Source: Candidatus Peregrinibacteria bacterium CG_4_9_14_0_2_um_filter_41_14
GTDB lineage: Bacteria > Patescibacteriota > Gracilibacteria > UBA1369 > UM-FILTER-41-14
Length of the DNA stretch: 64,000 nucleotides
Assembly: GCA_002788755.1 (NCBI GenBank)
Contig: PFRW01000063.1
Span: forward strand, 13,339-77,338
Direction: 5' to 3'
Shown here: in pieces, positions 1 through 64,000 of the stretch
Layout: every line of letters begins with the position of its first letter
Numbering within the stretch: position 1 is the stretch's first letter
Notes under the pieces: generated by a model
The model's input: the letters and a program-made list of their open reading frames with translations, nothing else
Told to the model about the DNA's origin: nothing
Databases searched by the model: none
Translations under genes and position numbers: made by a program

Positions 1-50
1 GTATTGGCACCCTGGCATTCGAATTCTCCTTATTACCGGCAAATCTCTCC

Positions 51-1373
51 ATGGGAGCAAGTGTGAAAAAGGAAAACATCACCACCCGCACCGTAGTCCA
101 TTTTACAAGAATCAAAAAAACATTGGCATCATTAATCGATTTTTTCAATTTCATTCCATCTCAAAGTGCACATCACGTAGAAGCCCATAAAGTTGAGACC
201 ATACTTGAACCTCACAATGTCAGTAAAAGAATTACAAGATTCGACTTCCTTTCAAACTACAAAGAAAAGTTAGAAAATCATTTTTCACCAAAATCAGTTA
301 AAATCGGAGCTGGTGTAATTAGTATTTTTATCATTCTAATTGTAGCATTTGCCATTACTAGAGGTGCTCAATTAAGTGCAATTAATCAATATGATGATAT
401 TTTGACCAACGCCCGAGCTCAAATTGCAAAAGCTCAAAGTAAAACCAATAAAGAGGAAGCCGCAACTCTTTTATCCAATGCCGAAGAATCACTAAAACCA
501 GCACTGGCCGCCAAATACGTACGTAGCGAAGCCAACAAAATTCTATCTGAAATCAAAGCCATCCGTTTTCAATTTGATGAAGTCATTACTGTTGATAAAC
601 CACAAATAGTGACCTCAATCCAAAACATTAGCGATAAAGGACCATTACAAGGACTACTTAAATTTGACCAAGGCTTATTTGGCTACAACAACCAAGAATT
701 AATTGAAATCCTTTTAGACGCCACTAAAACTCCAATCAATCTATTAGATACTAATGCAATTCTAGATGCCACAATTTTAACTGAAGACAATAGCGCCTAC
801 TTTATGATCGATAACGGCAGAATCCTAGAATATAGTGACGGCTTAGCCAAATTTATTGACAGCGAAGACGCTGCATTTAAAAGCGCTACCGCAATCACCA
901 GCTTTGGATCTAGAATGTATTTATTGGATAACAAGGGTAAACAAATTTGGAAATATAGCAAAAAAAGAGATAGCTTTGGTACAGCAGAACCATTTTTACA
1001 AAGTACAACCCTACCTCCATCTAAAGATATCGCCATTGATGGCTCAATCTATGTCTTAACCGACAATAACCAAATTCTAAGATATTTTGGCGGCAAAATT
1101 GACAACTTCCTTATTGTTGATGCACCATTAGTACCACCACAAAATCCAACTAAAATCTTTACTAATGAAGACGAAAGCTTTTTGTACATTCTTGATCCAA
1201 CCGAAAATAGAGTTATGCTCTACTACAAAAATCAGCAAACAAAGAATATTGAATATGTTCGCCAATACTACTTCCCTACGGTCAACAACATCACCGCTTT
1301 TAGTCCGAGTATCGACGATAAAAAACTATACGTAGCCGATGACGAAACAATTTATGTTACAGAGCTCAAGTAG
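51..1373 (+). CDS. Hypothetical membrane-anchored protein with repeat-rich (possibly beta-propeller-like) C-terminal region
   Basis: 440-aa ORF. One hydrophobic helix (GAGVISIFIILIVAFAI) is followed by a helical segment. Short motifs then recur: GRILEYSDG, GKQIWKYS, NQILRYFGG, NRVMLYY, LYVADDETIYV. The frame is open from nt 3 (IGTLAFEFSLLPANLS precedes the ATG), so the true start may lie upstream of the window. Confidence 0.55.
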   Translation: MGASVKKENITTRTVVHFTRIKKTLASLIDFFNFIPSQSAHHVEAHKVETILEPHNVSKRITRFDFLSNYKEKLENHFSPKSVKIGAGVISIFIILIVAFAITRGAQLSAINQYDDILTNARAQIAKAQSKTNKEEAATLLSNAEESLKPALAAKYVRSEANKILSEIKAIRFQFDEVITVDKPQIVTSIQNISDKGPLQGLLKFDQGLFGYNNQELIEILLDATKTPINLLDTNAILDATILTEDNSAYFMIDNGRILEYSDGLAKFIDSEDAAFKSATAITSFGSRMYLLDNKGKQIWKYSKKRDSFGTAEPFLQSTTLPPSKDIAIDGSIYVLTDNNQILRYFGGKIDNFLIVDAPLVPPQNPTKIFTNEDESFLYILDPTENRVMLYYKNQQTKNIEYVRQYYFPTVNNITAFSPSIDDKKLYVADDETIYVTELK

Positions 1374-1379
1374 GTTTTT

Positions 1380-2501
1380 CTACTTTACGTATTCATAAGT
1401 ACTTTTCGCCATTTGCATCGATTCATTTGTAGGAATAACAAGTACCTTAATTAAGCTGCTCTTGCTACTAATTTGCAAGCTATTGATCTCATTTCTTGCT
1501 TCATCAAGCTTTACACCAAGTGGCGCTAAGTGCTCACAAATTCTTCGTCTAATTTCTGCAGAATCTTCACCCATACCTGCCGTAAACACAATTGCATCTA
1601 ATTTCCCAAGTACAGCGAACTGACTAAAAATCATTCTGGCTACTTTTAAAACAAAAAAATTGACCGCACGCTCAGCTGCAACTTTTTCACTACGGTTAGG
1701 CTTTAAAAGGTCGCGCATATCACTGGCATACTCAGAAAGTCCCAACAAACCAGATTTATGAAAAAGCATATCTTCGATTTCGGCAATTGGCATTTTTAAT
1801 TTGCGCTGCAGGTAAAAAATGATTGCAGCATCAATACTACCTGACCTTGTAGACATTGGTACGCCTTCTAAAGGTGTAAATCCCATAGAACAGTCCAAAG
1901 ACTGCCCATTGGCAATAGCAGTTAAACTACACCCACTGCCTAAGTGACAAGAAATAAACCGCACACGCTTATTCTTCAGGATTTCGATTGTCTTATTGGC
2001 AATATAGTTATGGCTAATTCCATGAAAGCCATACTTGCGCACGGCATGCTTTTTATATAGATAGTAGGGAAGCGCATACAAATAATTTTCCTCAGGAATT
2101 GTTGAATGAAAAGCAGTATCAAAAATGGCATAATGAGGGCATTTAACCAGCTTTTCCGCAGCATTAATTCCTTCTAGATTATATGGATTATGCAGTGGTG
2201 CCAAATCGGACAAATTTTTAATATCAGTTTTTACACGTCGATTAATTAAGGCAGGCCGCTCGTATTTTTCTCCACCATGTACAACTCGATGACAAACAAA
2301 ATTGACTTGATCTAAGGACTTAATAATACCTATTTGCATCATTTTATCGATTAATAATGCCAATGACTTTTCATATATCTCACTAGATTGATTTTTTTCC
2401 AATCTCTCTACTTTGTCATCAAAATAAATCTCATTTGTTACGGGATTAACTAAGCTAACCTTAATTGATGATGATCCACAATTTACAGCCAAAAAATACA
2501 T
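1380..2501 (-). CDS. ackA: Acetate kinase
   Basis: 373 aa. N-terminal LAVNCGSSSIKVSL, then FHGISH, HLGSGCSLTAI and VFTAGMGEDS, all colinear with acetate/propionate kinases. Lies 5 nt downstream of pta. Confidence 0.9.
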   Translation of the reverse strand: MYFLAVNCGSSSIKVSLVNPVTNEIYFDDKVERLEKNQSSEIYEKSLALLIDKMMQIGIIKSLDQVNFVCHRVVHGGEKYERPALINRRVKTDIKNLSDLAPLHNPYNLEGINAAEKLVKCPHYAIFDTAFHSTIPEENYLYALPYYLYKKHAVRKYGFHGISHNYIANKTIEILKNKRVRFISCHLGSGCSLTAIANGQSLDCSMGFTPLEGVPMSTRSGSIDAAIIFYLQRKLKMPIAEIEDMLFHKSGLLGLSEYASDMRDLLKPNRSEKVAAERAVNFFVLKVARMIFSQFAVLGKLDAIVFTAGMGEDSAEIRRRICEHLAPLGVKLDEARNEINSLQISSKSSLIKVLVIPTNESMQMAKSTYEYVK

Positions 2502-2506
2502 AATAA

Positions 2507-3487
2507 TTATTTAGAGAGTTGAGCCTGAACAGTCGTAATTGCCGCTAAGTTAGCGATATCCATAAAGTTACAGCCCCGTGATAAATCATTAACGGGACGA
2601 GTCAAACCTTGCAAAATCGGCCCAATTGCTTTAGCACCGGCCAAACGTTCCACTAGTTTATAACCTATATTCCCAGCCTCTAGGCTTGGAAATATTAATA
2701 TATTTGCATCACCCTGCAATGGACTATTTGGTGCCTTTTTACTGGCTACACTTGGCACCATTGCTGCATCTACTTGAATGTCGCCATCTATTAATAAATC
2801 CGGCGCCTTACTTTTTACCAAACTAGTAGCAAGTTTTACTTTTTCCACTAAAGGATGTGTTGCGGAACTATGTGTAGAAAATGATAACATTGCCACTTTG
2901 GGAATGATACCAAACTGCTTGGCAGTTTTAGCTGTGTCTAATGCTATGCCGGCTAAATCTTCGGGACTTGGATCTATATTAATCGCACAATCGGCAAACA
3001 TATAAACTTTTTCATCCATTACCAAAAAGAAAAATCCGGAAACACGAGCAAAATCATCCTTCGCAACCAATAACTCTAGGGCGGGGCGTACAGTTTGTGC
3101 TGTTGTAAACGTAGTACCAGAAATCATACCATCAACCATTCCTTCATAAACAAGCATCGTCCCATAGTGATTAACATCAGTCATAAGGCTTGTAGCCTCA
3201 CTCAACGTTACGTGCTTATGTTTCCGTAACTCAGCATAGGTAGCAGCAAATTGATCCTTATAACGCCAATCAACGCACTCTAAAAACTCCCCCTCAACTA
3301 AATCATACTGATTAAGTAAAGGTTCTAACCGGAGACGATCACCTAGCAAAAAAACCTTTGCTAATTTTTCGGTCACTATCAATTGCGCCGCCTGCAAAAT
3401 GCGCTCATCAAGTAAGGCTTCAGGAAAAATGATACGTTGCGGATTACTGCTGGCTTTAGTTTTTATTTTTGATAAAAAATTTTGCAT
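2507..3487 (-). CDS. pta: Phosphate acetyltransferase (short form)
   Basis: 326 aa. Motifs IIFPEALLDERILQAA, VDGMISG, ADCAIN, SFSTHSS, LIFPSLEAGNIGYK and GPILQGL are typical of Pta. Forms an operon with ackA. Confidence 0.9.
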   Translation of the reverse strand: MQNFLSKIKTKASSNPQRIIFPEALLDERILQAAQLIVTEKLAKVFLLGDRLRLEPLLNQYDLVEGEFLECVDWRYKDQFAATYAELRKHKHVTLSEATSLMTDVNHYGTMLVYEGMVDGMISGTTFTTAQTVRPALELLVAKDDFARVSGFFFLVMDEKVYMFADCAINIDPSPEDLAGIALDTAKTAKQFGIIPKVAMLSFSTHSSATHPLVEKVKLATSLVKSKAPDLLIDGDIQVDAAMVPSVASKKAPNSPLQGDANILIFPSLEAGNIGYKLVERLAGAKAIGPILQGLTRPVNDLSRGCNFMDIANLAAITTVQAQLSK

Positions 3488-3501
3488 TCTACAATTAAAA
3501 A

Positions 3502-3759
3502 CTAATTGCCTATATTTTTGACAGCATCTTTGGCCTCTTTAATTTCTTTAGCGGCACTTTTTACATCACCAATAAATTCTTTTGTTTCAGTAATACTGGC
3601 CTTAATTTCACCTGTAGTTGAATCAAAATCATTTTTTAGGGAATTAGCCGAAGCACCCAAATCTGACTTAACTTTGTCGCATCCCAACAAAAAAATTGTA
3701 ACTACTAACAAAATTACAACAAAATAAAATTTTTTATTATTTGTCATTTGATTTTTCAA
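3502..3759 (-). CDS. Small predicted lipoprotein
   Basis: 85 aa. Hydrophobic signal sequence ends in the lipobox-like LLGC. The remainder is Lys/Glu-rich and helical. No family recognised. Confidence 0.45.
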   Translation of the reverse strand: MKNQMTNNKKFYFVVILLVVTIFLLGCDKVKSDLGASANSLKNDFDSTTGEIKASITETKEFIGDVKSAAKEIKEAKDAVKNIGN

Positions 3760-4087
3760 TTTTAAATAAAGACTTAAAGTTACCAGAAAAATCTCGAAGG
3801 AAATTTTTCACATCCAACACGTCATTTTCGGAAACATACGAGTAACTATTGGCACTTACTTTAATCCCAAGATGTTTGCGCAATTTATTCTCATCATCCG
3901 AAGGCAATAAACTAATATTGGCAAATACTTGCACTTCGCATTTTCTGCAACCAAGAACAACATCACATTGCCCTTCAATAACATTGGTAATCATAACATC
4001 ACGATTACTATAAGACTTCCGACACTTGGGACATCGGAACTTTCGCTTTAACTGCATTATTACTTCTTTCAATAACAAGAAATTCAT
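3737..4087 (-). CDS. Zinc-ribbon hypothetical protein
   Basis: 116 aa with two CxxC pairs (CPKC...CRKC). Overlaps the downstream small lipoprotein gene by 23 nt. The start may be the internal Met of MQLKRKF. Confidence 0.45.
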   Translation of the reverse strand: MNFLLLKEVIMQLKRKFRCPKCRKSYSNRDVMITNVIEGQCDVVLGCRKCEVQVFANISLLPSDDENKLRKHLGIKVSANSYSYVSENDVLDVKNFLRDFSGNFKSLFKIEKSNDK

Positions 4088-4150
4088 ATTTTTAATGCTT
4101 TAATACTAAAAACACTCCATATGCTACCAGTATGCCTTCAAATGTAAAGG

Positions 4151-5743
4151 CTAACTACCTATTTTTTCCAAATAGTCAGCAGCCGCTCTCAAGCGGCCTT
4201 GCGCCCGTTCCGCACCCATTGCCCAAGCCATTTCAAAAACACCGGGTGAAAACTGCTCCCCCGATAATGCCACGCGGCAAGGCCAAAGCATTTGGCCGGT
4301 TTTTACTTCCATTATTTCAATCAATTCAATCCATCTTGCTTTAAGAGAATTCGGTGTTTTAAAGTCTTCCCCAGTCAACTCACCAGCTGACCTCCGCAGC
4401 ACCAAAATGGCTACACTGGCATCAACCTCCAGTTTCTCATTCAACAATACTTCCTTTTTATAATCCAACTTATCTACAAAATAAAAACTGATATAATTCA
4501 TTACTTGAGCCGGCTCTTGCAAAATCTTTTCTTCCACAGTGATTAAAGCTCTTAATAAAAAATCTTCATCCTGCTTCTCTAAAAGATTTTCAGACAAATC
4601 TCCTTTTACTAATTCTAACAACTTCCGACCTCTTTCTAAAGTAAAATTTTGATCTAAATGTTCACTGCTAAAAACAAAATTAAAATGGTTCGGCTTAAAT
4701 TCATGGATTTCAACAGCTGGATCTAGTTTTTTGGCAACCACCTTCAACTCGTTTAAATAAGCTAAACGACGCCATTGCCAGTTGTACCAATCCAACTTAT
4801 CTAAATCAAAAATCGCTCCTGACTTCTGCACGCGATCAATCGAAAAAGACTCAATTAGCTCATCCATTGTATAAATTTCTTTGTTATCATTTGTATTCCA
4901 GCCTAGTAGTGCAATAAAATTAATAATTGCCTCTTTAATATAACCCTTTTGCCGATAAGACTCGGTAGAAACATCATTTTGTCTTTTTGATAATTTGCTA
5001 CGATCCTTATTCAAGATTAATGGCAGATGAGCAAATTCTGGTTGATTCCAGCCAAAAGCCTCATAAAGCAAAATGTGCTTAGGCGTAGAAGGTAGCCATT
5101 CTTCACCACGAAAAACATGGGTGATTTCCATTAAGTGATCATCCACAACCGATGCTAAATGATAAGTAGGGAAACCATCGGATTTTAATAAAACTTGATC
5201 TTCCAAGTCCTTAGACTCAAATTTTACACGACCCCTAATATTATCAATAAACTCTACTCTTCGACTTGTTGGCATTTTTTGGCGCAAAACAAACGGTATT
5301 TTTGCCTCAAGCTTTTCGGCAACCTCCTTAGAACTTAAACTACTACAACGACCATCGTATTTAGGTGGCAAACTAAACTTCTTTTGCTGTTCTCTCATTT
5401 CATCCAAAGTCTCTTTCTTACAAAAACAGTAATAAGCATGCCCATTTTCCACCAACTCAAACGCATATTTTTTATAGATATCCAAACGCTCAGATTGAAT
5501 ATATGGTGCAAAAGGTCCGCCAACTTCCGGTCCCTCATCAAAGTTCAATCCGGCCCAACGCAAATTCTCAATCAAATTCTCTAATGAGCCACTAACTAAA
5601 CGTTCTTGGTCTGTATCTTCAATACGTAAAATAAATGTACCTCCCATTTTTTTGGCAAGCAGATAACAATACAAAGCGGTCCTGAGACCGCCGATATGCA
5701 GGTATCCGGTAGGCGATGGCGCAAAACGTGTCCGAACTGTCAT
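4151..5743 (-). CDS. gltX: Glutamyl-tRNA synthetase
   Basis: 530 aa. RTRFAPSPTGYLHIGGLRTALY provides the class I HIGH-type motif and KLSKRQ the KMSKS-type motif. Colinear with bacterial GluRS. Confidence 0.92.
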   Translation of the reverse strand: MTVRTRFAPSPTGYLHIGGLRTALYCYLLAKKMGGTFILRIEDTDQERLVSGSLENLIENLRWAGLNFDEGPEVGGPFAPYIQSERLDIYKKYAFELVENGHAYYCFCKKETLDEMREQQKKFSLPPKYDGRCSSLSSKEVAEKLEAKIPFVLRQKMPTSRRVEFIDNIRGRVKFESKDLEDQVLLKSDGFPTYHLASVVDDHLMEITHVFRGEEWLPSTPKHILLYEAFGWNQPEFAHLPLILNKDRSKLSKRQNDVSTESYRQKGYIKEAIINFIALLGWNTNDNKEIYTMDELIESFSIDRVQKSGAIFDLDKLDWYNWQWRRLAYLNELKVVAKKLDPAVEIHEFKPNHFNFVFSSEHLDQNFTLERGRKLLELVKGDLSENLLEKQDEDFLLRALITVEEKILQEPAQVMNYISFYFVDKLDYKKEVLLNEKLEVDASVAILVLRRSAGELTGEDFKTPNSLKARWIELIEIMEVKTGQMLWPCRVALSGEQFSPGVFEMAWAMGAERAQGRLRAAADYLEKIGS

Positions 5744-5841
5744 AGTATATATTTAAACTGATTTAAGCCTACTATAGTCAATAATTCGCTTTTTTCCAAC
5801 CTTTAATTAGGGTATAAATTAAAAGAATTAATTATAAGCAC

Positions 5842-7353
5842 ATGTCACAAGAAACATATTACATTACAACCGCAATTGCCTACGTTAACGGCCGCCCACA
5901 CATTGGCCACGCCATGGAAATGCTGCAAGCCGACTGCCTAGCCCGCTACAACCGTTTAATTGGCAATGACACCTACTTTTTAACAGGAACCGACGAATTC
6001 GGCAGCAAAGTCTACAAAACCGCCGAAGATGCCGGCATTAGTGTTGAAAAACTGGTAGACCAAAATGTCATTCCATTTCAGGAACTAACTACAAAATTAA
6101 ACTTATCACACGACCAATTTATTCGAACTTCATCCGCTCAACATCGCACCGGCGCCCAAAAACTGTGGCAAAAACTAGTCGACAACAACGATATTTACAA
6201 AGACACCTACGAAGGCCTCTACTGCATTGGCTGCGAAACCTACCTAGGGCCCAAAGAGCTAGAAGACGGCAAATGCGCCATCCACAAAAAAGAACCGGAA
6301 CTAATTAAAGAAGAAAACTACTTTTTTAAACTCTCCAAATATAACGATCAAATTAAAGAATTAATCACAAGCGATAAACTAAAAATCCACCCGGAAGCCC
6401 GCCGCAACGAAATCCTGGCCCAATTAGAAAGGGGACTGCACGACATCAGTTTTTCCAGACCAAAATCCGCACTACCTTGGGGAGTAGAAGTCCCAAACGA
6501 CTCCGACCACGTTATGTACGTATGGTGTGACGCCCTCTCCAACTACATTACCGCCTTAGACTTTGAACATGATTCCGCCCTTTTTCAAAAATATTGGCCG
6601 GCCCAAATGCAAGTCATCGGCAAAGATATTCTCCGTTTTCATGCCGGCATCTGGATTGGCATGCTCCTTGCCGCCAAGCTACCAATTCCTGAAGCAATCG
6701 GCGTCCACGGCTTTATGACAAGCGAAGGCCACAAAATGAGCAAATCCCTCGGCAACGTCATCGACCCCTTTGACATTATCGATCAATACGGTGTTGATCC
6801 AGTCCGTTATTACCTCCTTAAAGAAATCCCCACAGCCGACGACGGCGACTTTAACCACGACCGTTTTAAAGAAGTCCACCAAAGCGACCTCGCCAACAAC
6901 CTCGGCAATCTCTTTAGCCGCGTCACCGCCATGCTCCAAAAATACAACGACGGCAAAACCCTAGAACTAAAAGCCTCCGAAGCCCTAACTCAAAGCCTAG
7001 AAACAGCCTGGCAAACCTACCACCATCAACTCAAACAATTCGACCTTAAAAAAGCGGCCGAAGCCATCATGCAACTACTAGACTTTGGCAACAAATACAT
7101 CGAGCAAAACCAACCATGGACCCTCGCCAAAACCGAACCGGAACACGCAAACCAAATCCTCACCGAACTAATCGAACTCCTGCGCCACAGCTCCATTATG
7201 CTAACACCATACCTACCCCAAACCGCTGCCGTTATCCAAGAGCGCCTCAACTACGTTCCAACAGCCGATTTTCAAACATCGATCAAAACACCTCTTCCTC
7301 AAGGACATGAAATTAGCAAAGGCGAATCACTTTTCCCACGTATAGAATCCTAG
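5842..7353 (+). CDS. metG: Methionyl-tRNA synthetase (short form)
   Basis: 503 aa. YVNGRPHIGHAME (HIGH), the zinc knuckle CIGCETY...CAIHK, and KMSKSLGN (KMSKS). Confidence 0.92.
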   Translation: MSQETYYITTAIAYVNGRPHIGHAMEMLQADCLARYNRLIGNDTYFLTGTDEFGSKVYKTAEDAGISVEKLVDQNVIPFQELTTKLNLSHDQFIRTSSAQHRTGAQKLWQKLVDNNDIYKDTYEGLYCIGCETYLGPKELEDGKCAIHKKEPELIKEENYFFKLSKYNDQIKELITSDKLKIHPEARRNEILAQLERGLHDISFSRPKSALPWGVEVPNDSDHVMYVWCDALSNYITALDFEHDSALFQKYWPAQMQVIGKDILRFHAGIWIGMLLAAKLPIPEAIGVHGFMTSEGHKMSKSLGNVIDPFDIIDQYGVDPVRYYLLKEIPTADDGDFNHDRFKEVHQSDLANNLGNLFSRVTAMLQKYNDGKTLELKASEALTQSLETAWQTYHHQLKQFDLKKAAEAIMQLLDFGNKYIEQNQPWTLAKTEPEHANQILTELIELLRHSSIMLTPYLPQTAAVIQERLNYVPTADFQTSIKTPLPQGHEISKGESLFPRIES

Positions 7354-7685
7354 TTAGCCACAGAGACCAATAAATCGAATACAGTGGAAACAATTGCGTA
7401 AGACAGAATCAGGATTAACAAAGCCACAACGGCCCAAATTAGACCTGATTTTGCTTTGCCCATTTGCTCATCATCACCAACCGAAATCACATACCTAAAC
7501 CCCGCAATAATAATAAAAATAATGGCAAGCGCACCGGCAAATTGAATCGCCGTTAACACAAAATCTCCCACTAATTTAGAAGCCTGCTCCTCAATCGTAC
7601 CACCCTTAATGGCGGGCAGATTCTCAGGACGAACATCATCCGGCAAACTTATTTGAGCAATTTGTAATTGTAGCCAACTCAACAT
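7350..7685 (-). CDS. VirB2/TrbC-like (T4SS-pilin-type) small membrane protein, paralogue 1
   Basis: 111 aa. C-terminal module is TM helix - GDDEQMGKAK loop - TM helix. No obvious signal peptide. The same module occurs in the four upstream genes. Confidence 0.55.
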   Translation of the reverse strand: MLSWLQLQIAQISLPDDVRPENLPAIKGGTIEEQASKLVGDFVLTAIQFAGALAIIFIIIAGFRYVISVGDDEQMGKAKSGLIWAVVALLILILSYAIVSTVFDLLVSVAN

Positions 7686-7696
7686 TTTTACAGTTT

Positions 7697-8134
7697 TTAA
7701 AGATTAACAATAACGCGCAACACACCAGACACAAGCGCAAATGCCCCACCAACAATGGCTGCCCCCAGCAACATATGAATAATTAAATCTTTCAACTTGG
7801 TCACTTCATCCTCATCACCTCTCGACAAAATCATTCTAATACCGGCATAAACCAGCACAATAAAAATCACAATTCCCATTGCATACAAAAATAGATTTAC
7901 CGCTTGCGGCAAAATATCGGTAATTAAATTTCCTTTGGGAAGGGCCACTGTCCGTCTTGCCCTTTCAGCATCAATTTCATCTTGGGTAACAGTAGAATCC
8001 GCAGGTATTTGATCTACAACCGGCGGCTTAGAAAACAATTTCTCCGGCGAAGGAAAACTAAGTGCCAAAGCACCGTTAGTTGACGTTAAAACTAATAAAC
8101 CACCAATTATAATGTTTACAAAAAAATTTCGCAT
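7697..8134 (-). CDS. VirB2/TrbC-like pilin-type protein, paralogue 2
   Basis: The ORF track starts at 8176 (TTG). The ATG at 8134 gives a clean signal peptide (MRNFFVNIIIGGLLVLTSTNGALA) and removes the overlap with the upstream gene. C-terminal module is TM - RGDEDEVTKLK - TM. Confidence 0.55.
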   Translation of the reverse strand: MRNFFVNIIIGGLLVLTSTNGALALSFPSPEKLFSKPPVVDQIPADSTVTQDEIDAERARRTVALPKGNLITDILPQAVNLFLYAMGIVIFIVLVYAGIRMILSRGDEDEVTKLKDLIIHMLLGAAIVGGAFALVSGVLRVIVNL

Positions 8135-8135
8135 C

Positions 8136-8666
8136 TTATTTAAAAGGTAAAGAACTAATAATCTGAACAATTGCAAAACTCAACAATGCCACAATTAAAC
8201 CAACAATCGAATACAAAGCCGCATTTTTAGCCTTAGTAGCCTTATCCTCATCGCCAAGTGTGGTAAAGTACATCGCTCCTGCATAAAGTAAAACAAGAAA
8301 CGACGCCAACGCAATCAGCCCAATTAATAATTTTGTAATTGATGGCAACACCGTTTTCAGAAAATATTGGCGAGCCACCTCAGGATCACTCAAGTCTGAC
8401 GCACTAATTCCCGGCACACCGTCGGGTTGGGGGAGAACTGGTATGGTGTATTCTTTAACGGGGGGGACATATGTAAATTGCTCACATTCAGGCGACAACT
8501 CAACTCCTGCATCTGCACGTCCTTCACATATACCTTTCAAAATAGCTTGTGCCGTTTCTTGCTGAGCGGGTGTCAACTCATCCGTAGCAGGAGCAGTATC
8601 CTGCGCCATAGCCGTAACCGGCAACAACAGAAGCAAAAACGATAATGTAATCAATATTTTTTTCAT
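8136..8666 (-). CDS. VirB2/TrbC-like pilin-type protein, paralogue 3
   Basis: 176 aa. Signal peptide MKKILITLSFLLLLLPVTAMA, a 2-Cys ectodomain, and the C-terminal module TM - LGDEDKATKAK - TM. Confidence 0.55.
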   Translation of the reverse strand: MKKILITLSFLLLLLPVTAMAQDTAPATDELTPAQQETAQAILKGICEGRADAGVELSPECEQFTYVPPVKEYTIPVLPQPDGVPGISASDLSDPEVARQYFLKTVLPSITKLLIGLIALASFLVLLYAGAMYFTTLGDEDKATKAKNAALYSIVGLIVALLSFAIVQIISSLPFK

Positions 8667-8687
8667 AATTAAAATTAAACAAAAATA

Positions 8688-9941
8688 TTACCTCATTGAA
8701 CCACTCTCAGTAGTCGCTGCCTCCTCTGCTGCCGCCTCTGTGGCCGCCTCCTGCAATAATTGCTTCTGCTGATCCTGAACATCTATAGGTGTAAAGAAAG
8801 TCGGATTAACAGCATAAAGTATTATTCCGGATAAAAATAAGACAGCCAAAGCAATAATCGACTGTACAATTCGTCCTTTCGCCTCATCAATTGCTTCGCC
8901 ACCGGACGCACTAATTTGAATCCCACTGACCATAATCACTAAAACGGCAATTACACCAACAATTCCCGCCGCCCACCTGTAAATGAAACCAATATAACTC
9001 TTTAGCAAATTAACGCCACTATCTGCCCAAATCGCTTGAACTTTATCGCAATAAACAACTGTTGGCAAAACACCGGTCTCATTACCGGCAACATTTAATT
9101 TATAACTACCATTATCCTGTCTAACTAAAGTCACCGAACTCAAATTACTTCGAGTTGGCACGCACTTCTCCACAATATAAGATTCACAGTCCGTAGGTCT
9201 AATCGCATAGTGATTTGGCGCTCCGGGCACAGGCTGTAATTCTCCTTTACTATCACGCACAAAATTAAGTTCACAAATTTTTGCACGATTATACACATTT
9301 TCATTACTAATGGGCTCTTCCAAAATCGTCACTAAATTACCCAGCAAAATCGCATCCTGCAATTGAGCAAACTCGGTATCTGTACGCTCACAAATCGATG
9401 TATCCGCACTTGTTAAGTTCACACAACTACTCCCCATCGTACCAAGCAATGTTTTTTTCTGTGCTGCTTGCAGGTTTTGTTGTTCAATCACTAAATCATC
9501 AACCGCATCACAGTCAGCTTTCATCGAATTAATATTACGATTTGCAAGAAATTTATTAATCGCAGCAATCTTATCTTGTAAAACTTTTTTTTCATCCACT
9601 TTCTCTGCTGCAAGCTTATTCAATTCAGTCTCTAATACTGCTTGTGTTCTTGGCCCATCAAAGATCGCGTTCGCTAACCTATCGCATGTAGGCTTTGAAC
9701 AATAATTACTAATTGACGTCACCGTTTTTCTGGCAAGCTTTGCACTCTCATCATCGTCACAAAAAGTTTTGATAGCTACTAGTAAATCAGCTTTATTCCC
9801 TGCCTCAATATCATTTATCAACTCATCAACATTACCATTAACTCCTGTTGACAGTGAATCATTATTCTGTGCCAAAACAGGCAAAAATGCATAAGGCAGA
9901 CATAACACCAACAACATCAAAATCAATAATATTTTTTTCAT
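8688..9941 (-). CDS. Cys-rich secreted protein with C-terminal VirB2/TrbC-like two-helix module, paralogue 4
   Basis: 417 aa. Signal peptide, a roughly 300-aa ectodomain with many Cys, then TM - SGGEAIDEAKGR - TM and an Ala/Glu/Thr-rich tail. Confidence 0.5.
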   Translation of the reverse strand: MKKILLILMLLVLCLPYAFLPVLAQNNDSLSTGVNGNVDELINDIEAGNKADLLVAIKTFCDDDESAKLARKTVTSISNYCSKPTCDRLANAIFDGPRTQAVLETELNKLAAEKVDEKKVLQDKIAAINKFLANRNINSMKADCDAVDDLVIEQQNLQAAQKKTLLGTMGSSCVNLTSADTSICERTDTEFAQLQDAILLGNLVTILEEPISNENVYNRAKICELNFVRDSKGELQPVPGAPNHYAIRPTDCESYIVEKCVPTRSNLSSVTLVRQDNGSYKLNVAGNETGVLPTVVYCDKVQAIWADSGVNLLKSYIGFIYRWAAGIVGVIAVLVIMVSGIQISASGGEAIDEAKGRIVQSIIALAVLFLSGIILYAVNPTFFTPIDVQDQQKQLLQEAATEAAAEEAATTESGSMR

Positions 9942-9942
9942 T

Positions 9943-10734
9943 TTAATAAATCAAAGCTTGAACAAATGTAACAATCATATAAGCAAAAATAACAATTACC
10001 ATTCCGGTTAACCCCAACTTAATGACGTCCTTACCTTTACTAAGCTGTTCATCATCACCGGCAGCCGTTAATAAGAAATATGCACCAATTACAATTACAA
10101 CTAAAGCAGCCAGCCCAATCATATAAACCAATAAGCCCATCATTCGCACAATAAAATCCAAAACCGGATTACCACTGGTTCCTTTAAAAAAACCGACCTG
10201 ACCAGGAGCTGTTAAAGTATCGACAGCAAAAAATTCGCTACTATTAGGTACATCACCAGTCGTATCACGCTGACCAATATAATAGCCATATTTACTATTA
10301 GCGTCCTCGGGCACATCTGTATTTACAGCACCACCTTTAGCTATAGCCAAATCCACTAACTTCTTTTCGCTATTCGCTCCAACATCATCAAACTCAAAGT
10401 TAGAATTGAAATCGTAATAAAAATACTTTTTATAATCCTCTAAAGCCTTTCCTTGCAGATATTCACCACAAACGGCACATTCCAAACGTAAATCTGACCT
10501 TGCAAGATTTGCCGGTTTAGTTTCTGGACAAAGTTTTACATATTTATCACATTGATACTTAATTTTATCCGCACCAATCTGTGCATTATTTATAGACTCT
10601 GCTTCGGTAAAACTCATTTCTTCATCTGCAGCGTCCTGTGCCATCGCCACTCCCTGTACTAAACCCGCACATAAAACTAGAGCAATTAATCCGACACCCA
10701 ATTTTTGTAAGTAGCTAATTAAACGCATAAGCAT
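9943..10734 (-). CDS. Cys-containing secreted protein with C-terminal VirB2/TrbC-like two-helix module, paralogue 5
   Basis: 263 aa. Hydrophobic N-terminus, Cys cluster (YQCDKYVKLCPE...LECAVCGEY), then the C-terminal module TM - AAGDDEQLSKGK - TM. Confidence 0.5.
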   Translation of the reverse strand: MLMRLISYLQKLGVGLIALVLCAGLVQGVAMAQDAADEEMSFTEAESINNAQIGADKIKYQCDKYVKLCPETKPANLARSDLRLECAVCGEYLQGKALEDYKKYFYYDFNSNFEFDDVGANSEKKLVDLAIAKGGAVNTDVPEDANSKYGYYIGQRDTTGDVPNSSEFFAVDTLTAPGQVGFFKGTSGNPVLDFIVRMMGLLVYMIGLAALVVIVIGAYFLLTAAGDDEQLSKGKDVIKLGLTGMVIVIFAYMIVTFVQALIY

Positions 10735-10795
10735 ACTTGGTAACTAAATCTCCTTATATTACCACAAAAATCGACCATTGTCACCTATTTAGTCG

Positions 10796-13030
10796 CTAGC
10801 CATTACTAATTAAGATCTCACGAGGTTTAGCACCATTAACCGGTCCAACGACGCCGTTTTCCTCAAGCAGATCTAATAAACGGGCGGCACGCGCATAACC
10901 AATCCGTAAGCGACGTTGCAGTAGGGAAGCAGAAGCCTTATTACTATCCAAAATAACACTTAAGGCATCGTCGTATAAGTCATCTTCACCGCCACCACCG
11001 GCCATGCCGGCGGCACTTGCCTTGGTTTTACAGTCCACAATTTCGTCTTTGTAATCCGGTTCAATTGTTAGCTTAAGCCTATCCGTCACCCTCTTAATTT
11101 CCTTTGGCGAAATATAAATACCCTGAACACGAATTGGTTTGCCTAAATCTTTAGGCAAATAAAGCATATCACCCTTACCAAGCAAATCTTCGGCACCCAT
11201 CGCATCCAAAATTGTGCGTGAATCAATACTAGAAGTCACCGCATACGAAATACGAGTTGGAATATTAGCCTTAATTAAACCGGTAATCACATCCACAGAA
11301 GGCCTTTGCGTTGCCACAATTAAATGGATACCAACCGCCCGCGCCATTTGCGCAATCCGACAAATAGAAGCCTCCACCTCTTTACCGTTTGCCATCATTA
11401 AATCGGCCAACTCATCAATCACAATCACAATTTTTGGCATTTTCTTTAAACGACTATCATCCTCATTATATTCATCAATATTACGACAACCGGCATGCGA
11501 CAACGTTTCATAACGACGAGACATCTCGGCAACCGCCCAATTTAAGGCATTAGCAGCTTTCTCCGGATCGGTAACTACCGGCGTTAGCAAATGGGGGATA
11601 CCGTTATAATCTGTGAGCTCTACTCGCTTTGGATCAATTAAAATCAACTTTAGTTCACTTGGTGAATTTTGATACAGCAGAGAAATTAAAATAGTGTTCA
11701 TACCAACCGATTTACCGGCACCCGTAGCACCAGCAATTAATAAATGCGGCATATCCTGAATGTTGGCCACAATCGGTATTCCACTAACATCTCGTCCCAA
11801 CGGACACAACAAGTCAGACTTATTAACATTAGCCGCAAACTGTGGCGAACTAATAATTTCACGTAAATATACAACTGAACGTGCAGCGGAAGGTACTTCA
11901 ATACCAACTAAGGATTTCCCCGGAATGGGTGCTTCAATACGCACATTTTGAGCCGCCAAAGCTAAGGCTAAATCGTTCTTTAAACCTGTAATTTTAGATA
12001 ATTTCACTCCTTCACTCGGCTTTAAAGTGTACTGAATAACTGTTGGTCCTACATGCACATTTTTCATGACAACCTTAATCCCAAACTGTTCCAACTTTTT
12101 GCGAATAATTTCCGCATTACTACGTAACATTTTGTCATCCGCCGACACTTCAGAACTTTTATCATCAAGTAATTCAAGCGAAGGATACTCCCACTCAATT
12201 ACTTTAGTCTCCAACGTTTCTTCCACTCCATCCATTTCATGAATAGGTAGACGCACCTGTACTTCATCTTCAATTGGCTCATCTGCCCGAGCCACCTTAG
12301 CCTCATTCAACATTACCGGCTTAAGCTCGGGTATATCCGGTTTAATAATTCTAATGCCATCTTCATCCTGGTTAAGCGGTAAAGCTTTTTTTTCTTCAGC
12401 AGCCTTTTTAGGTTTTGCACTTTTTTTACTGCCTCGATTCATAAACAACACACCAAAAAACTTAATTACCGAACTTTCAAACGTTAACAAAGCGGCAATT
12501 AAAAACAAGCTTACAAAAATGACGGCCGAAGCAACTGGACTAATTTGCAACTTTGCTCGAATCAAATAATTAGTCGCAAAACCAATTGCACCTCCATGCG
12601 TGCCTTCTTTTGCAATTATCCCTATCTGCTCTATGGGAATTGATAAATGTAAAATACTTAAAATCGACACAAAGAATAACGCCACACCGCTAATTTTTGC
12701 CAAATTAATCTTGATCTTATTGTTAAACAAAATCAAAACACCAAAAAACATTAACAAGATGGGAATAAAATACAGACCCCATCCCAAAATTGGCGCCAAG
12801 GCGTTACGCATAAATACAGAGACAACACCAAGTGCATCAAAAAAACTGAGGACAATTAACGCTCCAACAGTAATAAGCACAATGCCCCAAATTGCACTTT
12901 TTACTTCTTCATCCAAATTCAATTCAAGCTGTTTTGTTTTAGTCTTACGGCGGCGAGTTTTTCTAGGTCCAAAAAACAAATTTTCCAAAAACCCTCCACT
13001 AGTACGGCGCCTCTTTCTACGTCGAGCCAT
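10796..13030 (-). CDS. ftsK: DNA translocase FtsK/SpoIIIE
   Basis: 744 aa. Arg/Lys-rich N-terminus with 4-5 TM helices. Walker A GATGAGKSVGMN, Walker B VIVIDELADLM, and a C-terminal gamma winged helix (LLQRRLRIGYARAARLLDLLE). Confidence 0.9.
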   Translation of the reverse strand: MARRRKRRRTSGGFLENLFFGPRKTRRRKTKTKQLELNLDEEVKSAIWGIVLITVGALIVLSFFDALGVVSVFMRNALAPILGWGLYFIPILLMFFGVLILFNNKIKINLAKISGVALFFVSILSILHLSIPIEQIGIIAKEGTHGGAIGFATNYLIRAKLQISPVASAVIFVSLFLIAALLTFESSVIKFFGVLFMNRGSKKSAKPKKAAEEKKALPLNQDEDGIRIIKPDIPELKPVMLNEAKVARADEPIEDEVQVRLPIHEMDGVEETLETKVIEWEYPSLELLDDKSSEVSADDKMLRSNAEIIRKKLEQFGIKVVMKNVHVGPTVIQYTLKPSEGVKLSKITGLKNDLALALAAQNVRIEAPIPGKSLVGIEVPSAARSVVYLREIISSPQFAANVNKSDLLCPLGRDVSGIPIVANIQDMPHLLIAGATGAGKSVGMNTILISLLYQNSPSELKLILIDPKRVELTDYNGIPHLLTPVVTDPEKAANALNWAVAEMSRRYETLSHAGCRNIDEYNEDDSRLKKMPKIVIVIDELADLMMANGKEVEASICRIAQMARAVGIHLIVATQRPSVDVITGLIKANIPTRISYAVTSSIDSRTILDAMGAEDLLGKGDMLYLPKDLGKPIRVQGIYISPKEIKRVTDRLKLTIEPDYKDEIVDCKTKASAAGMAGGGGEDDLYDDALSVILDSNKASASLLQRRLRIGYARAARLLDLLEENGVVGPVNGAKPREILISNG

Positions 13031-13067
13031 AGAGTTTTATATTACAATTAACTAACACTATTTTACC

Positions 13068-14066
13068 CTAAAGCTTGGGACGATACAAAGCAAAATCAAA
13101 AATTGGCAAGAAGCTGTCCGGCGCCACCGAAACCTCCAAAGTCCGCTCCGCACCACCCGCAATCCCAATCGATTTAATCTTAGACGTAGGCGATACTAGG
13201 TTTCCACTACCTGTCACTGTATTCAAATTCGCCAAATCACGCACACGATAATATACAGTTGCCGCATCCTTTCTTTCTAAATCAAAAGTTCCGCTTAACT
13301 TAGCCGGATCCAAAAAGTTAGTTAAAATCAAATAGTTTTGCTCATGGTTTTGCATAAACTCGCCAATACGCATTTCCGACCCCACTAAATCCGAATTTTC
13401 ATCAAATGTAGAAGGGAAAAAAGTACCAACATTCCAGTCACCATTTGGCCCTAAACTTACTGGCGAACCGGGCGAAGTCCCCTTCGACCTTGTCTGATCG
13501 CTTGCCGGCACAAACTCATTTAAAGAGTCGATTTCACCAGTCTTCTTATTTTTACCAAACAACTTCCATCGCAAAATATCAAACTGATTTAACTGCGTCG
13601 ATTCCAAAAAGCCAGTCAGTGGATAATAGTACTCAACAACAAAGTCACTAATATCGTCTGTAAAAGGCAACTTAATACTTTCATTCAACTTTAAACTATT
13701 GTAACTAACACTCTCATCCAAAACCGTACCTAGCAAACGCAACTGATAATCCGCCAAAACCGGAATTCGATTTGTTCGGCTAGCTACCTTATATTTTACT
13801 GCCACCATCGGATCACTCGAAATCTCCAAAATTTCCGTATTCGCCTCAAAACCGGGTTTATTCTCCTGAACATCCAATAAAGCCAACTCTATACCAGATT
13901 CGGCCGCATAATAAGCCCGTGTCTGTGTTAGCAAACCGCTAACAATCCGTGTCTCGCGACTAATTAATGAGCTCACACCCACAGTTACCAAAGTCAGCAA
14001 GCCGGCAAACACCAAAGCCACCAACAATGCACTTCCTTTCCGATTTTTCATTTGTAATTTTTTCAT
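13068..14066 (-). CDS. PilX/GspK-like minor pilin
   Basis: 332 aa. N-terminus KGSALLVALVFAGLLTLV is a hydrophobic prepilin-like helix lacking Glu5, as in PilX-type minor pilins. Last gene of the pilin run. Confidence 0.55.
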   Translation of the reverse strand: MKKLQMKNRKGSALLVALVFAGLLTLVTVGVSSLISRETRIVSGLLTQTRAYYAAESGIELALLDVQENKPGFEANTEILEISSDPMVAVKYKVASRTNRIPVLADYQLRLLGTVLDESVSYNSLKLNESIKLPFTDDISDFVVEYYYPLTGFLESTQLNQFDILRWKLFGKNKKTGEIDSLNEFVPASDQTRSKGTSPGSPVSLGPNGDWNVGTFFPSTFDENSDLVGSEMRIGEFMQNHEQNYLILTNFLDPAKLSGTFDLERKDAATVYYRVRDLANLNTVTGSGNLVSPTSKIKSIGIAGGAERTLEVSVAPDSFLPIFDFALYRPKL

Positions 14067-14692
14067 TAAAAGCGAACGTTATAAAATCGAGAAGAAACTG
14101 TAGTTTGCATAGAAATCCCCGGACGATCCGGATAAGCCTTTGCTCTAGCCAAAGCATTAATAGTTAAACTTGGTTGATACAAATTCTTTGAATCGATCCG
14201 CGTTTCCACATCATAAGGATTACTTGTAGGCCTCAATGTTAAATCAAACTGCAAAAACTCCGTATTCGCCGTATCCAATTTTCGATAAATAACTGCCGGC
14301 CACTCATTTTGACGACTTGCTCGCGTTTGCACCGCATATTCTAAATCCACAAAATCCAGTTCTTCTACCGTTTTTGTCTTAGCACTTAAAATATGTCGCT
14401 CCAAACCATCCTTACTTACAAAAGCTTGCACTTGATAATTATGAATATTGGGATCACAAACCGCAGTCTTAAAACAATTATAATCAATCGCATACTCCTT
14501 AACATCAGTACTTATCAAAGCCAAAATTTCGTTTAACTCTGAATAAACTTTTCTGTATCGATTTGCCTCAATTTGCACACCAATTAAATGGATAAAAGAA
14601 CTCAGCACAATACCAGTAAAGATCATAAATACAGTTATTGCGACTGTAATCTCAATCAATGTAAATCCGCTCTGTTTTTGAGTAAGCTTCAT
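14066..14692 (-). CDS. Prepilin-type N-terminal cleavage/methylation domain protein (minor pilin)
   Basis: 208 aa. QSG|FTLIEITVAITVFMIF matches the class III signal (G-F-x-x-x-E). Confidence 0.65.
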   Translation of the reverse strand: MKLTQKQSGFTLIEITVAITVFMIFTGIVLSSFIHLIGVQIEANRYRKVYSELNEILALISTDVKEYAIDYNCFKTAVCDPNIHNYQVQAFVSKDGLERHILSAKTKTVEELDFVDLEYAVQTRASRQNEWPAVIYRKLDTANTEFLQFDLTLRPTSNPYDVETRIDSKNLYQPSLTINALARAKAYPDRPGISMQTTVSSRFYNVRF

Positions 14693-14707
14693 AAGCCAGA
14701 TTAAATT

Positions 14708-15295
14708 TTAGAGTGGACCTTGTTTCCAATCGGTCAGTACGGTTACGTACTTTACTTCCTTTACAATCCCGTTTAAATCAAACAAAGTGACAGCAGTCAC
14801 CTTAAGTGGTGGCAGCTCTTCATATTGAGCAACCTTACTACCACTCATCACTTCCAACTCTACATACCGACTAAAACGCGTTGTCTCACCGGTTGCATCG
14901 TGTGTATAAAACTGACCCTTATTATTCTTAGCCAAATAAAGTTTGTTGGCCTCAAAGATAGGGCCGGTCGCTCTCATTATCCAAGGCGAATCACCAATAT
15001 TCCGACGATCAATTTGGACAATACTACTACTGCCACCCCGTGGCCAAAGGCTTTCACCCCAAAGGCGATCGGAATTTGCATTAAAACTAAAATTTTGCAA
15101 CCAGTTACTATCCCGCATATTGCGTACAATTTCCACAGCCTCACTATTTAAATAGTTAGCTGTTATATAACTTTGATTTAAAAGATTACTTTGTAGATTA
15201 CGACTAACTAAACTAGCCACAGCCACAAACGTAATTGTAATAATTGCCAAGGCAAAAATTACTTCCAACAATGAAAACCCTTTGCGCTTATTCAT
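14708..15295 (-). CDS. Prepilin-type N-terminal cleavage/methylation domain protein (minor pilin)
   Basis: 195 aa. RKG|FSLLEVIFALAIITI class III signal. Confidence 0.65.
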   Translation of the reverse strand: MNKRKGFSLLEVIFALAIITITFVAVASLVSRNLQSNLLNQSYITANYLNSEAVEIVRNMRDSNWLQNFSFNANSDRLWGESLWPRGGSSSIVQIDRRNIGDSPWIMRATGPIFEANKLYLAKNNKGQFYTHDATGETTRFSRYVELEVMSGSKVAQYEELPPLKVTAVTLFDLNGIVKEVKYVTVLTDWKQGPL

Positions 15296-15821
15296 TGTTA
15301 GCGGGGTTAGAATCTGTAAAGCGAGCTGTAGCCGGTATCAAAAAAACTTCACGTTCTTTTTCGGTATTCTTTAAATTTAACAACATCCTAACCACAGTCG
15401 AATCATTAATCGATTCAAATGGAAAAAAGATGTCACCATGCGGCGGTGTATAATAATAAGTAAAGCGATCAATCTCACGAGAATCGATTTTAATCCCTCT
15501 AACCAACAACTTGTTATCTGCAAACGGAGTCACCTTACTGGGAATTTTATCACATTTTTCGACTGGATTTAAATAAGGCGATTCAACAAAAAAAACGCCA
15601 TCTTCATCAACTAAAACACCTTTACAAATCGGCAAGTTTTTTGAGGAAACCTCAGTCTTAAGCGACTGCAATTGGCTTACAAATTCATCGCTCAATAAAG
15701 ATAACTTATAACTTTGGACAGTTCTATTATATCCACCCATAATTATTGTCGAAAGTAGTGCAATTACACTAATGACCACAACCAATTCAATCAGTGAAAA
15801 ACCTTTAGAATTATGCACCAA
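15288..15821 (-). CDS. Type IV pilin / pseudopilin
   Basis: 177 aa. SKG|FSLIELVVVISVIALLSTI class III signal. Overlaps both neighbours (8 and 11 nt). Confidence 0.65.
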   Translation of the reverse strand: MVHNSKGFSLIELVVVISVIALLSTIIMGGYNRTVQSYKLSLLSDEFVSQLQSLKTEVSSKNLPICKGVLVDEDGVFFVESPYLNPVEKCDKIPSKVTPFADNKLLVRGIKIDSREIDRFTYYYTPPHGDIFFPFESINDSTVVRMLLNLKNTEKEREVFLIPATARFTDSNPANNE

Positions 15822-16974
15822 CGCTTTGTGTTAAATTGAAAATAGGTAATAAAATTGCTAAAGCAAACAGAACCACAAACACAGCCACAATAATAATGAC
15901 CACCGGACCAATAATTGTATTAATGTTCTTTAACTTATAACGTAGCTCTTCTTCATACTGTTTAGAAATCTTTAAAGACAAATCCCCCAAACTGGCTGAC
16001 TTTTCACCGATCTCAATCATTTGAGTAACATTATCCGGAAACAACCATGGTACTTCACGCAAAACTTCTGAAATTTTTGAACCGGATTGCACTCGTCCAA
16101 CCAACTCTAAAATTTTAAATTGATACAAACTATTTGTAATCGCTCGACTGGTAATTTTTAAAGCTGTTTGAATCGGGATTCCAGATTCAATCAAAACTCC
16201 CAAAGTGCTAGTAAATTCCGCAATGTTAAAATTACGGACAACATCACCAAAATAGGGGAGACCTAAAATAAAGGCATCAAACTTAAGGCGACCATCGTGA
16301 CTACCAACATAAATCTTAAAAATAGTCCAAGCAATACCCACAAAAGCCGCCAACACAATCCAATAAGTTGAGAAAAACTCACTAGAGTTAATAAAGAGAC
16401 TTGTTAGCCCGTTAATCTCCAATCCATTTTCATTATATAAAGTTCGTAATTCCGGAATTACAAATGTAATCATAATAATCGCTGCAATTACCAACACAAT
16501 TCCAATAATTGCCGGATAAACCAACGCCGCCTCTAAATCCTGCCGCACTTTGGCTTGTCTTTCCGCCTGTTCTGCCAATCGTTTTAAAGAACGATCCATA
16601 GCACCTACGGCCTCACCAGTTTCAATAATACCCAACTCGGTTTTTGTAAATACATCACTAAACTCACCCATACTTTTAGATAAACTTTCCCCACGTTCTA
16701 CAGCATAATAAACCGTACTCAATATTCGATAAAAACGCTCATTTACAGCTCTATCCTTCAAAATTCGTAAAGACTGAAGTGTAGTCACACCAGCATTAAT
16801 CAACACACTAAACAACTGATAAAACAAAGCTTTCTCTTTATTACCAATTTTATGTCTTTCAATCCACCAATGGCGCAATTTATCCATTCCAGACAAGTCA
16901 TCCACCGGGGTAACGCCGTAAATAAACTCTTCAAAACGCTTACTTCGTCTCGATAATTTTTCAGACAAATCCAT
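15811..16974 (-). CDS. pilC: Type IV pilus platform protein PilC (GspF family)
   Basis: 387 aa. Two GspF-type repeats separated by TM helices, with a third TM helix at the C-terminus. Typical PilC/GspF length and layout. Confidence 0.85.
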   Translation of the reverse strand: MDLSEKLSRRSKRFEEFIYGVTPVDDLSGMDKLRHWWIERHKIGNKEKALFYQLFSVLINAGVTTLQSLRILKDRAVNERFYRILSTVYYAVERGESLSKSMGEFSDVFTKTELGIIETGEAVGAMDRSLKRLAEQAERQAKVRQDLEAALVYPAIIGIVLVIAAIIMITFVIPELRTLYNENGLEINGLTSLFINSSEFFSTYWIVLAAFVGIAWTIFKIYVGSHDGRLKFDAFILGLPYFGDVVRNFNIAEFTSTLGVLIESGIPIQTALKITSRAITNSLYQFKILELVGRVQSGSKISEVLREVPWLFPDNVTQMIEIGEKSASLGDLSLKISKQYEEELRYKLKNINTIIGPVVIIIVAVFVVLFALAILLPIFNLTQSVGA

Positions 16975-16985
16975 ATCTAATTATG

Positions 16986-17501
16986 TTAAGAATGGTAAAC
17001 TTCCATGCTAACCGAAAAATTCACCTGCACCGGCAACTCATCACCAATAGTTAACGTAAAATTATGTAAATTATAGAAACGCTCTTGCGCCTCTAAATCA
17101 TATAAAAATTCCAAGAAATCATACAAACCACCAGTTACATTAAGCGCAATTTGCACGCTATCAATAAACTGACTACCTGTTGTATTTTGCCCAAAACTAA
17201 TATTTTCCAATTTCATGTTATTTGTACTAGCCATATCGGCCAATTGTTCAATTAAGGCATCTTGATCAAACTTATTTGGGATACTAATTTCCAAAATGCG
17301 TTGATCGATTTCACCAACCTCACCCGTAGCTTGTTCCGGATTTGTTTGCTCTTGTCGTTTGGCAATCTCTGCCTTTAAACTAACTACACTCAAATCAAGT
17401 TCACTATTACTTTTGCGTAGTGGCGCAAAGGCAAAAACATACACAACAGTAATTGCTAAAAGGACAATCAACGTTACAACTAATTTTCGTTTATTGTTCA
17501 T
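16986..17501 (-). CDS. PilO-like pilus assembly protein
   Basis: 171 aa. Short basic N-terminus, one TM helix, a coiled-coil segment and a small alpha/beta C-terminal domain. Sits directly upstream of pilC. The call rests on architecture only. Confidence 0.45.
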   Translation of the reverse strand: MNNKRKLVVTLIVLLAITVVYVFAFAPLRKSNSELDLSVVSLKAEIAKRQEQTNPEQATGEVGEIDQRILEISIPNKFDQDALIEQLADMASTNNMKLENISFGQNTTGSQFIDSVQIALNVTGGLYDFLEFLYDLEAQERFYNLHNFTLTIGDELPVQVNFSVSMEVYHS

Positions 17502-18225
17502 TTGCTGGAGTTAAAGGAACATCGCGACTACGCAACTGTCGAGCCACATCCGTAATTTGTTCATCTAAGGTTGTGTCAATATTTGGATCTGGAGTAGTGA
17601 CGGCTCCGGTTAATTCGGTTTTTTCAATTAAAGTATTAACCGGATCTTCTGTAACTGCGTATTTCAAATTCAAAGTATAAGTTAAAAGCTCCTGACCAAC
17701 TTGATCAAATACACTTGAAATATTTGGAATAAATAAGTCCTTATAAAAGGCTCGTCGACCAAATTCACGCAATAGTACCGCTGTATCTGTATATGGATCA
17801 GCCGCACCGGATCTTGTTTTAACGCTAATACTAATATTGCCTTCTCTGCTACCACTTAAGGCTTGGTAGGTAACTAATCTTTTATCGACTTCCGCACTTT
17901 GAGGGTTCGTCTCAAACAAACGCTTTAAAACATTTGTCCAATACACACGTTCAGCTGCTTTTGTGGCTAAGAATTCCTTCTTAGTTGCCAAAGTCGCCTT
18001 AGACTCCGACTCACCAACTTGCGAATCCAATCGCTGCACAGTTGCTGCCAAATCTGCTTCCTCAGCTTTTAAAGATCGATTTTGCCAAAACATCACACCA
18101 CTCCAAACCACTAAAACTACCAAAACAAAGATAATAAATAGATTTAATAGCGAAGATCGTTTAGTCTCTAACGGATTTTCTCCATTAGGAGACGTAACTT
18201 CAGGATTGTTGATAGGAGGTTCCAT
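17491..18225 (-). CDS. PilN-like bitopic membrane protein (hypothetical)
   Basis: 244 aa. Cytoplasmic N-terminus, one TM helix (LLNLFIIFVLVVLVVWSGVMF), a coiled coil and a C-terminal domain. First gene of the pilus string. The call rests on architecture and position only. Confidence 0.35.
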   Translation of the reverse strand: MEPPINNPEVTSPNGENPLETKRSSLLNLFIIFVLVVLVVWSGVMFWQNRSLKAEEADLAATVQRLDSQVGESESKATLATKKEFLATKAAERVYWTNVLKRLFETNPQSAEVDKRLVTYQALSGSREGNISISVKTRSGAADPYTDTAVLLREFGRRAFYKDLFIPNISSVFDQVGQELLTYTLNLKYAVTEDPVNTLIEKTELTGAVTTPDPNIDTTLDEQITDVARQLRSRDVPLTPANEQ

Positions 18226-18302
18226 AAATTTATTTACAAACTAAATCTTTACATTGTAACATAAAGACTCCAGACAAACAAGGTGCTAACCATCATTTTC
18301 CC

Positions 18303-18626
18303 ATGCAAACCCCAAAAAACTTCATCTATAAAAACAAAGAGTTCACATGCCAAAAATGTGGCACACTTAACCCAATTCCACCCAGAAAAATCCGCAATCA
18401 CTGCCTCAACTGCCTCTATTCACTACATTTAGACCTAAATATTCCCGGTGACCGAGCCAGCAACTGTAAAGGCTTAATGGCCCCCATGCGCACCTATCAA
18501 AACACGCAAAAAGGCTGGATGATTGAGCACCAATGTCTAAGCTGTGACAAAACAACCCCCAACATTGCCCTAGACGACGACAATTGGGATCGAATTATTG
18601 AACTTGCCAATGCTCAACACAAATAA
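18303..18626 (+). CDS. RNHCP-domain zinc-ribbon protein
   Basis: 107 aa. CQKCG...RNHCLNC...C...C arrangement; the literal RNHC motif matches the RNHCP domain family as I recall it. Confidence 0.55.
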   Translation: MQTPKNFIYKNKEFTCQKCGTLNPIPPRKIRNHCLNCLYSLHLDLNIPGDRASNCKGLMAPMRTYQNTQKGWMIEHQCLSCDKTTPNIALDDDNWDRIIELANAQHK

Positions 18627-19944
18627 ACTTATCAGCGCCTCTCTGTGGAAAAAACACTTTGCCAACAATCAAAAATACGTGGTTGCTGTTAGTGGCGGCA
18701 AAGACTCCATTACACTCTTAGACTATTTAGTTAAACGACTCAAAAACCCATCCCAACAAATTATCGTTGCCCATTTCGATCATCAAATTAGACCAGACTC
18801 AAACAATGACCTTGTATTTGTAGAAGCACTAGCCAAAAAACACAAACTAACATTTATCAGTCAATGCGCCGACATTCCCGCAAACAACAAAGACAACCTC
18901 GAAGCCACAGCACGCCACTTTCGCTACCAATTTTTCGAGATGGTACGCAGCCAATTTAAATTCGACTACATCGTCACCGCTCATCATCAAGATGACCAAG
19001 TTGAGACCATTATTCTAAATTACGCCAGGGGAGCAGGCCTAAAGGGGCTACAAGGTATGTCCATCTACGACCCCACCCGCAAACTCCTTCGCCCATTTTT
19101 ACAAACCCCAGTCTCACAAATTATTTCATATCTTAAAACCAAAAAACTCAATTTTATCCAAGACCAAACCAACTTCGACACAGAATATACCCGCAATCAT
19201 CTTCGCCAATTAGTACTCCCTAAACTCATTCAAGAGTATCCCGACTTTAACAACACAATTCTCGACATTAGTATCTTAGCCACGCAATTAACCAAATATT
19301 ACCTAAATCAGTTAAATCTACGCCTCCTCATAGCAACTAACGGGTACCGCTTCACACGTCAAAAATTTCAACAACTCAACCCCCCCCTTCAACTTCAATT
19401 TTTGTATCAATGTTTTCAAGCCTTTAATTTGCCAACAACTAAAGCAAATCTTAAAAAATGCTGTACACTGATCAATCAAAAAAGTAGCGGTCAAAAAATC
19501 GAATCAGCAAAAGTCACAATGTGGATCGACGCTAATCACATCCACTTCACCAATAACAACAAAACTACCCCTACAAAAACAATTCAAATTGACCTCGACT
19601 CCATTACAAACGAAAAAATTATCAATTGGAACCAACATCACTTGAAAATCACCCGCACCCAAACAATAACACCAAACACAATGCCGCTCAACTTAACAAC
19701 CGGCATCATTATCATTCGCAATTTATTAAACGGCGACCGTATTAAACCGCTTGGGCTTAACGGCACAAAAAAACTACAAGACGTTCTCACAAACAAAAAA
19801 ATCCCACAACGATACAGATCCACGCTACCAATCATTACATCCAACCAAGAGATCCTCGGCATTCCTGGCATCATTACAAGCGAATCTTGTCGTATTAACC
19901 ACCAAAACCATTGCCATTTCACCGTAACATTAGTAGACTCCTAA
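18598..19944 (+). CDS. tilS: tRNA(Ile)-lysidine synthase
   Basis: 448 aa. PP-loop VAVSGGKDS, then AHHQDDQVETIL. The start is probably one of the Met residues at 18598-18612, which overlaps the RNHCP gene. Confidence 0.85.
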   Translation: MNLPMLNTNKLISASLWKKHFANNQKYVVAVSGGKDSITLLDYLVKRLKNPSQQIIVAHFDHQIRPDSNNDLVFVEALAKKHKLTFISQCADIPANNKDNLEATARHFRYQFFEMVRSQFKFDYIVTAHHQDDQVETIILNYARGAGLKGLQGMSIYDPTRKLLRPFLQTPVSQIISYLKTKKLNFIQDQTNFDTEYTRNHLRQLVLPKLIQEYPDFNNTILDISILATQLTKYYLNQLNLRLLIATNGYRFTRQKFQQLNPPLQLQFLYQCFQAFNLPTTKANLKKCCTLINQKSSGQKIESAKVTMWIDANHIHFTNNNKTTPTKTIQIDLDSITNEKIINWNQHHLKITRTQTITPNTMPLNLTTGIIIIRNLLNGDRIKPLGLNGTKKLQDVLTNKKIPQRYRSTLPIITSNQEILGIPGIITSESCRINHQNHCHFTVTLVDS

Positions 19945-19968
19945 AGAAAAATATTTATACATACAAAT

Positions 19969-21780
19969 ATGAAGAAACCTCAACCAAAAACTAAAAGCTC
20001 GCTCAAAAGCTTTGGCATTCTTATTATTACCGCTCTTGTTATCAGTAGTTTTATTGCCTTTAACCAAGTTAAACAATACAAAACAAAAGAAGTAAGCCTG
20101 AGCGAATTTCACCAACACATCAAAAAAGCCCAAATTGATGGTAACAAAATTCAAATTGAAGGCGATAAAATTAGCTACATTCTCACAAACACCGACCGCA
20201 TCTACACTTTTAAAGAGCCAAATTCCCAATTAAACGACATTCTTACCAGCAGTCAGATTAACAATCTCAACGTAAAAGTGAAACCAACCAGCAATTTTTG
20301 GTACGAATTTCTATTTACCATTGTGCCATTTCTTCTCATTGCCGGTTTTTTTGTCTTTATGTTTAGACAAGCCCAAAGCAACAACAACCAAGCCATGTCC
20401 TTTGGTAAAAGCCGCGCTCGTCTTCATGACCAAAACAAAAAGTCAGCTCTCTTTAAAGACGTAGCCGGCGCCGACGAAGCCAAAGAAGAATTAGTTGAAG
20501 TCGTTGATTTCCTTAAAAACCCAAAAAAATATTTAGCCATGGGTGCTAAAATTCCCAAAGGTATTTTACTAATTGGTGCCCCCGGTACCGGTAAAACCCT
20601 ATTGGCTCGCGCCGTCGCCGGTGAAGCCAAAGTCCCATTCTACTCAATTTCCGGATCCGAATTTGTCGAAATGTTTGTTGGTGTAGGTGCCAGCCGTGTA
20701 CGTGATCTATTTAAAGAAGCAAAAGCCAGCGCCCCTTGTATTATCTTTATTGATGAAATCGATGCCGTTGGTCGCAAAAGAGGTGCCGGTCTTGGCGGTG
20801 GACACGATGAAAGAGAGCAGACCCTCAACCAAATTCTTACCGAAATGGACGGTTTTGAAACAGATACAAATGTCATTGTTATGGCAGCCACAAACCGTGC
20901 CGACGTTTTAGATTCCGCCCTACTAAGACCAGGCCGTTTTGACCGTCGTGTAATTGTCGACAAACCAAACATTATTCAAAGAGAGGCAATTCTTAAAGTC
21001 CACAGCCAAAACAAACCAACCAACAAAGACATCGACCTAATGGTCATTGCCCGCCAAACACCCGGCTTTTCTGGCGCCGACCTCGAAAACCTAGTTAACG
21101 AAGCCGCAATTATTGCCGCTAAAAAAGGACAAACATCAATCACCCAACACAATCTCGAAATATCTGTAGAAAAAGTAACAATCGGACTCGAAAAGAAATC
21201 CCGCAAACTCAGCGACAACGAATTAAAAATTACTGCATACCACGAAGTAGGTCACGCCGTAATCGGCCACAAACTCCCAGACTGCGACCCGGTAAATAAA
21301 ATTTCAATCATCTCTCGTGGACAAGCCCTAGGTGTAACATGGTTCTTACCGGAAAATGACAGCCACCTTTACCCACAAAGCAAATTCGAATCCGAAATCT
21401 GTTCATTACTTGGTGGCTACTGCGCCGAAGAAATCTTCTTCAATCAAGTTACCACCGGTGCCTCAAGCGACCTAGAAAGAGCCACAGAAATTGCCCGCAA
21501 CATGGTAACACGCTACGGCATGAGCAAACTCGGCCCCGTTATTTTTGGCGACAAAGACCAAGAAGTATTTATTGGCAAAGACTTAGGTCATTATAAAAAC
21601 TACTCGGAAACCTACGCGGCTAAAATTGACGACCTTATCAAAGAAATCATTCACTCTGCTTACGAAAAAACAAAAAAGATGATCACTGAACATAAAAAAA
21701 TCATCACTACAATTGCAGAAGACCTTCTTAAAAAGGAAACAATTAACCGTAAAGAATTCCTCGCTTACTTCTCTAATTAA
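19969..21780 (+). CDS. ftsH: ATP-dependent zinc metalloprotease FtsH
   Basis: 603 aa. Two TM helices, Walker [19 protein letters not shown], Walker [10 protein letters not shown], and the zinc site HEVGHAV. Confidence 0.95.
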
Positions 21781-21789
21781 CCTTTTAAA

Positions 21790-22224
21790 ATGTCCATCAA
21801 AAAAACAAAAATTACGCATCGAGGCGACGAAGAAGCCATGAATGACCTAATTGCGACCGAAGAAATCATTAAACCACAAACAACCAAAATTACGGAAGGA
21901 CGTCTAGCCGTAGATGTTTACGAAACTGTCACCAAACTGGTAATCGTCGCCCCAATTGCCGGTATCGAAATCAGCAACCTCGAAGTCCTAGTCGAAAACG
22001 ATGTGCTTACAATCAAAGGAAACCGCAGTCACATCTACAAAGAAATCAAAAGCGAACATTATTTATGCCAAGAATGTTTTTGGGGCAACTTTTCTCGTTC
22101 CATCATTTTACCACCAAATCTAGACACCGACGACATGAAAGCCAGCTTTAAAAGGGGAGTACTTAATATCGAAATCAGCAAAAAGGACGACCAAAGCAGT
22201 AAAACTATCCGTATAAGCAACTAA
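21790..22224 (+). CDS. Hsp20/alpha-crystallin family small heat-shock protein
   Basis: 144 aa. Alpha-crystallin-like core (AVDVYET...LVIVAPIAG...LTIKGNR...GNFSRSIILP...GVLNIEI). Confidence 0.8.
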   Translation: MSIKKTKITHRGDEEAMNDLIATEEIIKPQTTKITEGRLAVDVYETVTKLVIVAPIAGIEISNLEVLVENDVLTIKGNRSHIYKEIKSEHYLCQECFWGNFSRSIILPPNLDTDDMKASFKRGVLNIEISKKDDQSSKTIRISN

Positions 22225-22225
22225 T

Positions 22226-23095
22226 ATGAAAATCCGCAAAGCAATATTTCCAGTCGCCGGGTTTGGTACACGTTTCTTACCAGTAACAAAGTCTCAACCA
22301 AAAGAGATGTTACCAATAGTCGACAAACCAATCATCCATTATCTAGTGGAAGAAGCTGTAGCCTCCGGCATCGAAGAAATTATTCTAATCACCGGCCGCG
22401 GTAAAAAAGCGATTGAAGACTATTTTGACCAATCTTTTGAACTGGAATACAACTTAGTGGAAAAAGGCAAACACCAACTACTACAAGCCATCCGTGAAAT
22501 TCCCAACCTTGCCCGTTTCGTCTATTTAAGACAGCCGATTCCCCGCGGCGACGGTCACGCCATTTTATGCGCCCGCGACCTAATCGGTGACGAGCCCTGC
22601 GCCGTAATTTACGGTGACGACCTCGTCGACAGCGAAATCCCAGCCCTAGCCCAACTTTTAGAAGTCTACAATCAAACCAATCAGCCCGTAATCGGCTTAA
22701 CAAAAGTCGCCCCAACAGATGTCAGCAGCTACGGTATTGTCGAAACCTCCGATCACAACAACCTGCTTCAAATCAAAAGCCTCATCGAAAAACCCGAACA
22801 AGAAGACGCACCTTCCAACTTAGCCGTTATTGGCAAATACATCCTCACACCCCAAATCTTTGAAATCCTTGCTAAAGTTGAAGAAGGCTCCGTTGGCGAT
22901 GGCGAAATTAGACTTGCCGACGCATTCATCATTGCCCTCAAACACAACTACCCACTATACGGCAAGCTAATTGATGGCAAGCGATACGATGCCGGCAGTA
23001 AAATTGGATTCCTCAAAGCCACAATCGATTTCGCCCTCAAACGACCAGAATTAGCAACAGAACTAAGAGCCCATCTAAAGAACATTGATCTATAG
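22226..23095 (+). CDS. galU: UTP--glucose-1-phosphate uridylyltransferase
   Basis: 289 aa. KAIFPVAGFGTRFLPVTKSQPKEMLPIVDKP is the GalU N-terminal signature. Start lies 1 nt after the hsp20 stop. Confidence 0.9.
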   Translation: MKIRKAIFPVAGFGTRFLPVTKSQPKEMLPIVDKPIIHYLVEEAVASGIEEIILITGRGKKAIEDYFDQSFELEYNLVEKGKHQLLQAIREIPNLARFVYLRQPIPRGDGHAILCARDLIGDEPCAVIYGDDLVDSEIPALAQLLEVYNQTNQPVIGLTKVAPTDVSSYGIVETSDHNNLLQIKSLIEKPEQEDAPSNLAVIGKYILTPQIFEILAKVEEGSVGDGEIRLADAFIIALKHNYPLYGKLIDGKRYDAGSKIGFLKATIDFALKRPELATELRAHLKNIDL

Positions 23096-23138
23096 AATAA
23101 AATAAGTTATACTAACTGGATAACTTTATTATTCTATA
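23091..23138. other. AT-rich interrupted inverted repeat spanning the galU stop codon
   Basis: tatagaataa (23091-23100) pairs perfectly with ttattctata (23129-23138). Inner aagttat (23104-23110) pairs with ataactt (23120-23126). No T-run follows on either strand, so a terminator role is unproven. Confidence 0.4.
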
Positions 23139-23151
23139 AAAAGTTTAGCCA

Positions 23152-23757
23152 ATGTTAGTAGAAACAAAATATAATGATCTATTAAAAGCAGCTGATCAAT
23201 ATAAGTTAAAAGGAGAGCACGAACAGGCAATTAAAATCTGCCAAGAAATCCTCTTTGACGATCTTAACTGTGTAGAAGCATATGAAGAAATTGGTGACAA
23301 CTACATGAACCTACGCCAGTACGATAAAGCAATTATCGCACTTAATCGTGCTTTAAAAATCAATCCCGAAAGTCCAAACGCCCTCTACTTAATTGGGTTT
23401 GCCTATTCTGCAATTAGCGAATGGCTTGATTCGGAACTTTATTTAAACCAAGCCAACAAACTCGAACCAAATCATCCAGAAATTTTACGTTGCTTAGGCT
23501 GGACTATTTTTCATTCAGGCCGTCAACCACAAGGCTTAATTATTCTAAACCGAGCTGCTACCCTTGCCCCAAACGATTGCTTCATAATCTCCGATTTAGG
23601 CATGTGTCAATTAAGTATCCGTAATTTTGAAGCAGCCGAGAAGAATTTCCAACACATCCTAAAAATTGAACCACAAAATACACGTGCCAAAGAATGTCTC
23701 GACGCATGTCGGTATTTCAAAATTCGTCAAAACAAAACCAAAGCCAAAACCAAGTAG
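23152..23757 (+). CDS. Tetratricopeptide-repeat protein
   Basis: 201 aa with several 34-residue TPR-like units (A..YE..G..Y......Y..A...L..AL...P). Confidence 0.7.
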   Translation: MLVETKYNDLLKAADQYKLKGEHEQAIKICQEILFDDLNCVEAYEEIGDNYMNLRQYDKAIIALNRALKINPESPNALYLIGFAYSAISEWLDSELYLNQANKLEPNHPEILRCLGWTIFHSGRQPQGLIILNRAATLAPNDCFIISDLGMCQLSIRNFEAAEKNFQHILKIEPQNTRAKECLDACRYFKIRQNKTKAKTK

Positions 23758-23822
23758 TCTATACACATTAAGTAATCAAGAGTAACATAAAAACACTACT
23801 CTGAATATTTAATCCATAGACA

Positions 23823-24416
23823 ATGCAACTACAGTATAAAAAATTCCTGTTACCAATCGTAATAGGAATTTTTAGCATCATCGTTATTTCCGGCTGCAAT
23901 AATAACGTTAGCGCCGAGCCTGCAACTATTGAATCTGTTGCCATCAAAACGATCACCGCTCTTAAAAACAAAGACCTAGAGCAGCTAAGCCTTATAACTC
24001 ACCCCAGCCAAGGTGTAGTTTTTTCACCATACGGTTATATAAATCAAGACAGTAGCATCACTCTATCTACGGACGAACTAAGCAATCTAGATCTAAACCA
24101 AAATTTTACATGGGGTACGTACGACGGTATCGGCACACCAATTAATCTTAGTGTCCAACAATATTGGGAACAGTTTATTTACGATCGTGACTATTTAATG
24201 GCACCTCAAGTCGCTCAAAACCAAACACTGGGGACTGGCAATAGCCTCATAAATATTGATACAGTCTTTCCAACCGGTACATTTATTGAATACTATTTTC
24301 CTGGAGAAGACCCGCAATTTGAAGGCATGGACTGGTCCAGTCTTCGACTCGTTTTTGATTTATACAACAACGAATGGAAATTAGTTGGAATTATTCACGA
24401 TCAGTGGACAATTTAA
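23823..24416 (+). CDS. Predicted lipoprotein, unknown function
   Basis: 197 aa. Signal sequence ends in the ISGC lipobox. Confidence 0.5.
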   Translation: MQLQYKKFLLPIVIGIFSIIVISGCNNNVSAEPATIESVAIKTITALKNKDLEQLSLITHPSQGVVFSPYGYINQDSSITLSTDELSNLDLNQNFTWGTYDGIGTPINLSVQQYWEQFIYDRDYLMAPQVAQNQTLGTGNSLINIDTVFPTGTFIEYYFPGEDPQFEGMDWSSLRLVFDLYNNEWKLVGIIHDQWTI

Positions 24417-24439
24417 GCAAATATAAGTATACTAACCCA

Positions 24440-24773
24440 GCTCCCATTGGGTCGCCGTACATTGTGCGGAGGAAAGTCCGGGCATGTGAAGCAAAGGTAG
24501 CTCCTAACAGAAGCCGTTCCGTTTCGACGGAATAGGGAAAGTGCCGCAGAGACTATACTAGTCCCGTTTTACGGGATGAAAGGTGAAAAGCCCTACTTAG
24601 TAGGGGCCCTATCGGTAACGATAGGTTGCTGGTAAACCCTACCTCATGCAAGGCAGAATGGGACATTGTGAACTAACCGTGCTTCCGGTCACAGTGTGCC
24701 TGCCGCTAGAGGTCTTATGCGAATAAGATCCCAGATAGATGACCCTTAATACAGAACCCGGCTTATTGGGAGC
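24440..24773 (+). ncRNA. rnpB: RNase P RNA (bacterial type A)
   Basis: Universal CR-I GAGGAAAGTCCGGGC at 24469-24483 and CR-V ACAGAACCCGGCTTAT at 24751-24766. Terminal P1 pairing of gctccca (24440-24446) with tgggagc (24767-24773). About 334 nt in a 377-nt non-coding gap. Ends are approximate. Confidence 0.9.
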
Positions 24774-24793
24774 ACTCAATTTAGTCACTAGAT

Positions 24794-26224
24794 TTGAAAA
24801 AAGTCACAATCATCCTAGGCATACTTCGACTACCAACCGACCTAACTGCAGCCGTACTCGCATTGCTCACCAGTTACTATCTTCGCTATTCCATTAGCCA
24901 AAATATTGGCAATACACTTAGTGAAGCTGACTACCTTACACTGTCTCAATTTTTAGAAAAAACCTACTGGCTAATTCCGCTTACAATAGCCCTTTTTGCT
25001 ATACTCGGATTATACCGAATCAAAACTAATATTGGTCTCTTTAATCAAATTGGGCGCATCATTACCACAAGTCTACTTTTATTCATGACCGTCCTTACAT
25101 ACTACTTTTTGATCAGAGCTTTTCCATTTTCTCGTTTAGTCGTGATTTACATTGCAACTTTACTTACAATCTACGCAACCATCGGCCGCACTGGATTAAC
25201 ATTGCTTCACAAACATCTACTACGCAAAAATATCGGCCGCCAAAAAATACTATTACTAGGAAACAACAAAACCGCTCACAACATCGCACTACAACTTAAA
25301 AAAGACTATCAATATGAACTTGTTGGCTACCTAGCCGATCGCCCCCTCACTACCAAAACATCCAAATGGCTTGGCAAATATGCAGATTTAGAAAAAATTT
25401 GCAAAAAATACAAAGTTGAAGAAATCGTGCAATCCACAACCGAAAGCGAATTTAGCAGTGCCAGCTGTATCAATTTTTGCCGTTATAAACTTATAGAATA
25501 TTACTACATTCCTGCTACATTTAACCTTCTCGAACACAAATTCCAATTTGACAATCTCCGCGGCATTCCTTGGCTTAAGTGGCAAAAAACACCACTAGAA
25601 GGATGGGGAAGAGTCGCCAAACGAATCTTCGACCTTACCCTCACAATTCCAGTACTCATTATTTTATCACCATTATTTTTGCTAGTTGCCATTCTTATTA
25701 AAATCGATTCAAAAGGAACAATTTTCTATAAATACCTAGACAATGGCAAAATATCCACCCGTATTGGACAAAAAGGTGAACCGTTTTATTGCTATAAATT
25801 CCGCACCATGCAAAGCAACACTCACAACCAACGTTACGACGAACTAGCAACCAAAAACCACCGCGAAGGACCAATCGTTAAAATCAAAAACGACCCAAGG
25901 ATTACCAAAATCGGCAAATTCCTCCGTAGGTTTGACCTCGATGAGCTTCCACAACTAATTAACGTCATCAAAGGAGACATGAGCCTCGTCGGTCCCAGAC
26001 CACACCTCCCCGAAGAAGTAGCCAAATACGACAACCATCATCTATTCGTCCTCACAATCAAACCTGGCATTACTGGACTTGCTCAAGTTAGCGGACGCAG
26101 CCAACTCAACTTTGACGATGAAGTCAAACTAGACTCATACTACATTGAACATTGGAGCCTCTGGCTAGACTTTAAAATCGCCCTCAAAACCATTCCAGCA
26201 GTATTATTTCACGAATCAAATTAA
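24794..26224 (+). CDS. Polyprenyl-phosphate glycosyl-1-phosphate transferase (bacterial sugar transferase, WbaP/EpsB-like)
   Basis: 476 aa with a TTG start. N-terminal TM helices and a central nucleotide-binding-like region. C-terminal KRIFDLTLTIPVLIILSPLFLLVAILIK...ELPQLINVIKGDMSLVGPRP. Confidence 0.85.
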   Translation: MKKVTIILGILRLPTDLTAAVLALLTSYYLRYSISQNIGNTLSEADYLTLSQFLEKTYWLIPLTIALFAILGLYRIKTNIGLFNQIGRIITTSLLLFMTVLTYYFLIRAFPFSRLVVIYIATLLTIYATIGRTGLTLLHKHLLRKNIGRQKILLLGNNKTAHNIALQLKKDYQYELVGYLADRPLTTKTSKWLGKYADLEKICKKYKVEEIVQSTTESEFSSASCINFCRYKLIEYYYIPATFNLLEHKFQFDNLRGIPWLKWQKTPLEGWGRVAKRIFDLTLTIPVLIILSPLFLLVAILIKIDSKGTIFYKYLDNGKISTRIGQKGEPFYCYKFRTMQSNTHNQRYDELATKNHREGPIVKIKNDPRITKIGKFLRRFDLDELPQLINVIKGDMSLVGPRPHLPEEVAKYDNHHLFVLTIKPGITGLAQVSGRSQLNFDDEVKLDSYYIEHWSLWLDFKIALKTIPAVLFHESN

Positions 26225-26231
26225 TAGTGGC

Positions 26232-26260
26232 TTGATCGTAATTGTTCGCTAAAGTATAGT
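26232..26260 (+). promoter_or_regulatory. Putative sigma-70-type promoter for secA
   Basis: TTGATC (26232-26237), 17-nt spacer, TATAGT (26255-26260). Lies 25 nt upstream of the secA GTG start. Confidence 0.4.
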
Positions 26261-26284
26261 ATCCGCAAGTTTAACCAAAAAACT

Positions 26285-28924
26285 GTGTTACAAAAAATTA
26301 TTACAAAAATTATCGGCGACCCAAACGAAAAAGCTATCAAAAAAATTCTTCCAATCGTTGAACAAGTTAATCATCATTTTAATATTTTCGATGCCAAAAA
26401 ATTAGACGAATTCGGCATCCAAGAACAAACACAAGTTTTTAGAGATCGGATTCAAGCAGGGGAAAGCACCGACGATCTTTTACCCGAAGCCTTTGGCCTT
26501 GTAAAATATGCCTGTAAATTTTTAGTAGGAAAAACATGGGATGTTCGAGGTGAAGAAGAAAGCTGGAACATGGTACCATATGATGTTCAAATTATTGGCG
26601 GTATCGTGCTACATCAAGGCAAAATCACCGAAATGAAAACAGGTGAAGGTAAAACCCTAGTTTGTACAATGCCAGCTTACTTAAACGCCCTAACCGACAA
26701 AGGCGTCTTTGTAATTACGGTAAATGACTACCTTGCCCATCGTGATTCCGAATGGATGGGGGGTCTTTATAAATGCCTAGGCATGACAACTGGCGTAATT
26801 TACAGTCACCAACCTCAACAAGAAAAAATTGACAGCTACAAAGCTGATATCACCTATGGAACTAACAACGAATTCGGCTTCGATTACCTCCGCGACAACA
26901 TGGCCACCAACAAAGATCAACTAGTTCAAAAAGATCTACATTATGCAATTTTAGATGAGGTCGACTCCATTTTAGTAGATGAAGCCCGAACCCCACTAAT
27001 CATCTCCGCACCAGCAGAAGAATCAACAGACAAATACTACAAATACGCCCAACTAATCCCACAATTAAAAGAAAACGAGCACTACAATGTCGATGAAAAA
27101 ATGCGAACTGCAACACTAACCGAAGCGGGTATAACCAAAATGGAAAAACTATTAGGTCTCGAAAACATTTACACAGAAGCCGGCTTTCAAGAAGTACATC
27201 ACATCGAACAATCACTAAAAGCCAGTGCCATCTTCAAAAGAGACAAAGATTACGTCATCCAAGAAAATGAAATTATAATTGTCGACGATTTTACCGGCCG
27301 CCTTATGCCAGGACGTCGCTACAGTCAAGGACTACACCAAGCAATCGAAGCCAAAGAAAATGTCGAAATCAAACGTGAAAGTCGCACACTTGCTACAATT
27401 ACCTTCCAAAATTATTTCCGTCTTTTTGAAAAACTTGCCGGTATGACCGGTACTGCTAAAACCGAGGAAGAAGAATTCTACAAAATCTACGGCCTTGAAA
27501 CAATTGTCATACCGACAAACAAACCCGTAGTACGTGAAGACCTGCCTGACAACATTTACCGCACCGCCAAAGGCAAATACATTGCCATTACCAATACAGC
27601 TAAAGAATTACACAAAAAAGGTCAGCCAGTACTAATTGGTACCGTTTCTGTCGAACAGTCCGAACTTCTTAGCAGTCTGTTCCAAAAAAGTGGCATAATT
27701 CACAATGTTCTAAACGCAAAACAACATGAACGAGAAGCCGAAATTGTCGCCAACGCCGGTGAAGAAGGCGCCGTTACTATCGCCACCAATATGGCAGGTC
27801 GTGGTACCGACATCAAAATTAAAGATAGCGTTAAAAAACTTAACGGACTTCACATTATCGGCACCGAGCGCCACGAAAGTCGCCGGATCGACAATCAGCT
27901 TCGTGGCCGCGCCGGACGACAAGGCGACCCAGGTACAAGCCAATTCTACGTTTCTATGGAAGATGATTTAATGCGCATTTTTGGTGGTGATCGTGTCAAA
28001 ACCATGATGGACGTTCTTAAAGTCCCCGAAGACCAACCAATTACTAACAAGTTCATTAGCAAAGCCATCGAAAGCGCCCAAAAACGTGTTGAAGGCTATA
28101 ACTTTGACGTACGTAAACACGTTGTCGAATACGATGATGTAATGAACTACCACCGTGAAATCATCTACAAAATGCGCCGCCGCATCTTACTTGGAGCTAA
28201 TCTTAAAAATGAAATTCTCCTTCAATTTGAAAAAGAGGCCGAAAACATCATCTTCAATCATCAACTACCAGAAAACAGCTACGACATAAAAGAGATTCTA
28301 GAAACAATTAATGCCATCCACAATCGTCCATTTGACCCCATTACAGAAGATCAACTAAGCAAAACCAGCAACCAAGAAGAGCTTATTGCATTAGTAAAAG
28401 ATTACCTTATTAGCGAATATCAAAAACTAGAAGACAAACTACCAGACCCCGAAATTCTTCGCGACCTTGAACGCCAAGTTTACCTACGCGCCATAGACAC
28501 AGTCTGGATCGAACATATCGATACCATGGATGAAACCCGTAAAAGCGTAGCCCTACAAGGATACGGTCAACGTGACCCACTTGTTGCTTACAAAGACGAA
28601 GCCTTCCTCGAGCTCCAAAACTCACTCAACGCCATTCGACGTAATGTTGTAAACACACTCTTTAAGGTCGAACTTACCCCTCAAACCCAACAACAAATTA
28701 GCGGCGACGTTTACGATACAAAGAACATTGCAACAAATGAAGATCAAATCGAAGCTCAACTAACAGACGGATCAGTTAAAAAGAGCATAACCTCAAACAA
28801 TCCTGCCCCTACACGTGCACCCGCAACAACTCATACCATGAAATATCCAGAAACAGGCAGAAATGACTTATGCCCATGCGGCAGCCAGAAAAAATACAAA
28901 CATTGCCACGGTAAACCAGAATAA
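26285..28924 (+). CDS. secA: Preprotein translocase ATPase SecA
   Basis: 879 aa with a GTG start. EMKTGEGKTLV, DEVDSILVDEARTPLIIS, TNMAGRGTDI, and the C-terminal zinc finger CPCGSQKKYKHCHG. Confidence 0.95.
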   Translation: MLQKIITKIIGDPNEKAIKKILPIVEQVNHHFNIFDAKKLDEFGIQEQTQVFRDRIQAGESTDDLLPEAFGLVKYACKFLVGKTWDVRGEEESWNMVPYDVQIIGGIVLHQGKITEMKTGEGKTLVCTMPAYLNALTDKGVFVITVNDYLAHRDSEWMGGLYKCLGMTTGVIYSHQPQQEKIDSYKADITYGTNNEFGFDYLRDNMATNKDQLVQKDLHYAILDEVDSILVDEARTPLIISAPAEESTDKYYKYAQLIPQLKENEHYNVDEKMRTATLTEAGITKMEKLLGLENIYTEAGFQEVHHIEQSLKASAIFKRDKDYVIQENEIIIVDDFTGRLMPGRRYSQGLHQAIEAKENVEIKRESRTLATITFQNYFRLFEKLAGMTGTAKTEEEEFYKIYGLETIVIPTNKPVVREDLPDNIYRTAKGKYIAITNTAKELHKKGQPVLIGTVSVEQSELLSSLFQKSGIIHNVLNAKQHEREAEIVANAGEEGAVTIATNMAGRGTDIKIKDSVKKLNGLHIIGTERHESRRIDNQLRGRAGRQGDPGTSQFYVSMEDDLMRIFGGDRVKTMMDVLKVPEDQPITNKFISKAIESAQKRVEGYNFDVRKHVVEYDDVMNYHREIIYKMRRRILLGANLKNEILLQFEKEAENIIFNHQLPENSYDIKEILETINAIHNRPFDPITEDQLSKTSNQEELIALVKDYLISEYQKLEDKLPDPEILRDLERQVYLRAIDTVWIEHIDTMDETRKSVALQGYGQRDPLVAYKDEAFLELQNSLNAIRRNVVNTLFKVELTPQTQQQISGDVYDTKNIATNEDQIEAQLTDGSVKKSITSNNPAPTRAPATTHTMKYPETGRNDLCPCGSQKKYKHCHGKPE

Positions 28925-28938
28925 ACAAAAAAAAGACT

Positions 28939-28966
28939 TTCAACAACACAACACATTCGCTATATT
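28939..28966 (+). promoter_or_regulatory. Putative promoter for tRNA-Ala
   Basis: TTCAAC (28939-28944), 16-nt spacer, TATATT (28961-28966). The -10 box ends 11 nt before the tRNA 5' end. Confidence 0.35.
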
Positions 28967-28977
28967 ACACCCGACTC

Positions 28978-29054
<77 letters not shown>

Positions 29055-29224
29055 AATAACCTCACTAAAAAAAATAAGGTTATTTCACGTAAAAAATCCA
29101 AAAAACACAAAGTTGTCAATATTTCTGACAACAGCTTCAAGCTGACTGCAAATCGGATAAAAGTGATCATAGAGACAAAAAAGAACACTAGTTAAAAATC
29201 AGCAGTCAACTCTTTTCAGAAAAA

Positions 29225-29253
29225 TTGACGCTTTACGAAGAGCACACTATATT
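29225..29253 (+). promoter_or_regulatory. Putative sigma-70-type promoter for the sigma-r4/HARE gene
   Basis: TTGACG (29225-29230), 17-nt spacer, TATATT (29248-29253). The TTG that the ORF track uses as a start codon is the -35 box. Confidence 0.45.
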
Positions 29254-29293
29254 TTATATATACATAAATATTAGTGACTTAAATCATACATAT

Positions 29294-30364
29294 ATGATAA
29301 CTAACGCTATCAGCAATACTAATATTCAATCTCTAGTTGACCCACTAGAAATATTGAACACTCTACTCAAAACATTAAACAATAAGGAACAAGAGATAAT
29401 CTCAAGACGATATGGTCTTGGTAATAAAGAAATTGACACACTTGCCTCAATTGGCAAAGATTTTACAGTTACAAGAGAACGAATCAGACAAATTCAAGTT
29501 TACGGTTTTAAAAAACTACAACGTAACGTCCATAAAACAAAACTAACCGACCTTCAAAATTGGGCACTAAATACACTTAAAGAACAAGGAGACATTGTAA
29601 CTGAAAAGACATTTGAAAACCTGCTCAAAACTAAGTTCCCACAATACAAAAACAACATTCAAGAGCTTAAATTAGCCTCAATCCTATTTAATGAGATTGT
29701 ACACGAAAATAATAAAATCAATATTCGTGTACATTTTAGAAATAGTAACATCAGCTTAAAAAGTATTAAAAATATTTGCACTACCGCACGTAAAATTCTA
29801 AAAAACAAAGCAGACAGTATGAGTCAAAATCAACTAGTGTCGCAAATTCAAGATCAAATAAAAACGGACAATTTAAATCTAAGGAAAAAATTGATTCTTG
29901 CTGCCGTAAAACTAGATCGTCGCATTAAAGTTAAATCAGACTCAATTAGTTTAACAAAATGGCGACACGTAAATCCAAAAACACTTTACGATAAAATCTT
30001 TTTTGTACTAAGAAAGCAAAAAAGCCCTCTACATTTTTCCGAAATAACAAACAAAATCATAGACAAAAAATTTGACAATAAGAGCGTCAGTCAACAAGCT
30101 GTACATAACGAACTAATTAACAGAACCGACTTCATTCTTGTTGGCAGAGGCGTATATGCACTAGCAGAATGGGGATACAAAGAGGGAACCGTAACCCAAG
30201 TAATTCAGGATATTTTGCAAACCGAAGGTCCCCAATCATATGAACAACTGCTCGACTCAGTTCTCCAACGTCGCAAAGTTAAGCAAATAACTGTTCAAAT
30301 TAATATCAACAATAAAAAGTTATTCGCGCGCGATCACAATGACGTTGTCAGTTTAATGAGTTAA
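29294..30364 (+). CDS. Sigma-70 region-4-like HTH protein with C-terminal HARE-HTH-like domain (paralogue A)
   Basis: Start re-set to the ATG at 29294 (MITNAIS). EQEIISRRYGLGNKEIDTLASIGKDFTVTRERIRQIQVYGFKKLQ resembles sigma-70 region 4.2. PLHFSEITNKI...AVHNELI...DFILVGRGVYALAEWGY resembles the HARE-HTH of the RNAP delta subunit. No region 2/3 motifs seen. Confidence 0.65.
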   Translation: MITNAISNTNIQSLVDPLEILNTLLKTLNNKEQEIISRRYGLGNKEIDTLASIGKDFTVTRERIRQIQVYGFKKLQRNVHKTKLTDLQNWALNTLKEQGDIVTEKTFENLLKTKFPQYKNNIQELKLASILFNEIVHENNKINIRVHFRNSNISLKSIKNICTTARKILKNKADSMSQNQLVSQIQDQIKTDNLNLRKKLILAAVKLDRRIKVKSDSISLTKWRHVNPKTLYDKIFFVLRKQKSPLHFSEITNKIIDKKFDNKSVSQQAVHNELINRTDFILVGRGVYALAEWGYKEGTVTQVIQDILQTEGPQSYEQLLDSVLQRRKVKQITVQININNKKLFARDHNDVVSLMS

Positions 30365-31420
30365 CTACTCCGACTCCGACAATGACGTTTTTAAGGCACT
30401 AATATGGGAATCAGCTAATTCTTGGGTAATATAACCTTGTAAAGCTAAATCTTTAATAGATTTTTCCATAGTTTGCATGCCGTCACGCATTCCTGTTTCC
30501 AGTACAGATTGAATTTGATAAGTCTTACCTTTACGAATCAAATTTTCAACTGCGTTATTAGCAAACAAAATTTCTAAAGCAGCAACACGCCCTTTCCCAT
30601 CAGTTGTTTTCAATAATTGTTGCCAAACTACAGCTCTTAAACCTTGAGCAAGCTGAGCTCTAATTTGATTTTGTTGCTCTGTTGGAAAAATATCAATTAC
30701 ACGATCTACAGATTTTGCTGCACCACTGGTATGCAGCGTAGATAAAACTAAATGACCAGTTTCTGCGGCTGTTAGAGCCAACGCAATTGTTTCATGATCT
30801 CGCATTTCACCAATGAGAATAACATCAGTACTTTCGCGCAAAGCTGCTTTTAAAGCAGTAGCAAAACTAGCTGTATGTGTTCCAACCTCTCTTTGTTGTA
30901 CTAAAGACTTTTTATTCTTATAAATAAACTCAATTGGATCCTCAATTGTCAAAATATTATATTGATACTTTCGATTTAATTCCTCCACAATCGCAGCCAA
31001 AGTTGTAGACTTACCGGAACCGGTAGGCCCTGTTATCAATACAATACCTTGTTTAAAGTCTGTAATGCGCTTGAGCTGGTTCGGCATGTTTAAATCGTCT
31101 AAAGACACAACATCCTCAGGAATCAGACGGAAAACAGCACCTATGCCTCTGTGCTGCATAAAAACATTAACACGAAAACGACCAATTCCAGGCACATCTA
31201 AGGCATAGTCAATATCCAAACTACGAGCAAAAGCAGCCTTTTGCACCTCTGTCATAGTTTCTAAGATATAAGTCTCAGCCATCTGCTTAGACAAAACCGG
31301 ATGTTGTTCAATTTGTACTAAATCACCATGCAACCTAATACCAGGTTTTACGCCAGATGAAATATAAATATCAGAAGCTTTATACTGAAATGCAGTTTGA
31401 AAGATTTTTAGAAGTTCCAT
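30365..31420 (-). CDS. pilT: Type IV pilus retraction ATPase PilT
   Basis: 351 aa. ASDIYISSG...RLHG, Walker A GPTGSGKSTT, Walker B ILIGEMRD, and TGHLVLSTLHT. Confidence 0.88.
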   Translation of the reverse strand: MELLKIFQTAFQYKASDIYISSGVKPGIRLHGDLVQIEQHPVLSKQMAETYILETMTEVQKAAFARSLDIDYALDVPGIGRFRVNVFMQHRGIGAVFRLIPEDVVSLDDLNMPNQLKRITDFKQGIVLITGPTGSGKSTTLAAIVEELNRKYQYNILTIEDPIEFIYKNKKSLVQQREVGTHTASFATALKAALRESTDVILIGEMRDHETIALALTAAETGHLVLSTLHTSGAAKSVDRVIDIFPTEQQNQIRAQLAQGLRAVVWQQLLKTTDGKGRVAALEILFANNAVENLIRKGKTYQIQSVLETGMRDGMQTMEKSIKDLALQGYITQELADSHISALKTSLSESE

Positions 31421-31455
31421 GTTTTATGATAATACATCTAAAAAGTATACTTCAA

Positions 31456-34050
31456 TTACGCATCAATATCAACTTTAAAGCCATCTCCTTGCACTTTAAC
31501 AACAACGCCGATGCCATTTTTCACCTTACCATCCAAAATTAATTGTGTAATAAGATCTTCAACTTTATCACGCACAACACGGCGAATCGGTCTTGCACCA
31601 TAAGCAGGATCGTATCCTTGTTTTGCAAGTAAGTCTAAAGCGCCATCAGTAAGCCTAATTGCTATACCTAACTCTACTAATCTCTTTTCTAAATCAGCAA
31701 TCTCAAGTTTAACAATTTCTTTAATATCAGCATGCGTCAAGGCATCAAAGACAATAACTTTATCTACTCTATTTAAAAATTCCGGCTTAAGTGCTCGCTT
31801 TAAATCTGCCAAAATCTCAATTTTTGCGCTATCAAAATCTTTTTTTGCTCGATCTTGTTCAGAATTAGACAAATCGAACCCTATTGGAGCTGCTGTTTCA
31901 GTTAATTTTTCCGCACCAATATTAGAAGTCATTACAATTACCGTGTTGCTAAAATCTACTTTACGTCCTTTTGAATCGGTCAAAATGCCATCTTCCAAGA
32001 TTTGTAATAGTAAATTGAAAACATCTGGATGAGCTTTCTCAATTTCATCAAATAAAACTATACTATACGGTTTTCGTCGAACAGCTTCTGTTAACTGTCC
32101 ACCTTCTTCATAACCAACGTAACCGGCAGCAGCACCAACTAAACGTGACGTATTATGTCGCTCCATAAACTCACTCATATCAATTTTTATCAATGCATCA
32201 CGGTCACTATAGACTTCTTCTGCCAACGCACGCACAAGCTCAGTTTTCCCAACACCAGTAGGGCCCAAGAACAAAAATGACGCAATTGGCCGTTGATGTG
32301 AAGCAATACCAGCTCTAGACCTTCTAATAGCTTGAGAAACTGCTTTTACAGCCTCTTTTTGTCCAATAATCCTTCTAGTTAAAACTTGTTCCAAATTATT
32401 TAAACGATCAATTTCAGATTGAATCAATTTTTGAGAGGGGACACCAGTCATTAATGAAACAACATCGGCAATCTCTTTTTCCGTAATTTTCTCTCTTTTA
32501 CTTCGTGGAATTTTTGCACGCTTTTCTTCTTCAATTTTTTTCATTATTTCCAATTCTTCACCTCGTAAATTTGCAGCCAATTCATAATCTTGATTTGAAA
32601 CTGCTTGTTCTTTTTTCTTAACAATTTTTGCTAAACCTTCCTGAAATTTCTTAAGTTCATCTTTATTAGTTTTGGCATCTACACGCTTTAACGCACAAGC
32701 TTCATCCAAAACATCAATGGCTTTATCCGGAAGGAAACGATCATTTACATAACGATGAGACAATTTAACAGCATCAATAACGGCTTCATCCGTAATTGCC
32801 AAACTATGGTGATTTTCAAAACTTTCTTTCAAGCCACGCAAAATTTCAATTGCATCAATTACTGAAGGTTCATCAATTGCTACTTGTTGAAACCTACGCT
32901 CCAAAGCGGCATCTGTTTCAACATGCTTTCGATATTCATCTGTTGTTGTTGCCCCAATAACTTGCACCAAGCCTCTTGATAAAGCCGGTTTTAGAATATT
33001 GGCAGCATCTAAACTACCTTCCGCACTACCAGCGCCAATTAATGTATGTAATTCATCAATAAACAAAATTACATTTGGAACCGATGTTGCTTCATCAATA
33101 ATTGCTTTAATACGCTCCTCAAATTCACCACGATATTTTGTACCAGCAACAACCGAAGCCATTGAAAGCGACAAAATTCTTTTATCTGATAAAATTTCTG
33201 GCACATCACCACTAACAATCCGTTGTGCTAAACCTTCTGCAATTGCTGTTTTACCAACACCCGGAGGACCTACCAAAACTGGATTATTTTTAGTTTTACG
33301 ATTTAAGATACTAATAACACGCCTTACTTCCTTATCTCTACCTATTACCGGATCCAATTTTGCTTTTCTGGCCAATTCAACTAAATCTATTGTAAAGTAG
33401 TCTAGCGTTGGGGTTTTAGAACGATGTTTACCGGATGACTCACCTTGGCCATCTTGTTTATGCTTAAAACCATCCTTAAAATCTTGATTTTGCTGATTTG
33501 CCAGAACACCATGCAAACCATTTAAGAAAAACTCCAACGGATTAACACCTTGCGTGTTTTGTTGAGCCTGCATTTGTTGATTCTCAGAATTGTTTTGAAA
33601 TAACTTAATTACTTCCCCTTTTAACTCTTGAGGACTAATTTTCATATTCTCTAAAATTACAGTTGCAGCAGTATTATCCTGAATCACTAACGAAAATAAC
33701 AAATGCTCCGTACCAATAAAACTATGGTGATATTTATTTGCACACTTTACTGCATCTTCAATAACCTGCTTTGCAAAACCTGATAAACCTGCAGGCTCAC
33801 TAGCCTTTCCTTTACTTGCAGCAGCAGCCGTTCTGCCAACAGCTTTAAGAACCATTTCGACATTATCGGCACTAACGCCAAAATTCCTTAAAACACTAGC
33901 TCCAAGCGAATTTGCCTGACTTAATATACCCAATAATATGTGCTCAGTACCAACGTATGATAAATTGCCTTCTGCTGCTTTTTCTTGAGCTACAATTAAG
34001 GCCTGCTTAGCTTCTTTTGTAAATTTTTCAAAATAACTATTATCTTTCAT
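31456..34050 (-). CDS. clpC: Clp/Hsp100 AAA+ chaperone, ClpC-like
   Basis: 864 aa. Two Clp_N repeats, AAA-1 GPPGVGKTAIAEGLA, a UVR-like linker (QDYELAANLRGEE), AAA-2 GPTGVGKTELVRALA, and a C-terminal D2-small domain. Confidence 0.88.
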   Translation of the reverse strand: MKDNSYFEKFTKEAKQALIVAQEKAAEGNLSYVGTEHILLGILSQANSLGASVLRNFGVSADNVEMVLKAVGRTAAAASKGKASEPAGLSGFAKQVIEDAVKCANKYHHSFIGTEHLLFSLVIQDNTAATVILENMKISPQELKGEVIKLFQNNSENQQMQAQQNTQGVNPLEFFLNGLHGVLANQQNQDFKDGFKHKQDGQGESSGKHRSKTPTLDYFTIDLVELARKAKLDPVIGRDKEVRRVISILNRKTKNNPVLVGPPGVGKTAIAEGLAQRIVSGDVPEILSDKRILSLSMASVVAGTKYRGEFEERIKAIIDEATSVPNVILFIDELHTLIGAGSAEGSLDAANILKPALSRGLVQVIGATTTDEYRKHVETDAALERRFQQVAIDEPSVIDAIEILRGLKESFENHHSLAITDEAVIDAVKLSHRYVNDRFLPDKAIDVLDEACALKRVDAKTNKDELKKFQEGLAKIVKKKEQAVSNQDYELAANLRGEELEIMKKIEEEKRAKIPRSKREKITEKEIADVVSLMTGVPSQKLIQSEIDRLNNLEQVLTRRIIGQKEAVKAVSQAIRRSRAGIASHQRPIASFLFLGPTGVGKTELVRALAEEVYSDRDALIKIDMSEFMERHNTSRLVGAAAGYVGYEEGGQLTEAVRRKPYSIVLFDEIEKAHPDVFNLLLQILEDGILTDSKGRKVDFSNTVIVMTSNIGAEKLTETAAPIGFDLSNSEQDRAKKDFDSAKIEILADLKRALKPEFLNRVDKVIVFDALTHADIKEIVKLEIADLEKRLVELGIAIRLTDGALDLLAKQGYDPAYGARPIRRVVRDKVEDLITQLILDGKVKNGIGVVVKVQGDGFKVDIDA

Positions 34051-34158
34051 ATTTATTTTTAAATTTCTAAATGGTTCTAATTATTATACCACCAATGCAC
34101 ACAAAATATTACAAACTTAATCCGAATTGCCTTTACAACTTACGCAATAGTTGGATAA

Positions 34159-35292
34159 CTAATTATTCAACAAAGTCAAAGTTTTAAGAATAACTTCCAG
34201 TTTTGACGTTAAATCTGCAGCTCCATAAATCACAAAACTTTTACCACCAACATCCTTACTCATCTGTACCCAGTCCTTTTTTAATTCAACATTTAAAGTC
34301 TTACCAACATTAATGTAAGCCACCCAATTATCATCCGTTACAGAATCCAAGGCAAAAGCATATCCATTTTCAACCTGCGCATAATACCAACTCTTTGGAT
34401 AATAGGCTGTAAACTCTAATGGCAAGCTTTCCAAAGCTCTAAAATTTTCTAGAATTTTAGGATCAATAGGATCATTAGTAACAGTAACTACATTATTTTC
34501 AACAGGTACAATTTCAGGTTTGGCAACTACTTCTTCTTTCACCATTTCAACATTTTCTTCAGCAAAAGGAACGAAACGTAACGAATTAACAATCTCTTCT
34601 GCCAAATTACGATCTGTAGCCACATCACCATTTTGCTTATAAGAAACCAGATAATATGTTTCATCATTACGCTTTATATAATACCTAAAAGCTTCACCCA
34701 TAGGGATATTATCCATTTCGTAACCATCAACAGCATCAACACCTACTTTAATTGCTACGGCACTTTCCAAATCTTTATTAACTTTAATTAAATCAGCAGA
34801 ATCAACAACGCTTAAGGTTATTGTACCTGGCAGATTAGCAATCTCAATTTTGCTGCTAGTTTCATTCAATTCACCAGTTGTTGGCACATCTAAACTTAAG
34901 CCCAATTTTTGGTTTGTATGTTTATCAAATTTAATTTCATTTTTACTAATATTTTCTTCAACTACCTCAATTTTATCGATTGTCAGAGTTTTACGCCCCT
35001 CAACATTACGGGGGACACCATTAACACGTATTAACGCATCATTATAAAGCTGATCATACAAATCATAAATCAAGCTTCTAACGTAAATAATATTACCAGT
35101 TTCATCTTCAAAACTATGAGTCGTATCAAAAAGATGCTTAGTTGCATCTGGCAACTCGGTTAAAACACCTGTATATGTTTCAATCACCATTTCCTCGCTA
35201 CTAACATCTGCAGACTGAATACAGCCAGTAACAGAAACTAACAACAAAGATCCGACCAAAATCCAAACCAAACTATTATTCATATTTTTCAT
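34159..35292 (-). CDS. Predicted lipoprotein, unknown function
   Basis: 377 aa. Signal sequence ends in VTGC. The start ATG overlaps the ruvB TGA stop (ATGA). Confidence 0.5.
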   Translation of the reverse strand: MKNMNNSLVWILVGSLLLVSVTGCIQSADVSSEEMVIETYTGVLTELPDATKHLFDTTHSFEDETGNIIYVRSLIYDLYDQLYNDALIRVNGVPRNVEGRKTLTIDKIEVVEENISKNEIKFDKHTNQKLGLSLDVPTTGELNETSSKIEIANLPGTITLSVVDSADLIKVNKDLESAVAIKVGVDAVDGYEMDNIPMGEAFRYYIKRNDETYYLVSYKQNGDVATDRNLAEEIVNSLRFVPFAEENVEMVKEEVVAKPEIVPVENNVVTVTNDPIDPKILENFRALESLPLEFTAYYPKSWYYAQVENGYAFALDSVTDDNWVAYINVGKTLNVELKKDWVQMSKDVGGKSFVIYGAADLTSKLEVILKTLTLLNN

Positions 35293-36317
35293 ATGGGATT
35301 TACTAAAAGATATTTTTTTCCTTCATCCGTAACTATACGCCCCCGATGTGTCCTTTGCAAGAAACCTACCTGCATCAAGTATGGTTCACAGATTTCCGCA
35401 AGAGTATCTTCATCTTCCTGCATTGCTGCAGAAATTGCCTTTAAACCTACCGGACCACCGTCAAACTTATTCAACACTACATCTAACAAGTCGCGATCTA
35501 ACTTATTCATGCCCAAATTATCAATTCCTAATATTATTAATGTTGACTCAATATCTACCCTTGTTGCGAAATCAATTTCCTTTACTAAACAAAAATCTCG
35601 TACTCGCTTCAGTAAACGATTTGCAATACGTGGCGTACGCCGACAACAACTTGCCAGCAAAACAGCTGCTTCATTATCCAATTTAACTCCTAATATCTCT
35701 GCAGATCTCACAATAATATCCTCCATTTCCGACTCCGAATAATAATCCAACTTTATCATGCTACCAAAACGATCACGCAAAGGAGACGAAAGCATATTTG
35801 GCTTAGTTGTAGCACCAATTAAGGTGAAATCCGGAATCGTAATTCGCATACTTTTTGCCGTGGGGCCCTTACCAACAACCAAATCAAGTACGTAATCTTC
35901 CATTGCACTATATAAAATCTCTTCAACAGCTGGCCTCAAGCGATGAATTTCATCAATAAATAATATATCACCAAACTCCAATGAACTGAGTAAAGCGGCC
36001 AAATCACCTTGTTTTTCTATAGCAGGCCCCGAAGTAACCTTAAACTGCCCAGACATTTCCCGCGCTACAATACCGGCCAACGTAGTCTTACCTAACCCCG
36101 GACCACCATGAATCAAAATATGATCCAAAACTGATTTTCGTTGCGTAGCAGCATCAATCATTAACTGAACGTGCTCTTTAACATTAGTTTGCCCAATATA
36201 CGACTGTAATGTTTGTGGACGCAAAATTGCCGGCACATCTTCCTGCTCACTCTTTAAAACTTTTGCAACAGGAACTGGCTTAGCTTTTATGGGCCGTACA
36301 TCGCCCTTTTTAATCAT
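35289..36317 (-). CDS. ruvB: Holliday junction branch-migration helicase RuvB
   Basis: 342 aa. LRPQTLQSYIGQ, GPPGLGKTTLA, FIDEIHRL, and RTPRIANRLL. Confidence 0.93.
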   Translation of the reverse strand: MIKKGDVRPIKAKPVPVAKVLKSEQEDVPAILRPQTLQSYIGQTNVKEHVQLMIDAATQRKSVLDHILIHGGPGLGKTTLAGIVAREMSGQFKVTSGPAIEKQGDLAALLSSLEFGDILFIDEIHRLRPAVEEILYSAMEDYVLDLVVGKGPTAKSMRITIPDFTLIGATTKPNMLSSPLRDRFGSMIKLDYYSESEMEDIIVRSAEILGVKLDNEAAVLLASCCRRTPRIANRLLKRVRDFCLVKEIDFATRVDIESTLIILGIDNLGMNKLDRDLLDVVLNKFDGGPVGLKAISAAMQEDEDTLAEICEPYLMQVGFLQRTHRGRIVTDEGKKYLLVNPI

Positions 36318-36327
36318 AGTTTCTATT

Positions 36328-36807
36328 TTATTTAGTTTGAATTTTATATATAAACTGCCTAATCCCTTCTGGATTCGGAGCCTGTGGAAAATTGATTACC
36401 GTCCGATCCGAAGCAGTTCTAATTTCAACCACACCATAATCTAAAAATGGCAAACTAGCAAGTATACCGCGCTCCACAGTCCTAATATCCTGTACATCTT
36501 TTAATTTTGCCTCAAATTCAGCTTTTGTTGTTAAATACTTCCAATCAATAAAAATTACACGACGATTAGTTACCACCAAGCGATCAAGCCAATAAACAAT
36601 TGTTATATAAATAACCGCTAAAGTAAAAACAGTAACAATTCCTAAGTGAATCAAAATAATTACATTATTACTCAAACTATCCGCCAATAAAAAAAGCATA
36701 AAATAAAAGGGGAGACTTGCACCAATCATCTTCAGTAAACTAATTGCAAATGGAAAGTAATGATGATAATAAATCTTCAAGACGACCTCATTATGTCCTA
36801 AGTGCAT
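36328..36807 (-). CDS. Membrane protein with bacterial PH (YdbS/YdbT-like) domain
   Basis: 159 aa. Two TM helices, then VTNRRVIFIDWKYL...VVEIRTAS, which resembles the bPH_2 fold. Confidence 0.45.
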   Translation of the reverse strand: MHLGHNEVVLKIYYHHYFPFAISLLKMIGASLPFYFMLFLLADSLSNNVIILIHLGIVTVFTLAVIYITIVYWLDRLVVTNRRVIFIDWKYLTTKAEFEAKLKDVQDIRTVERGILASLPFLDYGVVEIRTASDRTVINFPQAPNPEGIRQFIYKIQTK

Positions 36808-36847
36808 AAAGCCAATTTTTATTATTAAGAAAATATAATATACTATT

Positions 36848-37594
36848 TTGTCAAAAAATCAAGTAAGCTTACTAAAAACCAATAAAATCAACTGGACCCT
36901 AAGTGACCTCCTTAAAAGTGCCACCATAATTTGCTTATTGCTACTTATTTTTGTTTTTGTAACTAGACAAATTAACATTACAAGCTTTCTTGAACTACAA
37001 ACATACAAAAGCTTAACAATTTTAGGATTAATTTTAGTTCAAAATTTAATTTTCTTACTACCAATTTATTTGCTGGTGCTTAAGCCCAAAAAAATCACTT
37101 TGGCAAATTTAGGCTTTAGAAAAGTCAAAATCAGCAAAATGCTAGGATACACAGTTTTAGGATTTGTCCTATACTTAAGCACCGCCTTCATTATTGCTTT
37201 CATCCAAAACTACTTTAACATCGAAATTCCAGGCTTTGGCCAACAAATTCAAAAAATCCCAGCCTTTGGCAGTGGCCTAATTAATATGATCATTGCAAGC
37301 ATAACAATAATTATTGTTGCTCCAATAGCTGAAGAAATAATTTTCCGCGGCTTTTTATACCAACTTATCGCCAAATACTTCCCCGCAAAACTAGCCATTC
37401 CTTTAGCCGGTTTCATTTTTGCCGTCAGCCACCTGGAATTCAACGTCATCCTCCCCCTCTGGCTCCTAGGCACCATAATCGCCTACATCTTCCACAAAAC
37501 CAACTCAATCTACACCACCGTCCTCTTCCACGCCCTAAACAACCTTCTAGCCTTTATAGCCGAATACTTCATTATTACGGGTGCGTCCTCCTAA
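36848..37594 (+). CDS. CPBP (CAAX) family intramembrane metalloprotease
   Basis: 248 aa with a TTG start. Polytopic protein with the motifs EEIIFRGFLY, FAVSHLE and FHALNN. Confidence 0.8.
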   Translation: MSKNQVSLLKTNKINWTLSDLLKSATIICLLLLIFVFVTRQINITSFLELQTYKSLTILGLILVQNLIFLLPIYLLVLKPKKITLANLGFRKVKISKMLGYTVLGFVLYLSTAFIIAFIQNYFNIEIPGFGQQIQKIPAFGSGLINMIIASITIIIVAPIAEEIIFRGFLYQLIAKYFPAKLAIPLAGFIFAVSHLEFNVILPLWLLGTIIAYIFHKTNSIYTTVLFHALNNLLAFIAEYFIITGASS

Positions 37595-37600
37595 ACCCCA

Positions 37601-37680
37601 AGGAAAAATATGAATGCGAAAAAACACTCTGCAAGGCACTTTAGTGCCTGAAGCCGTTTTTGAGTGTTCATATTTTTCCT
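37601..37680. terminator. Compound inverted repeat; likely intrinsic terminator of tRNA-Arg (minus strand), possibly bidirectional
   Basis: Perfect 14-bp outer stem: aggaaaaatatgaa (37601-37614) with ttcatatttttcct (37667-37680). 5-bp middle stem: cactc (37625-37629) with gagtg (37662-37666). 6-bp inner hairpin: aggcac (37634-37639) with gtgcct (37644-37649), tetraloop ttta. On the minus strand the middle stem is followed at once by T6 (complement of 37619-37624). Confidence 0.45.
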
Positions 37681-37682
37681 CC

Positions 37683-37759
37683 TGGTGCACCCGAGTGGAT
37701 TTGAACCACTGACCTTCGCCTTAGAAGGGCGCTGCTCTATCCAACTGAGCTACGGGTGC
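37683..37759 (-). tRNA. tRNA-Arg (anticodon TCT), CCA encoded
   Basis: The reverse complement folds as a cloverleaf. Acceptor GCACCCG/CGGGTGC, D-loop AGTTGGATA, anticodon loop cTTCTaa, T-loop GTTCAAAT, 3' ACCA. One G-A mismatch at 27:43. Confidence 0.88.
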
Positions 37760-37818
37760 ATAATGGAGCATCAGAATAACATCTCAAGCAGAATAATTGT
37801 ACATTCTCATTTTGGCAA

Positions 37819-39732
37819 CTAATCTATGTTCTTTTTTAATCGATAAACAATATTAGCAACTTCAATTCTACTCAGACCTTTATCGGGGGTCTCGACTAAA
37901 TCATAATCAATAAGCCCTAATTCTAAGCCTTCTTGTAAATATTTTGCATACCAACCATTTACATCGAGCACATTCTCATATTTACTATTTATTTGAGGAT
38001 CTACATCGATTTTCATGGCCGCAAATAACATTTTCAAAAACTCAACCACATTAACCTGCTCCGAAGGACGTAACATACCATCGGGATAACCATTAATAAC
38101 ACCATTTTTCAAAGCTACAGATACATAATCAATATACCATCCAGCAACATCCACGTCGGCAAATGCAACTTTTGTTTTTGGAACATCTAATTTAACCCCA
38201 ACACTCCCTAAAACAAATTTTAATGCTTCAACACGAGCAACAGGACGATCAGGCTGAAAAGACCCATCCGGATAACCATTAATAACGCCTTCCTTACGCA
38301 AATAACTCACAATTCCATTGTCACTGCTATTTGCCTCAACATCTGTAAACTCCTTAACAATTAAGGATTCGCTACCAATAACAAAAGTTTCATTTTTGAT
38401 ATTAAAGCGCAACCGTCCAGATTCTAAAGGCATAAATATTAATTTTGATTCACCATTTACAAAATTACTAGCCTCTAACATGCCATTAACAAAACGTGTT
38501 CGTACGCCATCAGTATCAATCTTTAACGGATCATTTGAAAAACGATAAGTATAGTCATATTTTGACCCATCAGCTTTAACTAGCAATAAATTTAAAACTG
38601 CTTGCTTATCAACAACCAAAGGACCATCAACACTAATTTTTAATTGCAAATCACCAATCATCTTAACCGTTACAGGTTCAATCACTAGGCTTGACGTCTC
38701 ATTTGGCACAACTGCAATAATCGGGGGAGTATTGATTTCCACTCGCTCAACCGGTTTTAAGGCTGCCTCCGTTTCTTTTATCGGCTCATTACTCACACTA
38801 TTTGCCATATATACTCCATCGGAATTTAACCATTTCTGCACCCAAACCATGCCATTAATTGTAAACTTACGACCATTATCAATCCCCAAACCTTTATTAA
38901 TGGAATCAACAAAATCCAAACCTGCATCACGCGACTCTTGACCAGTAAATGGCCAATATGGATGAAATCCCGCAGATTCTTTATCGATTTGGAAATGAAC
39001 ATGCTCAGTAGTTGCAAATCCGGTATCACCAACTAAACCAATCACTTGTCCTTTTTGCACGTGATCACCTTCTTTAACAGCAACCGAACTTAAGTGACTA
39101 TAACTCGCAAAATAGTTAACTGCAGCATCAGAATCTTCAAACGAAGGTACATTTGGCATCAACACAACAACATGATTACCAAAACCAGCATCCTGCTTTC
39201 CAACTTTAGATACAATACCATTAGCAATATTAACAACCGGTGTGCCCGCCAAAGCCTTAATATCAATAGCAGCATGACTTCCTACATTTTCCTTACCATC
39301 TAATTCATAATTACCTAAATAAGGTACTGAATAAGTAATTTTTGCATTACGCTTTGGATCACTATAACTAATTTCATTTGCCGGTACGGCCAATTCCTCT
39401 GATTTATAGGCAACAAGTGGCACTTTATATGAATCTGGGACATCTGCAAAATTAGCATCCCAATACTGTTCAGGCAAATTTTGCCAACTAATTGTTTGTG
39501 CCAATGGCATAACTGTACCATTAAACACAATATTCGCTGCTTTCTCATAAATCAGATTTGTTTGCAAGAAGCCACCACTATACTGTAATGAACCTAATAA
39601 ACTTACCAAGGCAAGAGAGATCACCGTTCCTTTTACTATATGGTTTTTCCATACCCCTGAAAGCCGAGATTTAACACTAACTAAATACTGTTGCATATAA
39701 TTTTTCTCATGTATAACATTTAAGTATACCAA
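37819..39732 (-). CDS. M23 (LytM-type) peptidoglycan endopeptidase with three C-terminal SLH domains
   Basis: 637 aa. M23 motifs HAAIDI, GNHVVV and GDTGFATTEHVHFQI. The C-terminus carries three SLH-like repeats (FTDVEAN...INGYPDGSFQPDRPVARVEA; FADVDVAGWY...INGYPDGMLRP; VLDVNGWYAKY...). Confidence 0.8.
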   Translation of the reverse strand: MVYLNVIHEKNYMQQYLVSVKSRLSGVWKNHIVKGTVISLALVSLLGSLQYSGGFLQTNLIYEKAANIVFNGTVMPLAQTISWQNLPEQYWDANFADVPDSYKVPLVAYKSEELAVPANEISYSDPKRNAKITYSVPYLGNYELDGKENVGSHAAIDIKALAGTPVVNIANGIVSKVGKQDAGFGNHVVVLMPNVPSFEDSDAAVNYFASYSHLSSVAVKEGDHVQKGQVIGLVGDTGFATTEHVHFQIDKESAGFHPYWPFTGQESRDAGLDFVDSINKGLGIDNGRKFTINGMVWVQKWLNSDGVYMANSVSNEPIKETEAALKPVERVEINTPPIIAVVPNETSSLVIEPVTVKMIGDLQLKISVDGPLVVDKQAVLNLLLVKADGSKYDYTYRFSNDPLKIDTDGVRTRFVNGMLEASNFVNGESKLIFMPLESGRLRFNIKNETFVIGSESLIVKEFTDVEANSSDNGIVSYLRKEGVINGYPDGSFQPDRPVARVEALKFVLGSVGVKLDVPKTKVAFADVDVAGWYIDYVSVALKNGVINGYPDGMLRPSEQVNVVEFLKMLFAAMKIDVDPQINSKYENVLDVNGWYAKYLQEGLELGLIDYDLVETPDKGLSRIEVANIVYRLKKNID

Positions 39733-39752
39733 AGAAAAAAGTAAATATCAAT

Positions 39753-40181
39753 ATGTCAAGCAAGCAATCCGCCATTCCTTTAAAAGAAATAGCTACTTTC
39801 ATTAATAGTAATTTCAATAAAGAACCCAAAATCTACTTGCTTTCCGGAGATCTCGGAAGCGGCAAAACGACGTTTGTTAAACATTTTCTAAACTATTTAG
39901 ATATCCCTACCATGTTAGCCTCCAGCCCAACCTACACACTCATACAAACCTACACTCACAACAGTAAAACCATCCACCATGTAGACTTATATCGATTAAA
40001 AACCCCAGACCAGCTCGAAGCACTAGGCATATTTGAATTACTAGATGACCAAACTGCCATTATGTTCATAGAGTGGCCAGAATTAATTCTACCCCTAAAA
40101 CAGAATTATACTCATCTTAATTTTTATCATACCAAATCATCCCAACAAAGACTCATTAACATTGAAGAAATAAGTAATTAA
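39753..40181 (+). CDS. tsaE: tRNA t6A biosynthesis ATPase TsaE
   Basis: 142 aa. GDLGSGKTTFVK, SPTYTLIQTY, HHVDLYRL, and IEWPE. Confidence 0.85.
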   Translation: MSSKQSAIPLKEIATFINSNFNKEPKIYLLSGDLGSGKTTFVKHFLNYLDIPTMLASSPTYTLIQTYTHNSKTIHHVDLYRLKTPDQLEALGIFELLDDQTAIMFIEWPELILPLKQNYTHLNFYHTKSSQQRLINIEEISN

Positions 40182-41779
40182 ACCAACTGTGCTAACAATT
40201 CCTTTGTTGGCTTATTAAATACACCAGCATTGTCATCAGTAAATGTCTGAATCAAACTAAAATCAACTTGAAACTGCATTAATGCATCTTCAGTAACATC
40301 ACCAAAATACTCGGTTGTATACACACCAGGGAAATAGCCCTTTTTCTTAAGGAACTCTTGCAGTTCTTTAACATCCTTACCACGCATACCCTTCTTTAAG
40401 TCTCGAGTTTGAGACACTAGTTGAGGTGCAACTTTAACTTTATTTAAACGATAATCTGCAAGTGCAGATGCCGTTTTCGCAGTCACAACACCAGCTTCTG
40501 CATCTGCCTCAGAACTAACAATACGCAATTTTTGCTGTAATTTAAAAACTGCATGAGTAGTTAAAGGACCAAAATAACCAGTTGGCTCAACTCTAAGATA
40601 ATGTAAGTCTTTTAATAAATTTTGTAATTCGACTACATCGTCACCAGAGTCTCCCTCTTTTAGACTAATTAATTCATCAGGTTCACTTACGATCTCAACA
40701 CTTTGCACCGTAAACCCTTTACCTACATCTAATTCATTCATCAGTTGACCTAAACGCGCTTGCGTCTTTGGCCCAAAATATCCAGCAGCTTGATCACTAT
40801 TATCAGCAATCACAGCTTCTTTTAACTGAAAACTCAAAACCGCTTCAACTGTCAAACGATCATAAATACCATTAATATCAACATCGTACCCGAGCAAATT
40901 TAGTGCTTCCTGCAATTTTTTAACTTCGTCACCAGTTGCACCAAATCCAAAACTACGACTTGGCACTTTTTCCCAATACCGCTCACGTCCAGCTGCTAAC
41001 AACAATTCCATACGGCCAATAGTTGTTGCCCCAAAAGATCCGGGGACCTCAACGCTAGGATTCTCAATTAAACCTTGAGATTGCTGAAACTTTAGTACGG
41101 CTTCTTTAGTCGATTCACCGTATTTACCATCTATCGTGTTCTTAAAATACCCCATATCTTTCAAAAACTGTTGTAATCGCTCTACACTTTCATTTTCAGA
41201 ACCAAGACTTAAGCTATTTTTAAATTTAAATGGATCTGGAGAAGCATTAGCTTTAACCACACTACCTTGCGCAAAAGTAACAGAATTACTTAACCCAGGA
41301 TCCAAACCGTAAACTGTAACTAAACAAGAACGTCTTCCAAACTGTAAGGCGCGAACCAACGCTTCCTCACCAAAACCAAACCAAATATCTAATCGATTCC
41401 CTTGAATTGCACCACCACGATCTGCAACCGTGGACATTCCCAAACCGGGAATAAACATTTTAGTTCCAAAAGGATACACAGAAGGCGCAGCCACCATACC
41501 GGGAAACACCGCCATACCACTCGCACCATGTACTCCATTTCCATTTAAACGAATATCCCCCGCATATGTACCCGTAGCGTACCTGCCTTGACCCGGCAAT
41601 GGTGAATAATAAGCAGAACAAATAGAAGCTTTCTCATAAGCCTGCCCTGTTGGCTCCGCCAACTCTAGCGAATCTACTGGCTCAATAGTTTGAGCTAATG
41701 CTGTGCCTGTACTAATAATTGATAATAATAATCCAATCGCTACTATCGTCCATTTTTTTGAAGCAAATAAAACTCGCAT
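40178..41779 (-). CDS. 3D-domain (MltA/RlpA-like barrel) cell-wall protein with four peptidoglycan-binding (PG_binding_1) repeats
   Basis: 533 aa. Signal peptide, then CSAYYSPLPGQ...STVADRGGAIQGNRLDIWFG, which is 3D-domain-like. Four repeats of the form V..LQ..L...GY....DG.YG..T..AV..FQ follow. Confidence 0.72.
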   Translation of the reverse strand: MRVLFASKKWTIVAIGLLLSIISTGTALAQTIEPVDSLELAEPTGQAYEKASICSAYYSPLPGQGRYATGTYAGDIRLNGNGVHGASGMAVFPGMVAAPSVYPFGTKMFIPGLGMSTVADRGGAIQGNRLDIWFGFGEEALVRALQFGRRSCLVTVYGLDPGLSNSVTFAQGSVVKANASPDPFKFKNSLSLGSENESVERLQQFLKDMGYFKNTIDGKYGESTKEAVLKFQQSQGLIENPSVEVPGSFGATTIGRMELLLAAGRERYWEKVPSRSFGFGATGDEVKKLQEALNLLGYDVDINGIYDRLTVEAVLSFQLKEAVIADNSDQAAGYFGPKTQARLGQLMNELDVGKGFTVQSVEIVSEPDELISLKEGDSGDDVVELQNLLKDLHYLRVEPTGYFGPLTTHAVFKLQQKLRIVSSEADAEAGVVTAKTASALADYRLNKVKVAPQLVSQTRDLKKGMRGKDVKELQEFLKKKGYFPGVYTTEYFGDVTEDALMQFQVDFSLIQTFTDDNAGVFNKPTKELLAQLV

Positions 41780-41924
41780 ACAAACAATTAAACAATATCA
41801 AATCCTTTTACTATACCATAATCCCAAGCACCGTGGATAAATTAGGTATTGCCAAAAAGAAGACTTATTACATAAATAAGCTTCGGAAATTATACACAAA
41901 ACTAATTTTTAAACAAGTAAGAGA

Positions 41925-44384
41925 CTAAATCTCCGCACCAATTCTTCGTATAATTTCTCGAGTTACAAACTCTGCATCACGACCATACTTTAAACGAGAC
42001 AACTGTCTAAACGCCTCAGCAACATCAGGATCACCTTTTTCGGCATAAGGATTTAAAGGGATAACACTAAAAGGACGACTTGGTTGCGTATCGATACTTA
42101 ACTTCATTACTGCTTTAAATTTATCAATGTTAATCAGATCTTGCTCTGTAAACACAGGTGACATTTCTCGCGCCATATACTCTGCATCTTGCGCACCAAT
42201 TTTATAACACATCATAGAACCAACGTTACCAAAGACGGCATTTTTAATTTTTTCGTCATTCTTTTCGCCAACTAACTGATTAATATACTGATGCGCCAAA
42301 TTAAGACTCAAACGGTACTTACGAGCTTCAGACAAAATCGATTCAATACTGTCTGTAATATAATTTTGAAACTCATCGATATATAAAAAGAAATCACGAC
42401 GATCTTCTTTGGCAATTTTCTGCCGTCTCAAAGCCGCCATTTGCAGCTTAGAAACAATAATCAAACCGAGTAACTTAGAATTTAGCTCACCAGTCTCACC
42501 TTTCGATAAATTCATCAACAAAATTTTTCCTTCCTGCATCACATTCGTAAAATCAAACGAAGATTTTTGCTGACCAATAATGTTACGCATCATTGTATTA
42601 GTAACGAAAGCACCAAATTTAGCTGCAAAGTAGGGGATCATTTCCTGCTTTTCTCGCGCTCCGGTATTGGCCATCTGATTCACCCAAAACGATTTCACAA
42701 TTGGATTTTTTACTTTTTCAACTTTTATTCTCTGAAATTCATCGTCTGTAAATAAACGAACAATATCAGTTATGGCTCCACCATCGGGGTCGTCCATTAA
42801 TGTTAAACAACCATTACGGAAATAATCTTGAATACGTGGACCAAACACTTCTTCGTTAAACAATTTAATCATAATATTCATCGCATCAGAAGCCACTAAA
42901 TCCTTTTCAGCTTCTGAATCAGCTTCCAACAAATTTAACCCCATAGGCCGCTCCAAATCAGCAGGATTAAAGTAAATGACATCATCTGCACGTTCGCGGG
43001 GGATAAAAGGCATAATGTCATCAATTAAGGACCCGTGGGGATCAATAACACATAAACCGGCACCATTACGCAAGTCTTGCCGAATCATACTTTGAAAAAT
43101 TGAAGACTTACCGGTACCGGTTTGCCCAATCACATAAAAATGGCGAAACCGATCCTCATTTTTCATACGCACTTCTGTTTTCTCACCACGATAAATATTA
43201 TGACCAAGCAAAATACCTTCTTGCGGCAAATTAGCTGGTGGTGGTGCCACCTTGTAATTTTGCCAAGCAATATTTGGCGTTTGATTATAACGAATATTCG
43301 GTAAATGAAACAATGACGTTAACTCTGTAGAAGACAAAATCATTTTTGGCATTCGTAGTCTATTAAACAAAGTTCGATTAAATTTACGCAAAACAAAATC
43401 ATAAACCAAACTCTTTAAATTTGTATACTTAACAACAGTAAAACCATTACCACTTGCATAAGAAAACTGTGTAAACGCACCAACAATCGAATCAATTGCA
43501 CCCTCGGTATCTCGCTTTGTTGGACCTGCAGTGACAACTCTTATGACAGTTTCAAATCCTACTTTGGTACTTTTTTCTTCCATCGCTTTAATTTCTTCCT
43601 CAGCAAGTTGAGTCATTCTACCTGCAGGTGAATCAGTACCTTCAAAAGCATCCGGCCCTTTAACTACAGCATTAAATAATGTCACAATCCATTTGAGAGG
43701 ATTAAGCCATTGCACCCAGCTACCGCCTTCTTTTTGATTAATTTTTTCTTGAGCCAAATCTCGACCTTTCTTTTGCCAATCATTAGTCATTGGCTTAATC
43801 ATAATTTGCAACGCTGCCCCCTCATCATCACCAATTTTAGAAAAAGCATTAGTTAAATTATTAAGCGGATCCGCATTTAAATATTCGTAAGTTCGCAAAG
43901 GCATAACAAACTCTTGACCCAAATTTAAATACCGACCCGACACCTTACAATTAGCCGAAAAAATATTATAGTCCGGCACTTCTTCCACGTACGAATCCGG
44001 ATAATAACTTGTTACAAGTTTTTCAATATAATCGGCAAGCTCTGGCGGTGTCACAATGTAAAAATAGATTTGCCCCTCTAATACAACATATTCTAAAGAC
44101 AAAAAATACTGTCCTTTAACCTTAGCAATCCATTTACTAGAGTAAAGACCATAAAGTGCCTCATAAAACTGTGTCATTACGCCAAGCGATTGCTTAAAAT
44201 CCTTAGCTTGATCATTTTGCTTTTCCAAATCTTCCTTGGACTCCTTTTTAGGAATCGCAACTCGCAAAAAAGTCATACGATAGCTACGCCTCAAATTAGT
44301 GTAATAACGCACAGCCAGTTTTAAACCGACCCCTATAACCAATAATAGAGCGATCGAAGCCAAAACTAGCAAAACAATTTCCAT
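41925..44384 (-). CDS. VirD4/TraD/TraG-like membrane-anchored P-loop ATPase (type IV coupling-protein family)
   Basis: 819 aa. N-terminal TM helix and a roughly 400-aa domain of unknown type. Walker A GQTGTGKSS followed by CVIDPHGSL, Walker B FFLYIDEFQNY, and RKYRLSLNLAHQYINQL. The motif order resembles coupling proteins, but HerA/VirB4-like alternatives are not excluded. Confidence 0.5.
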   Translation of the reverse strand: MEIVLLVLASIALLLVIGVGLKLAVRYYTNLRRSYRMTFLRVAIPKKESKEDLEKQNDQAKDFKQSLGVMTQFYEALYGLYSSKWIAKVKGQYFLSLEYVVLEGQIYFYIVTPPELADYIEKLVTSYYPDSYVEEVPDYNIFSANCKVSGRYLNLGQEFVMPLRTYEYLNADPLNNLTNAFSKIGDDEGAALQIMIKPMTNDWQKKGRDLAQEKINQKEGGSWVQWLNPLKWIVTLFNAVVKGPDAFEGTDSPAGRMTQLAEEEIKAMEEKSTKVGFETVIRVVTAGPTKRDTEGAIDSIVGAFTQFSYASGNGFTVVKYTNLKSLVYDFVLRKFNRTLFNRLRMPKMILSSTELTSLFHLPNIRYNQTPNIAWQNYKVAPPPANLPQEGILLGHNIYRGEKTEVRMKNEDRFRHFYVIGQTGTGKSSIFQSMIRQDLRNGAGLCVIDPHGSLIDDIMPFIPRERADDVIYFNPADLERPMGLNLLEADSEAEKDLVASDAMNIMIKLFNEEVFGPRIQDYFRNGCLTLMDDPDGGAITDIVRLFTDDEFQRIKVEKVKNPIVKSFWVNQMANTGAREKQEMIPYFAAKFGAFVTNTMMRNIIGQQKSSFDFTNVMQEGKILLMNLSKGETGELNSKLLGLIIVSKLQMAALRRQKIAKEDRRDFFLYIDEFQNYITDSIESILSEARKYRLSLNLAHQYINQLVGEKNDEKIKNAVFGNVGSMMCYKIGAQDAEYMAREMSPVFTEQDLINIDKFKAVMKLSIDTQPSRPFSVIPLNPYAEKGDPDVAEAFRQLSRLKYGRDAEFVTREIIRRIGAEI

Positions 44385-44410
44385 AAAAGTCCGAAGTTAC
44401 TTCCATATAA

Positions 44411-46183
44411 TTATACTTTATTTTCCACAGTTTTAATATGCATTTCTTCGACTTGAGCTTTTGGTAATTCTGAAGGCGCTCCCAACATTAAATCTTTTGC
44501 CCGAGAATCCTTAGGGAAAGCAATAACCTCACGAATATTAGGCTCATCACAAAATAACATCACCAAACGGTCTAATCCCCACGCAATCCCACCATGTGGC
44601 GGCGCACCAAATTTAAAAGCATTTAACATATGACCAAAACGTTTTTGCGCATCTTCATCAGAAATTCCTAAAGTTTTAAAAATCTTTGCCTGTAAATGTT
44701 GATTATGAATTCTAATTGAACCGCCACCAACTTCATTACCATTTAACACAAAATCATATGCACGGGCTTTGACTTTAGCAGGATCTTCGTCCAGCAAAGC
44801 AACATCGCTTAATTGCGGACTAGTAAAAGGATGATGCGCAGCCTGAAAGCCAAACACCTCATCTTCCTCAAACATAGGGAAATCGGTTACCCAGCAAAAA
44901 GCGTAAACATTGTCTTCAATCATATCCAACTTTTTAGCAACGGCCAACCTTACTTGCCCCAAAGCTGTACACGCTACTTCGTACTTATCAGCACCAAAAA
45001 AGACAATATCTCCGTCTGCCATTTTCACTTTATCTAACAAAGCTTTTTGTTCTACCTCTGTAAAAAATTTCCAAATTGGGGAGCGATACTCATCGCCCTC
45101 TTTAATTACATAAGCTAGACCTTTAGCATGATAAATCTTGGCAATCTCTGTAAATTCATCAATATCCTTACGACTAAATTTGGATCCACCCGGTACACGC
45201 AACGCTTTAATTGCCATACCTTCTGTTGTTGAGGCTGTTTTAAATACATTAAACTCTGTTTCCGTAAAAATATCGGTCACATCTTCCAACATTAATTCAA
45301 AACGTAAATCCGGTTTATCCGAACCATAGTTATTCATAGCTTCGTCCCAAGTTAAACGGGGGAATGGCTCATGTTGAATTTTTACATCCGGCCTAAACAT
45401 TTTCACTAAATGCAACATTAACCGCTCGTTGACATCCATTACATCTTCCTCATCTACAAAAGACATCTCCATGTCTAACTGCGTAAATTCCGGTTGACGA
45501 TCACCACGTTGGTCTTCGTCTCTAAAACAACGAGCAATTTGGAAATAACGATCAAAACCGGATACCATCAACAATTGTTTAAGCTGCTGTGGTGACTGCG
45601 GTAGAACATAAAACTTACCGGCATAAATACGAGAAGGCACCATGTATTCACGACTTCCTTCCGGTGTTCCTTTCACTAAAATCGGTGTTTCAATCTCTAA
45701 AAACTGATCTTTATCCATAAAATTACGGATCTCTTTAATCACCTCATAACGAACTCGAATATTTTTTTGCATCCGCTCACGTCGCAAATCCATGTATCTA
45801 TACTGCAAGCGAGTCTCTTCTCCTACTTCTTTTTCTACATCGATTTCAAATGGCGGTGTTTCCGACTCACTCAAAATTTCCAAATCAACAACGGCAACCT
45901 CAATTGTTCCACTTAAAAGGTCCTTATTAATCATCCCTTCCGGTCGCATTCGTACATTTCCTTTAATCTTAATCACATATTCACTTCGTACCGATTCCGC
46001 AACTTTATGTGCCGCTGGCGTATCACTTGGGTCAATTACAATCTGGGTCACACCATAACGATCACGCAAATCAATAAAAATTAGCCCGCCATGATCCCGA
46101 CGCCGATTAACCCAGCCCGACAGCATAACTTCCTGACCATCATTAGCTTTTGAAAGCTCACCACACGTATGAGTTCTTAACAT
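44411..46183 (-). CDS. aspS: Aspartyl-tRNA synthetase (bacterial type)
   Basis: 590 aa. MLRTHTCGEL, class II motif 2 FRDEDQRGDRQPEFTQLD, a GAD-type insertion, GGGSIRIH, and motif 3 GLDRLVML. Confidence 0.93.
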   Translation of the reverse strand: MLRTHTCGELSKANDGQEVMLSGWVNRRRDHGGLIFIDLRDRYGVTQIVIDPSDTPAAHKVAESVRSEYVIKIKGNVRMRPEGMINKDLLSGTIEVAVVDLEILSESETPPFEIDVEKEVGEETRLQYRYMDLRRERMQKNIRVRYEVIKEIRNFMDKDQFLEIETPILVKGTPEGSREYMVPSRIYAGKFYVLPQSPQQLKQLLMVSGFDRYFQIARCFRDEDQRGDRQPEFTQLDMEMSFVDEEDVMDVNERLMLHLVKMFRPDVKIQHEPFPRLTWDEAMNNYGSDKPDLRFELMLEDVTDIFTETEFNVFKTASTTEGMAIKALRVPGGSKFSRKDIDEFTEIAKIYHAKGLAYVIKEGDEYRSPIWKFFTEVEQKALLDKVKMADGDIVFFGADKYEVACTALGQVRLAVAKKLDMIEDNVYAFCWVTDFPMFEEDEVFGFQAAHHPFTSPQLSDVALLDEDPAKVKARAYDFVLNGNEVGGGSIRIHNQHLQAKIFKTLGISDEDAQKRFGHMLNAFKFGAPPHGGIAWGLDRLVMLFCDEPNIREVIAFPKDSRAKDLMLGAPSELPKAQVEEMHIKTVENKV

Positions 46184-46325
46184 ATTTTTTACAATTAAAC
46201 CTTTATATAACCTTAATTAAAAGCCGTAATCTAAGCAAGTTGAAATATTGTTAAAGTTCTAGCTCGATTTCACTCCTTTACAAAAACAAAAAGGCATGCC
46301 AAAATTGAGTACTTAATTTATAAAT

Positions 46326-46724
46326 ATGACTGAAATAATTACTAATATAGAAGACATTGCAGAAGGTGTATTAAGTGCCACAATTATTCGAATAGATGGA
46401 AAAGACCATTACGAAGTAGTTGTAAATGAAATGAAATTTACATCAGATTGCGCCGACCACACACTCGACACAAATGGCTACATTATGACAGGAACCAGAT
46501 ATTGGGTAATTGAAGGAAAAAAAGTAAAAGCACCAGAAAAAACATTAGAACAATCTGAACCATCAGGCATCACATTTATATGTTATGAAACTAGAAAGGA
46601 AGTCGCAGAAACACTACCACCAATTCCAGAACTCGGCCCAACACCAACGCTTGTTAAATGGACTGAAGAGATAAGCAGGATTGACGAATTAGATCCACTC
46701 TTCAATCCTTATCTACCCCGCTAA
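46326..46724 (+). CDS. Hypothetical protein
   Basis: 132-aa ORF filling the gap between aspS and dnaE. No recognisable motif. Confidence 0.4.
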   Translation: MTEIITNIEDIAEGVLSATIIRIDGKDHYEVVVNEMKFTSDCADHTLDTNGYIMTGTRYWVIEGKKVKAPEKTLEQSEPSGITFICYETRKEVAETLPPIPELGPTPTLVKWTEEISRIDELDPLFNPYLPR

Positions 46725-49700
46725 CCCAAGCACCCCTCAAGCGCCGCCTTTAACTCCGGCGTTAGTGCAACCCCACCTTTAAGACGCATCTTTTGTATAT
46801 TGTTTTCGGCATCTTGCAACTGTAATTCCACCGGCGTTTCACCGGGGTTATCTTTTATCAGTTTTTTAAGTGAATTTAATCGGCTCGGGTCTGTTAAATG
46901 GGGAATATATAGTTGAAACAGGGGATCAGTTCCATCCATAAGCCCTGGCGCACTATCACCAAAAACCAATATTTCATTAGGATCATACAAACCCTCATCC
47001 TCCGCACGCTGCTTTAGCTGAGCTAAGGAAACCGCTTTTGCCTCGCGCATCACTAATTGTTTTTCGCGACGTTCTTCCAACTTACCGGTAATAAACACCA
47101 ACTTATCTTCCACTAATACATTAATCATTTGCGTATAAACACGAGGAAAGGCAATAGCCTCAATTACACCGGAAGGGTCCTCAATTTTTATAATCATCAT
47201 GGCATCACCACGCTTGGTAATAATTTTTTTACATTCTGTTACTAAACCGCCCACCGTTACATCTTCGCCATTTTTCTTTGGGCCCAAATCACAAATTAAG
47301 TTTGCCTTATGCCTAAAATAAGCCCCCAAACCTTTAAGCGGATGGCTTGACACATACAAACCTAAATACTGTTTTTCCCACTTTAACAACTGAAAATCGG
47401 TCGGCTTTGTGACCTCCGGCAAATTTAAGCTGGCACCTTTTGGCTTAGAACCATCATCATCAACCATCATTCCAAAAATATCCAACTGCCCCTCACTGGT
47501 CTGATCCTGTTCCGCTTTGGCAAAAGAGCTAATTACTTCATACCCTTCCGCCATTTGTAAGCGATCTCCAAACTCATCCAAAGACCCGGAATAAGCTAAG
47601 GCCTCCAAAGTTTTCTTATTTAATAATTTACGTGGCACCCGCTTCGAAAAATCTTCCAAACCCTTATATGGTCCCGCCTTATCTCTAGCGGTAATAATTT
47701 CCTGCACACTTGCCTCACCAACCCCCTTTATTGCCGCTAAACCAAACCGAATCACACCATCCTCTACAACCGTAAAATTAACATTAGACTCATTAACATT
47801 AGGCGGCAAAACTTTTACTCCCATCACATCACACTCCATTAAATCAATCACTACTCGGTCAGTATTACCTTGATCGGAAGTTAACAAAGCCGCCATAAAT
47901 TCTGTAGGATAATGCGCTTTTAAGTATGCTGTCTGATACGAAATCATCGCATAACAAGCCGCATGCGATTTATTAAAACCATAACCGGCAAAAGGCTCAA
48001 TCACATCGATAAAGATTTGTTTTGCAAAAGCTTCCTCTTGCCCTTGCTTCATAGCACTATCTACAAATTTTTGTCTTTGTTCCGCTAATAATTGTGGATC
48101 TTTTTTACCAACCGCTTTACGCAAAATATCTGCTTCGCCCAAGCTAAACCCGGCAAATACTTTGGCAATCTCTAACAACTGCTCCTGATACACACAAACT
48201 CCATAAGTCTCCTTTAAAATCCCTTCAAAAGAAGGATGCATATACTTAACAGTCTCCGACTTATGCTTACCCCGAATATAATCCGGAATGTAATCCATTG
48301 GACCAGGCCTATACAATGCGTTCATGGCAATAATATCCTCTAACTGTGTAGGCTTAAGTTCTTTTAAATAACGCTTCATCCCTCCAGATTCCAGCTGAAA
48401 CACTCCAGTTGTCTTCCCCTCTGACAAAAGCGTAAATGCTTTTTCGTCATCCATTGGGATCTTTGTTAAATCGATATCAACATCATGACGTTCTTTAATA
48501 ATAACTAACGCATTTTCCAAAATCGTTAAATTACGCAATCCCAAAAAGTCCATTTTAAGCAAACCAATTTCTTCTAGCGGCTTCATCGAATACTGCGTCA
48601 CCATTGTACCATCCTTACCCGACGCAAACTGCAGCGGCGTATAAGTAGTTAACTCCTTTTCTGCAATAATTACAGCACACGCATGGGTACCCGCATGCCG
48701 AATTGTCCCTTCTAATTTCATTGCATTATCCAACAAAGCTTTGGCTCGTTTATTTGTTTCATATTCCAACTTTAACTCGGGGAAATTAACCACAGACTCC
48801 TGCAACGGCGCATGTTTTCCTAATACCGGCTGCGGCATCTTCTTCGCAATTAAATCAACTTCACTATACGGATAGCCCATTGCACGGCCAACATCTCTAA
48901 CCGCTGACTTTGCGGCCATTGTTCCAAATGTAACCACCTGCGCTACATTTAATTCACCATATTTTTGTTTTACATACTGAATAATCTCATCCCGTCGATG
49001 ATCAGCAAAATCAATATCGATATCGGGCATAGAGATGCGCTCGGGGTTTAAGAAACGCTCAAACAGCAAACCATATTGCAAGGGGTCAAGCGCTGTAATA
49101 CCCAATGTATAAGCAATAATTGAACCAGCGGCTGAACCACGTCCAGGTCCAACAACAATACCATTTTGACGTGCATAATTAATAAAATCCCAAACAATCA
49201 AAAAGTAATCATCAAAACCCATTTGTGAAATAATTTTCAACTCATATTCCAAACGCTCATAGGCACCTTTTTTTTGCTTTTCTGTATAACGTTGCTCTAA
49301 ACCCTTTATACACAACTCGCGCAAATATTCCGCAGCCGGCATTTTATTGGGAGTAGGGAAGTGAGGTAACAAATTTAATCCTAAAGGAATTTCCAAATTA
49401 CATTTTTCGGCAATTGCCAATGTATTTTTTATAGCATCCGGACGGTCCGCAAAAGCTCTCAACATATCATCCGGTGTGCGGATTGCATGATTCGACGTAT
49501 ATATCATGCGATCATCATCATAAATTGTTTTACCGGTTTGAATCGATACTAAAATGTCATGAGCATCGCGATCTTCAGGCTTTGTATAATGACAATCGTT
49601 TGTAGCAACAACATTAAGGCCGGCATTTGCTGCCAAATCAAAAATATTCCGGTTTAAAATACCTTGATCAGTAATTTTAGGATGATCCTGAACCTCTAAA

Positions 49701-50206
49701 TAAAAATCTTCTCGACCAAAAATATCCAAATAAATACCAAGCTTTTTTTGGGCCAATTCCAAATCATTATTTAACAACGCTCGTGGAATTTCTCCTATCA
49801 AACAACCGCTTGTGGCAATCAAACCTTCACTATATTTGGCCAGTAATGCATGATCAATACGAGGCTTATAATAAAATCCATCTAAATGTGCTTGCGTTAC
49901 CAACTGCATTAAATTTTGATAACCAATCTGATTTTTAGCTAACAATAACAAATGATTCGACTTCTTTTGCGTAGCATCTTTTTTAAATCGATCTTCACAA
50001 ATATACATTTCGCACCCAATAATTGGCTTAACACCATGTTTTTTACCAGCCTTATAAAATTCGACCGAACCATACATTACCCCATGGTCTGTTAATGCAA
50101 TAGCGGGCGACCCTTGCTCCTTAGCACTCAAGATCATCTCCTCCGGACGCGATAATCCGTCCAACAAACTATAATGACTATGATTATGAAGATGAACAAA
50201 ACTCAT
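46721..50206 (-). CDS. dnaE: DNA polymerase III alpha subunit
   Basis: PHP domain begins MSFVHLHNHSHYSLLDG at the ATG at 50206. Colinear Pol IIIa core with a C-terminal OB fold. The track's extension to 50290 (TTG) runs into the tRNA-Leu promoter and adds a non-conserved hydrophobic peptide. Confidence 0.93.
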   Translation of the reverse strand: MSFVHLHNHSHYSLLDGLSRPEEMILSAKEQGSPAIALTDHGVMYGSVEFYKAGKKHGVKPIIGCEMYICEDRFKKDATQKKSNHLLLLAKNQIGYQNLMQLVTQAHLDGFYYKPRIDHALLAKYSEGLIATSGCLIGEIPRALLNNDLELAQKKLGIYLDIFGREDFYLEVQDHPKITDQGILNRNIFDLAANAGLNVVATNDCHYTKPEDRDAHDILVSIQTGKTIYDDDRMIYTSNHAIRTPDDMLRAFADRPDAIKNTLAIAEKCNLEIPLGLNLLPHFPTPNKMPAAEYLRELCIKGLEQRYTEKQKKGAYERLEYELKIISQMGFDDYFLIVWDFINYARQNGIVVGPGRGSAAGSIIAYTLGITALDPLQYGLLFERFLNPERISMPDIDIDFADHRRDEIIQYVKQKYGELNVAQVVTFGTMAAKSAVRDVGRAMGYPYSEVDLIAKKMPQPVLGKHAPLQESVVNFPELKLEYETNKRAKALLDNAMKLEGTIRHAGTHACAVIIAEKELTTYTPLQFASGKDGTMVTQYSMKPLEEIGLLKMDFLGLRNLTILENALVIIKERHDVDIDLTKIPMDDEKAFTLLSEGKTTGVFQLESGGMKRYLKELKPTQLEDIIAMNALYRPGPMDYIPDYIRGKHKSETVKYMHPSFEGILKETYGVCVYQEQLLEIAKVFAGFSLGEADILRKAVGKKDPQLLAEQRQKFVDSAMKQGQEEAFAKQIFIDVIEPFAGYGFNKSHAACYAMISYQTAYLKAHYPTEFMAALLTSDQGNTDRVVIDLMECDVMGVKVLPPNVNESNVNFTVVEDGVIRFGLAAIKGVGEASVQEIITARDKAGPYKGLEDFSKRVPRKLLNKKTLEALAYSGSLDEFGDRLQMAEGYEVISSFAKAEQDQTSEGQLDIFGMMVDDDGSKPKGASLNLPEVTKPTDFQLLKWEKQYLGLYVSSHPLKGLGAYFRHKANLICDLGPKKNGEDVTVGGLVTECKKIITKRGDAMMIIKIEDPSGVIEAIAFPRVYTQMINVLVEDKLVFITGKLEERREKQLVMREAKAVSLAQLKQRAEDEGLYDPNEILVFGDSAPGLMDGTDPLFQLYIPHLTDPSRLNSLKKLIKDNPGETPVELQLQDAENNIQKMRLKGGVALTPELKAALEGCLG

Positions 50207-50279
50207 ATAAATATTCAAAATTAATTTCAAACCGGATTTTATCATACATAAAAGAATGTAGCAAAATAGCAAAATCCTC

Positions 50280-50308
50280 TTGAATGCCAAAGCTTATCCT
50301 GCTATAAA
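50280..50308 (+). promoter_or_regulatory. Putative promoter for tRNA-Leu
   Basis: TTGAAT (50280-50285), 17-nt spacer, TATAAA (50303-50308). Ends 14 nt before the tRNA 5' end. Confidence 0.4.
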
Positions 50309-50322
50309 CTGAAATACAAAAT

Positions 50323-50407
50323 GCCGAGGTGGCGAAATTGGTAGACGCGCTGGTCTTAGGAACCAGTGGGGCAACCCTTGAGAGTTCGAGTCTCTCCCCC
50401 GGCACCA
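50323..50407 (+). tRNA. tRNA-Leu (anticodon TAG), long variable arm, CCA encoded
   Basis: Acceptor GCCGAGG/CCCCGGC with one A-C mismatch. Anticodon stem-loop CTGGT-cTTAGga-ACCAG. Long variable arm (TGGGGCAACCCTTG), T-loop GTTCGAGT, 3' ACCA. Confidence 0.9.
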
Positions 50408-50453
50408 TATTTATAATGCTTAAAAAGTATAAGTTTTTTAACAAACAATAGTA

Positions 50454-50483
50454 TTGACAGAACGTCAACTATGGCGGTATCAT
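50454..50483 (+). promoter_or_regulatory. Putative sigma-70-type promoter for the second sigma-r4/HARE gene
   Basis: TTGACA (50454-50459), 18-nt spacer, TATCAT (50478-50483). The -35 box is embedded in the small palindrome TTGAC-agaac-GTCAA. Confidence 0.4.
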
Positions 50484-50517
50484 CACAAACCTCAATTAAT
50501 TTGCTAAGAACCAAAAT

Positions 50518-51609
50518 ATGCAATTCGCAGGAAACAACACCTCAAACATTAGAACATTAAATCTTCCAGAGATCCTACGGGATCTTTTTATTGTCCTAAA
50601 TGACAGAGAAAAAAATGTACTTGTACGTCGTTTTGCACTAGGAAACACACCAAAAGAAACATTAGAATCAATTGGAAAAGACCTGACAGTAACACGTGAA
50701 AGAGTTAGACAAATCGAAAACCTAGCCCTTAAAAAATTACGACGCACCTGTCCTACTACTGCTTTTCATCTAGTTAATCAATTAAGCAACCAACTTCTCC
50801 AAAATTCCGGCGGCATACTTTCCGAAAAAGGTATCATCAACAAGCTACTACAAGAACTCACACATACAACCGAAGCCGAAAAACCAATCATTCAATTAAG
50901 TTTAGAAATCAATCCTGAAATCACCAAAATCAAGAAAAGCAAAAACTTAAAAACAAGCTGGCATCTTAAATCACTTAAGATTAAAGACATCAAAACAATC
51001 ATCAATTCAGCTGTCAAAACCTTAAAAACAACAATCGACAACATCGTAGTCGAAGAATCGGATTTTATTAAGCAAGTACAACAAGATCTAGCAACACAAA
51101 AACTTAGCGTTAACCCTAAAACAATCCAGTCAACAATATCAATCGACAAAAGAATTAAACTAATTACTGAAGGATACGGACTAACTAAGTGGCGCCACGT
51201 TCAACCAAAAAGTATTCGTGACAAAGCTTTGATCATTTTAAGACGTCAAAACAAACCATTACATTTTATTGAAATTGCCAACAAAATTGGTGACGCGCAT
51301 TTTTCCAAAAAACAAGTTACAACTCAAGCTGTTCACAACGAGCTTATTCGCTATGATGACTTTATCTTAGTTGGTAGGGGACTTTACGCTTTAAGAGAAT
51401 GGGGATATATTAAAGGTACTGTTAAAGAAGTTCTTACAAATATCTTAGCTGAAGCACCTAAGCCAATGAAAAAACAAGATATTATTGCTGCGGTTTTAGA
51501 ACGTCGTCATGTTAAAATCGGCACTATCTCCCTAAATCTACAAAAATACCCTCAATTCGAAAGAATCGATCGCGCTTTGTATCGTTATAATGAAGCTCTA
51601 GAAAAATAA
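50518..51609 (+). CDS. Sigma-70 region-4-like HTH protein with C-terminal HARE-HTH-like domain (paralogue B)
   Basis: 363 aa. Colinear with 29294-30364 through the shared blocks SIGKDxTVTRERxRQI, LTKWRHVxPK, PLHFxEIxNKI, TQAVHNELI and DFILVGRGxYALxEWGYxxGTV. Confidence 0.65.
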   Translation: MQFAGNNTSNIRTLNLPEILRDLFIVLNDREKNVLVRRFALGNTPKETLESIGKDLTVTRERVRQIENLALKKLRRTCPTTAFHLVNQLSNQLLQNSGGILSEKGIINKLLQELTHTTEAEKPIIQLSLEINPEITKIKKSKNLKTSWHLKSLKIKDIKTIINSAVKTLKTTIDNIVVEESDFIKQVQQDLATQKLSVNPKTIQSTISIDKRIKLITEGYGLTKWRHVQPKSIRDKALIILRRQNKPLHFIEIANKIGDAHFSKKQVTTQAVHNELIRYDDFILVGRGLYALREWGYIKGTVKEVLTNILAEAPKPMKKQDIIAAVLERRHVKIGTISLNLQKYPQFERIDRALYRYNEALEK

Positions 51610-51611
51610 AT

Positions 51612-51938
51612 ATGAATGACTGCATTTTCTGCAAACTCGCTAATACACCGAACGCAATTATTGCTGAGAACCAGCATGCCTTCGCAATTAGAGACATTAA
51701 CCCCAGTGCACCAATTCATTTACTTGTTATTCCCAAAGAACACATTCGTTCACTAAACCAAATCGACGCAAAATCTGAAACAATGAATGCAATTATTAAA
51801 CTAGCACAAGACCTTAGCAACGATTACCAAATTGCCGGTTACAAACTAAATTGCAACGTTGAAAGTGCCGGCGGACAAGAGGTTATGCATTTACATTTTC
51901 ACTTTTTAGCTAAATCAAGCGATAAATCAATTGCATAG
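51612..51938 (+). CDS. HIT (histidine triad) family nucleotide hydrolase/transferase
   Basis: 108 aa. CIFCKL N-terminus and the histidine triad HLHFHFL. Confidence 0.8.
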   Translation: MNDCIFCKLANTPNAIIAENQHAFAIRDINPSAPIHLLVIPKEHIRSLNQIDAKSETMNAIIKLAQDLSNDYQIAGYKLNCNVESAGGQEVMHLHFHFLAKSSDKSIA

Positions 51939-52795
51939 CTATTCTTTGTAAGCGCTCCCAAAGAAATATAATCCAAACCTTGGACATCATAATCCAAGTA
52001 ATTTTCGGCGTTTATCGAACCAGATGCCTCTCTAAAAACCTGTACCGATAATTCCGGCAACCAATCTTTAAACTGATCAACTTTTAAATTATCAAACATA
52101 ATGCCCAACGGTGGCATCTCCATACCAAACGCAAAATACTGACTAGCAAACTTTTGAAACAATAAAAACTGGTCACGATTTTCCACTTCCACTTCTACAA
52201 ACGCTAAATTGGCAATTTTTTCAAAAAATGTTTTTAGTTCACCTTTATCCACTAAGTCGGACATCCAAGCAAAATCATTATCTTTCACAATCATCGCCTG
52301 ACCATAACTTAAACGATGTGTTAAACCACCACCTACCAATACCGCCTTTTTATCCAATAACGACCACAAAGTTTTACGAGTCGAAGCAATTTTAATATAT
52401 ATCAATTTGGCCGTAAGCCGATGAGTATTTGTGGCAATGCCAGACATACGCCCAATAAAATTAACAATCGTGCGCTCAATCAATAGTAGTTCATCCAAAT
52501 TCCCCGTTAATTCCAAAAGCATATCACCGGCCATAAACGCATCACCATCTGCCACTTTTAAAACCACCTTGCTTCCCAATAACGCCAACAGTTCCTCACC
52601 ACCGGCAAATACACCCGCCTCGCGAGCAATTAACACCATCTTTGTCAAAACATTGGGCTTAACATTAAAACCGGTCCGTTCATTAAAACGATCAGACTCC
52701 AGCCACCATGCCCAAATTTGTTGGACAAACCGCAAATAATCAAGATTTGTCACCTTGAGCAATTCACTGAAATTTGGCAAAAAACGATTATGCAT
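51899..52795 (-). CDS. NadC-family (quinolinate/nicotinate-nucleotide) phosphoribosyltransferase-like protein
   Basis: 298 aa. ERTIVNFIGRMSGIATNT, STRKT, VGGGLTHRL, EVEVEN, EASGSI and ISLGALTKN are colinear with NadC-type type II PRTases. Substrate not inferable. Confidence 0.6.
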   Translation of the reverse strand: MHNRFLPNFSELLKVTNLDYLRFVQQIWAWWLESDRFNERTGFNVKPNVLTKMVLIAREAGVFAGGEELLALLGSKVVLKVADGDAFMAGDMLLELTGNLDELLLIERTIVNFIGRMSGIATNTHRLTAKLIYIKIASTRKTLWSLLDKKAVLVGGGLTHRLSYGQAMIVKDNDFAWMSDLVDKGELKTFFEKIANLAFVEVEVENRDQFLLFQKFASQYFAFGMEMPPLGIMFDNLKVDQFKDWLPELSVQVFREASGSINAENYLDYDVQGLDYISLGALTKNSYAIDLSLDLAKK

Positions 52796-52820
52796 TCATA
52801 AACGCTAAAGAGTAAACCAA

Positions 52821-53303
52821 CTATACTATGCCATGCACAATTCGCAACCACAAAGCCTTTAACGCTTTATAACTAGCCTCAGCCACATCTGCCAACAAAC
52901 GATTAATATTACGCATTTTTGCAATCACATCGTTATACTGCATAATGGTTTTTAACCCCTCCTTTCTTAATTTTGTCTCTTCTTTACCCAGCCCCACCAA
53001 CTGCTGATGTAACGCATTGCGAATATCACGGACCATATCTTGCTTTGGTGGCTGCGATGCAATTAATTGCGCCTTATGAGCAGCAATTTGCTTAGCTGTT
53101 TTACCAGCTGTAGCACCTGTTGTAGCCGCTTTGCCGGCACCTTGATTTTCACCTACGTCTTGAGCTGTTTCGGCAATATCACCCAAACCAACCGCCTCTA
53201 TCTCACCAGAAATATCCACACCCAAAGAAGACTCAACAGCCGGAGCCGATTCAGGTGTTTTTGGCGCGTGCCCAACTTTATTTTCAATGTCCATTGGTGT
53301 CAT
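52821..53303 (-). CDS. Hypothetical protein (low-complexity N-terminus, helical C-terminus)
   Basis: 160-aa ORF. Ala/Gly/Glu-rich first half and an amphipathic helical second half. Divergent from the 53457 operon. Confidence 0.4.
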   Translation of the reverse strand: MTPMDIENKVGHAPKTPESAPAVESSLGVDISGEIEAVGLGDIAETAQDVGENQGAGKAATTGATAGKTAKQIAAHKAQLIASQPPKQDMVRDIRNALHQQLVGLGKEETKLRKEGLKTIMQYNDVIAKMRNINRLLADVAEASYKALKALWLRIVHGIV

Positions 53304-53456
53304 CTTTTGTTTTTATATAAACCTTTTGTCAATTATAGCAAGAAACTACTACCTTTAGCAAGTATCCAAACATTATCCATCATAAATTTCCGCTTCAAAA
53401 AAAATTAAAAAGCGGTTAGAATTACGGAAATCAACATCTTTTCATTAGCCCAAAAT

Positions 53457-55040
53457 ATGTTAAAACGACTATTTACTACCTTGTTTACAGCCTCCATCGC
53501 CTTTACCTTTATTTTTCCAGGTCTTGTTGCTATGGCCCAAACCATCGACCAACCCCCAACCGCCGAAAAAGAACTCGCAGACGAAATTTACTTTGTAAAA
53601 GCAAATATTCCGGTTCCGGTAATCACCAATCGGCCATCTGTGTTTTCTGCAAGCCCTCAATTTGACATTACTAAAGTCCAATCAATTGAATATATTTGGA
53701 ATTTTGGCGACGGCAACCGTGACAAAGGCAAAGAAGTCGTTCACACCTACAACGAACCGGGCAACTACACCCTCGGTCTCGAAACTCAAATTACCGAAAA
53801 TAACAAAAACAAAGTAATAGTAAGCGAAAGTGAACAAATCTTTGTCGCTCAAAAATTTGCCTTACTAATTTCCGATCGTGTTGACCTTCAAGAAAAAATT
53901 GGTAGCTTCGTCAAATTAGCCCGCGAAGAAAATATCGCCCTACAATTAGTAGAAAGTTACAACAGCCAATCCACCTTCTTATCTGAAGAAGTTTTGGCCA
54001 AAAAATTAAACGAACTCAACAACCTCATTCAAAAAACAGACACAATCTTAGTATGGACCCAAACCGGTACCGGCCTTAACGCCTTAACTCGCTACCTCCA
54101 AACCAAACCGGAAGCCAGCCTTCAAAACACAACAATTATCCTCCTAACGGATGAACTAACTAATTTACAAAGCGCCAAACGCCAATACCAACAAATTCGC
54201 CCGCGCGAAATCATCGTTGTCCGAGAATCAGGCATCAGCCTACCATTTTTAGAAAGTCAAAATATTGAAGAGTACAAACAAAAACTAACCAAAGGCGGCT
54301 ACGATTTTGAAATTATCAATGAACGTAGCAACGAAATTAAACCATGGCGCATATTAAGCTACACACTTAATTTCCTCACCGAAAAAGGCATTCCCGACAA
54401 CACCCTAATCCTAATTTTACTATTACCGGTTATCGCTACCGTTATTGCGTTTTTAAAACAAGTTGTGGGGCTTTCAACCTTAGGCTTATACACACCAACA
54501 ATTATCACCCTCACATTCCTAATTTTAGGTATTAAATTTGGCGTCGTCATTTTGTTCTTTATTACCATTGTTAGCTTAGTTAGCCATAAAATCCTCAAAA
54601 AATTCCGGCTCTTATACGTGCCCAAAATGGCGATTGTAATCACAATTGTATCACTTACAATTTTCATTCTCTTTTCATTAGCCGTTCTTTGGAACATTTT
54701 AGATGCTGAATTTATTTCTTTTGCCATCTTCCCAACTGTTGTTATGGGAACTTTAGTCGAAAAAGTTGTCACTGCCAACTCTACCAAAAGCTTTGGTAAA
54801 TCTTTACTAACAATTCTTGGCGTCTTAGTTGTGAGTGGTATTGCTTACATCATTGTGGGCGGTCCAATCGATTTCCTCTTCATTAACTTCCGTTTCGATT
54901 TTATTAGAAACTTTATTGCCAACTATCCCGAAGCAATCATTTTATTTGTAATTATTAATACGCTACTAGGACGATGGACCGGTCTCCGTTTAACAGAAGT
55001 CATCCATTTTCAAGAAATAATGTATAACACCGAAGAATAG
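53457..55040 (+). CDS. Secreted PKD-domain region fused to a C-terminal 7-TM module (7TM of the type that partners ATP-grasp ligases)
   Basis: 527 aa. Signal peptide and a PKD-like motif (IWNFGDGN...VVHTYNEPGNYTLGLE). A roughly 180-aa alpha/beta-looking region follows. About seven hydrophobic helices span roughly aa 305 to 527 and end in GRWTGLRLTEVIHFQE. Confidence 0.6.
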   Translation: MLKRLFTTLFTASIAFTFIFPGLVAMAQTIDQPPTAEKELADEIYFVKANIPVPVITNRPSVFSASPQFDITKVQSIEYIWNFGDGNRDKGKEVVHTYNEPGNYTLGLETQITENNKNKVIVSESEQIFVAQKFALLISDRVDLQEKIGSFVKLAREENIALQLVESYNSQSTFLSEEVLAKKLNELNNLIQKTDTILVWTQTGTGLNALTRYLQTKPEASLQNTTIILLTDELTNLQSAKRQYQQIRPREIIVVRESGISLPFLESQNIEEYKQKLTKGGYDFEIINERSNEIKPWRILSYTLNFLTEKGIPDNTLILILLLPVIATVIAFLKQVVGLSTLGLYTPTIITLTFLILGIKFGVVILFFITIVSLVSHKILKKFRLLYVPKMAIVITIVSLTIFILFSLAVLWNILDAEFISFAIFPTVVMGTLVEKVVTANSTKSFGKSLLTILGVLVVSGIAYIIVGGPIDFLFINFRFDFIRNFIANYPEAIILFVIINTLLGRWTGLRLTEVIHFQEIMYNTEE

Positions 55041-55041
55041 T

Positions 55042-57420
55042 ATGGGCTTCTTTTCCAAAGGCATCTTAGGCATTAACGCAAGAAATCTTCTTTACATCAA
55101 ACCTTTTAACAAACGTAAAGATATTCTGTTTGCCGATGATAAACTTAAAACAAAACATTATCTAGCCGCCCGCGGCGTTAATGTACCAAAACTATACGGC
55201 GTTATCCGCAATAAGGAAGAATTAGATAAATTTGACTTTAACAATCTCCCCAACAATTTTGTGCTTAAACCAAACCTGGGATCTGGCGGTGCCGGTATTA
55301 TTCCAATCGTGGAACATAGCAACAACACCTACATTACCAGCAGCGGCAAAATTTTAAGCCAAGAAGTCATCAAAGAACACATTATTGACATTATCGATGG
55401 CCGCTTTGCCGTCAACAACAATCCCGACAGTGCCTTTTTTGAACAACTATTAATTACTCACGAAAGCGTAGCCCCTTACACATACAAGGGCCTACCGGAT
55501 TTACGAATTGTCGTCTTCAACCTAATTCCCGTCATGGCCATGTTACGTTTACCAACCAGAGAATCGGACGGTCGCGCCAATTTACAACAAGGTGCCGTTG
55601 GCGTTGGTCTTGATTTAGCCAAAGGCGAAACAACCTACATCACCCAAAACTATAAAATCATTCCCGAAATACCAGACGTTGGCCCCATCAAAATCAAAAT
55701 ACCATTCTGGGATCAAATCCTTGAGATGTCCGTCAAAACACAGTTAATCAGTAACTTGGGTTACCTTGCTGTAGATATTGCCTTAGATCAGACCTCAGGC
55801 CCCGTCTTACTAGAAATAAACGCCCGCGCCGGTCTTAAAGTGCAAATTGCCAATTTAGCAGGACTAAAAAAACGACTCGAAAGAATTAAAGGTATTAAAG
55901 TCACAACTCCCGAAAAAGGCATTCGTATTGCCAAAGACATGTTTGGTAACGTCACCGAAAAAGCCATTAGCAATGTTAGCGGTAAAACTATCATTAGTGA
56001 CCAAGAAAATATCGAAATCCTAAATGAAAAACACAATATTGTTGCCACCGCCAAAATCAACCTTAATCAAGAAAAAACGACAATTAATGAAGCCCTCCAA
56101 AAACAAATTAAAAATTTCGCTCCCGGCAAAAAAATTAAAATCATTTTAGGCAAAGAAAGAATTACCACCCTAGCCACAGTTAAAGAAAACCAAATCGAAA
56201 ACATCATCATTGGCCGCCGCGACCTTGGTAATTTCTTAATCGATCCCACTAAACGCAAAGACAAAATTGCGCCACTACCCAAGCCGGAATCAAAAAAAGA
56301 ACCGATTCCATACTTTATCCCAAAAACAAACTACGGCGAAGTTGACCATCAACTATACGAATTAGACAGAAAAGTTAGACTTGTATCACACCTTGCCCCA
56401 ACCAACCTTAAAGAAGAACTTGAAAAATTCAGCAAAGACAAAACCTACAACCCACAATTTATCTACAAAGAGCCAAAAATTGATATCCTCAAAATTAAGC
56501 AAGAAATTGCCGACATTCAAGTGAGTGACAGCGCCCTCGGCCAAGTTTTTGGTAACAAAAAAGAAGAACTACTGAACCGCTTCAAACTAATCGAAGCCCG
56601 CGGCACCGATCAATTTACCGCCATATCTCACTTAAACTTTGCCAAACCATCGCCAGAACTTGTCCAGCGTGGATTCCAAATGCTGGAAGAAAGCTACAAA
56701 CATCACGACATCCACCCTGCAACCATCACCGCTAAAAAAGCTAAAGAAATTTTTGAAGAAACCCTAGCCTCATACGGTCTCACCCAATGGAACATTAAAT
56801 TTAAACCCAACATGCACGGCAACTGCAGTGTTTCCAAGGGTAACGCCATCTTTATTCGCACCGGTGCAAAATTCTCCGAACAAAAACTCAAAAAACTAAT
56901 CGCTCACGAAATCGAAACCCACATCCTCACCAACGAAAACGGCCGCAAACAACCATACCGCATTTTTCAAGTTGGAACCGCTAACTACCTCAAAACACAA
57001 GAAGGACTTGCCGTATACAACCAAGAAAACGCCGTTAATGCCAAATACAACTTTTGGGGCGTTGGCACCTTCCTTGCCACCTACTTAGCCGAACACCACT
57101 CCTTTAGCGAAACCTATGAGCGATTAATTAAACTAGGTATTGGCAAAAAAAGAGCACTCACCATGACGGCCAAAACAAAAAGGGGGATTGAAGACACCAG
57201 CCAACCGGGCGCCTTTACCAAAGGCTACATGTACTTTATGGGAGCAGTCCAAATTGAAGAATTTGTTTTAGCCGGCGGCAATTTAGCCGACCTCTACGTA
57301 GGCAAAATCGACATCGAATCCATTGACTTAATCAACACAATCAGCAATCTTAACAAACCATACTATTTACCACATTGGTATAAAGACTTTAAAGGCAATG
57401 AACAAACTCAATCTCAATAG
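55042..57420 (+). CDS. Fusion protein: RimK-related (alpha-L-glutamate-ligase-like) ATP-grasp domain + QEGLA-motif/HExxxH (DUF1704, MATCAP-type) metallopeptidase domain
   Basis: 792 aa. The N-terminal ~300 aa carry GILGINARNLLYI, DDKLKTKHYL, VLKPNLGSGGAGI, DLRIVVFN and LEINARAGL. A Lys-rich linker follows. The C-terminal ~370 aa carry HEIETH (nt 56905-56922) and QEGLA (nt 56998-57012). The start lies 1 nt after the stop of the 7TM gene. Confidence 0.7.
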   Translation: MGFFSKGILGINARNLLYIKPFNKRKDILFADDKLKTKHYLAARGVNVPKLYGVIRNKEELDKFDFNNLPNNFVLKPNLGSGGAGIIPIVEHSNNTYITSSGKILSQEVIKEHIIDIIDGRFAVNNNPDSAFFEQLLITHESVAPYTYKGLPDLRIVVFNLIPVMAMLRLPTRESDGRANLQQGAVGVGLDLAKGETTYITQNYKIIPEIPDVGPIKIKIPFWDQILEMSVKTQLISNLGYLAVDIALDQTSGPVLLEINARAGLKVQIANLAGLKKRLERIKGIKVTTPEKGIRIAKDMFGNVTEKAISNVSGKTIISDQENIEILNEKHNIVATAKINLNQEKTTINEALQKQIKNFAPGKKIKIILGKERITTLATVKENQIENIIIGRRDLGNFLIDPTKRKDKIAPLPKPESKKEPIPYFIPKTNYGEVDHQLYELDRKVRLVSHLAPTNLKEELEKFSKDKTYNPQFIYKEPKIDILKIKQEIADIQVSDSALGQVFGNKKEELLNRFKLIEARGTDQFTAISHLNFAKPSPELVQRGFQMLEESYKHHDIHPATITAKKAKEIFEETLASYGLTQWNIKFKPNMHGNCSVSKGNAIFIRTGAKFSEQKLKKLIAHEIETHILTNENGRKQPYRIFQVGTANYLKTQEGLAVYNQENAVNAKYNFWGVGTFLATYLAEHHSFSETYERLIKLGIGKKRALTMTAKTKRGIEDTSQPGAFTKGYMYFMGAVQIEEFVLAGGNLADLYVGKIDIESIDLINTISNLNKPYYLPHWYKDFKGNEQTQSQ

Positions 57421-58420
57421 CTACAACTTTGACTTACCGACAACCTCCATCGCGCAATCGGCAGTAACGCCGCGGGATCATAGTAAATTACTTATCTACA
57501 ACCGCAAAACCGACACAATTAAGCACGAGCATTTTTATAATATCCTCAATTACATACCTAAAAATGCCATTATTGTCTTTAACAATACCAAAGTTACCCC
57601 CGCACGCCTCTTTGGCAAAATCGATCAAAAAGAAGTCGAAATCCTCCTCACCAATCCATTAGGTAAAAACAAACAAGCATTAGTTAAACCAGGCAAAAAA
57701 TTTACTCTAGAAACAGAAATCAAATTTCCCGCAGGCCTCACCGCCAAAGTTACAAAAATCAACACAGACGGCAGCCGTGAACTCAACTTTACACCAGATC
57801 TCACACTTCAATATTTACATAAATACGGTGAACTCCCTTTACCACCATATATCAAAACCACCTACAACCAAGAAGTGGCAAACCGCTATCAAACCATTTA
57901 CGCCCAAACCGAAGGCAGCATTGCCGCCCCCACAGCCGGACTCCACTTTACCCCCGAGCTTTTAGACAAACTCAAACAAAAATTCACAGTCGTTAATGTC
58001 ACCCTAAATGTTGGCCTCGGCACTTTTTCACCCATTAGAGTAGAAAGCATCGACCAACACGAAATGCATTTTGAAACATACTCCTTAACAGAAGAAGCCG
58101 CCAAAGCCCTTAATCAAGCTCAAAAAAATCAACAACCAATTATAACCGTTGGCACCACAAGTACACGCGTTTTAGAAGCACAATTAAAAGATAATGACCA
58201 ATTTACCGCCGGCACTTTTAGCACGGACATATTTATTTACCCCGGGTATAAATTTAAAGCGATCACCGGACAAATCACCAACTTCCATCTCCCCAAAAGC
58301 TCCCTATTTATGTTGATCTCCGCTTTTTTAGGCACCGAAAAGGCTAAACAAATTTATCAAGAAGCAGTTGATCAACAATACCGCTTTTACAGCTTTGGTG
58401 ACGCCTGTCTTTTTCTTTAA
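57398..58420 (+). CDS. queA: S-adenosylmethionine:tRNA ribosyltransferase-isomerase
   Basis: 340 aa. YNFDLP N-terminus, LPLPPYI, APTAGLHFT, and TVGTTSTRVLE. Overlaps the upstream gene by 23 nt. Confidence 0.9.
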   Translation: MNKLNLNSYNFDLPTTSIAQSAVTPRDHSKLLIYNRKTDTIKHEHFYNILNYIPKNAIIVFNNTKVTPARLFGKIDQKEVEILLTNPLGKNKQALVKPGKKFTLETEIKFPAGLTAKVTKINTDGSRELNFTPDLTLQYLHKYGELPLPPYIKTTYNQEVANRYQTIYAQTEGSIAAPTAGLHFTPELLDKLKQKFTVVNVTLNVGLGTFSPIRVESIDQHEMHFETYSLTEEAAKALNQAQKNQQPIITVGTTSTRVLEAQLKDNDQFTAGTFSTDIFIYPGYKFKAITGQITNFHLPKSSLFMLISAFLGTEKAKQIYQEAVDQQYRFYSFGDACLFL

Positions 58421-59622
58421 ACCTTTATATCCGCTTCTGCTTCATTCCAAGCTGTATCAACCAACAAACCTTGTTGATCTGCCCCCATCGGCACGCCGGA
58501 ATAACGCAAAACAAGCAAAGTAATATCGTCCAACTGTGGCTCCTCTTTAACAAACCCTCTAAAGTCTTCCGAAATTGCTTCAAACAATTTTTTAGACTCA
58601 CCCAAAGACCCATTTTTTGCAACCGACATTTTTAAGCGTTCCAAAGTATACATTTCCCCCAACTTATTGCGTGCCTCGGGAATACCATCCGTATAAAGTA
58701 CAATTGTATCTTCCTTATTTAAAGGAATTAATTTTTCTAGTGCTAACCCTTCAACATCGTCCGTCATTCCCAAAGCAATACCGCCGGTTGGGATTGCCTC
58801 GCAAATTCCTTCCTTAGCTCGATAAATCAAAATATGCTCATGACCGGCACCCGTATAATACATTTTTTCTTCTTCCGGATTCCAACGTAAAGCAATTGTT
58901 GTCATAAACATTGTTGAATTCACTCTTGGCTTTAAGGTTCGATTCGTTTTTACAATCCATTCCGAAGTTGAATTCACCTCATCTAAATAAACCGCCAACA
59001 AAGTATTTACCATCATCATAATTAATCCGGCCGGCGCCCCATGGCCGGTAACATCACCTAAATAGATATAAGTTTGGTTACCCTTTTTCATAAAACCAAA
59101 ACTGTCACCGCCTACCTCTTCTGCCGGACGCGTTCTCGCTGCTACATCTAATTTATCGACCAAAGGAATAGTAGCCGGTAAAACGCTACGTTGAATATCT
59201 GCAGCTAAATCCAACTCTGACAACATTCGGCTGCCTTCTTTTAAATCGTGTGACACTGCTTCCAAATTTTTAGTAACATGATTAAAAAACTGAGCCAACA
59301 AGCCAAATTCATCTCTTCTTAATAAGACAATTTTTTTATATTTCTGCCCGGCTAATAATGCCTCGATCTGACTAATAATTTTACCAAACACACGATATAT
59401 TCGAAGATAATAAACCAAAAGTACCGCAGCATTAGCAATTAAAATCAATCCTAACCAAAACCAAACCGTTGTGACTTTAAAATAAGCTAAAGCGCCGGCA
59501 GCAACAGTGGCTCCCAAAGCAATCAAAATCAAATAAACAAAAGTTTTTTGGCTACGAATCAACATAAATGCAAAAATTACTGAACAGGATCTGCCAAAGC
59601 AGCAGCTAAATCCGGGTAACAC
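58417..59622 (-). CDS. Membrane-bound HAMP-linked PP2C (SpoIIE/RsbU-type) serine phosphatase
   Basis: 401 aa. Two TM helices and a HAMP-like linker. PPM motifs GGDSFGF, GDVTGHGAPAGLIMMM, LYTDGIPEA and DDITLLVL. The likely true start is the internal Met (MLIRSQ) at about 59565. Confidence 0.8.
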   Translation of the reverse strand: MLPGFSCCFGRSCSVIFAFMLIRSQKTFVYLILIALGATVAAGALAYFKVTTVWFWLGLILIANAAVLLVYYLRIYRVFGKIISQIEALLAGQKYKKIVLLRRDEFGLLAQFFNHVTKNLEAVSHDLKEGSRMLSELDLAADIQRSVLPATIPLVDKLDVAARTRPAEEVGGDSFGFMKKGNQTYIYLGDVTGHGAPAGLIMMMVNTLLAVYLDEVNSTSEWIVKTNRTLKPRVNSTMFMTTIALRWNPEEEKMYYTGAGHEHILIYRAKEGICEAIPTGGIALGMTDDVEGLALEKLIPLNKEDTIVLYTDGIPEARNKLGEMYTLERLKMSVAKNGSLGESKKLFEAISEDFRGFVKEEPQLDDITLLVLRYSGVPMGADQQGLLVDTAWNEAEADIKV

Positions 59623-59936
59623 TTAATTAACTGACTAAGACCGATTAAATTAAACACATCTTCTACTTTTGGTTGTACATTAATAATTCTCAAAGTTTGC
59701 TCTTTCTTTTTTAGCTTATAAAAAAGAGAAACAATATAACCAACCCCTTCCGAATTAATAAAATCAAAATACATAAGGTCAAAAATCAAAACTTGCTTTT
59801 GATACTCTTCTACAAACTTAGTTAGTACGTCTCTTACTTGATCTAAATTAGACTTATCCATTTCACCTTTAAACTGAACTATTTGATAACCATCTGTACC
59901 TTCTGCCGCTAAAACATTTAAATCTAAATGTGCCAT
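59577..59936 (-). CDS. STAS-domain anti-sigma-factor antagonist (SpoIIAA/RsbV-like)
   Basis: Start re-set to the ATG at 59936 (MAHLDLN). FDFINSEGVGYI contains the conserved phosphorylatable Ser of anti-anti-sigma factors. Confidence 0.72.
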   Translation of the reverse strand: MAHLDLNVLAAEGTDGYQIVQFKGEMDKSNLDQVRDVLTKFVEEYQKQVLIFDLMYFDFINSEGVGYIVSLFYKLKKKEQTLRIINVQPKVEDVFNLIGLSQLIKCYPDLAAALADPVQ

Positions 59937-60102
59937 AACAATTTCAATTAAACTATTCCCCCCAATTATAGAAAAGATCCGTAAAATTAACAGACAAACT
60001 CCCCACATCACTAATTTAACCTTGCAATAACAGCAAATAATTGACTAGCAGTATATGGTATTTAAATAATTATGTTACACTTTATTTCCATAAAATTAAA
60101 TT

Positions 60103-62547
60103 ATGTTTAAAAAATCAATTGCACAAATTACGTTATTAGCCGTTCTATTTTCGCTACAACCTTTTGGCATTAATACAGCCAACGCATCGGTTTTTCTTGA
60201 CGTCCCAACCACCCATCGCTACGCAACCGCAATCGAAGACCTTTACAACCGTAATATAATCGAAGGATATGCCGACGGTCGCTTTGGCCCAAACAAATAT
60301 CTAAACCGTGCCGAACTCACCAAAATTGTAATTGAAAGCCTCAACCTACCAACCGAAGCCGGCAGCTGTTTTCCCGATGTGCCACAAGGCGAATGGTTTA
60401 ATGTCTATGTTTGTACCGCCAAAAACCTAGGATGGATTGAAGGTTACCCCAATGGCAATTTCAAACCATCTCAAACTATTAACCATGCCGAAGCCGTTAA
60501 AATTATTGCGCGCGCTCAAGCTTGGCAAGTCAACCAACCTACTAAGCAAGTATACTCCGACGTTCCAACCAACCAATGGTTTAGCCCATATGTTACCTAC
60601 GGCAAAGAACATAACTTTTTACCATTTACAAACACATTCCTACCTGCAGGTTTCACAACCCGCGGAGAATTTTCCGAAATTTTTCACCGTATCCTAGTTA
60701 CCGCCGACAATAACACCGACATCTATTCGCTCGAATTTAGCCAAACCACTAACAGCAACTCCATTACTCCCGAGGTAATCGTAAATCCTGATGACATCCA
60801 AATTACCGATGAAATTGTTAACGGCCAATACAGCACCGACGGCAACCACACTTTTTCAGCCTCCACATTTAGCGGCATAAACCTCGACCAAAACTTACCA
60901 AAAGCTTTCTACAAAAATGAAGTCTACTACATTGACGGACAACTCGACTCCGATTCCTACAAATCCGTTTTTGCGTTCATTTACCCTCGTTCCAACAGTA
61001 ACGACACAACAATTTTTAAAACCACCGTCACCAACCGTAATTTCTCAATTCCTGTTAGATTTGACCAAACAGGAGACTATTATATTGGTATTATTCCCGG
61101 AACAACCGGCAGCAGCAAAGTAGCACCAATTACAATTAATGCCGACATTCCCAGCCCAAGTACCACTACAACAGCAACAGCACCAACAAATCTTAACTTA
61201 GGTTACGAAATCGACAACACCTTTGTCAGCTTTACCACCAACGGCAATATTCGCCACATTAAATTCAGCCAAAACAACAACGAAGTTACCTACTTCTCAC
61301 GTCAACTAAAAGATAAAGTTGCAGTAATTTACACAGATTTCGTCAACTTTAATGAAGGCACAGTTAATGTCTCCGTAAGTTCCGCTATGGCCGAAAATAT
61401 TATCCCACTCGAATCACTTTCACCATGGAGCACAGCCACCACAAAAAGCTTTAGCGCAGTAACTCACCAATTTACAGAAATTACAAATTCAGTCAGCACT
61501 AATAGTTTACCAACAAGCTATAGCCCAAATCAAAAAGTAACAATTAGTGGTACTACAACTACCGAAATCACTTCAAAACTCAGTATTATTTTGCCAACCG
61601 GTTTTGTCCAAGAACAAAACACCACCGGAGCCATAATTGCCGCCGGCAGCAACTTTTCATTTGATTACACCCCAACTCAAAACGGCACCTACATTCTAGA
61701 AATCAATAATACAAACGGTATTGCCGTTATTAACCATCCAATTTACTCCACAAACCTCACCCCACTAATTCCAAACTATTTTGACCTTTTCCCCTTGGAA
61801 TTAACACCAAACATAACAATCAACGAAACCACCGAAATCAACAATCTCTTAAGCCTAATCAACCAAGCCCGCCAAGATCACAATCTACCACCCGTTACCC
61901 TTAACACCGAACTATCCGCACTATCGCGCGCCCACAATCAAAACATGATCGATAACGATTATTTTGGACACGTTAACCTCAGCGGCGAAACACCAAACGA
62001 CCGCCGTGTATTAGCCGGTATTGCAACCGTTGTAGGTGAAAACATCGCTCGCACAACTTCCACTACCCACGGCCACGAAGGCTTTATGCGCAGTGCCATC
62101 CACCGCGATAACATTCTAGACCCAAGCTGGAACCAAGTAGGCCTAAGCGTTCTCAAAGATAACGAAGGCTACTACTACCTAGGCGAAGAATTTACAACCA
62201 CCGAAGATTACGCCAAGTCCTACATTATCCAACAAATTAATGACGCCCGCTCAACCAACCTCACCCAAGACGACATTCTTAACACCGGCGCCCAAAGCTG
62301 GAGCCAACTCATGGTCGACAATAATTTTGTAAACACAAGCTACAACGGCCAAAGCATTTTCGACACACTCTCTTCAACCGACAATTACACCAACCTCAAA
62401 GTCTACATTGTTGCTAGCGGCAGCATTCCCGCCATTGTCACCGAATTTCTTAGCCACAACGAAGTAACCAGCTGGCAATTTGCCGGCATCGGCCTCCGCA
62501 CAAGCAACGACGGCTCCATGAAAGCCACTCTCCTAATTGCCCAATAA
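60103..62547 (+). CDS. SLH-anchored surface protein with C-terminal CAP/SCP (YkwD-like) domain
   Basis: 814 aa. Signal peptide and three N-terminal SLH repeats (FLDVPTTHRY...EGYADGRFGPN; FPDVPQGEWF...EGYPNGNFKP; YSDVPTNQWF...). A long Thr/Asn/Ser-rich beta-type middle region follows. The C-terminal LINQARQDHNLPPV...LSRAHNQNMIDNDYFGH...HRDNILDPSWNQVG is CAP-like. Confidence 0.72.
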   Translation: MFKKSIAQITLLAVLFSLQPFGINTANASVFLDVPTTHRYATAIEDLYNRNIIEGYADGRFGPNKYLNRAELTKIVIESLNLPTEAGSCFPDVPQGEWFNVYVCTAKNLGWIEGYPNGNFKPSQTINHAEAVKIIARAQAWQVNQPTKQVYSDVPTNQWFSPYVTYGKEHNFLPFTNTFLPAGFTTRGEFSEIFHRILVTADNNTDIYSLEFSQTTNSNSITPEVIVNPDDIQITDEIVNGQYSTDGNHTFSASTFSGINLDQNLPKAFYKNEVYYIDGQLDSDSYKSVFAFIYPRSNSNDTTIFKTTVTNRNFSIPVRFDQTGDYYIGIIPGTTGSSKVAPITINADIPSPSTTTTATAPTNLNLGYEIDNTFVSFTTNGNIRHIKFSQNNNEVTYFSRQLKDKVAVIYTDFVNFNEGTVNVSVSSAMAENIIPLESLSPWSTATTKSFSAVTHQFTEITNSVSTNSLPTSYSPNQKVTISGTTTTEITSKLSIILPTGFVQEQNTTGAIIAAGSNFSFDYTPTQNGTYILEINNTNGIAVINHPIYSTNLTPLIPNYFDLFPLELTPNITINETTEINNLLSLINQARQDHNLPPVTLNTELSALSRAHNQNMIDNDYFGHVNLSGETPNDRRVLAGIATVVGENIARTTSTTHGHEGFMRSAIHRDNILDPSWNQVGLSVLKDNEGYYYLGEEFTTTEDYAKSYIIQQINDARSTNLTQDDILNTGAQSWSQLMVDNNFVNTSYNGQSIFDTLSSTDNYTNLKVYIVASGSIPAIVTEFLSHNEVTSWQFAGIGLRTSNDGSMKATLLIAQ

Positions 62548-63513
62548 TTTAAAATTATACAACCGATCTTCACCCATTACCTCAGTTTCAAAAGCACAAT
62601 TTTGTAACAACCGTAAAGCGATCGGCAAACCATCAAAAGCCAAAAGCCCGGCCTTAAAACCGGGTTTTTTTTCGTTAACAAAAATATATACTTCATCCCA
62701 CAAACCTTGCTCCAAAAAACTGGTAAAAACCTGCGCGCCACCTTCAACCAAAACACTGGTAATGCCTGCCCCCTCCAACTCATCCAAACTTCTAATCACT
62801 AAAAAATTTTGATCTCTAAAAACCTTTAAAGTTAAATCCGATTGCACATCACCCAAAACAATACGTCGAGGCTCATAACCATTTACACACCCCGCCGCCA
62901 ACTCCGGATTATCTACCTGTAAAGTACCGGCACCTACCAAAATTCCATCAACCTTAGAGCGCAAATCTTTTACAAACCGCCCCGCTTTCAAACCAGAAAT
63001 TTGGGCTCGAGCCCGGGGCAGGGGAGCAATTTGACCAAACATATTCATCGCGATCTTTAAAATTAGATACGGTCGATTCGTTTTAATATATTTGAAAAAG
63101 CCAAAATTCAATTTTGCCGCTTCCTCATTTAATAACCCAACCTCCACATTCACACCCGCGGCCCTCAGCCGCTTAATCCCCAGACCCGCCACCTTTGGAT
63201 TTGGATCCATATTGGCCACAACCACCCGTCTCATTCCTTTATTTATCAAATAATCAGCACACGCAGGCTGCTTGCCTTCATGAGCACACGGCTCCAACGT
63301 CACATACATAATCTCATCACCCTCCAACGACTGTGCATAACTATTTAAACAGTTAACCTCGGCATGCGCGTCACCAAAAAACTTGTGATAACCAGTCGAC
63401 ACGACCTTCCCATTCTTAACCAAGACCGCCCCTACCTTAGGGTTTGGCGAAACAAAGCCATGCCCTTTAGCCGCCTCCGCTATCGCCAATCTCATCAAAG
63501 CTTCTACATCCAT
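62533..63513 (-). CDS. ribD: Bifunctional riboflavin biosynthesis deaminase/reductase RibD
   Basis: 326 aa. Deaminase zinc motifs HAEVNCL and EPCAHEGKQPAC, then a C-terminal reductase domain (GVNVEVG..., VLVEGG). Confidence 0.9.
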   Translation of the reverse strand: MDVEALMRLAIAEAAKGHGFVSPNPKVGAVLVKNGKVVSTGYHKFFGDAHAEVNCLNSYAQSLEGDEIMYVTLEPCAHEGKQPACADYLINKGMRRVVVANMDPNPKVAGLGIKRLRAAGVNVEVGLLNEEAAKLNFGFFKYIKTNRPYLILKIAMNMFGQIAPLPRARAQISGLKAGRFVKDLRSKVDGILVGAGTLQVDNPELAAGCVNGYEPRRIVLGDVQSDLTLKVFRDQNFLVIRSLDELEGAGITSVLVEGGAQVFTSFLEQGLWDEVYIFVNEKKPGFKAGLLAFDGLPIALRLLQNCAFETEVMGEDRLYNFKLLGN

Positions 63514-63515
63514 CC

Positions 63516-64000
63516 TTATACTTTATCTAACATATGGCCAAGCTTACCCTTCTTTGTCTTCAAATAAAAATGATTACGCTGCCCCGGATCCACCTCAATT
63601 GCCACTCGCTCTACAATTTCCAGCCCATAACCATCAAGCCCCACAACCTTTTTAGGATTATTTGTCAAAAGTCTCATTTTCTTAATACCAAGATCAACCA
63701 AAATCTGCGCACCAATTCCATAATGGCGCAAATCGTCTTTAAACCCTAAAATCCGATTCGCTTCCACCGTGTCATACCCAATTTCTTGCAATTTATAAGC
63801 CTTTAGCTTGTTAATTAAACCAATTCCACGTCCTTCTTGCCGCATGTACAAAATCACACCCCGTCCCTCAGCAGCTACAATTTTCATTGATGCCTCTAGC
63901 TGCTGCTGACAATCACATCGTAACGAATGAAAAACATCGCCAGTTAAACATTCACTATGCACTCGCACCAAAACCGGTTCGCCATCATCAATTGCTCCCA
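63516..64000 (-). CDS. ribA: GTP cyclohydrolase II (RibA, or C-terminal half of RibBA); 5'-truncated by window edge
   Basis: [25 protein letters not shown] and [10 protein letters not shown]. The frame stays open upstream of the track's TTG at 63971 ([10 protein letters not shown] precedes it), so the gene continues beyond nt 64000. Confidence 0.88.

Follow-up and report, generated by a model that had tools for sequence, protein, structure and literature searches.

Which envelope structure do tandem VirB2-like genes build when they lie among type IV pilus (T4P) genes? The question is raised by an operon of five consecutive minus-strand genes found in a Crystal Geyser MAG of Candidatus Peregrinibacteria, a member of the CPR. 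Their products, named O1 to O5 in transcription order (g1 to g5 for the same positions in relatives), had been interpreted as T4SS-pilin-type paralogues that are either interchangeable or co-assembling. The operon is analysed here within a stretch of 64 kb of that genome, hereafter the window, and in related genomes.

Organization of the five-gene array

The lengths and close spacing of the five genes are as originally predicted (Table 1), with gaps of 1, 21, 1 and 11 nt in order. The start of O4 differs between a mechanical ORF list, which uses a TTG (159 aa), and the public gene calls, which use an ATG located 1 nt past the O3 stop codon (145 aa). At the distal end the O5 stop overlaps the end of the convergent gene metG by 4 nt. 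The array is identical (100%) in six independent assemblies and conserved in 80 species-representative related genomes, showing that the pattern is not a product of chance. The spacer between ftsK and O1 is a possible operon start; only the position of its promoter-like site is suggestive, the promoter count of the region being that expected by chance.

Table 1. Coordinates of the array and of neighbouring features in the window.
Feature	Position	Strand	Description
metG	5842..7353	+	convergent with the array
O5 / g5	7350..7685	-	111 aa, PF18895-type; no signal peptide; hairpin
O4 / g4	7697..8134	-	145 aa, PF18895-type; signal peptide, 0 Cys, hairpin
O3 / g3	8136..8666	-	176 aa, PF18895-type; signal peptide, ~80-aa ectodomain with 2 Cys, hairpin
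O2 / g2	8688..9941	-	417 aa, PF18895-type; signal peptide, large ectodomain, hairpin, acidic C-tail
O1 / g1	9943..10734	-	263 aa, PF18895-type; signal peptide, ~165-aa ectodomain with 4 Cys, C-terminal hairpin
FtsK-O1 spacer	10735..10795	-	61 nt; AAGGAG ribosome-binding site and promoter-like site GTGACA-17-TAATAT with TG (10784..10756)
ftsK	10796..13030	-	directly upstream of O1; Pfam FtsK_SpoIIIE, alpha, gamma and 4TM domains
type IV pilus cluster	13068..18225	-	PilX_N protein, three N_methyl pseudopilins (14066-15821, apart from the array genes), PilC, PilO, plus an unassigned 244-aa gene
pilT	30365..31420	-	TIGR01420, 435 bits
VirD4/TraG-like coupling-protein ATPase	41925..44384	-	819 aa, one N-terminal TM helix; 31 kb from the array

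The hairpin module and its family

All five proteins end in a two-helix hairpin whose loop has the pattern G(D/G)(D/E)…K.K. The loops (GDDEQLSKGK in O1, GGEAIDEAKGR in O2, GDEDKATKAK in O3, GDEDEVTKLK in O4 and GDDEQMGKAK in O5) are exactly those noted previously, and each is flanked by two strongly hydrophobic C-terminal segments. AF2 models feature long antiparallel hairpins with pLDDT 85-92, a range that also applies to the O3 hairpin (H95-135/H140-172). Identity among the five paralogues is only 20-25%.

HMM searches support the proposed T4SS-pilin family. PF18895 (T4SS_pilin), a two-helix module of ~71 residues with a gathering cutoff of 26.6 bits, is matched by O1 (26.3 bits, 0.3 bits under the cutoff), O2 (29.1 bits), O3 (35.6 bits), O4 (37.7 bits) and O5 (36.9 bits), as well as by 39/40 orthologous modules from relatives. 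To our knowledge no protein of this family has been characterised by experiment or had its structure solved, nor has a filament been imaged, and the label 'pilin' is therefore a prediction. Matches to TrbC (PF04956) lie below the cutoff of 27.9 bits for O3 (19.9 bits) and O4 (18.8 bits), while O1, O2 and O5 give no match; among related modules 7/40 match at E<0.01, the best at 1.5e-5. The solved conjugative pilins were not detected when a profile of the module was compared with all PDB sequences, and hhalign gave probabilities of 0.24% against VirB2 (8cue) and 0.27% against F TraA (9moq/5ler). Foldseek searches with the array models retrieved generic helical hairpins only and no pilins. At the sequence level, homology of the array proteins to bona fide VirB2/TrbC is not demonstrable.

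Topology and ectodomains

O1 to O4 have an N-terminal signal-like hydrophobic segment followed by an AxA-type site, in agreement with the signal peptides expected in four of the five proteins. O5 has neither an N-terminal hydrophobic segment nor a signal peptide in this genome, and comparison with g5 of the relative L011 shows that it is 5' truncated relative to orthologues. The mature ectodomains carry 4, 10, 2, 0 and 0 cysteines from O1 to O5; the two largest are indeed those said to be rich in this residue. Cysteine-containing proteins of relatives have an even number of cysteines in 60/60 cases for g2 (62 proteins tallied), 21/21 for g1 and 14/14 for g4. Signal peptides and even cysteine counts together support the predicted location of the variable domains outside the cell. 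Fusions of g3 and g4 found in some relatives contain no additional TM segment, so both modules would share one orientation. The ectodomains do not shrink steadily along the operon as had been proposed: the second gene has the largest one, here and in relatives, where median lengths are 162, 242, 155, 148 and 148 for g1 to g5.

In the O2 protein the signal peptide and a helical N-region are followed by a β-rich core (~170-306) with four conserved cysteines and an EEP motif, then by a pre-TM segment YIGxIYRWAA, the hairpin, the motif NPTFF and an acidic tail of 35 aa at the C-terminus. The core is modelled by AF2 with pLDDT 80-88, and a fold search with the O2 model gave no PDB match. A profile of the g2 ectodomain found 128 clusters in 1.84 billion proteins, every one fused to the hairpin module; judged from these searches the ectodomain of g2 constitutes a conserved family of its own, found only joined to this module. 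A search of 5.8 billion proteins yielded only three homologues of O1. The protein is 32% identical to its L011 orthologue, as compared to 81% for FtsK and 54-81% for the flanking housekeeping genes. The ectodomains evolve faster than these genes, g1 most of all.

The g1 and g2 ectodomains could be displayed at the cell surface by a hetero-oligomer embedded in the cytoplasmic membrane, like a small channel or scaffold, for which 'pilin' is only a family name. This would agree with the lack of detectable homology to solved pilins and with the generic hairpins returned by fold searches, and large ectodomains on two subunits plus the C-tail of O2 would be awkward in a tight VirB2-type helical filament. 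We consider a non-filamentous assembly unlikely, however, given that a signal peptide, two long helices joined by a short charged loop and a predicted N-out/C-out topology give the proteins the architecture of VirB2-type propilins, that the sub-threshold TrbC matches recur among the modules, and that the PF18895 family clusters with virB4 elsewhere in Patescibacteria (PMC12102498).

Genomic neighbourhood and search for secretion genes

The place of the array directly downstream of ftsK and of the type IV pilus cluster was missed in the original prediction. In most relatives the ftsK position is held by pilT (TIGR01420, 453 bits), which lies directly upstream of g1 on the same strand in 49/83 related loci, at a distance of -10 to +40 nt as is typical of translational coupling, and anywhere in the locus in 61/83. 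At 63% identity, the window pilT is orthologous to the gene directly preceding g1 in those 49 loci. The type IV pilus cluster is positioned just past metG in 57/83 loci instead.

The earlier observation that no T4SS core gene is adjacent holds over a wider range: VirB4, VirB6, VirB3/PrgI and TrsD are absent from the 64-kb window, and in ~75 other genomes no VirB4-like ATPase lies 10 kb or less from the array. Within these limits the array is devoid of the virB4 neighbourhood that is the basis of the PF18895 name. The lack of virB4 linkage matches the situation in the class Gracilibacteria, where other T4SS parts are mostly unclustered with virB4 (PMC12102498). A single ATPase related to T4SSs is encoded in the window and was missed in the original prediction, namely the VirD4/TraG-like coupling protein (Pfam T4SS-DNA_transf 39.9 bits, TrwB_AAD_bind 37.7 bits; NF045973). 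A T4CP-like ATPase gene overlaps g1 in the relative L077.

The close association with pilT, the PilX, minor-pilin, PilC and PilO genes that flank the array both in the window and in the 57 related loci, and the absence of VirB4 near any array examined might indicate that the five hairpin proteins serve the T4P machine rather than a T4SS. They would then be membrane or surface accessories (for example a platform, conduit or anchor) in pilus retraction or uptake, co-expressed with the retraction ATPase PilT. Yet the unrelated metG is a steadier neighbour, its convergent junction with the array being kept in 66/83 loci, so that conserved gene order may by itself account for the linkage to pilT. 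In the lineage of the window pilT was relocated 20 kb away while the array stayed intact, and 22 loci have an unrelated gene, usually on the opposite strand, preceding the array. We know of no T4P system with PF18895-type proteins, which also counts against such a role. Moreover, the homologous array of Southlakia epibionticum lies within a T4SS locus (PMC10633639), and a T4P accessory function appears improbable.

Conservation of the array

Complete arrays were collected from related species-representative genomes. All of them (63/63) have exactly five modules, encoded by five genes in 55 arrays and, where g3 is joined to g4 in a single gene, by four in the other 8. Same-position orthologues from different species are more alike than paralogues inside one array, and nothing in the arrays points to a recent duplication or to gene conversion. 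The anticipated conservation in relatives is thereby confirmed, and at the level of gene content these comparisons show that neither the set of five modules nor the order in which they follow one another varies within the clade.

The same data bear on whether the paralogues are alternative major pilins exchanged for antigenic or host-range variation, an explanation suggested for the VirB2 arrays of Bartonella and Anaplasma and proposed for Patescibacteria (Quinonero-Coronel 2025, PMC12102498). The strong divergence among paralogues, the rapid evolution of the ectodomains, with g1 well below its housekeeping neighbours, and the near absence of O1 homologues are compatible with variation. Against it stand the constant number of modules, the order and positional orthology kept clade-wide, the absence of traces of recent duplication or gene conversion, the dedicated g2 ectodomain and the covalent fusion of g3 to g4 in 8 species, which is sensible for partners but not for alternatives. 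We regard it as very unlikely. Of the two options initially left open, positional orthology, the invariant count of five and the g3-g4 fusions thus disfavour interchangeable subunits and favour co-assembling ones.

Comparison with known systems

A catalogue of 441 tandem VirB2-like pilin arrays of 2–11 genes in Patescibacteria (Quinonero-Coronel 2025, PMC12102498) bears out that the family is common in CPR. Arrays are defined there as at least two PF18895/PF04956 genes, in tandem or one gene apart, on a Patescibacterial chromosome and with low mutual identity. The operon studied here, in a Peregrinibacteria host, has five genes in succession whose products are 20-25% identical to one another; it is a further example of these published arrays, a classification already in the literature. 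It shares with them PF18895 membership, tandem divergent paralogues (~25% identity), chromosomal location and a monoderm CPR host. It differs by the absence of a nearby virB4 locus (~80 genomes), by its place between pilT and metG beside T4P genes, and by a fixed set of five modules, two of them with Cys-rich ectodomains, that of g2 being a dedicated family. In S. epibionticum (ML1) an essential six-gene VirB2-like array is found inside the T4SS locus (Wang 2023, PMC10633639; PMC12857230).

VirB2/TrbC (PF04956) and TraA pilins (T-pilus 8cue/8exh; F-pilus 5ler) resemble the array proteins in their signal peptide, two hydrophobic helices, short charged loop and external N and C termini, a topology that is predicted for the array, and in the sub-threshold PF04956 matches of O3 and O4. 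In contrast, no significant sequence or profile similarity links the array proteins to the solved pilins. In classical T4SSs the operon usually contains one gene for the major pilin, and large N-terminal ectodomains are missing, unlike in the array. VirB4-dependent polymerisation into an extracellular, lipid-containing helical filament is a criterion of the TrbC/VirB2 class; for the array proteins such assembly, like cyclisation, is hypothetical.

Mbov_0395 / MMCAP2_0565, the pilin-like conjugal transfer protein of Mycoplasma ICEs (NF045849), is also a small two-TM hairpin of monoderm bacteria, in an MPF-FATA-type context. O5 (32.6 bits), O3 (30.8 bits) and O1 (27.5 bits) match this model, all below its curated cutoff of 40 bits. 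Its gene occurs only once and belongs to a mobile element, in contrast to the five-gene core-genome operon described here. Gram-positive-type T4SSs are normally without pili.

The T4SS loci of Bartonella and Anaplasma likewise contain runs of divergent virB2-type genes, interpreted as alternative variants that help to evade immunity (cited in PMC12102498), while the fixed copy number, orthologous positions and fusions found here suggest obligatory partners. T4P minor-pilin sets (FimU-PilVWXE priming complexes) offer a parallel in being fixed sets of small, mutually distinct subunits with adjacent genes beside T4P genes, some of the subunits having larger tip domains. They belong to another fold and family: a Pfam search found the N_methyl (PF07963) prepilin motif in none of the five array proteins, which lack N-methylation/prepilin-peptidase motifs and have a two-helix hairpin in place of a single N-terminal helix.

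A model for the array proteins

We favour, with moderate confidence, the view that the operon belongs to the conserved core genome of Peregrinibacteria/Peribacteria and that its five proteins are anciently diverged, non-redundant PF18895 subunits that co-assemble into one surface structure. Four of the five would be exported by Sec; the N-terminal ectodomain would then be extracellular, as would the C-terminus, with the short acidic/basic loop on the cytoplasmic side. The proteins would then take defined positions in a single hetero-oligomeric envelope structure, possibly a short pilus or stalk of a monoderm-like T4SS of the Patescibacteria type, the genes for its ATPase and channel being located elsewhere in the genome. 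Within this assembly g3 to g5 may be core subunits and g2 a conserved structural adaptor or tip piece, while the fast-evolving ectodomain of g1 may contact the host or the environment.

Five-fold symmetry underlies both conjugative pili and the T4SS stalk (F/T-pilus, R388 structures). It is a highly improbable extension of the co-assembly model that the constant five modules, one copy of each paralogue, form a hetero-pentameric block, either a pseudo-five-fold ring or a layer of a five-start VirB2-type tube, coupled genetically and perhaps mechanically to PilT and not to a VirB4 operon, as a hybrid T4P/T4SS-type organelle in a monoderm.

The VirB2-like pilins of monoderm Patescibacteria are a current puzzle; they are essential in the one species tested. 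The present analysis adds an array that always has five modules in conserved order, sometimes with g3 and g4 fused, next to T4P genes and with no virB4 nearby. One subunit (g2) has a conserved domain that is probably disulfide-bonded, and another (g1) has a hypervariable domain. The constant modules, their order, the fusion and the g1 and g2 domains argue for a defined hetero-oligomer over antigenic variants. Linkage to pilT and T4P genes without linkage to virB4 poses a testable question, namely which machine handles the array proteins.

Organization of the array

The five consecutive minus-strand ORFs that code pilin-like proteins O1 to O5 (numbered in transcription order) are real. They are separated by 1, 21, 1 and 11 nt, as expected from the 1-21 nt spacing originally reported. 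All proteins end in the same module, a hairpin anchor made of two strongly hydrophobic segments joined by a short charged loop whose sequence had been given exactly in each case. O1 to O4 feature signal-peptide-like N-terminal segments followed by AxA-type sites and O5 does not, in agreement with the four of five anticipated. The paralogues share 20-25% identity within the array.

The ectodomains, located N-terminal to the module, carry 4 cysteines in O1, 10 in O2, 2 in O3 and none in O4 and O5 when signal peptides are disregarded. The two largest ones are thus Cys-rich, as proposed, while their description as graded along the operon is inaccurate because the largest protein is the second and not the first. 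O5 is 5'-truncated and has lost its signal peptide: the protein at the fifth array position (g5; positions in relatives are named g1 to g5) of related locus L011 begins MFKNVIAILIGSLLPLVCSA followed by QIQLDENFRPE, and O5 begins MLSWLQLQIAQISLPDDVRPE. The N-tail of O5 has 37 aa. The signal peptide is kept in 58 of 62 g5 orthologues.

Scans for promoters and terminators around the array gave counts equal to chance expectation; a promoter-like site that precedes O1 is suggestive by its position alone. Every 2-kb bin from 1 to 64000 has a negative GC skew (-0.12 to -0.37; cumulative -7.9), an unusually strong strand bias whose lack of sign change places the entire window on one replichore.

Coordinates of the array, of related features and of other genes mentioned in the text (L followed by a number, array locus of a related species-representative genome, with coordinates within that locus)
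Feature	Position	Strand	Remarks
O1	9943-10734	minus	263 aa
O2	8688-9941	minus	417 aa
O3	8136-8666	minus	176 aa
O4	7697-8134	minus	145 aa, starting with the ATG one base past the O3 stop
O5	7350-7685	minus	111 aa
g5	L011:4295-4660
244-aa gene	17491-18225	minus	heads the T4P cluster
Sigma70_r4 + HARE-HTH	29225-30364	plus	~370 aa
pilT	30365-31420		relocated; 63% identical to the L007 copy
ATPase-hydrolase gene run	37819-44384	minus	three genes
M23 + SLH	37819-39732	minus	637 aa
VirD4/TraG-like ATPase	41925-44384	minus	819 aa; only T4SS-related gene of the window
Sigma70_r4 + HARE-HTH	50518-51609	plus	~370 aa
Transglutaminase-like/ATP-grasp gene pair	53457-57420	plus	527 and 792 aa
SLH + CAP	60103-62547		814 aa
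T4CP-like ATPase	L077:7024-9117		TrwB_AAD_bind, 50.7 bits; Peribacteria genome
g3-g4 fusion	L021:10302-11099		two pilin modules
g3-g4 fusion	L035:10275-11336		two pilin modules
g3-g4 fusion	L039:10273-11184		two pilin modules
g3-g4 fusion	L058:10296-11423		two pilin modules
g3-g4 fusion	L059:10492-11286		two pilin modules
g3-g4 fusion	L063:10274-11068		two pilin modules
g3-g4 fusion	L077:10267-11124		two pilin modules
g3-g4 fusion	L090:10272-11054		two pilin modules

Relation to known pilins

All five proteins match Pfam family PF18895 (T4SS_pilin), with 26.3, 29.1, 35.6, 37.7 and 36.9 bits for O1 to O5 against a cutoff of 26.6 bits. The family named in the original prediction as common in CPR bacteria is therefore the correct one, and its assignment is largely correct. 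The tie to classical VirB2 is weak, however. O3 and O4 match TrbC/VirB2 (PF04956) below threshold, and the matches to the Mycoplasma-ICE pilin-like family NF045849 are sub-threshold as well. A profile of 40 module sequences, run against every PDB sequence, recovered none of the solved pilins, and hhalign comparison with the PDB-verified sequences of VirB2 (8cue) and F TraA (9moq) gave probabilities below 1%. The AF2 model of O3 is a confident long helical hairpin (helices 95-135 and 140-172, pLDDT 85-92) for which Foldseek returned only generic hairpins. Direct homology to solved pilins was thus rejected, every search being negative or non-specific; the predicted hairpin fold is compatible with VirB2 and not diagnostic for it.

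Ectodomains

Proteins of the g2/O2 subfamily share a conserved core with four conserved cysteines, an EEP motif, a YIGxIYRWAA segment preceding the transmembrane helix and an NPTFF C-terminus. O2 residues ~170-306 form a β-rich domain in the AF2 model (pLDDT 80-88). A VirB5-like or adhesin fold was rejected for it, as Foldseek found no PDB match (best E 0.06, TM about 0.1) despite the confident core. An exhaustive search of 1.84 billion representatives with the g2 ectodomain profile yielded only 128 clusters, in each of which the domain ends ~80 residues before the C-terminus; it therefore exists only fused to the pilin module.

Among 62 five-gene arrays, cysteines are present in 60 of 62 g2 ectodomains, always in even number (4-10), and their count is likewise even in all g1 (21/21) and g4 (14/14) proteins that have any. 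From this parity and the signal peptides we infer that the ectodomains face the outside of the cytoplasm and are disulfide-bonded, which supports the disulfide stabilization proposed earlier.

The array across relatives

When species-representative genomes were scanned with the O2-family alignment, 183 of them gave a match. The best 80 belong to Peregrinibacteria, Peribacteria and Gracilibacteria, apart from a few 'Nitrospirota' MAGs that are evidently mis-binned. Three loci from MAGs labelled Nitrospirota/Nitrospirae (L015, L024 and L062) have the typical Peregrinibacteria arrangement of pilT, five pilins and metG, and are most likely binning contamination in public MAGs. This contig scan was far more informative than word-indexed searches, which detected three O1 homologues in 5.8 billion proteins and only three proteins homologous to O3. 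Contigs of Candidatus Peregrinibacteria bacterium CG11_big_fil_rev (GCA_002792505.1) carry the gene for the exact O2 protein, which recurs in several independent assemblies, each with an identical five-gene array.

A module HMM was run on all ORFs. Contig ends leave 63 arrays intact: 55 of these consist of five genes and eight of four, and in all eight the third gene holds two modules (g3-g4 fusion), so that every complete array (63/63) has exactly five modules. Their order is conserved. The fusion linkers (~50 aa) contain a short hydrophobic stretch and an AxA motif (e.g. PTAYAA, PIAHAA), a remnant of the g4 signal peptide. None of the linkers has an extra strong hydrophobic segment, consistent with a common N-out/C-out topology of both fused modules. 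The fusion protein may yet undergo cleavage outside the membrane.

Judged by sequence comparison, array positions are orthologous between species. O2 matches g2 with 98-110 bits and O3 matches g3 with 63-81 bits. In L011 and L012, which represent the two species nearest to the window, each of the proteins O1 to O5 has its best match at the same position. Identity to L011 is 63% for O5, 48% for O3, 40% for O2, 37% for O4 and 32% for O1; for the housekeeping proteins FtsK, GltX and MetG it is 81%, 69% and 54%.

Type IV pilus genes and metG

The array sits amid type IV pilus (T4P) genes. In 49 of 83 loci the next gene upstream, encoded on the same strand, is pilT, which often overlaps g1. The relatives' upstream ATPase is clearly PilT (TIGR01420, 453 bits) and was rejected as VirB11 (66 bits). 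A PilX, pseudopilin, PilC and PilO cluster lies beyond metG in 57/83 loci. This setting would favour a T4P/PilT-associated role of the five proteins. However, the most constant neighbour is metG, an unrelated gene that lies immediately downstream, convergent with the array, in 66/83 loci; synteny alone is therefore no proof of a functional link to pilT, and such a role is considered unlikely.

The lineage of the window is rearranged, with ftsK and the T4P cluster upstream of the array. The gene heading this cluster occupies the place expected for PilM/PilN, has no Pfam match and is conserved in all assemblies of the organism. The relocated pilT adjoins one of two paralogues with Sigma70_r4 and HARE-HTH domains.

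T4SS genes

Consistent with the absence of adjacent type IV secretion system (T4SS) core genes noted earlier, a scan of all window ORFs of at least 100 aa, apart from a small number of 108-151 aa, found neither VirB4 nor VirB6 and only an ATPase of the VirD4/TraG-like coupling protein (T4CP) type, with one N-terminal transmembrane helix and a ~370-aa domain without assignment. It is followed by a protein with 3D and four PG_binding_1 domains and by an M23 peptidase with SLH domains; the ATPase and these cell-wall hydrolases may be a dispersed T4SS-related module. A second protein combines SLH and CAP domains, and the SLH-domain proteins imply that this CPR bacterium has an S-layer or secondary-cell-wall-polymer anchoring system. 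Another gene pair, for a membrane protein with PKD and 7TM_transglut domains and, after it, a fused ATP-grasp (ATPgrasp_ST) and MATCAP-like carboxypeptidase, looks like a peptide ligation/trimming pair unrelated to the array.

In none of the related loci was a VirB4-like ATPase found less than 10 kb from the array. Among 34 clustered large unannotated ORFs near relatives' arrays, only two have a Walker A motif, one being FtsH and the other unassigned. The sole direct T4SS-type linkage among the 83 loci is in L077, where a T4CP-like ATPase replaces pilT directly upstream of g1, with a 4-nt overlap.

Possible function

Predicted pilins essential to Southlakia epibionticum occur in series within its T4SS locus (Wang et al. 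2023, PMC10633639). It is somewhat probable that O1 to O5 act as obligatory partners and co-assemble into one envelope structure. By analogy with S. epibionticum, this would be a VirB2-like pilus or stalk belonging to a dispersed T4SS of the Patescibacteria type, with g2 as a conserved adaptor and g1 as a variable contact surface. Obligatory partnership is supported by the fixed number of modules, by positional orthology and by the g3-g4 fusions; of the 'interchangeable or co-assembling' subunits first envisaged, the latter are favoured. A non-filamentous membrane complex of the five proteins has a low probability, comparable to that of the T4P/PilT role. The view that the paralogues are antigenic or host-range variants conflicts with the same three observations and is improbable. 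Least credible is that the five proteins make up a hetero-pentameric building block of pseudo-five-fold symmetry that is coupled to PilT.

The kind of system is known, since tandem VirB2-like/PF18895 arrays were published earlier. One survey reports 441 such Patescibacteria arrays of 2-11 genes with a mean identity of about 25%, and other T4SS parts mostly not near virB4 in the class Gracilibacteria (Quinonero-Coronel et al. 2025, PMC12102498); a 2025 review presents them as an exception among monoderm T4SSs (PMC12857230). Neither the 2025 survey nor the Peribacteria genome paper (PMC4736985) describes the present five-gene operon or mentions pilT. What is new here is the comparative anatomy of the array across relatives, and the clade-specific regularities of the five-module array are useful without changing the category to which the system belongs.

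Follow-up and report, generated by a model that had tools for sequence, protein, structure and literature searches.

A Patescibacteria protein family joining an RpoD-type sigma region 4 to four HARE-like winged helices, a candidate factor at -35-like boxes

A large part of bacterial diversity belongs to the Patescibacteria (CPR), whose tiny genomes carry few regulators. The window analysed here, a stretch of 64,000 nucleotides from a Candidatus Peregrinibacteria genome (contig PFRW01000063.1), contains a gene whose product resembles the -35-binding module of a sigma factor at one end and a domain of the RNA polymerase (RNAP) delta subunit at the other, raising the question of whether the protein is a sigma factor and, if not, what its role may be. 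The genome encodes three paralogues of this protein (A, B and C), of which paralogue A is considered first. The open reading frame described in an initial annotation was found with both of the quoted peptides inside it, and the TTG at 29225 chosen by the ORF-caller proved, as stated there, to be the -35 box of the gene's own promoter, which matches the consensus at 10 of 12 positions (TTGACG-N17-TATATT). The start was placed at the ATG at 29294 because the N-termini of homologues align there. The gene is monocistronic, sitting between a tRNA-Ala gene and a convergent pilT.

28978-29054, + strand: tRNA-Ala(GGC), 240 nt 5' of the paralogue A coding sequence, same strand
29225-29253, + strand: sigma-70-type promoter of paralogue A (-35 TTGACG at 29225-29230, 17-nt spacer, -10 TATATT at 29248-29253)
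29294-30364, + strand: coding sequence of paralogue A (356 aa, stop codon TAA), with sigma region 4 ahead of four HARE-type winged helices

Profile searches identified Pfam Sigma70_r4 at residues 24-76 (E 1.4e-11; 44.1 bits against a cut-off of 24.1) and Pfam HARE-HTH (PF05066) at residues 230-293 (E 3.6e-10; 40.5 bits against a cut-off of 25.9; model positions 2-71 of 71). Models of sigma regions 1.2, 2 and 3 did not match paralogue A (PF04542, PF04539, PF00140; E<=1), and the NCBIfam models of RpoD, RpoS and MzaA matched through their C-terminal region-4 part only. The GerE/LuxR model likewise gave no match at E<=1, Sigma70_r4 being the only helix-turn-helix (HTH) model for residues 24-76. 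An AlphaFold (AF2) model of the protein (pLDDT 91.9, pTM 0.76) consisted of one sigma-4 domain and four winged helices (WH1-WH4), with residues 84-356 made up entirely of winged helices, and comparison by hhalign indicated that the four are homologous repeats (90-95% probability; WH1 against WH2 94.5%, WH3 against WH4 93.7%).

29336-29533, + strand: sigma region 4 (4.1 and 4.2), residues 15-80; recognition helix VTRERIRQIQ
29543-29749, + strand: WH1, residues 84-152; variable, slightly acidic family-wide; from AF2 secondary structure
29750-29965, + strand: WH2, residues 153-224; variable, strongly basic in paralogue A (+12), with weak similarity to the Rok winged helix
29975-30175, + strand: WH3, residues 228-294; Pfam HARE-HTH and the most conserved domain (QAVHNELI, GRGxY, WGY)
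30182-30361, + strand: WH4, residues 297-356; conserved HARE-like winged helix, basic family-wide

These results bear out most of the initial reading of the protein. The proposed look-alike of sigma region 4.2 is present by both Pfam score and structural match, the C-terminal part has a HARE-HTH domain with a delta-like fold, and sigma regions 1.2, 2 and 3 are missing by profile search, with regions 2 and 3 also absent from the predicted fold, in agreement with the proposal that the protein is not a sigma factor. The two outcomes named as counting against that reading, a LuxR/GerE identity with no HARE fold and cryptic homology to region 2 or 3, were both examined and neither was found. The middle of the protein, described as some 150 Lys/Asn-rich residues, had to be reinterpreted: according to AF2 and hhalign it is two folded HARE-like winged helices and not a linker. 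Similarly, of the description as two HTH modules, the sigma-4 and HARE identities stand and the count does not, as there are four HARE-type repeats, the fourth lying after the Pfam HARE-HTH match. In paralogue C it is the WH4 position on which the Pfam HARE-HTH model falls.

Region 4 of paralogue A superimposed on solved sigma-4 structures with an rmsd of 1.1-1.5 A and 37-44% identity (Foldseek), and a phmmer search of the PDB with this region returned sigma region 4 chains only. A complete RpoD with the same recognition helix is encoded in this genome; 26 of 66 region-4 residues are identical between the two proteins, and some family members have up to 30 of 53 region-4 residues in common with RpoD. 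The family region 4 is therefore a true RpoD-type region 4, and the module is evidently derived from rpoD. The [TS]RERxRQ residues with which primary sigma factors read the -35 box were kept in 118 of 120 family members (TRER[IVL]RQ in 107 of 120), in a sample retrieved through WH1-WH4 alone and thus independent of region 4. Conservation extends to E32, R39, T49, L50, G54 and K74, which we take to correspond to E555, R562, T572, L573, G577 and K597 of E. coli sigma-70; each was found in at least 87% of members, and R39, L50 and G54 in 154 of 154. Binding of -35-like sites, one of the roles suggested at the outset, gains support as a prediction because the -35-reading residues are kept in nearly all members. 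Some of this conservation could reflect the fold or contacts with the beta-flap rather than DNA reading.

Compared with the primary sigma factors (RpoD/SigA, RpoS), region 4 thus has the same fold and the same T-R-E-R-x-R-Q recognition-helix residues, but it is placed at the N-terminus instead of the C-terminus, and with regions 1.2, 2 and 3 lacking, neither binding of the beta' coiled coil nor opening of the -10 element would be expected. The family thus combines a duplicated segment of the housekeeping sigma factor with four domains of the delta type.

This architecture is fixed across about 1000 sequence clusters at 50% identity (1041 clusters at E<=1e-3), nearly all of them with members of 335-400 aa. 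Paralogue A aligns with other members at 35-65% identity over 90-99% of its length and has the hallmarks of the family, namely a length of ~350 aa, an N-terminal region 4 with [TS]RERxRQ, and a WH3 with HNELI and GRGxY. The conserved modules, all of them basic, are region 4, WH3 and WH4 (family mean net charge +4.7, +3.7 and +4.4, against -2.5 for WH1), while conservation is lowest in WH1 and WH2. The family is encoded by about 60% of the Patescibacteria genomes sampled, usually in one copy each, a count that leaves out RpoD region-4 matches. In the roughly 38% of Patescibacteria genomes that are without it, a WH3-WH4 profile was used to look for divergent versions lacking sigma-4 and found none (0 of 30, against 6 of 6 positive controls). 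No named member came from outside Patescibacteria, and among the matches listed every non-CPR one spans region 4 only; the one examined, at a Clostridiales locus (L036), is a full RpoD. The non-CPR scan of genome contigs used two patterns, one of them a region-4 motif, and returned at least the matches listed, leaving absence elsewhere unproven. The phyletic distribution of the architecture, a check put forward with the initial annotation, therefore came out as that of a Patescibacteria-only family among the matches listed, to which group the family appears confined on its sequences.

Data on essentiality exist for one family member. Southlakia epibionticum, the one genetically tractable species, encodes SEML1_0294, which is classed as a core family (1) and as Patescibacteria-enriched (1) and scored as essential (ES/ES/ES) by Tn-seq (PMC10633639 Tables S1, S2); 24 insertions were present in the input DNA and 1, 1 and 2 were recovered (PMC10633639). 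The protein has 349 aa, with PF04545 at 27-72, PF05066 at 225-283 and a tri-helical plus three winged domains (PMC10633639). It was identified as a counterpart by shared architecture, length and gene order and not by its sequence: its Pfam layout and length are the same as those of paralogue A, and the order topA-X-traD is common to SEML1_0294 and a Nanosynbacter member that aligns with paralogue A over its full length. The two differ in that SEML1_0294 is single-copy and belongs to another class (Saccharibacteria), whereas paralogue A is one of three and clusters in a clade restricted to its class, so the essentiality data concern a counterpart in another class and not paralogue A itself. Moreover, the family is not universally required, because over a third of Patescibacteria genomes do without it. 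The annotation of SEML1_0294 as "RpoS" is a mis-annotation, and the family is also labelled 'hypothetical'. Since these genes are not alternative sigma factors, inventories of CPR sigma factors that count them are inflated. SEML1_0294 is never discussed in the text of PMC10633639, nor is the family in the CPR main texts searched, and a full-text literature search gave no functional description of either.

What, then, might these proteins do? We put at about an even chance the reading that paralogue A belongs, as a lineage-specific member, to a family of non-sigma transcription proteins confined to Patescibacteria and acts as a general factor at -35-like boxes of RpoD-type promoters. The role at the -35 box is a tentative proposal; region 4 carries the same reading residues as the RpoD that reads these boxes. 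Region 4 would bind TTGACA-like hexamers, WH3 and WH4 would make further contacts, with flanking DNA or with RNAP, and the protein would occupy or share -35 boxes, tuning initiation; the three paralogues of this genome have probably divided the role among themselves. Several points argue against a general factor. If -35 boxes needed by RpoD were occupied, their promoters would be repressed, which is hard to square with essentiality unless the protein binds selectively or cooperatively, and both the genomes without the family and the gene neighbourhoods described below, which establish no functional link, also weigh against it. Should the protein act at -35 boxes or on RNAP, it would represent a lineage-defining general transcription factor of Patescibacteria. 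Replacement of a missing alpha-CTD was considered and rejected, as an RpoA with its CTD is present in this genome.

A different use of region 4 would be as a protein-docking module. The protein may be an RNAP-bound accessory subunit whose region 4 mimics sigma-4 by settling on the beta-flap tip of core or elongating RNAP, while a HARE domain attaches to RNAP in the manner of the delta N-terminal domain. It would then modulate sigma exchange, recycling or elongation instead of reading specific DNA. Consistent with this, L28, E32, R39, F/Y40 and L75 are conserved, which we take to be E. coli L551, E555, R562, F563 and L598, near the flap-tip pocket of sigma-70. WH3 belongs to the same HARE-HTH family as the delta subunit (RpoE) of Bacillota, which among solved structures is also what a WH3-WH4 profile matches best, though marginally (8x6g_E, E 0.03), and both essentiality and single-copy status fit a part of the core machinery. 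However, the NCBIfam delta model (TIGR04567) matched residues 231-297, not the N-terminus, with 29.6 bits, under its curated cut-off of 42. Delta combines one HARE domain with a long acidic tail, whereas the family has four HARE-like repeats, a sigma-4 head and no such tail; the C-terminus of paralogue A is a folded winged helix, basic family-wide like WH3, and not a polyanionic tail. In addition, the DNA-reading residues are nearly invariant, which pure protein docking would not need. We consider this docking role possible but rather unlikely. Further still from probable, in our estimate, is that the family is an unrecognised general and essential RNAP-associated factor of the Patescibacteria transcription machinery. 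Its rpoD-derived region 4 would sit on the beta-flap and/or the -35 box, and the four delta-like winged helices, as a rigid array, would perform a task that falls to other parts in other bacteria, for example promoter DNA handling upstream or downstream of the -35 box, sigma recycling or an opening like that by regions 2 and 3. If true, this would constitute a new class of bacterial initiation factor, and the three Peregrinibacteria paralogues would function like a small group of 'sigma-like' factors with alternative specificities.

Subunits with region 4 and without region 2 have precedents in B. subtilis SigO, which works with RsoA, and Tn916 Sig7, which works with Sig8. By analogy, paralogue A might contribute region 4 to a split or unorthodox sigma factor whose core binding and -10 opening would come from a partner or, as in TFE/RPC62-type arrays, from the winged helices. 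The counterpart is essential in an organism in which only RpoD is annotated with region 2, and RPC62, a tandem-WH subunit of RNA polymerase III, is among the weak Foldseek matches; but the part outside sigma-4 matched generic tandem-WH arrays only, and the matches to RPC62, SelB and Dcc1 had a high rmsd. Partners of split sigmas are normally encoded side by side, as the region-2 genes of SigO and Sig7 are, and family genes have no conserved neighbour. Beyond rpoD, the genes with region 2 in this genome encode ordinary or decayed ECF sigmas, namely one of 199 aa, an ECF-like ORF truncated to 155 aa and a broken pair of 115+97 aa, with no region-2-only partner among them, and the Southlakia tables list PF04542 for RpoD only (PMC10633639). 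A recognition helix that duplicates the specificity of RpoD would also be unneeded by a new sigma. A split sigma was consequently set aside as the leading idea, and we regard it as very unlikely. SigO and Sig7 differ further in serving accessory or mobile-element functions, whereas the family has four extra winged helices and a counterpart listed as core and essential. Reuse of sigma-derived domains in a non-sigma regulator is likewise seen in PhyR of Alphaproteobacteria; there degenerate sigma-2 and sigma-4 regions trap an anti-sigma factor, while the family has kept its DNA-reading residues intact and shows no sign of an anti-sigma factor.

Five domains of DNA-binding type and a net basic charge would also suit a nucleoid-associated or chromosome-structuring protein, whose HTH modules would coat AT-rich DNA or bridge it and would have no direct connection with RNAP. 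WH2 matches the Rok winged helix (WH_Rok 19.7 bits in paralogue A; 29.8 bits, above cut-off, in the Nanosynbacter member), the gene adjoins topA in Saccharibacteria, and the promoter is a strong consensus one. Strict conservation of the -35-reading residues is nevertheless unexpected for non-specific coating, and the Rok-like WH2 lies in the least conserved part of the protein; such a role appears highly improbable. An origin in phage or defence systems was rejected, as PADLOC and PHROGs matched the region-4 part only and BFVD gave no whole-chain match; the MzaA model (MZA anti-phage sigma) scored 60.7 bits against a cut-off of 800, at positions 645-726, again region 4 only.

Returning to a general factor at -35 boxes, TTGAC[AT]-N17-TAnnnT promoters were found upstream of most family members across Patescibacteria. 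The promoter of paralogue B has its -35 box within a palindrome.

50454-50468, + strand: palindrome TTGAC-AGAAC-GTCAA containing the -35 box of paralogue B; possible operator for two region-4 domains
50518-51609, + strand: coding sequence of paralogue B, 363 aa, same architecture as paralogue A

The 960-kb genome contains two TTGAC-N5-GTCAA palindromes in all, one of them at paralogue B. Across promoters, palindromic -35 boxes occurred in 3 of 27 of the family and 1 of 106 others, a weak excess in a post hoc comparison (Fisher p=0.026). Some members, including paralogue B, may thus regulate their own promoter where the -35 box lies in a TTGAC-N4-5-GTCAA palindrome. A regulon marked by TTGAC-Nx-GTCAA was rejected, since no spacing was enriched genome-wide (0-3 sites per spacing against about 0.6 expected); this, and the fact that most family promoters are without such a palindrome, counts against a general factor.

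Comparison of members revealed no conserved operon or neighbourhood, and the surroundings of the family genes do not point to a functional link. A convergent pilT lies beside the family gene in this genome and in a close relative, TrmB-like or OmpR-type genes lie upstream of some others, and in Saccharibacteria the neighbours are topA and traD. In a midpoint-rooted tree, paralogue B groups with the single-copy genes of other Patescibacteria, while paralogue A is lineage-specific. The family appears under the name 'sigma factor-like HTH DNA-binding protein'.

In the ORF caller's version (29225-30364) the flagged gene begins with a TTG that the initial annotation had read as the -35 box of a promoter, and this reading holds. 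The promoter, TTGACG-N17-TATATT, matches the consensus at 10/12 positions and the caller's TTG forms its first bases; because homologue starts align with an ATG at 29294 and the TTG belongs to the promoter, we place the coding sequence at 29294-30364.

29294-30364, plus strand: paralogue A, the flagged gene (product P0001, 356 aa; ATG at 29294)
28978-29054, same strand as A: tRNA-Ala, 240 nt upstream of A
30365-31420, convergent to A: pilT, its stop codon abutting the TAA of A
50518-51609: paralogue B
50323-50407, same strand as B: tRNA-Leu(TAG), upstream of B
L009 1447-2502, different contig: paralogue C
G000:C12:20548-20624 (L110 2631-2707), same strand as C: tRNA-Val, downstream of C

Paralogue A appears to be monocistronic. 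Its TAA and the TAG of pilT adjoin directly (30362-30367, 0 nt apart) and no terminator-like hairpin was found between the two genes, so their transcripts must overlap or end within each other's genes.

Pfam placed Sigma70_r4 at residues 24-76 of P0001 (44.1 bits, cut-off 24.1) and HARE-HTH at residues 230-293 (40.5 bits, cut-off 25.9), bearing out the predicted composition of sigma region 4 plus HARE-HTH. No Pfam model of sigma region 1.2, 2 or 3 matched, in agreement with the earlier view that this is not a sigma factor, nor did GerE, leaving the first HTH as sigma region 4 rather than a GerE/LuxR-type domain. The NCBIfam models of RpoD, RpoS and MzaA (the MZA anti-phage sigma factor) matched only via their last 60-80 positions, the low-GC RNAP delta subunit model matched residues 231-297 below threshold (29.6 bits versus 42), and the only PDB chains matched by phmmer were of sigma region 4. 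A confident AlphaFold2 model from a 34-sequence alignment (pLDDT 91.9, pTM 0.76) places four helix-helix-helix-wing units after a helical region-4 domain (17-79).

Residues 85-150: winged helix WH1
Residues 155-220: winged helix WH2
Residues 231-290: winged helix WH3
Residues 300-354: winged helix WH4

Foldseek against the PDB superposed the first domain with sigma-4 structures (rmsd 1.1-1.5 A, identity 37-44%), among them sigma-4/beta-flap-tip chimeras and Taq sigma-4 on -35 DNA. The remainder matched only generic tandem winged-helix arrays at high rmsd (UFL1/DDRGK1, the SelB C-terminus, Dcc1, RPC62), and no whole-chain match was found in the PDB or in a viral structure library. Profile-profile comparison linked WH1 to WH2 (94.5%), WH2 to WH3 (90.6%) and WH3 to WH4 (93.7%); the best solved relative of the WH3-WH4 profile was, marginally, RNAP delta subunit 8x6g_E (E 0.03). 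Together, the domain, model, structural and profile matches define P0001 as a region 4 joined to four HARE-type repeats that are homologous to one another. The supposed Lys/Asn-rich middle region is thus two folded domains, as the model and the profile links indicate.

Among 5.8 billion proteins searched there were 1853 matches. The best 120 are all 334-375 aa long, and both Pfam domains are on record for most of them; names, where given at all, include "hypothetical", "DNA-directed RNA polymerase delta subunit" or "Sigma-70, region 4". WH1-WH4 alone, searched against 1.84 billion cluster representatives, retrieved 1041 clusters at E<=1e-3 (692 at E<=1e-10). Nearly all of the best 150 are 335-400 aa with the winged-helix part at the same position, and shorter matches look like fragments; judged from these sequences, the architecture is fixed. 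Named full-length relatives belong to Peregrinibacteria, Saccharibacteria (including Nanosynbacter), Parcubacteria/Paceibacterota and Kaiserbacteria. Among the matches listed, none outside the CPR was full-length; non-CPR matches there covered region 4 only, and the one such locus opened (L036) encodes a full RpoD. A full-length member was present in ~185 of 301 sampled Patescibacteria genomes, while in ~112 the only match (E ~1e-20) was RpoD region 4. The WH3-WH4 profile found nothing in 30 examined genomes without the family (positive controls 6/6). At a stringent threshold most genomes carry one copy, a same-order genome two and the source genome three, the flagged gene being just one of these. 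A, B and C form separate, well-populated clades in a 154-sequence tree. With midpoint rooting the B clade adjoins single-copy genes of other classes, and therefore B looks like the ancestral orthologue, with A and C as class-specific duplicates, subject to that choice of root.

Conservation among 154 members peaks in the region-4 recognition helix, in WH3 (QAVHNELI, GRGxY, WGY), and where WH3 meets WH4, together with helix 3 of WH4; the sequences of WH1 and WH2 vary. On average, region 4 carries a net charge of +4.7, WH1 -2.5, WH2 +2.5, WH3 +3.7 and WH4 +4.4. Because the locus-derived sequences had been chosen by the TRERxRQ motif, its conservation was re-tested on full-length representatives found via WH1-WH4 only: 107/120 carry TRER[IVL]RQ, and the remaining 13 comprise 10 SRERxRQ and one each of CRERVRQ, SYERIRQ and SKERIRQ. 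We take these positions to be sigma-70 T583, R584, E585, R586, R588 and Q589, which read the -35 hexamer. The source genome's complete RpoD (380 aa) has the same helix, VTRERIRQIE. The retained -35-reading residues and this matching helix therefore indicate that family region 4 was copied from the 3' end of rpoD with little change; most simply, it would then read TTGACA-like DNA. Positions that we equate with sigma-70 L551, E555, R562, F563 and L598 are conserved in 78-100% of members, and the flap-tip pocket may be kept.

P0001 alone cannot act as a sigma factor. A split or unorthodox sigma factor has precedents in SigO-RsoA and Tn916 Sig7-Sig8; a partner gene is absent, however, and a new sigma would gain nothing from repeating RpoD specificity, making this improbable. 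Just as improbable is a pure nucleoid protein, which would fit a Rok-like WH2 match although the base-reading residues are too strictly conserved for it. Best supported, at roughly even odds, is a general RpoD-derived factor whose region 4 would bind the -35-type boxes of housekeeping promoters and whose WH3 and WH4 would add contacts to DNA or RNAP. An RNAP-bound accessory, delta-like or flap-docking, is a weaker candidate and may hold alongside the first. The -35-binder/RNAP-accessory mechanism of the initial annotation is plausible and stays a proposal. A role as replacement for an absent alpha-CTD was tested and ruled out, since the source genome's RpoA has its CTD.

SEML1_0294 of Southlakia epibionticum (1050 bp, Prokka name "RpoS") is recorded with PF04545 at 27-72, PF05066 at 225-283, a tri-helical plus three winged domain parse, and a value of 1 for both "is core family" and "is Patescibacteria enriched" (Wang et al. 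2023, PMC10633639 Tables S1, S2). Tn-seq scores it ES/ES/ES (24 insertions in input DNA; 1, 1 and 2 recovered), and in these tables PF04542 occurs in RpoD only (PMC10633639). Its gene order (topA, hypothetical, 0294, TraD-like) recurs at a Nanosynbacter locus, and the 350-aa protein encoded there gives a full-length alignment with P0001. We assign SEML1_0294 to the family by architecture, length and gene order. The text of Wang et al. does not mention it, nor does the main text of Meheust et al. 2019 mention the family under sigma, transcription or DNA-binding, and full-text literature searches found no functional study. The architecture can already be seen in databases, where it often carries a mistaken sigma-factor or delta-subunit label; the family is undescribed as a functional unit. 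It is large, confined to one lineage, derived from a duplicated rpoD piece, essential where tested and open to direct testing.

A canonical TTGAC[AT]-N17-TAnnnT promoter precedes the start codon of most family genes by 20-110 nt (27 sites). Four of these have the -35 box within an inverted repeat.

Paralogue B: TTGACAGAACGTCAA
Nanosynbacter member: TTGACTTTTGTCAA
L106: TTGACTTAGAGTCAA
Peregrinibacteria member: 7-nt arms

Under a fixed rule, 3/27 family promoters versus 1/106 other promoter-like sites were palindromic at -35 (Fisher p=0.026, post hoc), and such palindromes were not enriched across the source genome. Since the test was post hoc, this is only a hint that paired region-4 domains might autoregulate family promoters.

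No conserved neighbourhood was found among the loci compared. Convergent pilT adjoins both A and the gene of a 51%-identical relative, and one locus has an OmpR-type neighbour. Paired TrmB-family winged-helix genes (250 aa) lie directly 5' of two relatives of A (L113 2951-5818; L115 3506-5844). The Saccharibacteria gene sits between topA and a TraD/VirD4-like coupling ATPase (L019 1419-7710; SEML1_0293-0296, PMC10633639 Table S1), a TraD-like gene is three genes away in L114, from another class, and the window has a VirD4-like gene at 41925-44384, 6-12 kb from B and A. Each paralogue has a same-strand tRNA within 75-240 nt (naive chance ~5e-6, from 33 tRNAs per 960 kb). tRNA-Leu(TAG) also adjoins B-clade genes in Peregrinibacteria loci L016 and L097, in opposite orientation; no tRNA link was seen in other classes. 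A HIT-family (HxHxHxx) gene (51612-51938) begins 3 nt past the B stop and, given this gap, is probably co-transcribed with B.

Elsewhere in the source genome, a second RNA_pol_A_CTD-like domain (G000:C46:3886-4080, minus strand, ~9 kb before the window start; 27.7 bits, above cut-off) lies in a 461-aa frame that is not RpoA, a further case in this genome of a DNA-binding module from RNAP serving in another protein. Two ECF-type sigma genes seem degenerate: the first, an ORF of 155 aa, stops just inside region 4 (L002 1390-1857), and the second is split into overlapping ORFs of 115 aa (region 2) and 97 aa (region 4; L004 1205-1782).

Follow-up and report, generated by a model that had tools for sequence, protein, structure and literature searches.

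In a stretch of 64,000 nucleotides from a groundwater organism, Candidatus Peregrinibacteria bacterium CG_4_9_14_0_2_um_filter_41_14 (GCA_002788755.1 PFRW01000063.1:13339-77338; hereafter the window), ORF-A (53457..55040, 527 aa) and ORF-B (55042..57420, 792 aa) form a two-gene, translationally coupled module in which a membrane protein is followed by a cytoplasmic three-module enzyme; both genes, and all features given below, are on the + strand. Across lineages, the presence of a MATCAP-type zinc carboxypeptidase, an oligo-Glu C-terminus on the 7TM partner and decay of the active site of a retropepsin-like module go together. We tentatively propose, at somewhat less than an even chance, a writer/eraser cycle in which ORF-B would add residues to and remove them from the oligo-Glu tail of its own 7TM partner, and in which MATCAP would have replaced an ancestral retropepsin eraser. 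The two catalytic centres of ORF-B, the -EE end of ORF-A and the homology to MATCAP suggest an apparently undescribed bacterial code of addition and removal on a protein tail, comparable to that of microtubules.

The gene pair and its distribution

ORF-A and ORF-B are identical to COV81_05065 and COV81_05070 of NCBI, respectively. Their junction, TAG-T-ATG (55038..55044), leaves a single T between the stop codon of ORF-A (55038-55040) and the start codon of ORF-B (55042), which agrees with the initial annotation of the window and is consistent with the translational coupling proposed there. The intergenic gap is <10 nt, or the genes overlap, in 43 of 74 related loci. The 7TM gene is found directly upstream and on the same strand in all 76 Peregrinibacteria-type loci with readable upstream DNA, so that conservation of the pair is borne out, and no other neighbour is invariant in the loci compared.

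The identical ORF-B fusion protein is found on 20 contigs that come from several sources. There are also full-length fusions in >120 clusters at 90% identity, by which an assembly or frameshift artefact is rejected. An ORF-B relative is encoded by 418 GTDB species genomes (tblastn, E<=1e-3), and the fusion is full-length in 80/80 among the loci listed from this search. In Halobacterium sp. DL1, 7TM_transglut (51-243) and ATPgrasp_ST (286-557) are fused in a single polypeptide. The arrangement of ligase and QEGLA protein as separate neighbouring genes, which the initial annotation gave for Proteobacteria, does exist, but inside the Patescibacteria (L088 and the L148 group); in the loci read, the RloC-type ligases of Legionella and Aeromonas adjoin RloA and RloB, with no QEGLA protein.

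Domain organization of ORF-A

Pfam and NCBIfam matches upheld the assignment of PKD, 7TM, ATP-grasp and MATCAP/QEGLA domains in the two proteins. ORF-A begins with a putative signal peptide or N-terminal membrane anchor (MLKRLFTTLFTASIAFTFIFPGLVAMA, residues 1-27, 53457..53537), in which AF2 predicts a helix at residues 2-19 and a hydrophobic segment spans residues 12-23. It is followed by an extracytoplasmic PKD beta-sandwich (residues 47-131, 53595..53849; PF18911, 4e-11; PF00801, 3e-9), for which the PKD domains of ColG/ColH are the best Foldseek matches (TM 0.76 normalised to target). The region previously called alpha/beta-looking (residues 133-290, 53853..54326) is a confidently predicted Rossmann-like fold (AF2 pLDDT about 90) with the invariant residues D140, S170, F174, E177, E178, W200 and R212; this ectodomain had no Pfam match, and its Foldseek matches were weak, with no confident known relative. 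The seven-TM module, which is of the 7TM_transglut/RloB type (residues 299-507, 54351..54977), is seen in the AF2 helices and matches PF14402 (1.9e-20, residues 315-521) and, in the 7TM part only, NF052267 of RloB (1.1e-17). Its loops obey the positive-inside rule. Foldseek found no structural relative of the 7TM bundle, and nothing marks the bundle as a channel.

The C-terminal tail (TGLRLTEVIHFQEIMYNTEE, residues 508-527, 54978..55037) is proposed as the acceptor on the basis of its conservation, its covariation with MATCAP and its topology. The cytoplasmic location of the tail is supported by the positive-inside rule and by the Halobacterium 7TM-ligase fusion. It contains a conserved juxtamembrane motif, G[RK]WTGLR..E..RFR, and then ends with Glu-Glu (codons 55032-55037).

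Domain organization of ORF-B

ORF-B contains neither a signal peptide nor a TM segment. Its first module is a RimK-related ATP-grasp ligase domain of the RloC type (residues 5-295, 55054..55926), which matches ATPgrasp_ST (PF14397, 1.7e-62, residues 14-283) and, below the equivalog cut-off, rimK_rel_E_lig (TIGR02291, 2.4e-83); its match to the LysX profile is weak by comparison (3e-5). With 45 bits against a cut-off of 143 for TIGR00768, the domain falls outside the RimK family by HMM, and it has no match to PF03133, which places the writer outside the TTL/TTLL lineage. Foldseek matched it to ArgX/LysX and RimK (E 2e-9), and it is 37-40% identical to RloC of Legionella and Aeromonas and to the Halobacterium homologue. 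The last module is a MATCAP/DUF1704/QEGLA zinc carboxypeptidase domain (residues 432-785, 56335..57396), which matches PF08014 (1.9e-46, residues 463-788) and whose best Foldseek matches are human MATCAP (7z5g/7z6s, E 3e-12, TM 0.72 normalised to target). Its 171.7 bits against the QEGLA model TIGR02421 (2.7e-50) are below the cut-off of 338.65, so that it is not an equivalog. The motifs reported for both enzymes are in place, with VLKPN at 55261-55275 and LEINARAG at 55810-55833 in the ligase, and HEIETH at 56905-56922 and QEGLA at 56998-57012 in the peptidase. Both catalytic centres are 100% conserved among 184 homologues: K76, D245, E258, N260 and R262 of the ligase and H622, E623, H627, E654, K713, R714 and Y731 of MATCAP are invariant.

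The description of ORF-B as a ligase joined to a peptidase was right for these two modules but missed a third one between them, a RimB/RloA-like retropepsin-fold module (residues 312-405, 55975..56256) that AF2 predicts as a beta-rich fold (pLDDT about 85). In the window, AKINLNQ (56050-56070) with N-L-N is found where MATCAP-less relatives carry AKIDTGA, and thus the catalytic Asp is lost. The window's own sequence of this module had no Pfam match; in its family, 9 of 26 members match Asp_protease_2/gag-asp_proteas and 1 matches PF05618, and PF05618 ("RimB-like") is also called on the corresponding region of the orthologous ligases in L087, L088 and L092-L094. Foldseek gave a phage "acid protease" as a match for the module (TM 0.64 normalised to target), and hhalign aligned it with the RloA family over 104 columns (E 6.8e-4, probability 27%). 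The middle module is, on this sequence and fold comparison, a predicted catalytically dead retropepsin of the RimB/RloA type, with the window's own copy assigned at the family level. The initial annotation had overlooked both this module and the conserved -EE end of ORF-A.

Conservation of the -EE tail and its covariation with MATCAP

No substrate gene had been thought obvious nearby, but a candidate is the 7TM partner, whose cytoplasmic -EE end is conserved and covaries with MATCAP. The -EE C-terminus is found in 117 of 120 7TM homologues, the remaining ones ending with -xE, and in 72 of 76 loci, compared to 4 of 635 ORFs (0.6%) in the background; within the window, ORF-A has the sole such acidic end among 187 ORFs. 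It is maintained down to about 30% identity while flanking residues change freely. The encoded terminal Glu number 2-4 in these homologues, in which positions -3 and -4 vary, and from 2 to 5 across all 7TM tails. A Shine-Dalgarno or ribosome-binding-site artefact is rejected because -EE is kept whatever the intergenic distance, including all 31 loci with gaps of 10-1693 nt, and its codons vary synonymously between GAA and GAG. It should be noted that 12 7TM genes with an -EE tail have no adjoining ligase, which counts against the proposed cycle.

In the loci fetched through the 7TM protein, to which the association counts are confined, MATCAP is present as a fused domain or a separate gene in 36/36 loci with an -EE tail versus 1/13 with a non-acidic tail. 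When these were grouped into clusters of 60% identity, the numbers with and without MATCAP were 7/0 for -EE and 1/7 for non-acidic tails (Fisher p=0.0014), and p rose to 0.015 with clustering at 55%. The association holds for fused and for separate-gene MATCAP and is seen at three positions of an NJ tree built from the ligase domain, which carries no support values, but it may rest on few independent events. Intact retropepsin D[TS]GA motifs are found in all 14 MATCAP-less loci and in 0/112 loci with MATCAP and an acidic tail, while the -EE tail is found in 0/14 MATCAP-less loci, where two -xE cases end with -NE. The exceptions are L072, L075 and L078, in which a fused intact MATCAP accompanies tails ending with -FKNN or -FKNH, and L088, in which an intact separate MATCAP accompanies a -KKK tail. 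The 7TM tails of MATCAP-less Patescibacteria are basic, and the RloB tails of Aeromonas and Legionella end with ...PGKDK and ...AKARS. Because these tails are basic or otherwise non-acidic, and the 7TM part has no C-terminus of its own in the Halobacterium fusion, the tail cannot serve as acceptor in the ancestral arrangement, and the ligase therefore has or had another substrate.

Proposed mechanism and alternatives

The initial annotation suggested a cycle of addition and removal on a C-terminal tail in connection with the 7TM protein; these comparative data strengthen the idea, though it is still a prediction from sequence. In the proposed cycle, the ligase would dock at the cytoplasmic face of the 7TM protein and lengthen its -EE end with alpha-linked glutamates, in the way that RimK acts on ribosomal protein S6, which likewise ends with -EE; the MATCAP domain would then trim the added residues singly from the C-terminus, as TMCP/MATCAP does on tubulin tails. 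RimK adds Glu to the S6 C-terminus, and RimB requires an unbroken run of no fewer than 5-6 Glu (PMC11957791), while TMCP1/2, which are members of the MATCAP family, take Glu off C-termini and make polyGlu chains shorter (PMC10499314). The dead retropepsin module would be retained as a polyglutamate-binding or scaffolding element, and in this clade the carboxypeptidase would take over the eraser role of the active retropepsin (RimB, RloA) in ancestral systems. If so, the length of the tail would serve as a tunable mark on the cytoplasmic side of a membrane protein that exposes its ectodomains to the environment, and the mark might control gating, signalling or partner binding.

Alternatively, and with a smaller though appreciable chance, the ligase may use free amino acids to make free poly-alpha-L-glutamate or another short peptide at the membrane, which the 7TM protein would export or display by means of the PKD and alpha/beta ectodomains. 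In the cytoplasm, the polymer would be limited or recycled by MATCAP, as it was earlier by the retropepsin, and the -EE tail would not be an acceptor but would resemble the product and occupy the carboxypeptidase or the retropepsin-like binding site, for docking or autoinhibition. Such a pseudo-substrate would explain the MATCAP/-EE covariation equally well, and the non-acidic ancestral 7TM tails and the Halobacterium fusion without a free tail fit this reading. A free polymer was proposed by analogy for RloBC, RimK makes free poly-alpha-Glu with stimulation by RimB (PMC11957791), and the antagonistic proteases of P. aeruginosa are secreted, which requires that what RloBC makes be delivered to the periplasm (PMC12239564). 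However, both peptidase modules of ORF-B lie in the cytoplasm, on one chain with the ligase and without a signal peptide, and would run a futile cycle unless regulated; the variation of encoded terminal Glu from 2 to 5 better fits a tail whose length is the variable; and no structural relative gives evidence of the 7TM bundle as a channel.

It is distinctly unlikely that the residue which the ligase attaches to -EE, and which MATCAP takes off again, is one other than Glu, either as a switch like tyrosination/detyrosination or as a LysW-like carrier, in which a substrate would be bound to the last Glu of the tail and later released by the metallopeptidase. The tail/MATCAP covariation fits such a cycle equally well. 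MATCAP was defined as a tyrosine carboxypeptidase, NCBI calls the homologues "tyrosine/phenylalanine carboxypeptidase domain-containing", detyrosinated alpha-tubulin likewise ends with -EE, and ArgX/LysX in complex with the carrier protein LysW (3vpb, 5k2m), where attachment is at the C-terminal Glu of LysW, rank among the top structural matches of the ligase. Against this, the ligase sequence is far closer to the RimK-related "alpha-L-glutamate ligase-like" family than to LysX, the family of the retained RimB-like module is polyglutamate-specific, and no LysW-type pathway enzymes are adjacent.

Modification of S6 or another acidic-ended protein, with the 7TM protein merely anchoring or regulating the enzyme and -EE kept for an unrelated reason, is improbable: RimK/RimB act on RpsF, and the MATCAP loci without an acidic tail (the L072 group and L088) show that the enzymes can occur without it, but no rpsF or other acidic-ended gene is found in the window, none is conserved near the pair, and the covariation would be left unexplained. 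Least probable is that -EE tail, MATCAP and retropepsin decay are independent lineage markers inherited together from one ancestor and functionally unconnected, since, although most MATCAP-positive loci form one large clade in the ligase tree and significance weakens with coarser clustering, -EE persists amid freely varying flanks, is absent from all 14 MATCAP-less loci, and is associated with MATCAP also in the stand-alone-MATCAP/short-7TM clade and in L177, each with a MATCAP-less, non-acidic sister.

Comparison with known systems

The statement that such systems lacked experimental characterisation is outdated, as the RloABC operon of P. aeruginosa, which consists of a secreted retropepsin (RloA), an inactive-transglutaminase-7TM protein (RloB) and an ATP-grasp protein (RloC), was characterised genetically in 2025, and the loss of the RloA proteases is suppressed when rloB or rloC is deleted (PMC12239564). 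The pair in the window shares with RloABC the 7TM family PF14402, the ligase family PF14397, the adjacent order of the genes, with the ligase after the 7TM protein, the inclusion of a retropepsin-family module and the juxtamembrane motif G.[WY].G[LY][RK]L.E..RF. Unlike RloB, ORF-A has PKD and Rossmann-like ectodomains, the latter in the position of the inactive transglutaminase domain, and an -EE tail that the RloB tails read lack; the retropepsin of the pair is catalytically dead and lies within the ligase chain in the cytoplasm rather than being a secreted separate protein; and a MATCAP carboxypeptidase is added.

In RimK/RimB(/RimA), an ATP-grasp alpha-L-glutamate ligase is likewise paired with a Glu-removing peptidase, and the acceptor ends with Glu-Glu; the RimBK hybrid of Desulfotalea also has ligase and retropepsin in one chain, but with the retropepsin first, whereas in ORF-B the ligase precedes it (PMC11957791). 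The ligase fold of ORF-B matches that of RimK, although its HMM score does not place it in that family, the proposed acceptor is a membrane-protein tail instead of S6, and the active eraser is a zinc carboxypeptidase and not an aspartic endopeptidase.

In the LysW/LysX-ArgX carrier system, a RimK/LysX-type ATP-grasp enzyme modifies a dedicated partner protein at its C-terminal Glu, as ORF-B would in the carrier reading, and LysK, a metallopeptidase, releases the product from LysW. In structure, the ORF-B ligase has ArgX-LysW complexes among its best matches; however, its sequence affinity to LysX is weak, no pathway genes are adjacent and the partner is a membrane protein. The "flavohemoglobin expression-modulating QEGLA motif protein" of Proteobacteria (TIGR02421) shares the MATCAP/DUF1704 domain and also has Glu-related partners: in the loci read, QEGLA proteins are stand-alone, fused or adjacent to an FGase domain, or adjoin a GshB-type ATP-grasp (in Aminobacter), with no RloC-type ligase or 7TM neighbour.

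In the tubulin tail cycle, TTL/TTLL ATP-grasp ligases are opposed by MATCAP/TMCP1-2 (and CCP and VASH) carboxypeptidases (PMC10499314). The ORF-B peptidase is truly homologous to MATCAP in both structure and sequence (HExxxH plus the Glu of the [QE]EG motif), and detyrosinated alpha-tubulin and ORF-A share the -EE end. Unlike in tubulin, the writer is of the RimK/RloC lineage, writer and eraser are one polypeptide, and the putative substrate is a 7TM membrane protein; the logic would be common to the two, in that an ATP-grasp writer and a metallocarboxypeptidase eraser work against each other on a C-terminal tail that is acidic.

Domain organization of the 7TM protein and the fusion enzyme

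ORF-A (53457–55040, forward strand; 527 aa) stops with TAG at 55038–55040, and ORF-B (55042–57420, forward strand; 792 aa) starts 1 nt past this stop codon. Their products are 100% identical to COV81_05065 and COV81_05070, respectively, of a Candidatus Peregrinibacteria MAG of the CG11_big_fil_rev series. Pfam and NCBIfam searches matched every domain that the initial annotation had named from the sequence, i.e., PKD and 7TM_transglut in ORF-A and ATPgrasp_ST and MATCAP in ORF-B. The RloB-type 7TM module PF14402 was found in ORF-A with 73.9 bits (cut-off 25); NF052267 RloB matched residues 300–522 only (64 bits against a cut-off of 900), and no match to PF14400, the inactive transglutaminase ectodomain, was found in ORF-A. 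The structural model of ORF-A (pLDDT 81) consists of an N-terminal anchor, a PKD sandwich, a Rossmann-like alpha/beta domain, a seven-helix bundle and a short C-terminal helix followed by a tail. In Foldseek searches, the PKD sandwich matched the PKD domains of collagenases and was the only part recognized; neither the alpha/beta ectodomain nor the 7TM bundle returned a convincing relative. The loop charges obey the positive-inside rule, with the C-terminal tail (TGLRLTEVIHFQEIMYNTEE) in the cytoplasm. A scan for promoters and terminators gave counts no better than chance.

The ligase domain of ORF-B matched PF14397 (ATPgrasp_ST, RloC-type) at residues 14–283 with 211.6 bits (cut-off 31.4; E = 1.7e-62), covering profile positions 2–277 of 278. 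The 'alpha-L-glutamate ligase-like protein' model TIGR02291 scored 279.7 bits (2.4e-83; cut-off 314.2) and the RimK family model TIGR00768 scored 45.4 bits (cut-off 143.4), both below their cut-offs. By these scores, the ligase is a close relative of TIGR02291, not an equivalog. At the C-terminal end, PF08014 (MATCAP/DUF1704) matched residues 463–788 with 159.2 bits (cut-off 27; 1.9e-46), and TIGR02421 QEGLA scored 171.7 bits (2.7e-50), below its cut-off of 338.65. Scoring below the equivalog cut-offs of TIGR02291 and TIGR02421, the two domains are related to the proteobacterial families but do not belong to them. The tubulin tyrosine ligase/TTLL family PF03133 had no match in ORF-B at E ≤ 0.1; the likeness to the tubulin cycle is functional and comes through the peptidase only.

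MATCAPs are defined by HExxxH and a third-ligand Glu within [QE]EG (PMC10499314). In ORF-B, the zinc motif HEIETH lies at residues 622–627 and QEGLA at residues 653–657. The ATP-grasp residues K76, D245, E258, N260 and R262 and the MATCAP residues H622, E623, H627, E654, K713, R714 and Y731 are all invariant throughout a set of 184 non-identical fusion proteins, so that the catalytic residues of both enzymes are intact. This invariance indicates that selection maintains the activity of both ligase and carboxypeptidase. AF2 modeling of ORF-B with 44 homologues reached a mean pLDDT of 85, and Foldseek bore out both predicted folds: the best PDB matches were human MATCAP 7z5g/7z6s (E = 3e-12, TM 0.69–0.72 normalized to target, approximately 362 aligned columns, 20% identity), followed by matches of the ATP-grasp fold to ArgX, LysX, RimK, Ddl and the cyanophycin synthetase CphA (E = 1e-9 to 1e-7).

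QEGLA is replaced by EEGLA or EEGMA in 13 of the 184 fusions, and likewise in each of the six stand-alone MATCAP genes from a clade with short 7TM proteins (related loci L148, L150, L152, L154, L160 and L165); the same 'EEG' form is found in eukaryotic MATCAP/TMCP. Among Proteobacteria, the QEGLA/MATCAP protein of Vibrio sp. HDW18 (L081, 6113–8104) has an extra N-terminal FGase (N-formylglutamate amidohydrolase) domain. On Aminobacter pSR7 (L082, 5340–9084), a QEGLA/MATCAP gene with an extra N-terminal region is flanked on one side by a separate gene for FGase and on the other by an ATP-grasp gene of the GshB type, all on one strand. This arrangement is a second, different association of ligase and MATCAP, and it likewise suggests Glu-related chemistry.

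The middle module (residues ~312–405) is a confident beta-rich domain in the AF2 model. Neither a Pfam scan of the window's own copy nor a PDB search with the family profile returned a match. Nine of 26 family members matched the aspartyl-protease families PF13650/PF13975 weakly, one matched PF05618, and PF05618 ('RimB-like') matches precisely this region in the orthologous two-domain ligases of other Patescibacteria. When the model was compared with BFVD by Foldseek, phage and retroviral acid proteases appeared at rank 25 (TM 0.64 normalized to target). In hhalign, the family alignment matched the RloA family over 104 columns, i.e., the whole domain, with E = 6.8e-4 but a probability of only 27%, superposing AKID(TG) on AKLDTGA and IIGRRDL..FLIDPSKK on LLGREAI..IIDPSLKY of RloA; a single sequence gave short, weak matches only, so the family alignment performed better, its probability still being low. 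Built on this family-level and orthologue evidence, with the window's own copy giving no profile match, the assignment of the module to the RimB/RloA-like retropepsins (PF05618, clan AA) is likely to be correct. AKINLNQ of ORF-B stands where several homologues have AKIDTG; the catalytic D-[TS]-G-A motif is absent and N-L-N occupies the catalytic site, by which the window's copy is judged to be catalytically dead. No separate secreted retropepsin of the RloA type (PF05618 with a signal peptide) was found near the gene pair.

Conservation and genomic context of the gene pair

The fusion is a true gene, as the initial annotation had supposed: it is present on 20 contigs from several independent sources, relatives occur in 418 GTDB species genomes, and it is full-length in all 80 loci returned. 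These loci are almost all labeled Peregrinibacteria, Peribacteria or Gracilibacteria. Two labeled Nitrospirota (L020 and L029) have a typical Peregrinibacteria-type pair with the same flanking synteny and are probably mis-binned. The pairing is likewise conserved in relatives: wherever upstream DNA is present (76/76 loci), the 7TM gene directly precedes the fusion gene on its strand, an obligate adjacency; the two genes overlap or are less than 10 nt apart in 43/74 loci.

Besides the 7TM gene, no invariably linked neighbor and no small substrate-like gene accompanies the pair in the related loci. The recurrent neighbors (MurC, CysS, YggT, MurJ and RibD, named by eye from sequence) are housekeeping synteny. 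Nor was rpsF or any other ORF with an acidic end found in the window or the loci. A queA-like gene (by eye; 57398–58420, forward strand) overlaps ORF-B by 23 nt, and its family is found in 55/80 related loci. It is co-directional with the pair in the window and in L001 and lies on the opposite strand in most related loci, so its operon membership here looks like a local rearrangement. Two further ORFs, also named by eye, lie downstream: a 401-aa membrane-anchored ORF resembling PP2C/SpoIIE-type phosphatases (58417–59622, reverse strand; kept in 57/80 loci) and a 144-aa ORF resembling STAS anti-sigma antagonists (59577–60011, reverse strand; kept in 34/80 loci). They are always on the strand opposite to the pair, and synteny and a regulatory link are both possible.

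In some MATCAP-less Patescibacteria (L087, 1814–6800; L091, 2825–6178), genes for the PKD-7TM protein and a ligase-retropepsin protein are followed by two to three more ATP-grasp genes (RimK- or GSH-S-like), which suggests multi-ligase peptide assembly in those lineages.

The acidic tail of the 7TM protein

The 7TM protein ends with Glu-Glu in 117 of 120 database homologues, the remaining three ending with -xE, and in 72 of the 76 locus copies. The encoded terminal run comprises two, three or four Glu, positions -3 and -4 being variable. As background, of the 635 other ORFs in these loci that have 150 aa or more, just 4 finish with -EE, and the loci hold no further conserved family with this ending. 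Within the window, ORF-A is the sole one of 187 ORFs with such an acidic end. A Shine-Dalgarno site (GAAGAA) of ORF-B does not account for the -EE end, because -EE is retained at intergenic gaps of 10–30 nt (11/11 loci), 30–100 nt (9/9) and 100–1693 nt (11/11; 31/31 in all), with GAA and GAG interchanging synonymously. The tail is conserved at the protein level. We infer from family resemblance alone that the added amino acid would be Glu. For such a putative glutamate-ligase activity, the tail of ORF-A is the candidate -EE acceptor, and the sole one identified.

An archaeal 'Rosetta-stone' fusion is found on plasmid CP007061.1 of Halobacterium sp. DL1 (L086, 4164–5918), where an unannotated 584-aa ORF contains 7TM_transglut (residues 51–243) and ATPgrasp_ST (residues 286–557) and has no detectable ectodomain, retropepsin or MATCAP. 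This fusion argues that the ligase lies on the membrane face where the 7TM module ends and that the two function together.

Covariation of MATCAP, tail class and retropepsin site

When the 7TM and tail region was searched against 1.84 billion representatives, 1188 relatives were found, whose tails are of two classes, acidic and basic/neutral. Genomic contexts were fetched through the 7TM protein (12 look-ups and one metagenome scan), so the sample is unbiased by the fusion query, and all loci were annotated with HMMs built from our own alignments. Six divergent -EE representatives had no usable context, since the contigs of L095, L096, L097 and L099 break off just past the 7TM gene and those of L098 and L100 are too short for a MATCAP gene to be seen; the metagenome scan made up for these cases. 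The contigs of L096, L097, L099 and L095 stop ~50–300 nt past the GAA-rich end of the 7TM gene, perhaps by chance or through a recurrent assembly break.

Among evaluable loci, MATCAP was present in all 36 with an -EE tail (absent in 0), as a fusion in 30 and as a separate gene after the ligase-retropepsin gene in six, and among those with a non-acidic tail it was present in one and absent in 12. After clustering of the 7TM sequences at 60% identity, the counts were 7/0 versus 1/7 (Fisher p = 0.0014); at 55% identity, p was 0.015, and single-linkage clustering at 45–50% merges nearly all sequences and is too coarse for this comparison. The stand-alone MATCAPs have intact motifs (HE[IV]GTH and EEGLA). 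The retropepsin motif D[TS]GA was found in 14/14 MATCAP-less loci (13 inside the ligase gene and one in a separate ORF) and in 0/112 ligases whose loci combine MATCAP with an acidic tail. Thus, MATCAP, tail class and retropepsin site change together, a three-way covariation that, like the obligate adjacency and the intact active sites, is observed directly. The only locus with MATCAP and a basic tail, L088, has retained AKIDTGA next to an intact MATCAP (HEIAIH and GEGLA) and looks like an intermediate.

In a neighbor-joining tree of the ligase domain, MATCAP with an acidic tail occurs at three positions: a large fused clade, L177 beside the MATCAP-less L170, and a stand-alone-MATCAP clade (L148/L152/L160) beside the MATCAP-less L168. 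The independent evolutionary events behind the covariation are few and rest on this tree, which has no support values. The most economical interpretation of the covariation is that, within one pathway, an aspartic endopeptidase gave way to a zinc carboxypeptidase, the 7TM tail turning acidic in that setting.

Proposed mechanism and alternatives

The observation is real and non-random, and the ligase and the peptidase probably form an antagonistic pair that acts with the 7TM partner on acidic C-terminal chemistry. In the mechanism that we propose, the ligase would elongate the -EE end of the 7TM partner with Glu, MATCAP would trim the added Glu back, the dead retropepsin module would bind the acidic chain or scaffold the complex, and the membrane protein would have a regulated state set by the length of its tail. 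We put the chance that the tail of the 7TM partner itself serves as acceptor at a little less than even.

Several observations weaken the proposed mechanism. The main exception to the tail rule is a sub-clade nested within the fused-MATCAP clade (L072, L075 and L078; about 9230–10001), whose short 7TM-only partner (~250 aa) has an ORF that includes neither a PKD nor an alpha/beta ectodomain and ends with -FKNN or -FKNH, the fusion retaining HEIETH/HEIDTH and QEGLA; L088 is a further exception. In addition, 12 7TM genes with an -EE tail have no adjacent ligase. For these, UGA recoding was rejected as the reason, an adjacent ligase simply being missing. In one PKD-7TM clade with -KKSEEE or -KKTEEE tails (L130, L136, L137, L138, L142 and L145), for which the standard code was confirmed, no ligase, retropepsin or MATCAP was found over distances of up to 8 kb; either the acidic tail serves a different role in this clade or the genes for the enzymes lie at another site.

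More tentative than the acceptor assignment is a self-contained patescibacterial 'tail code', by which a single polypeptide, with a RimK-like writer, the dead retropepsin as a polyglutamate-binding retired eraser and MATCAP as the new eraser, would set the length of an oligo-glutamate tail at the cytoplasmic end of a 7TM surface receptor or transporter. A model in which the enzymes act on a free polymer is less likely. It stays alive because the tails of ancestral systems are non-acidic or no free tail exists, so that the ligase must have another substrate there; the RloB tails of Aeromonas (...PGKDK) and Legionella (...AKARS) are non-acidic. A tyrosination-like or LysW-like carrier variant is a still less likely alternative.

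Implications

To our knowledge, no function has been established for bacterial MATCAP/DUF1704 proteins. The locus gives a bacterial MATCAP an enzymatic context, i.e., covalent fusion to a RimK-type ligase and a specific candidate substrate that lies 20 residues away from the membrane. The joint gain of MATCAP, acidity of the 7TM tail and decay of the retropepsin site amount to a natural experiment, indicating that the zinc enzyme displaced the aspartic one in their common pathway. The system occurs widely among Peregrinibacteria and Patescibacteria of the Gracilibacteria type. Patescibacteria of these groups have small genomes and an episymbiotic lifestyle, and a conserved surface-linked module is therefore likely to matter to them. 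If the 'tail code' holds, no earlier case of reversible polyglutamylation at the C-terminus of a prokaryotic membrane protein would be on record, and the MATCAP family would be bacterial in origin, an eraser of ATP-grasp-added tails that eukaryotes later recruited to tubulin. The locus supplies a prokaryotic counterpart of the tubulin tail writer/eraser logic and may point to its evolutionary source. The 'tail code' would also provide a concrete biochemical hypothesis for RloBC, which is clinically relevant but mechanistically opaque.

Comparison with known systems

The initial annotation had proposed a cycle of ligation and removal on a C-terminal tail, which was largely right; it was incomplete, and in part out of date with respect to the RloABC genetics (PMC12239564). 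In medium of low osmolarity, P. aeruginosa does not survive the loss of its three secreted RloA retropepsins unless rloB (7TM) or rloC (ligase) is deleted as well (PMC12239564), which implies that the RloA proteases remove some product of RloBC. Beside these phenotypes, disruption of Shewanella hm2192, which encodes an 'inactive transglutaminase fused to 7TM' of the RloB type, leads to hyper-vesiculation and changes the size of the vesicles (PMC12096838), a second envelope-related phenotype of the RloB family. RimB is a retropepsin-like protease that removes the Glu added by RimK and requires 5–6 contiguous Glu; it also has a stimulating effect on RimK, with which it can form a fusion protein (PMC11957791). 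MATCAP/TMCP are HExxxH metallocarboxypeptidases that take off C-terminal Tyr and Glu and shorten polyglutamate on tubulin (PMC10499314). Our literature search returned no work that deals with the fusion, the function of bacterial MATCAP or the glutamylation of a bacterial membrane protein, and the 2015 ATP-grasp paper of the Aravind group makes no mention of 7TM or DUF1704.

An RloB-type 7TM gene adjoining an RloC-type ligase gene is common to RloABC and the pair described here. In contrast, RloA is a separate, secreted and active retropepsin, whereas the retropepsin-like module of ORF-B is internal and has N-L-N at its site; similarly, Legionella RloB has PF14400, whereas the ectodomain of ORF-A is PKD plus Rossmann-like. 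Not described within the literature searched, the ORF-A/ORF-B system is of the RimK/RimB and RloABC kind, and it is new in its MATCAP-type eraser and in a plausible membrane-protein tail substrate.
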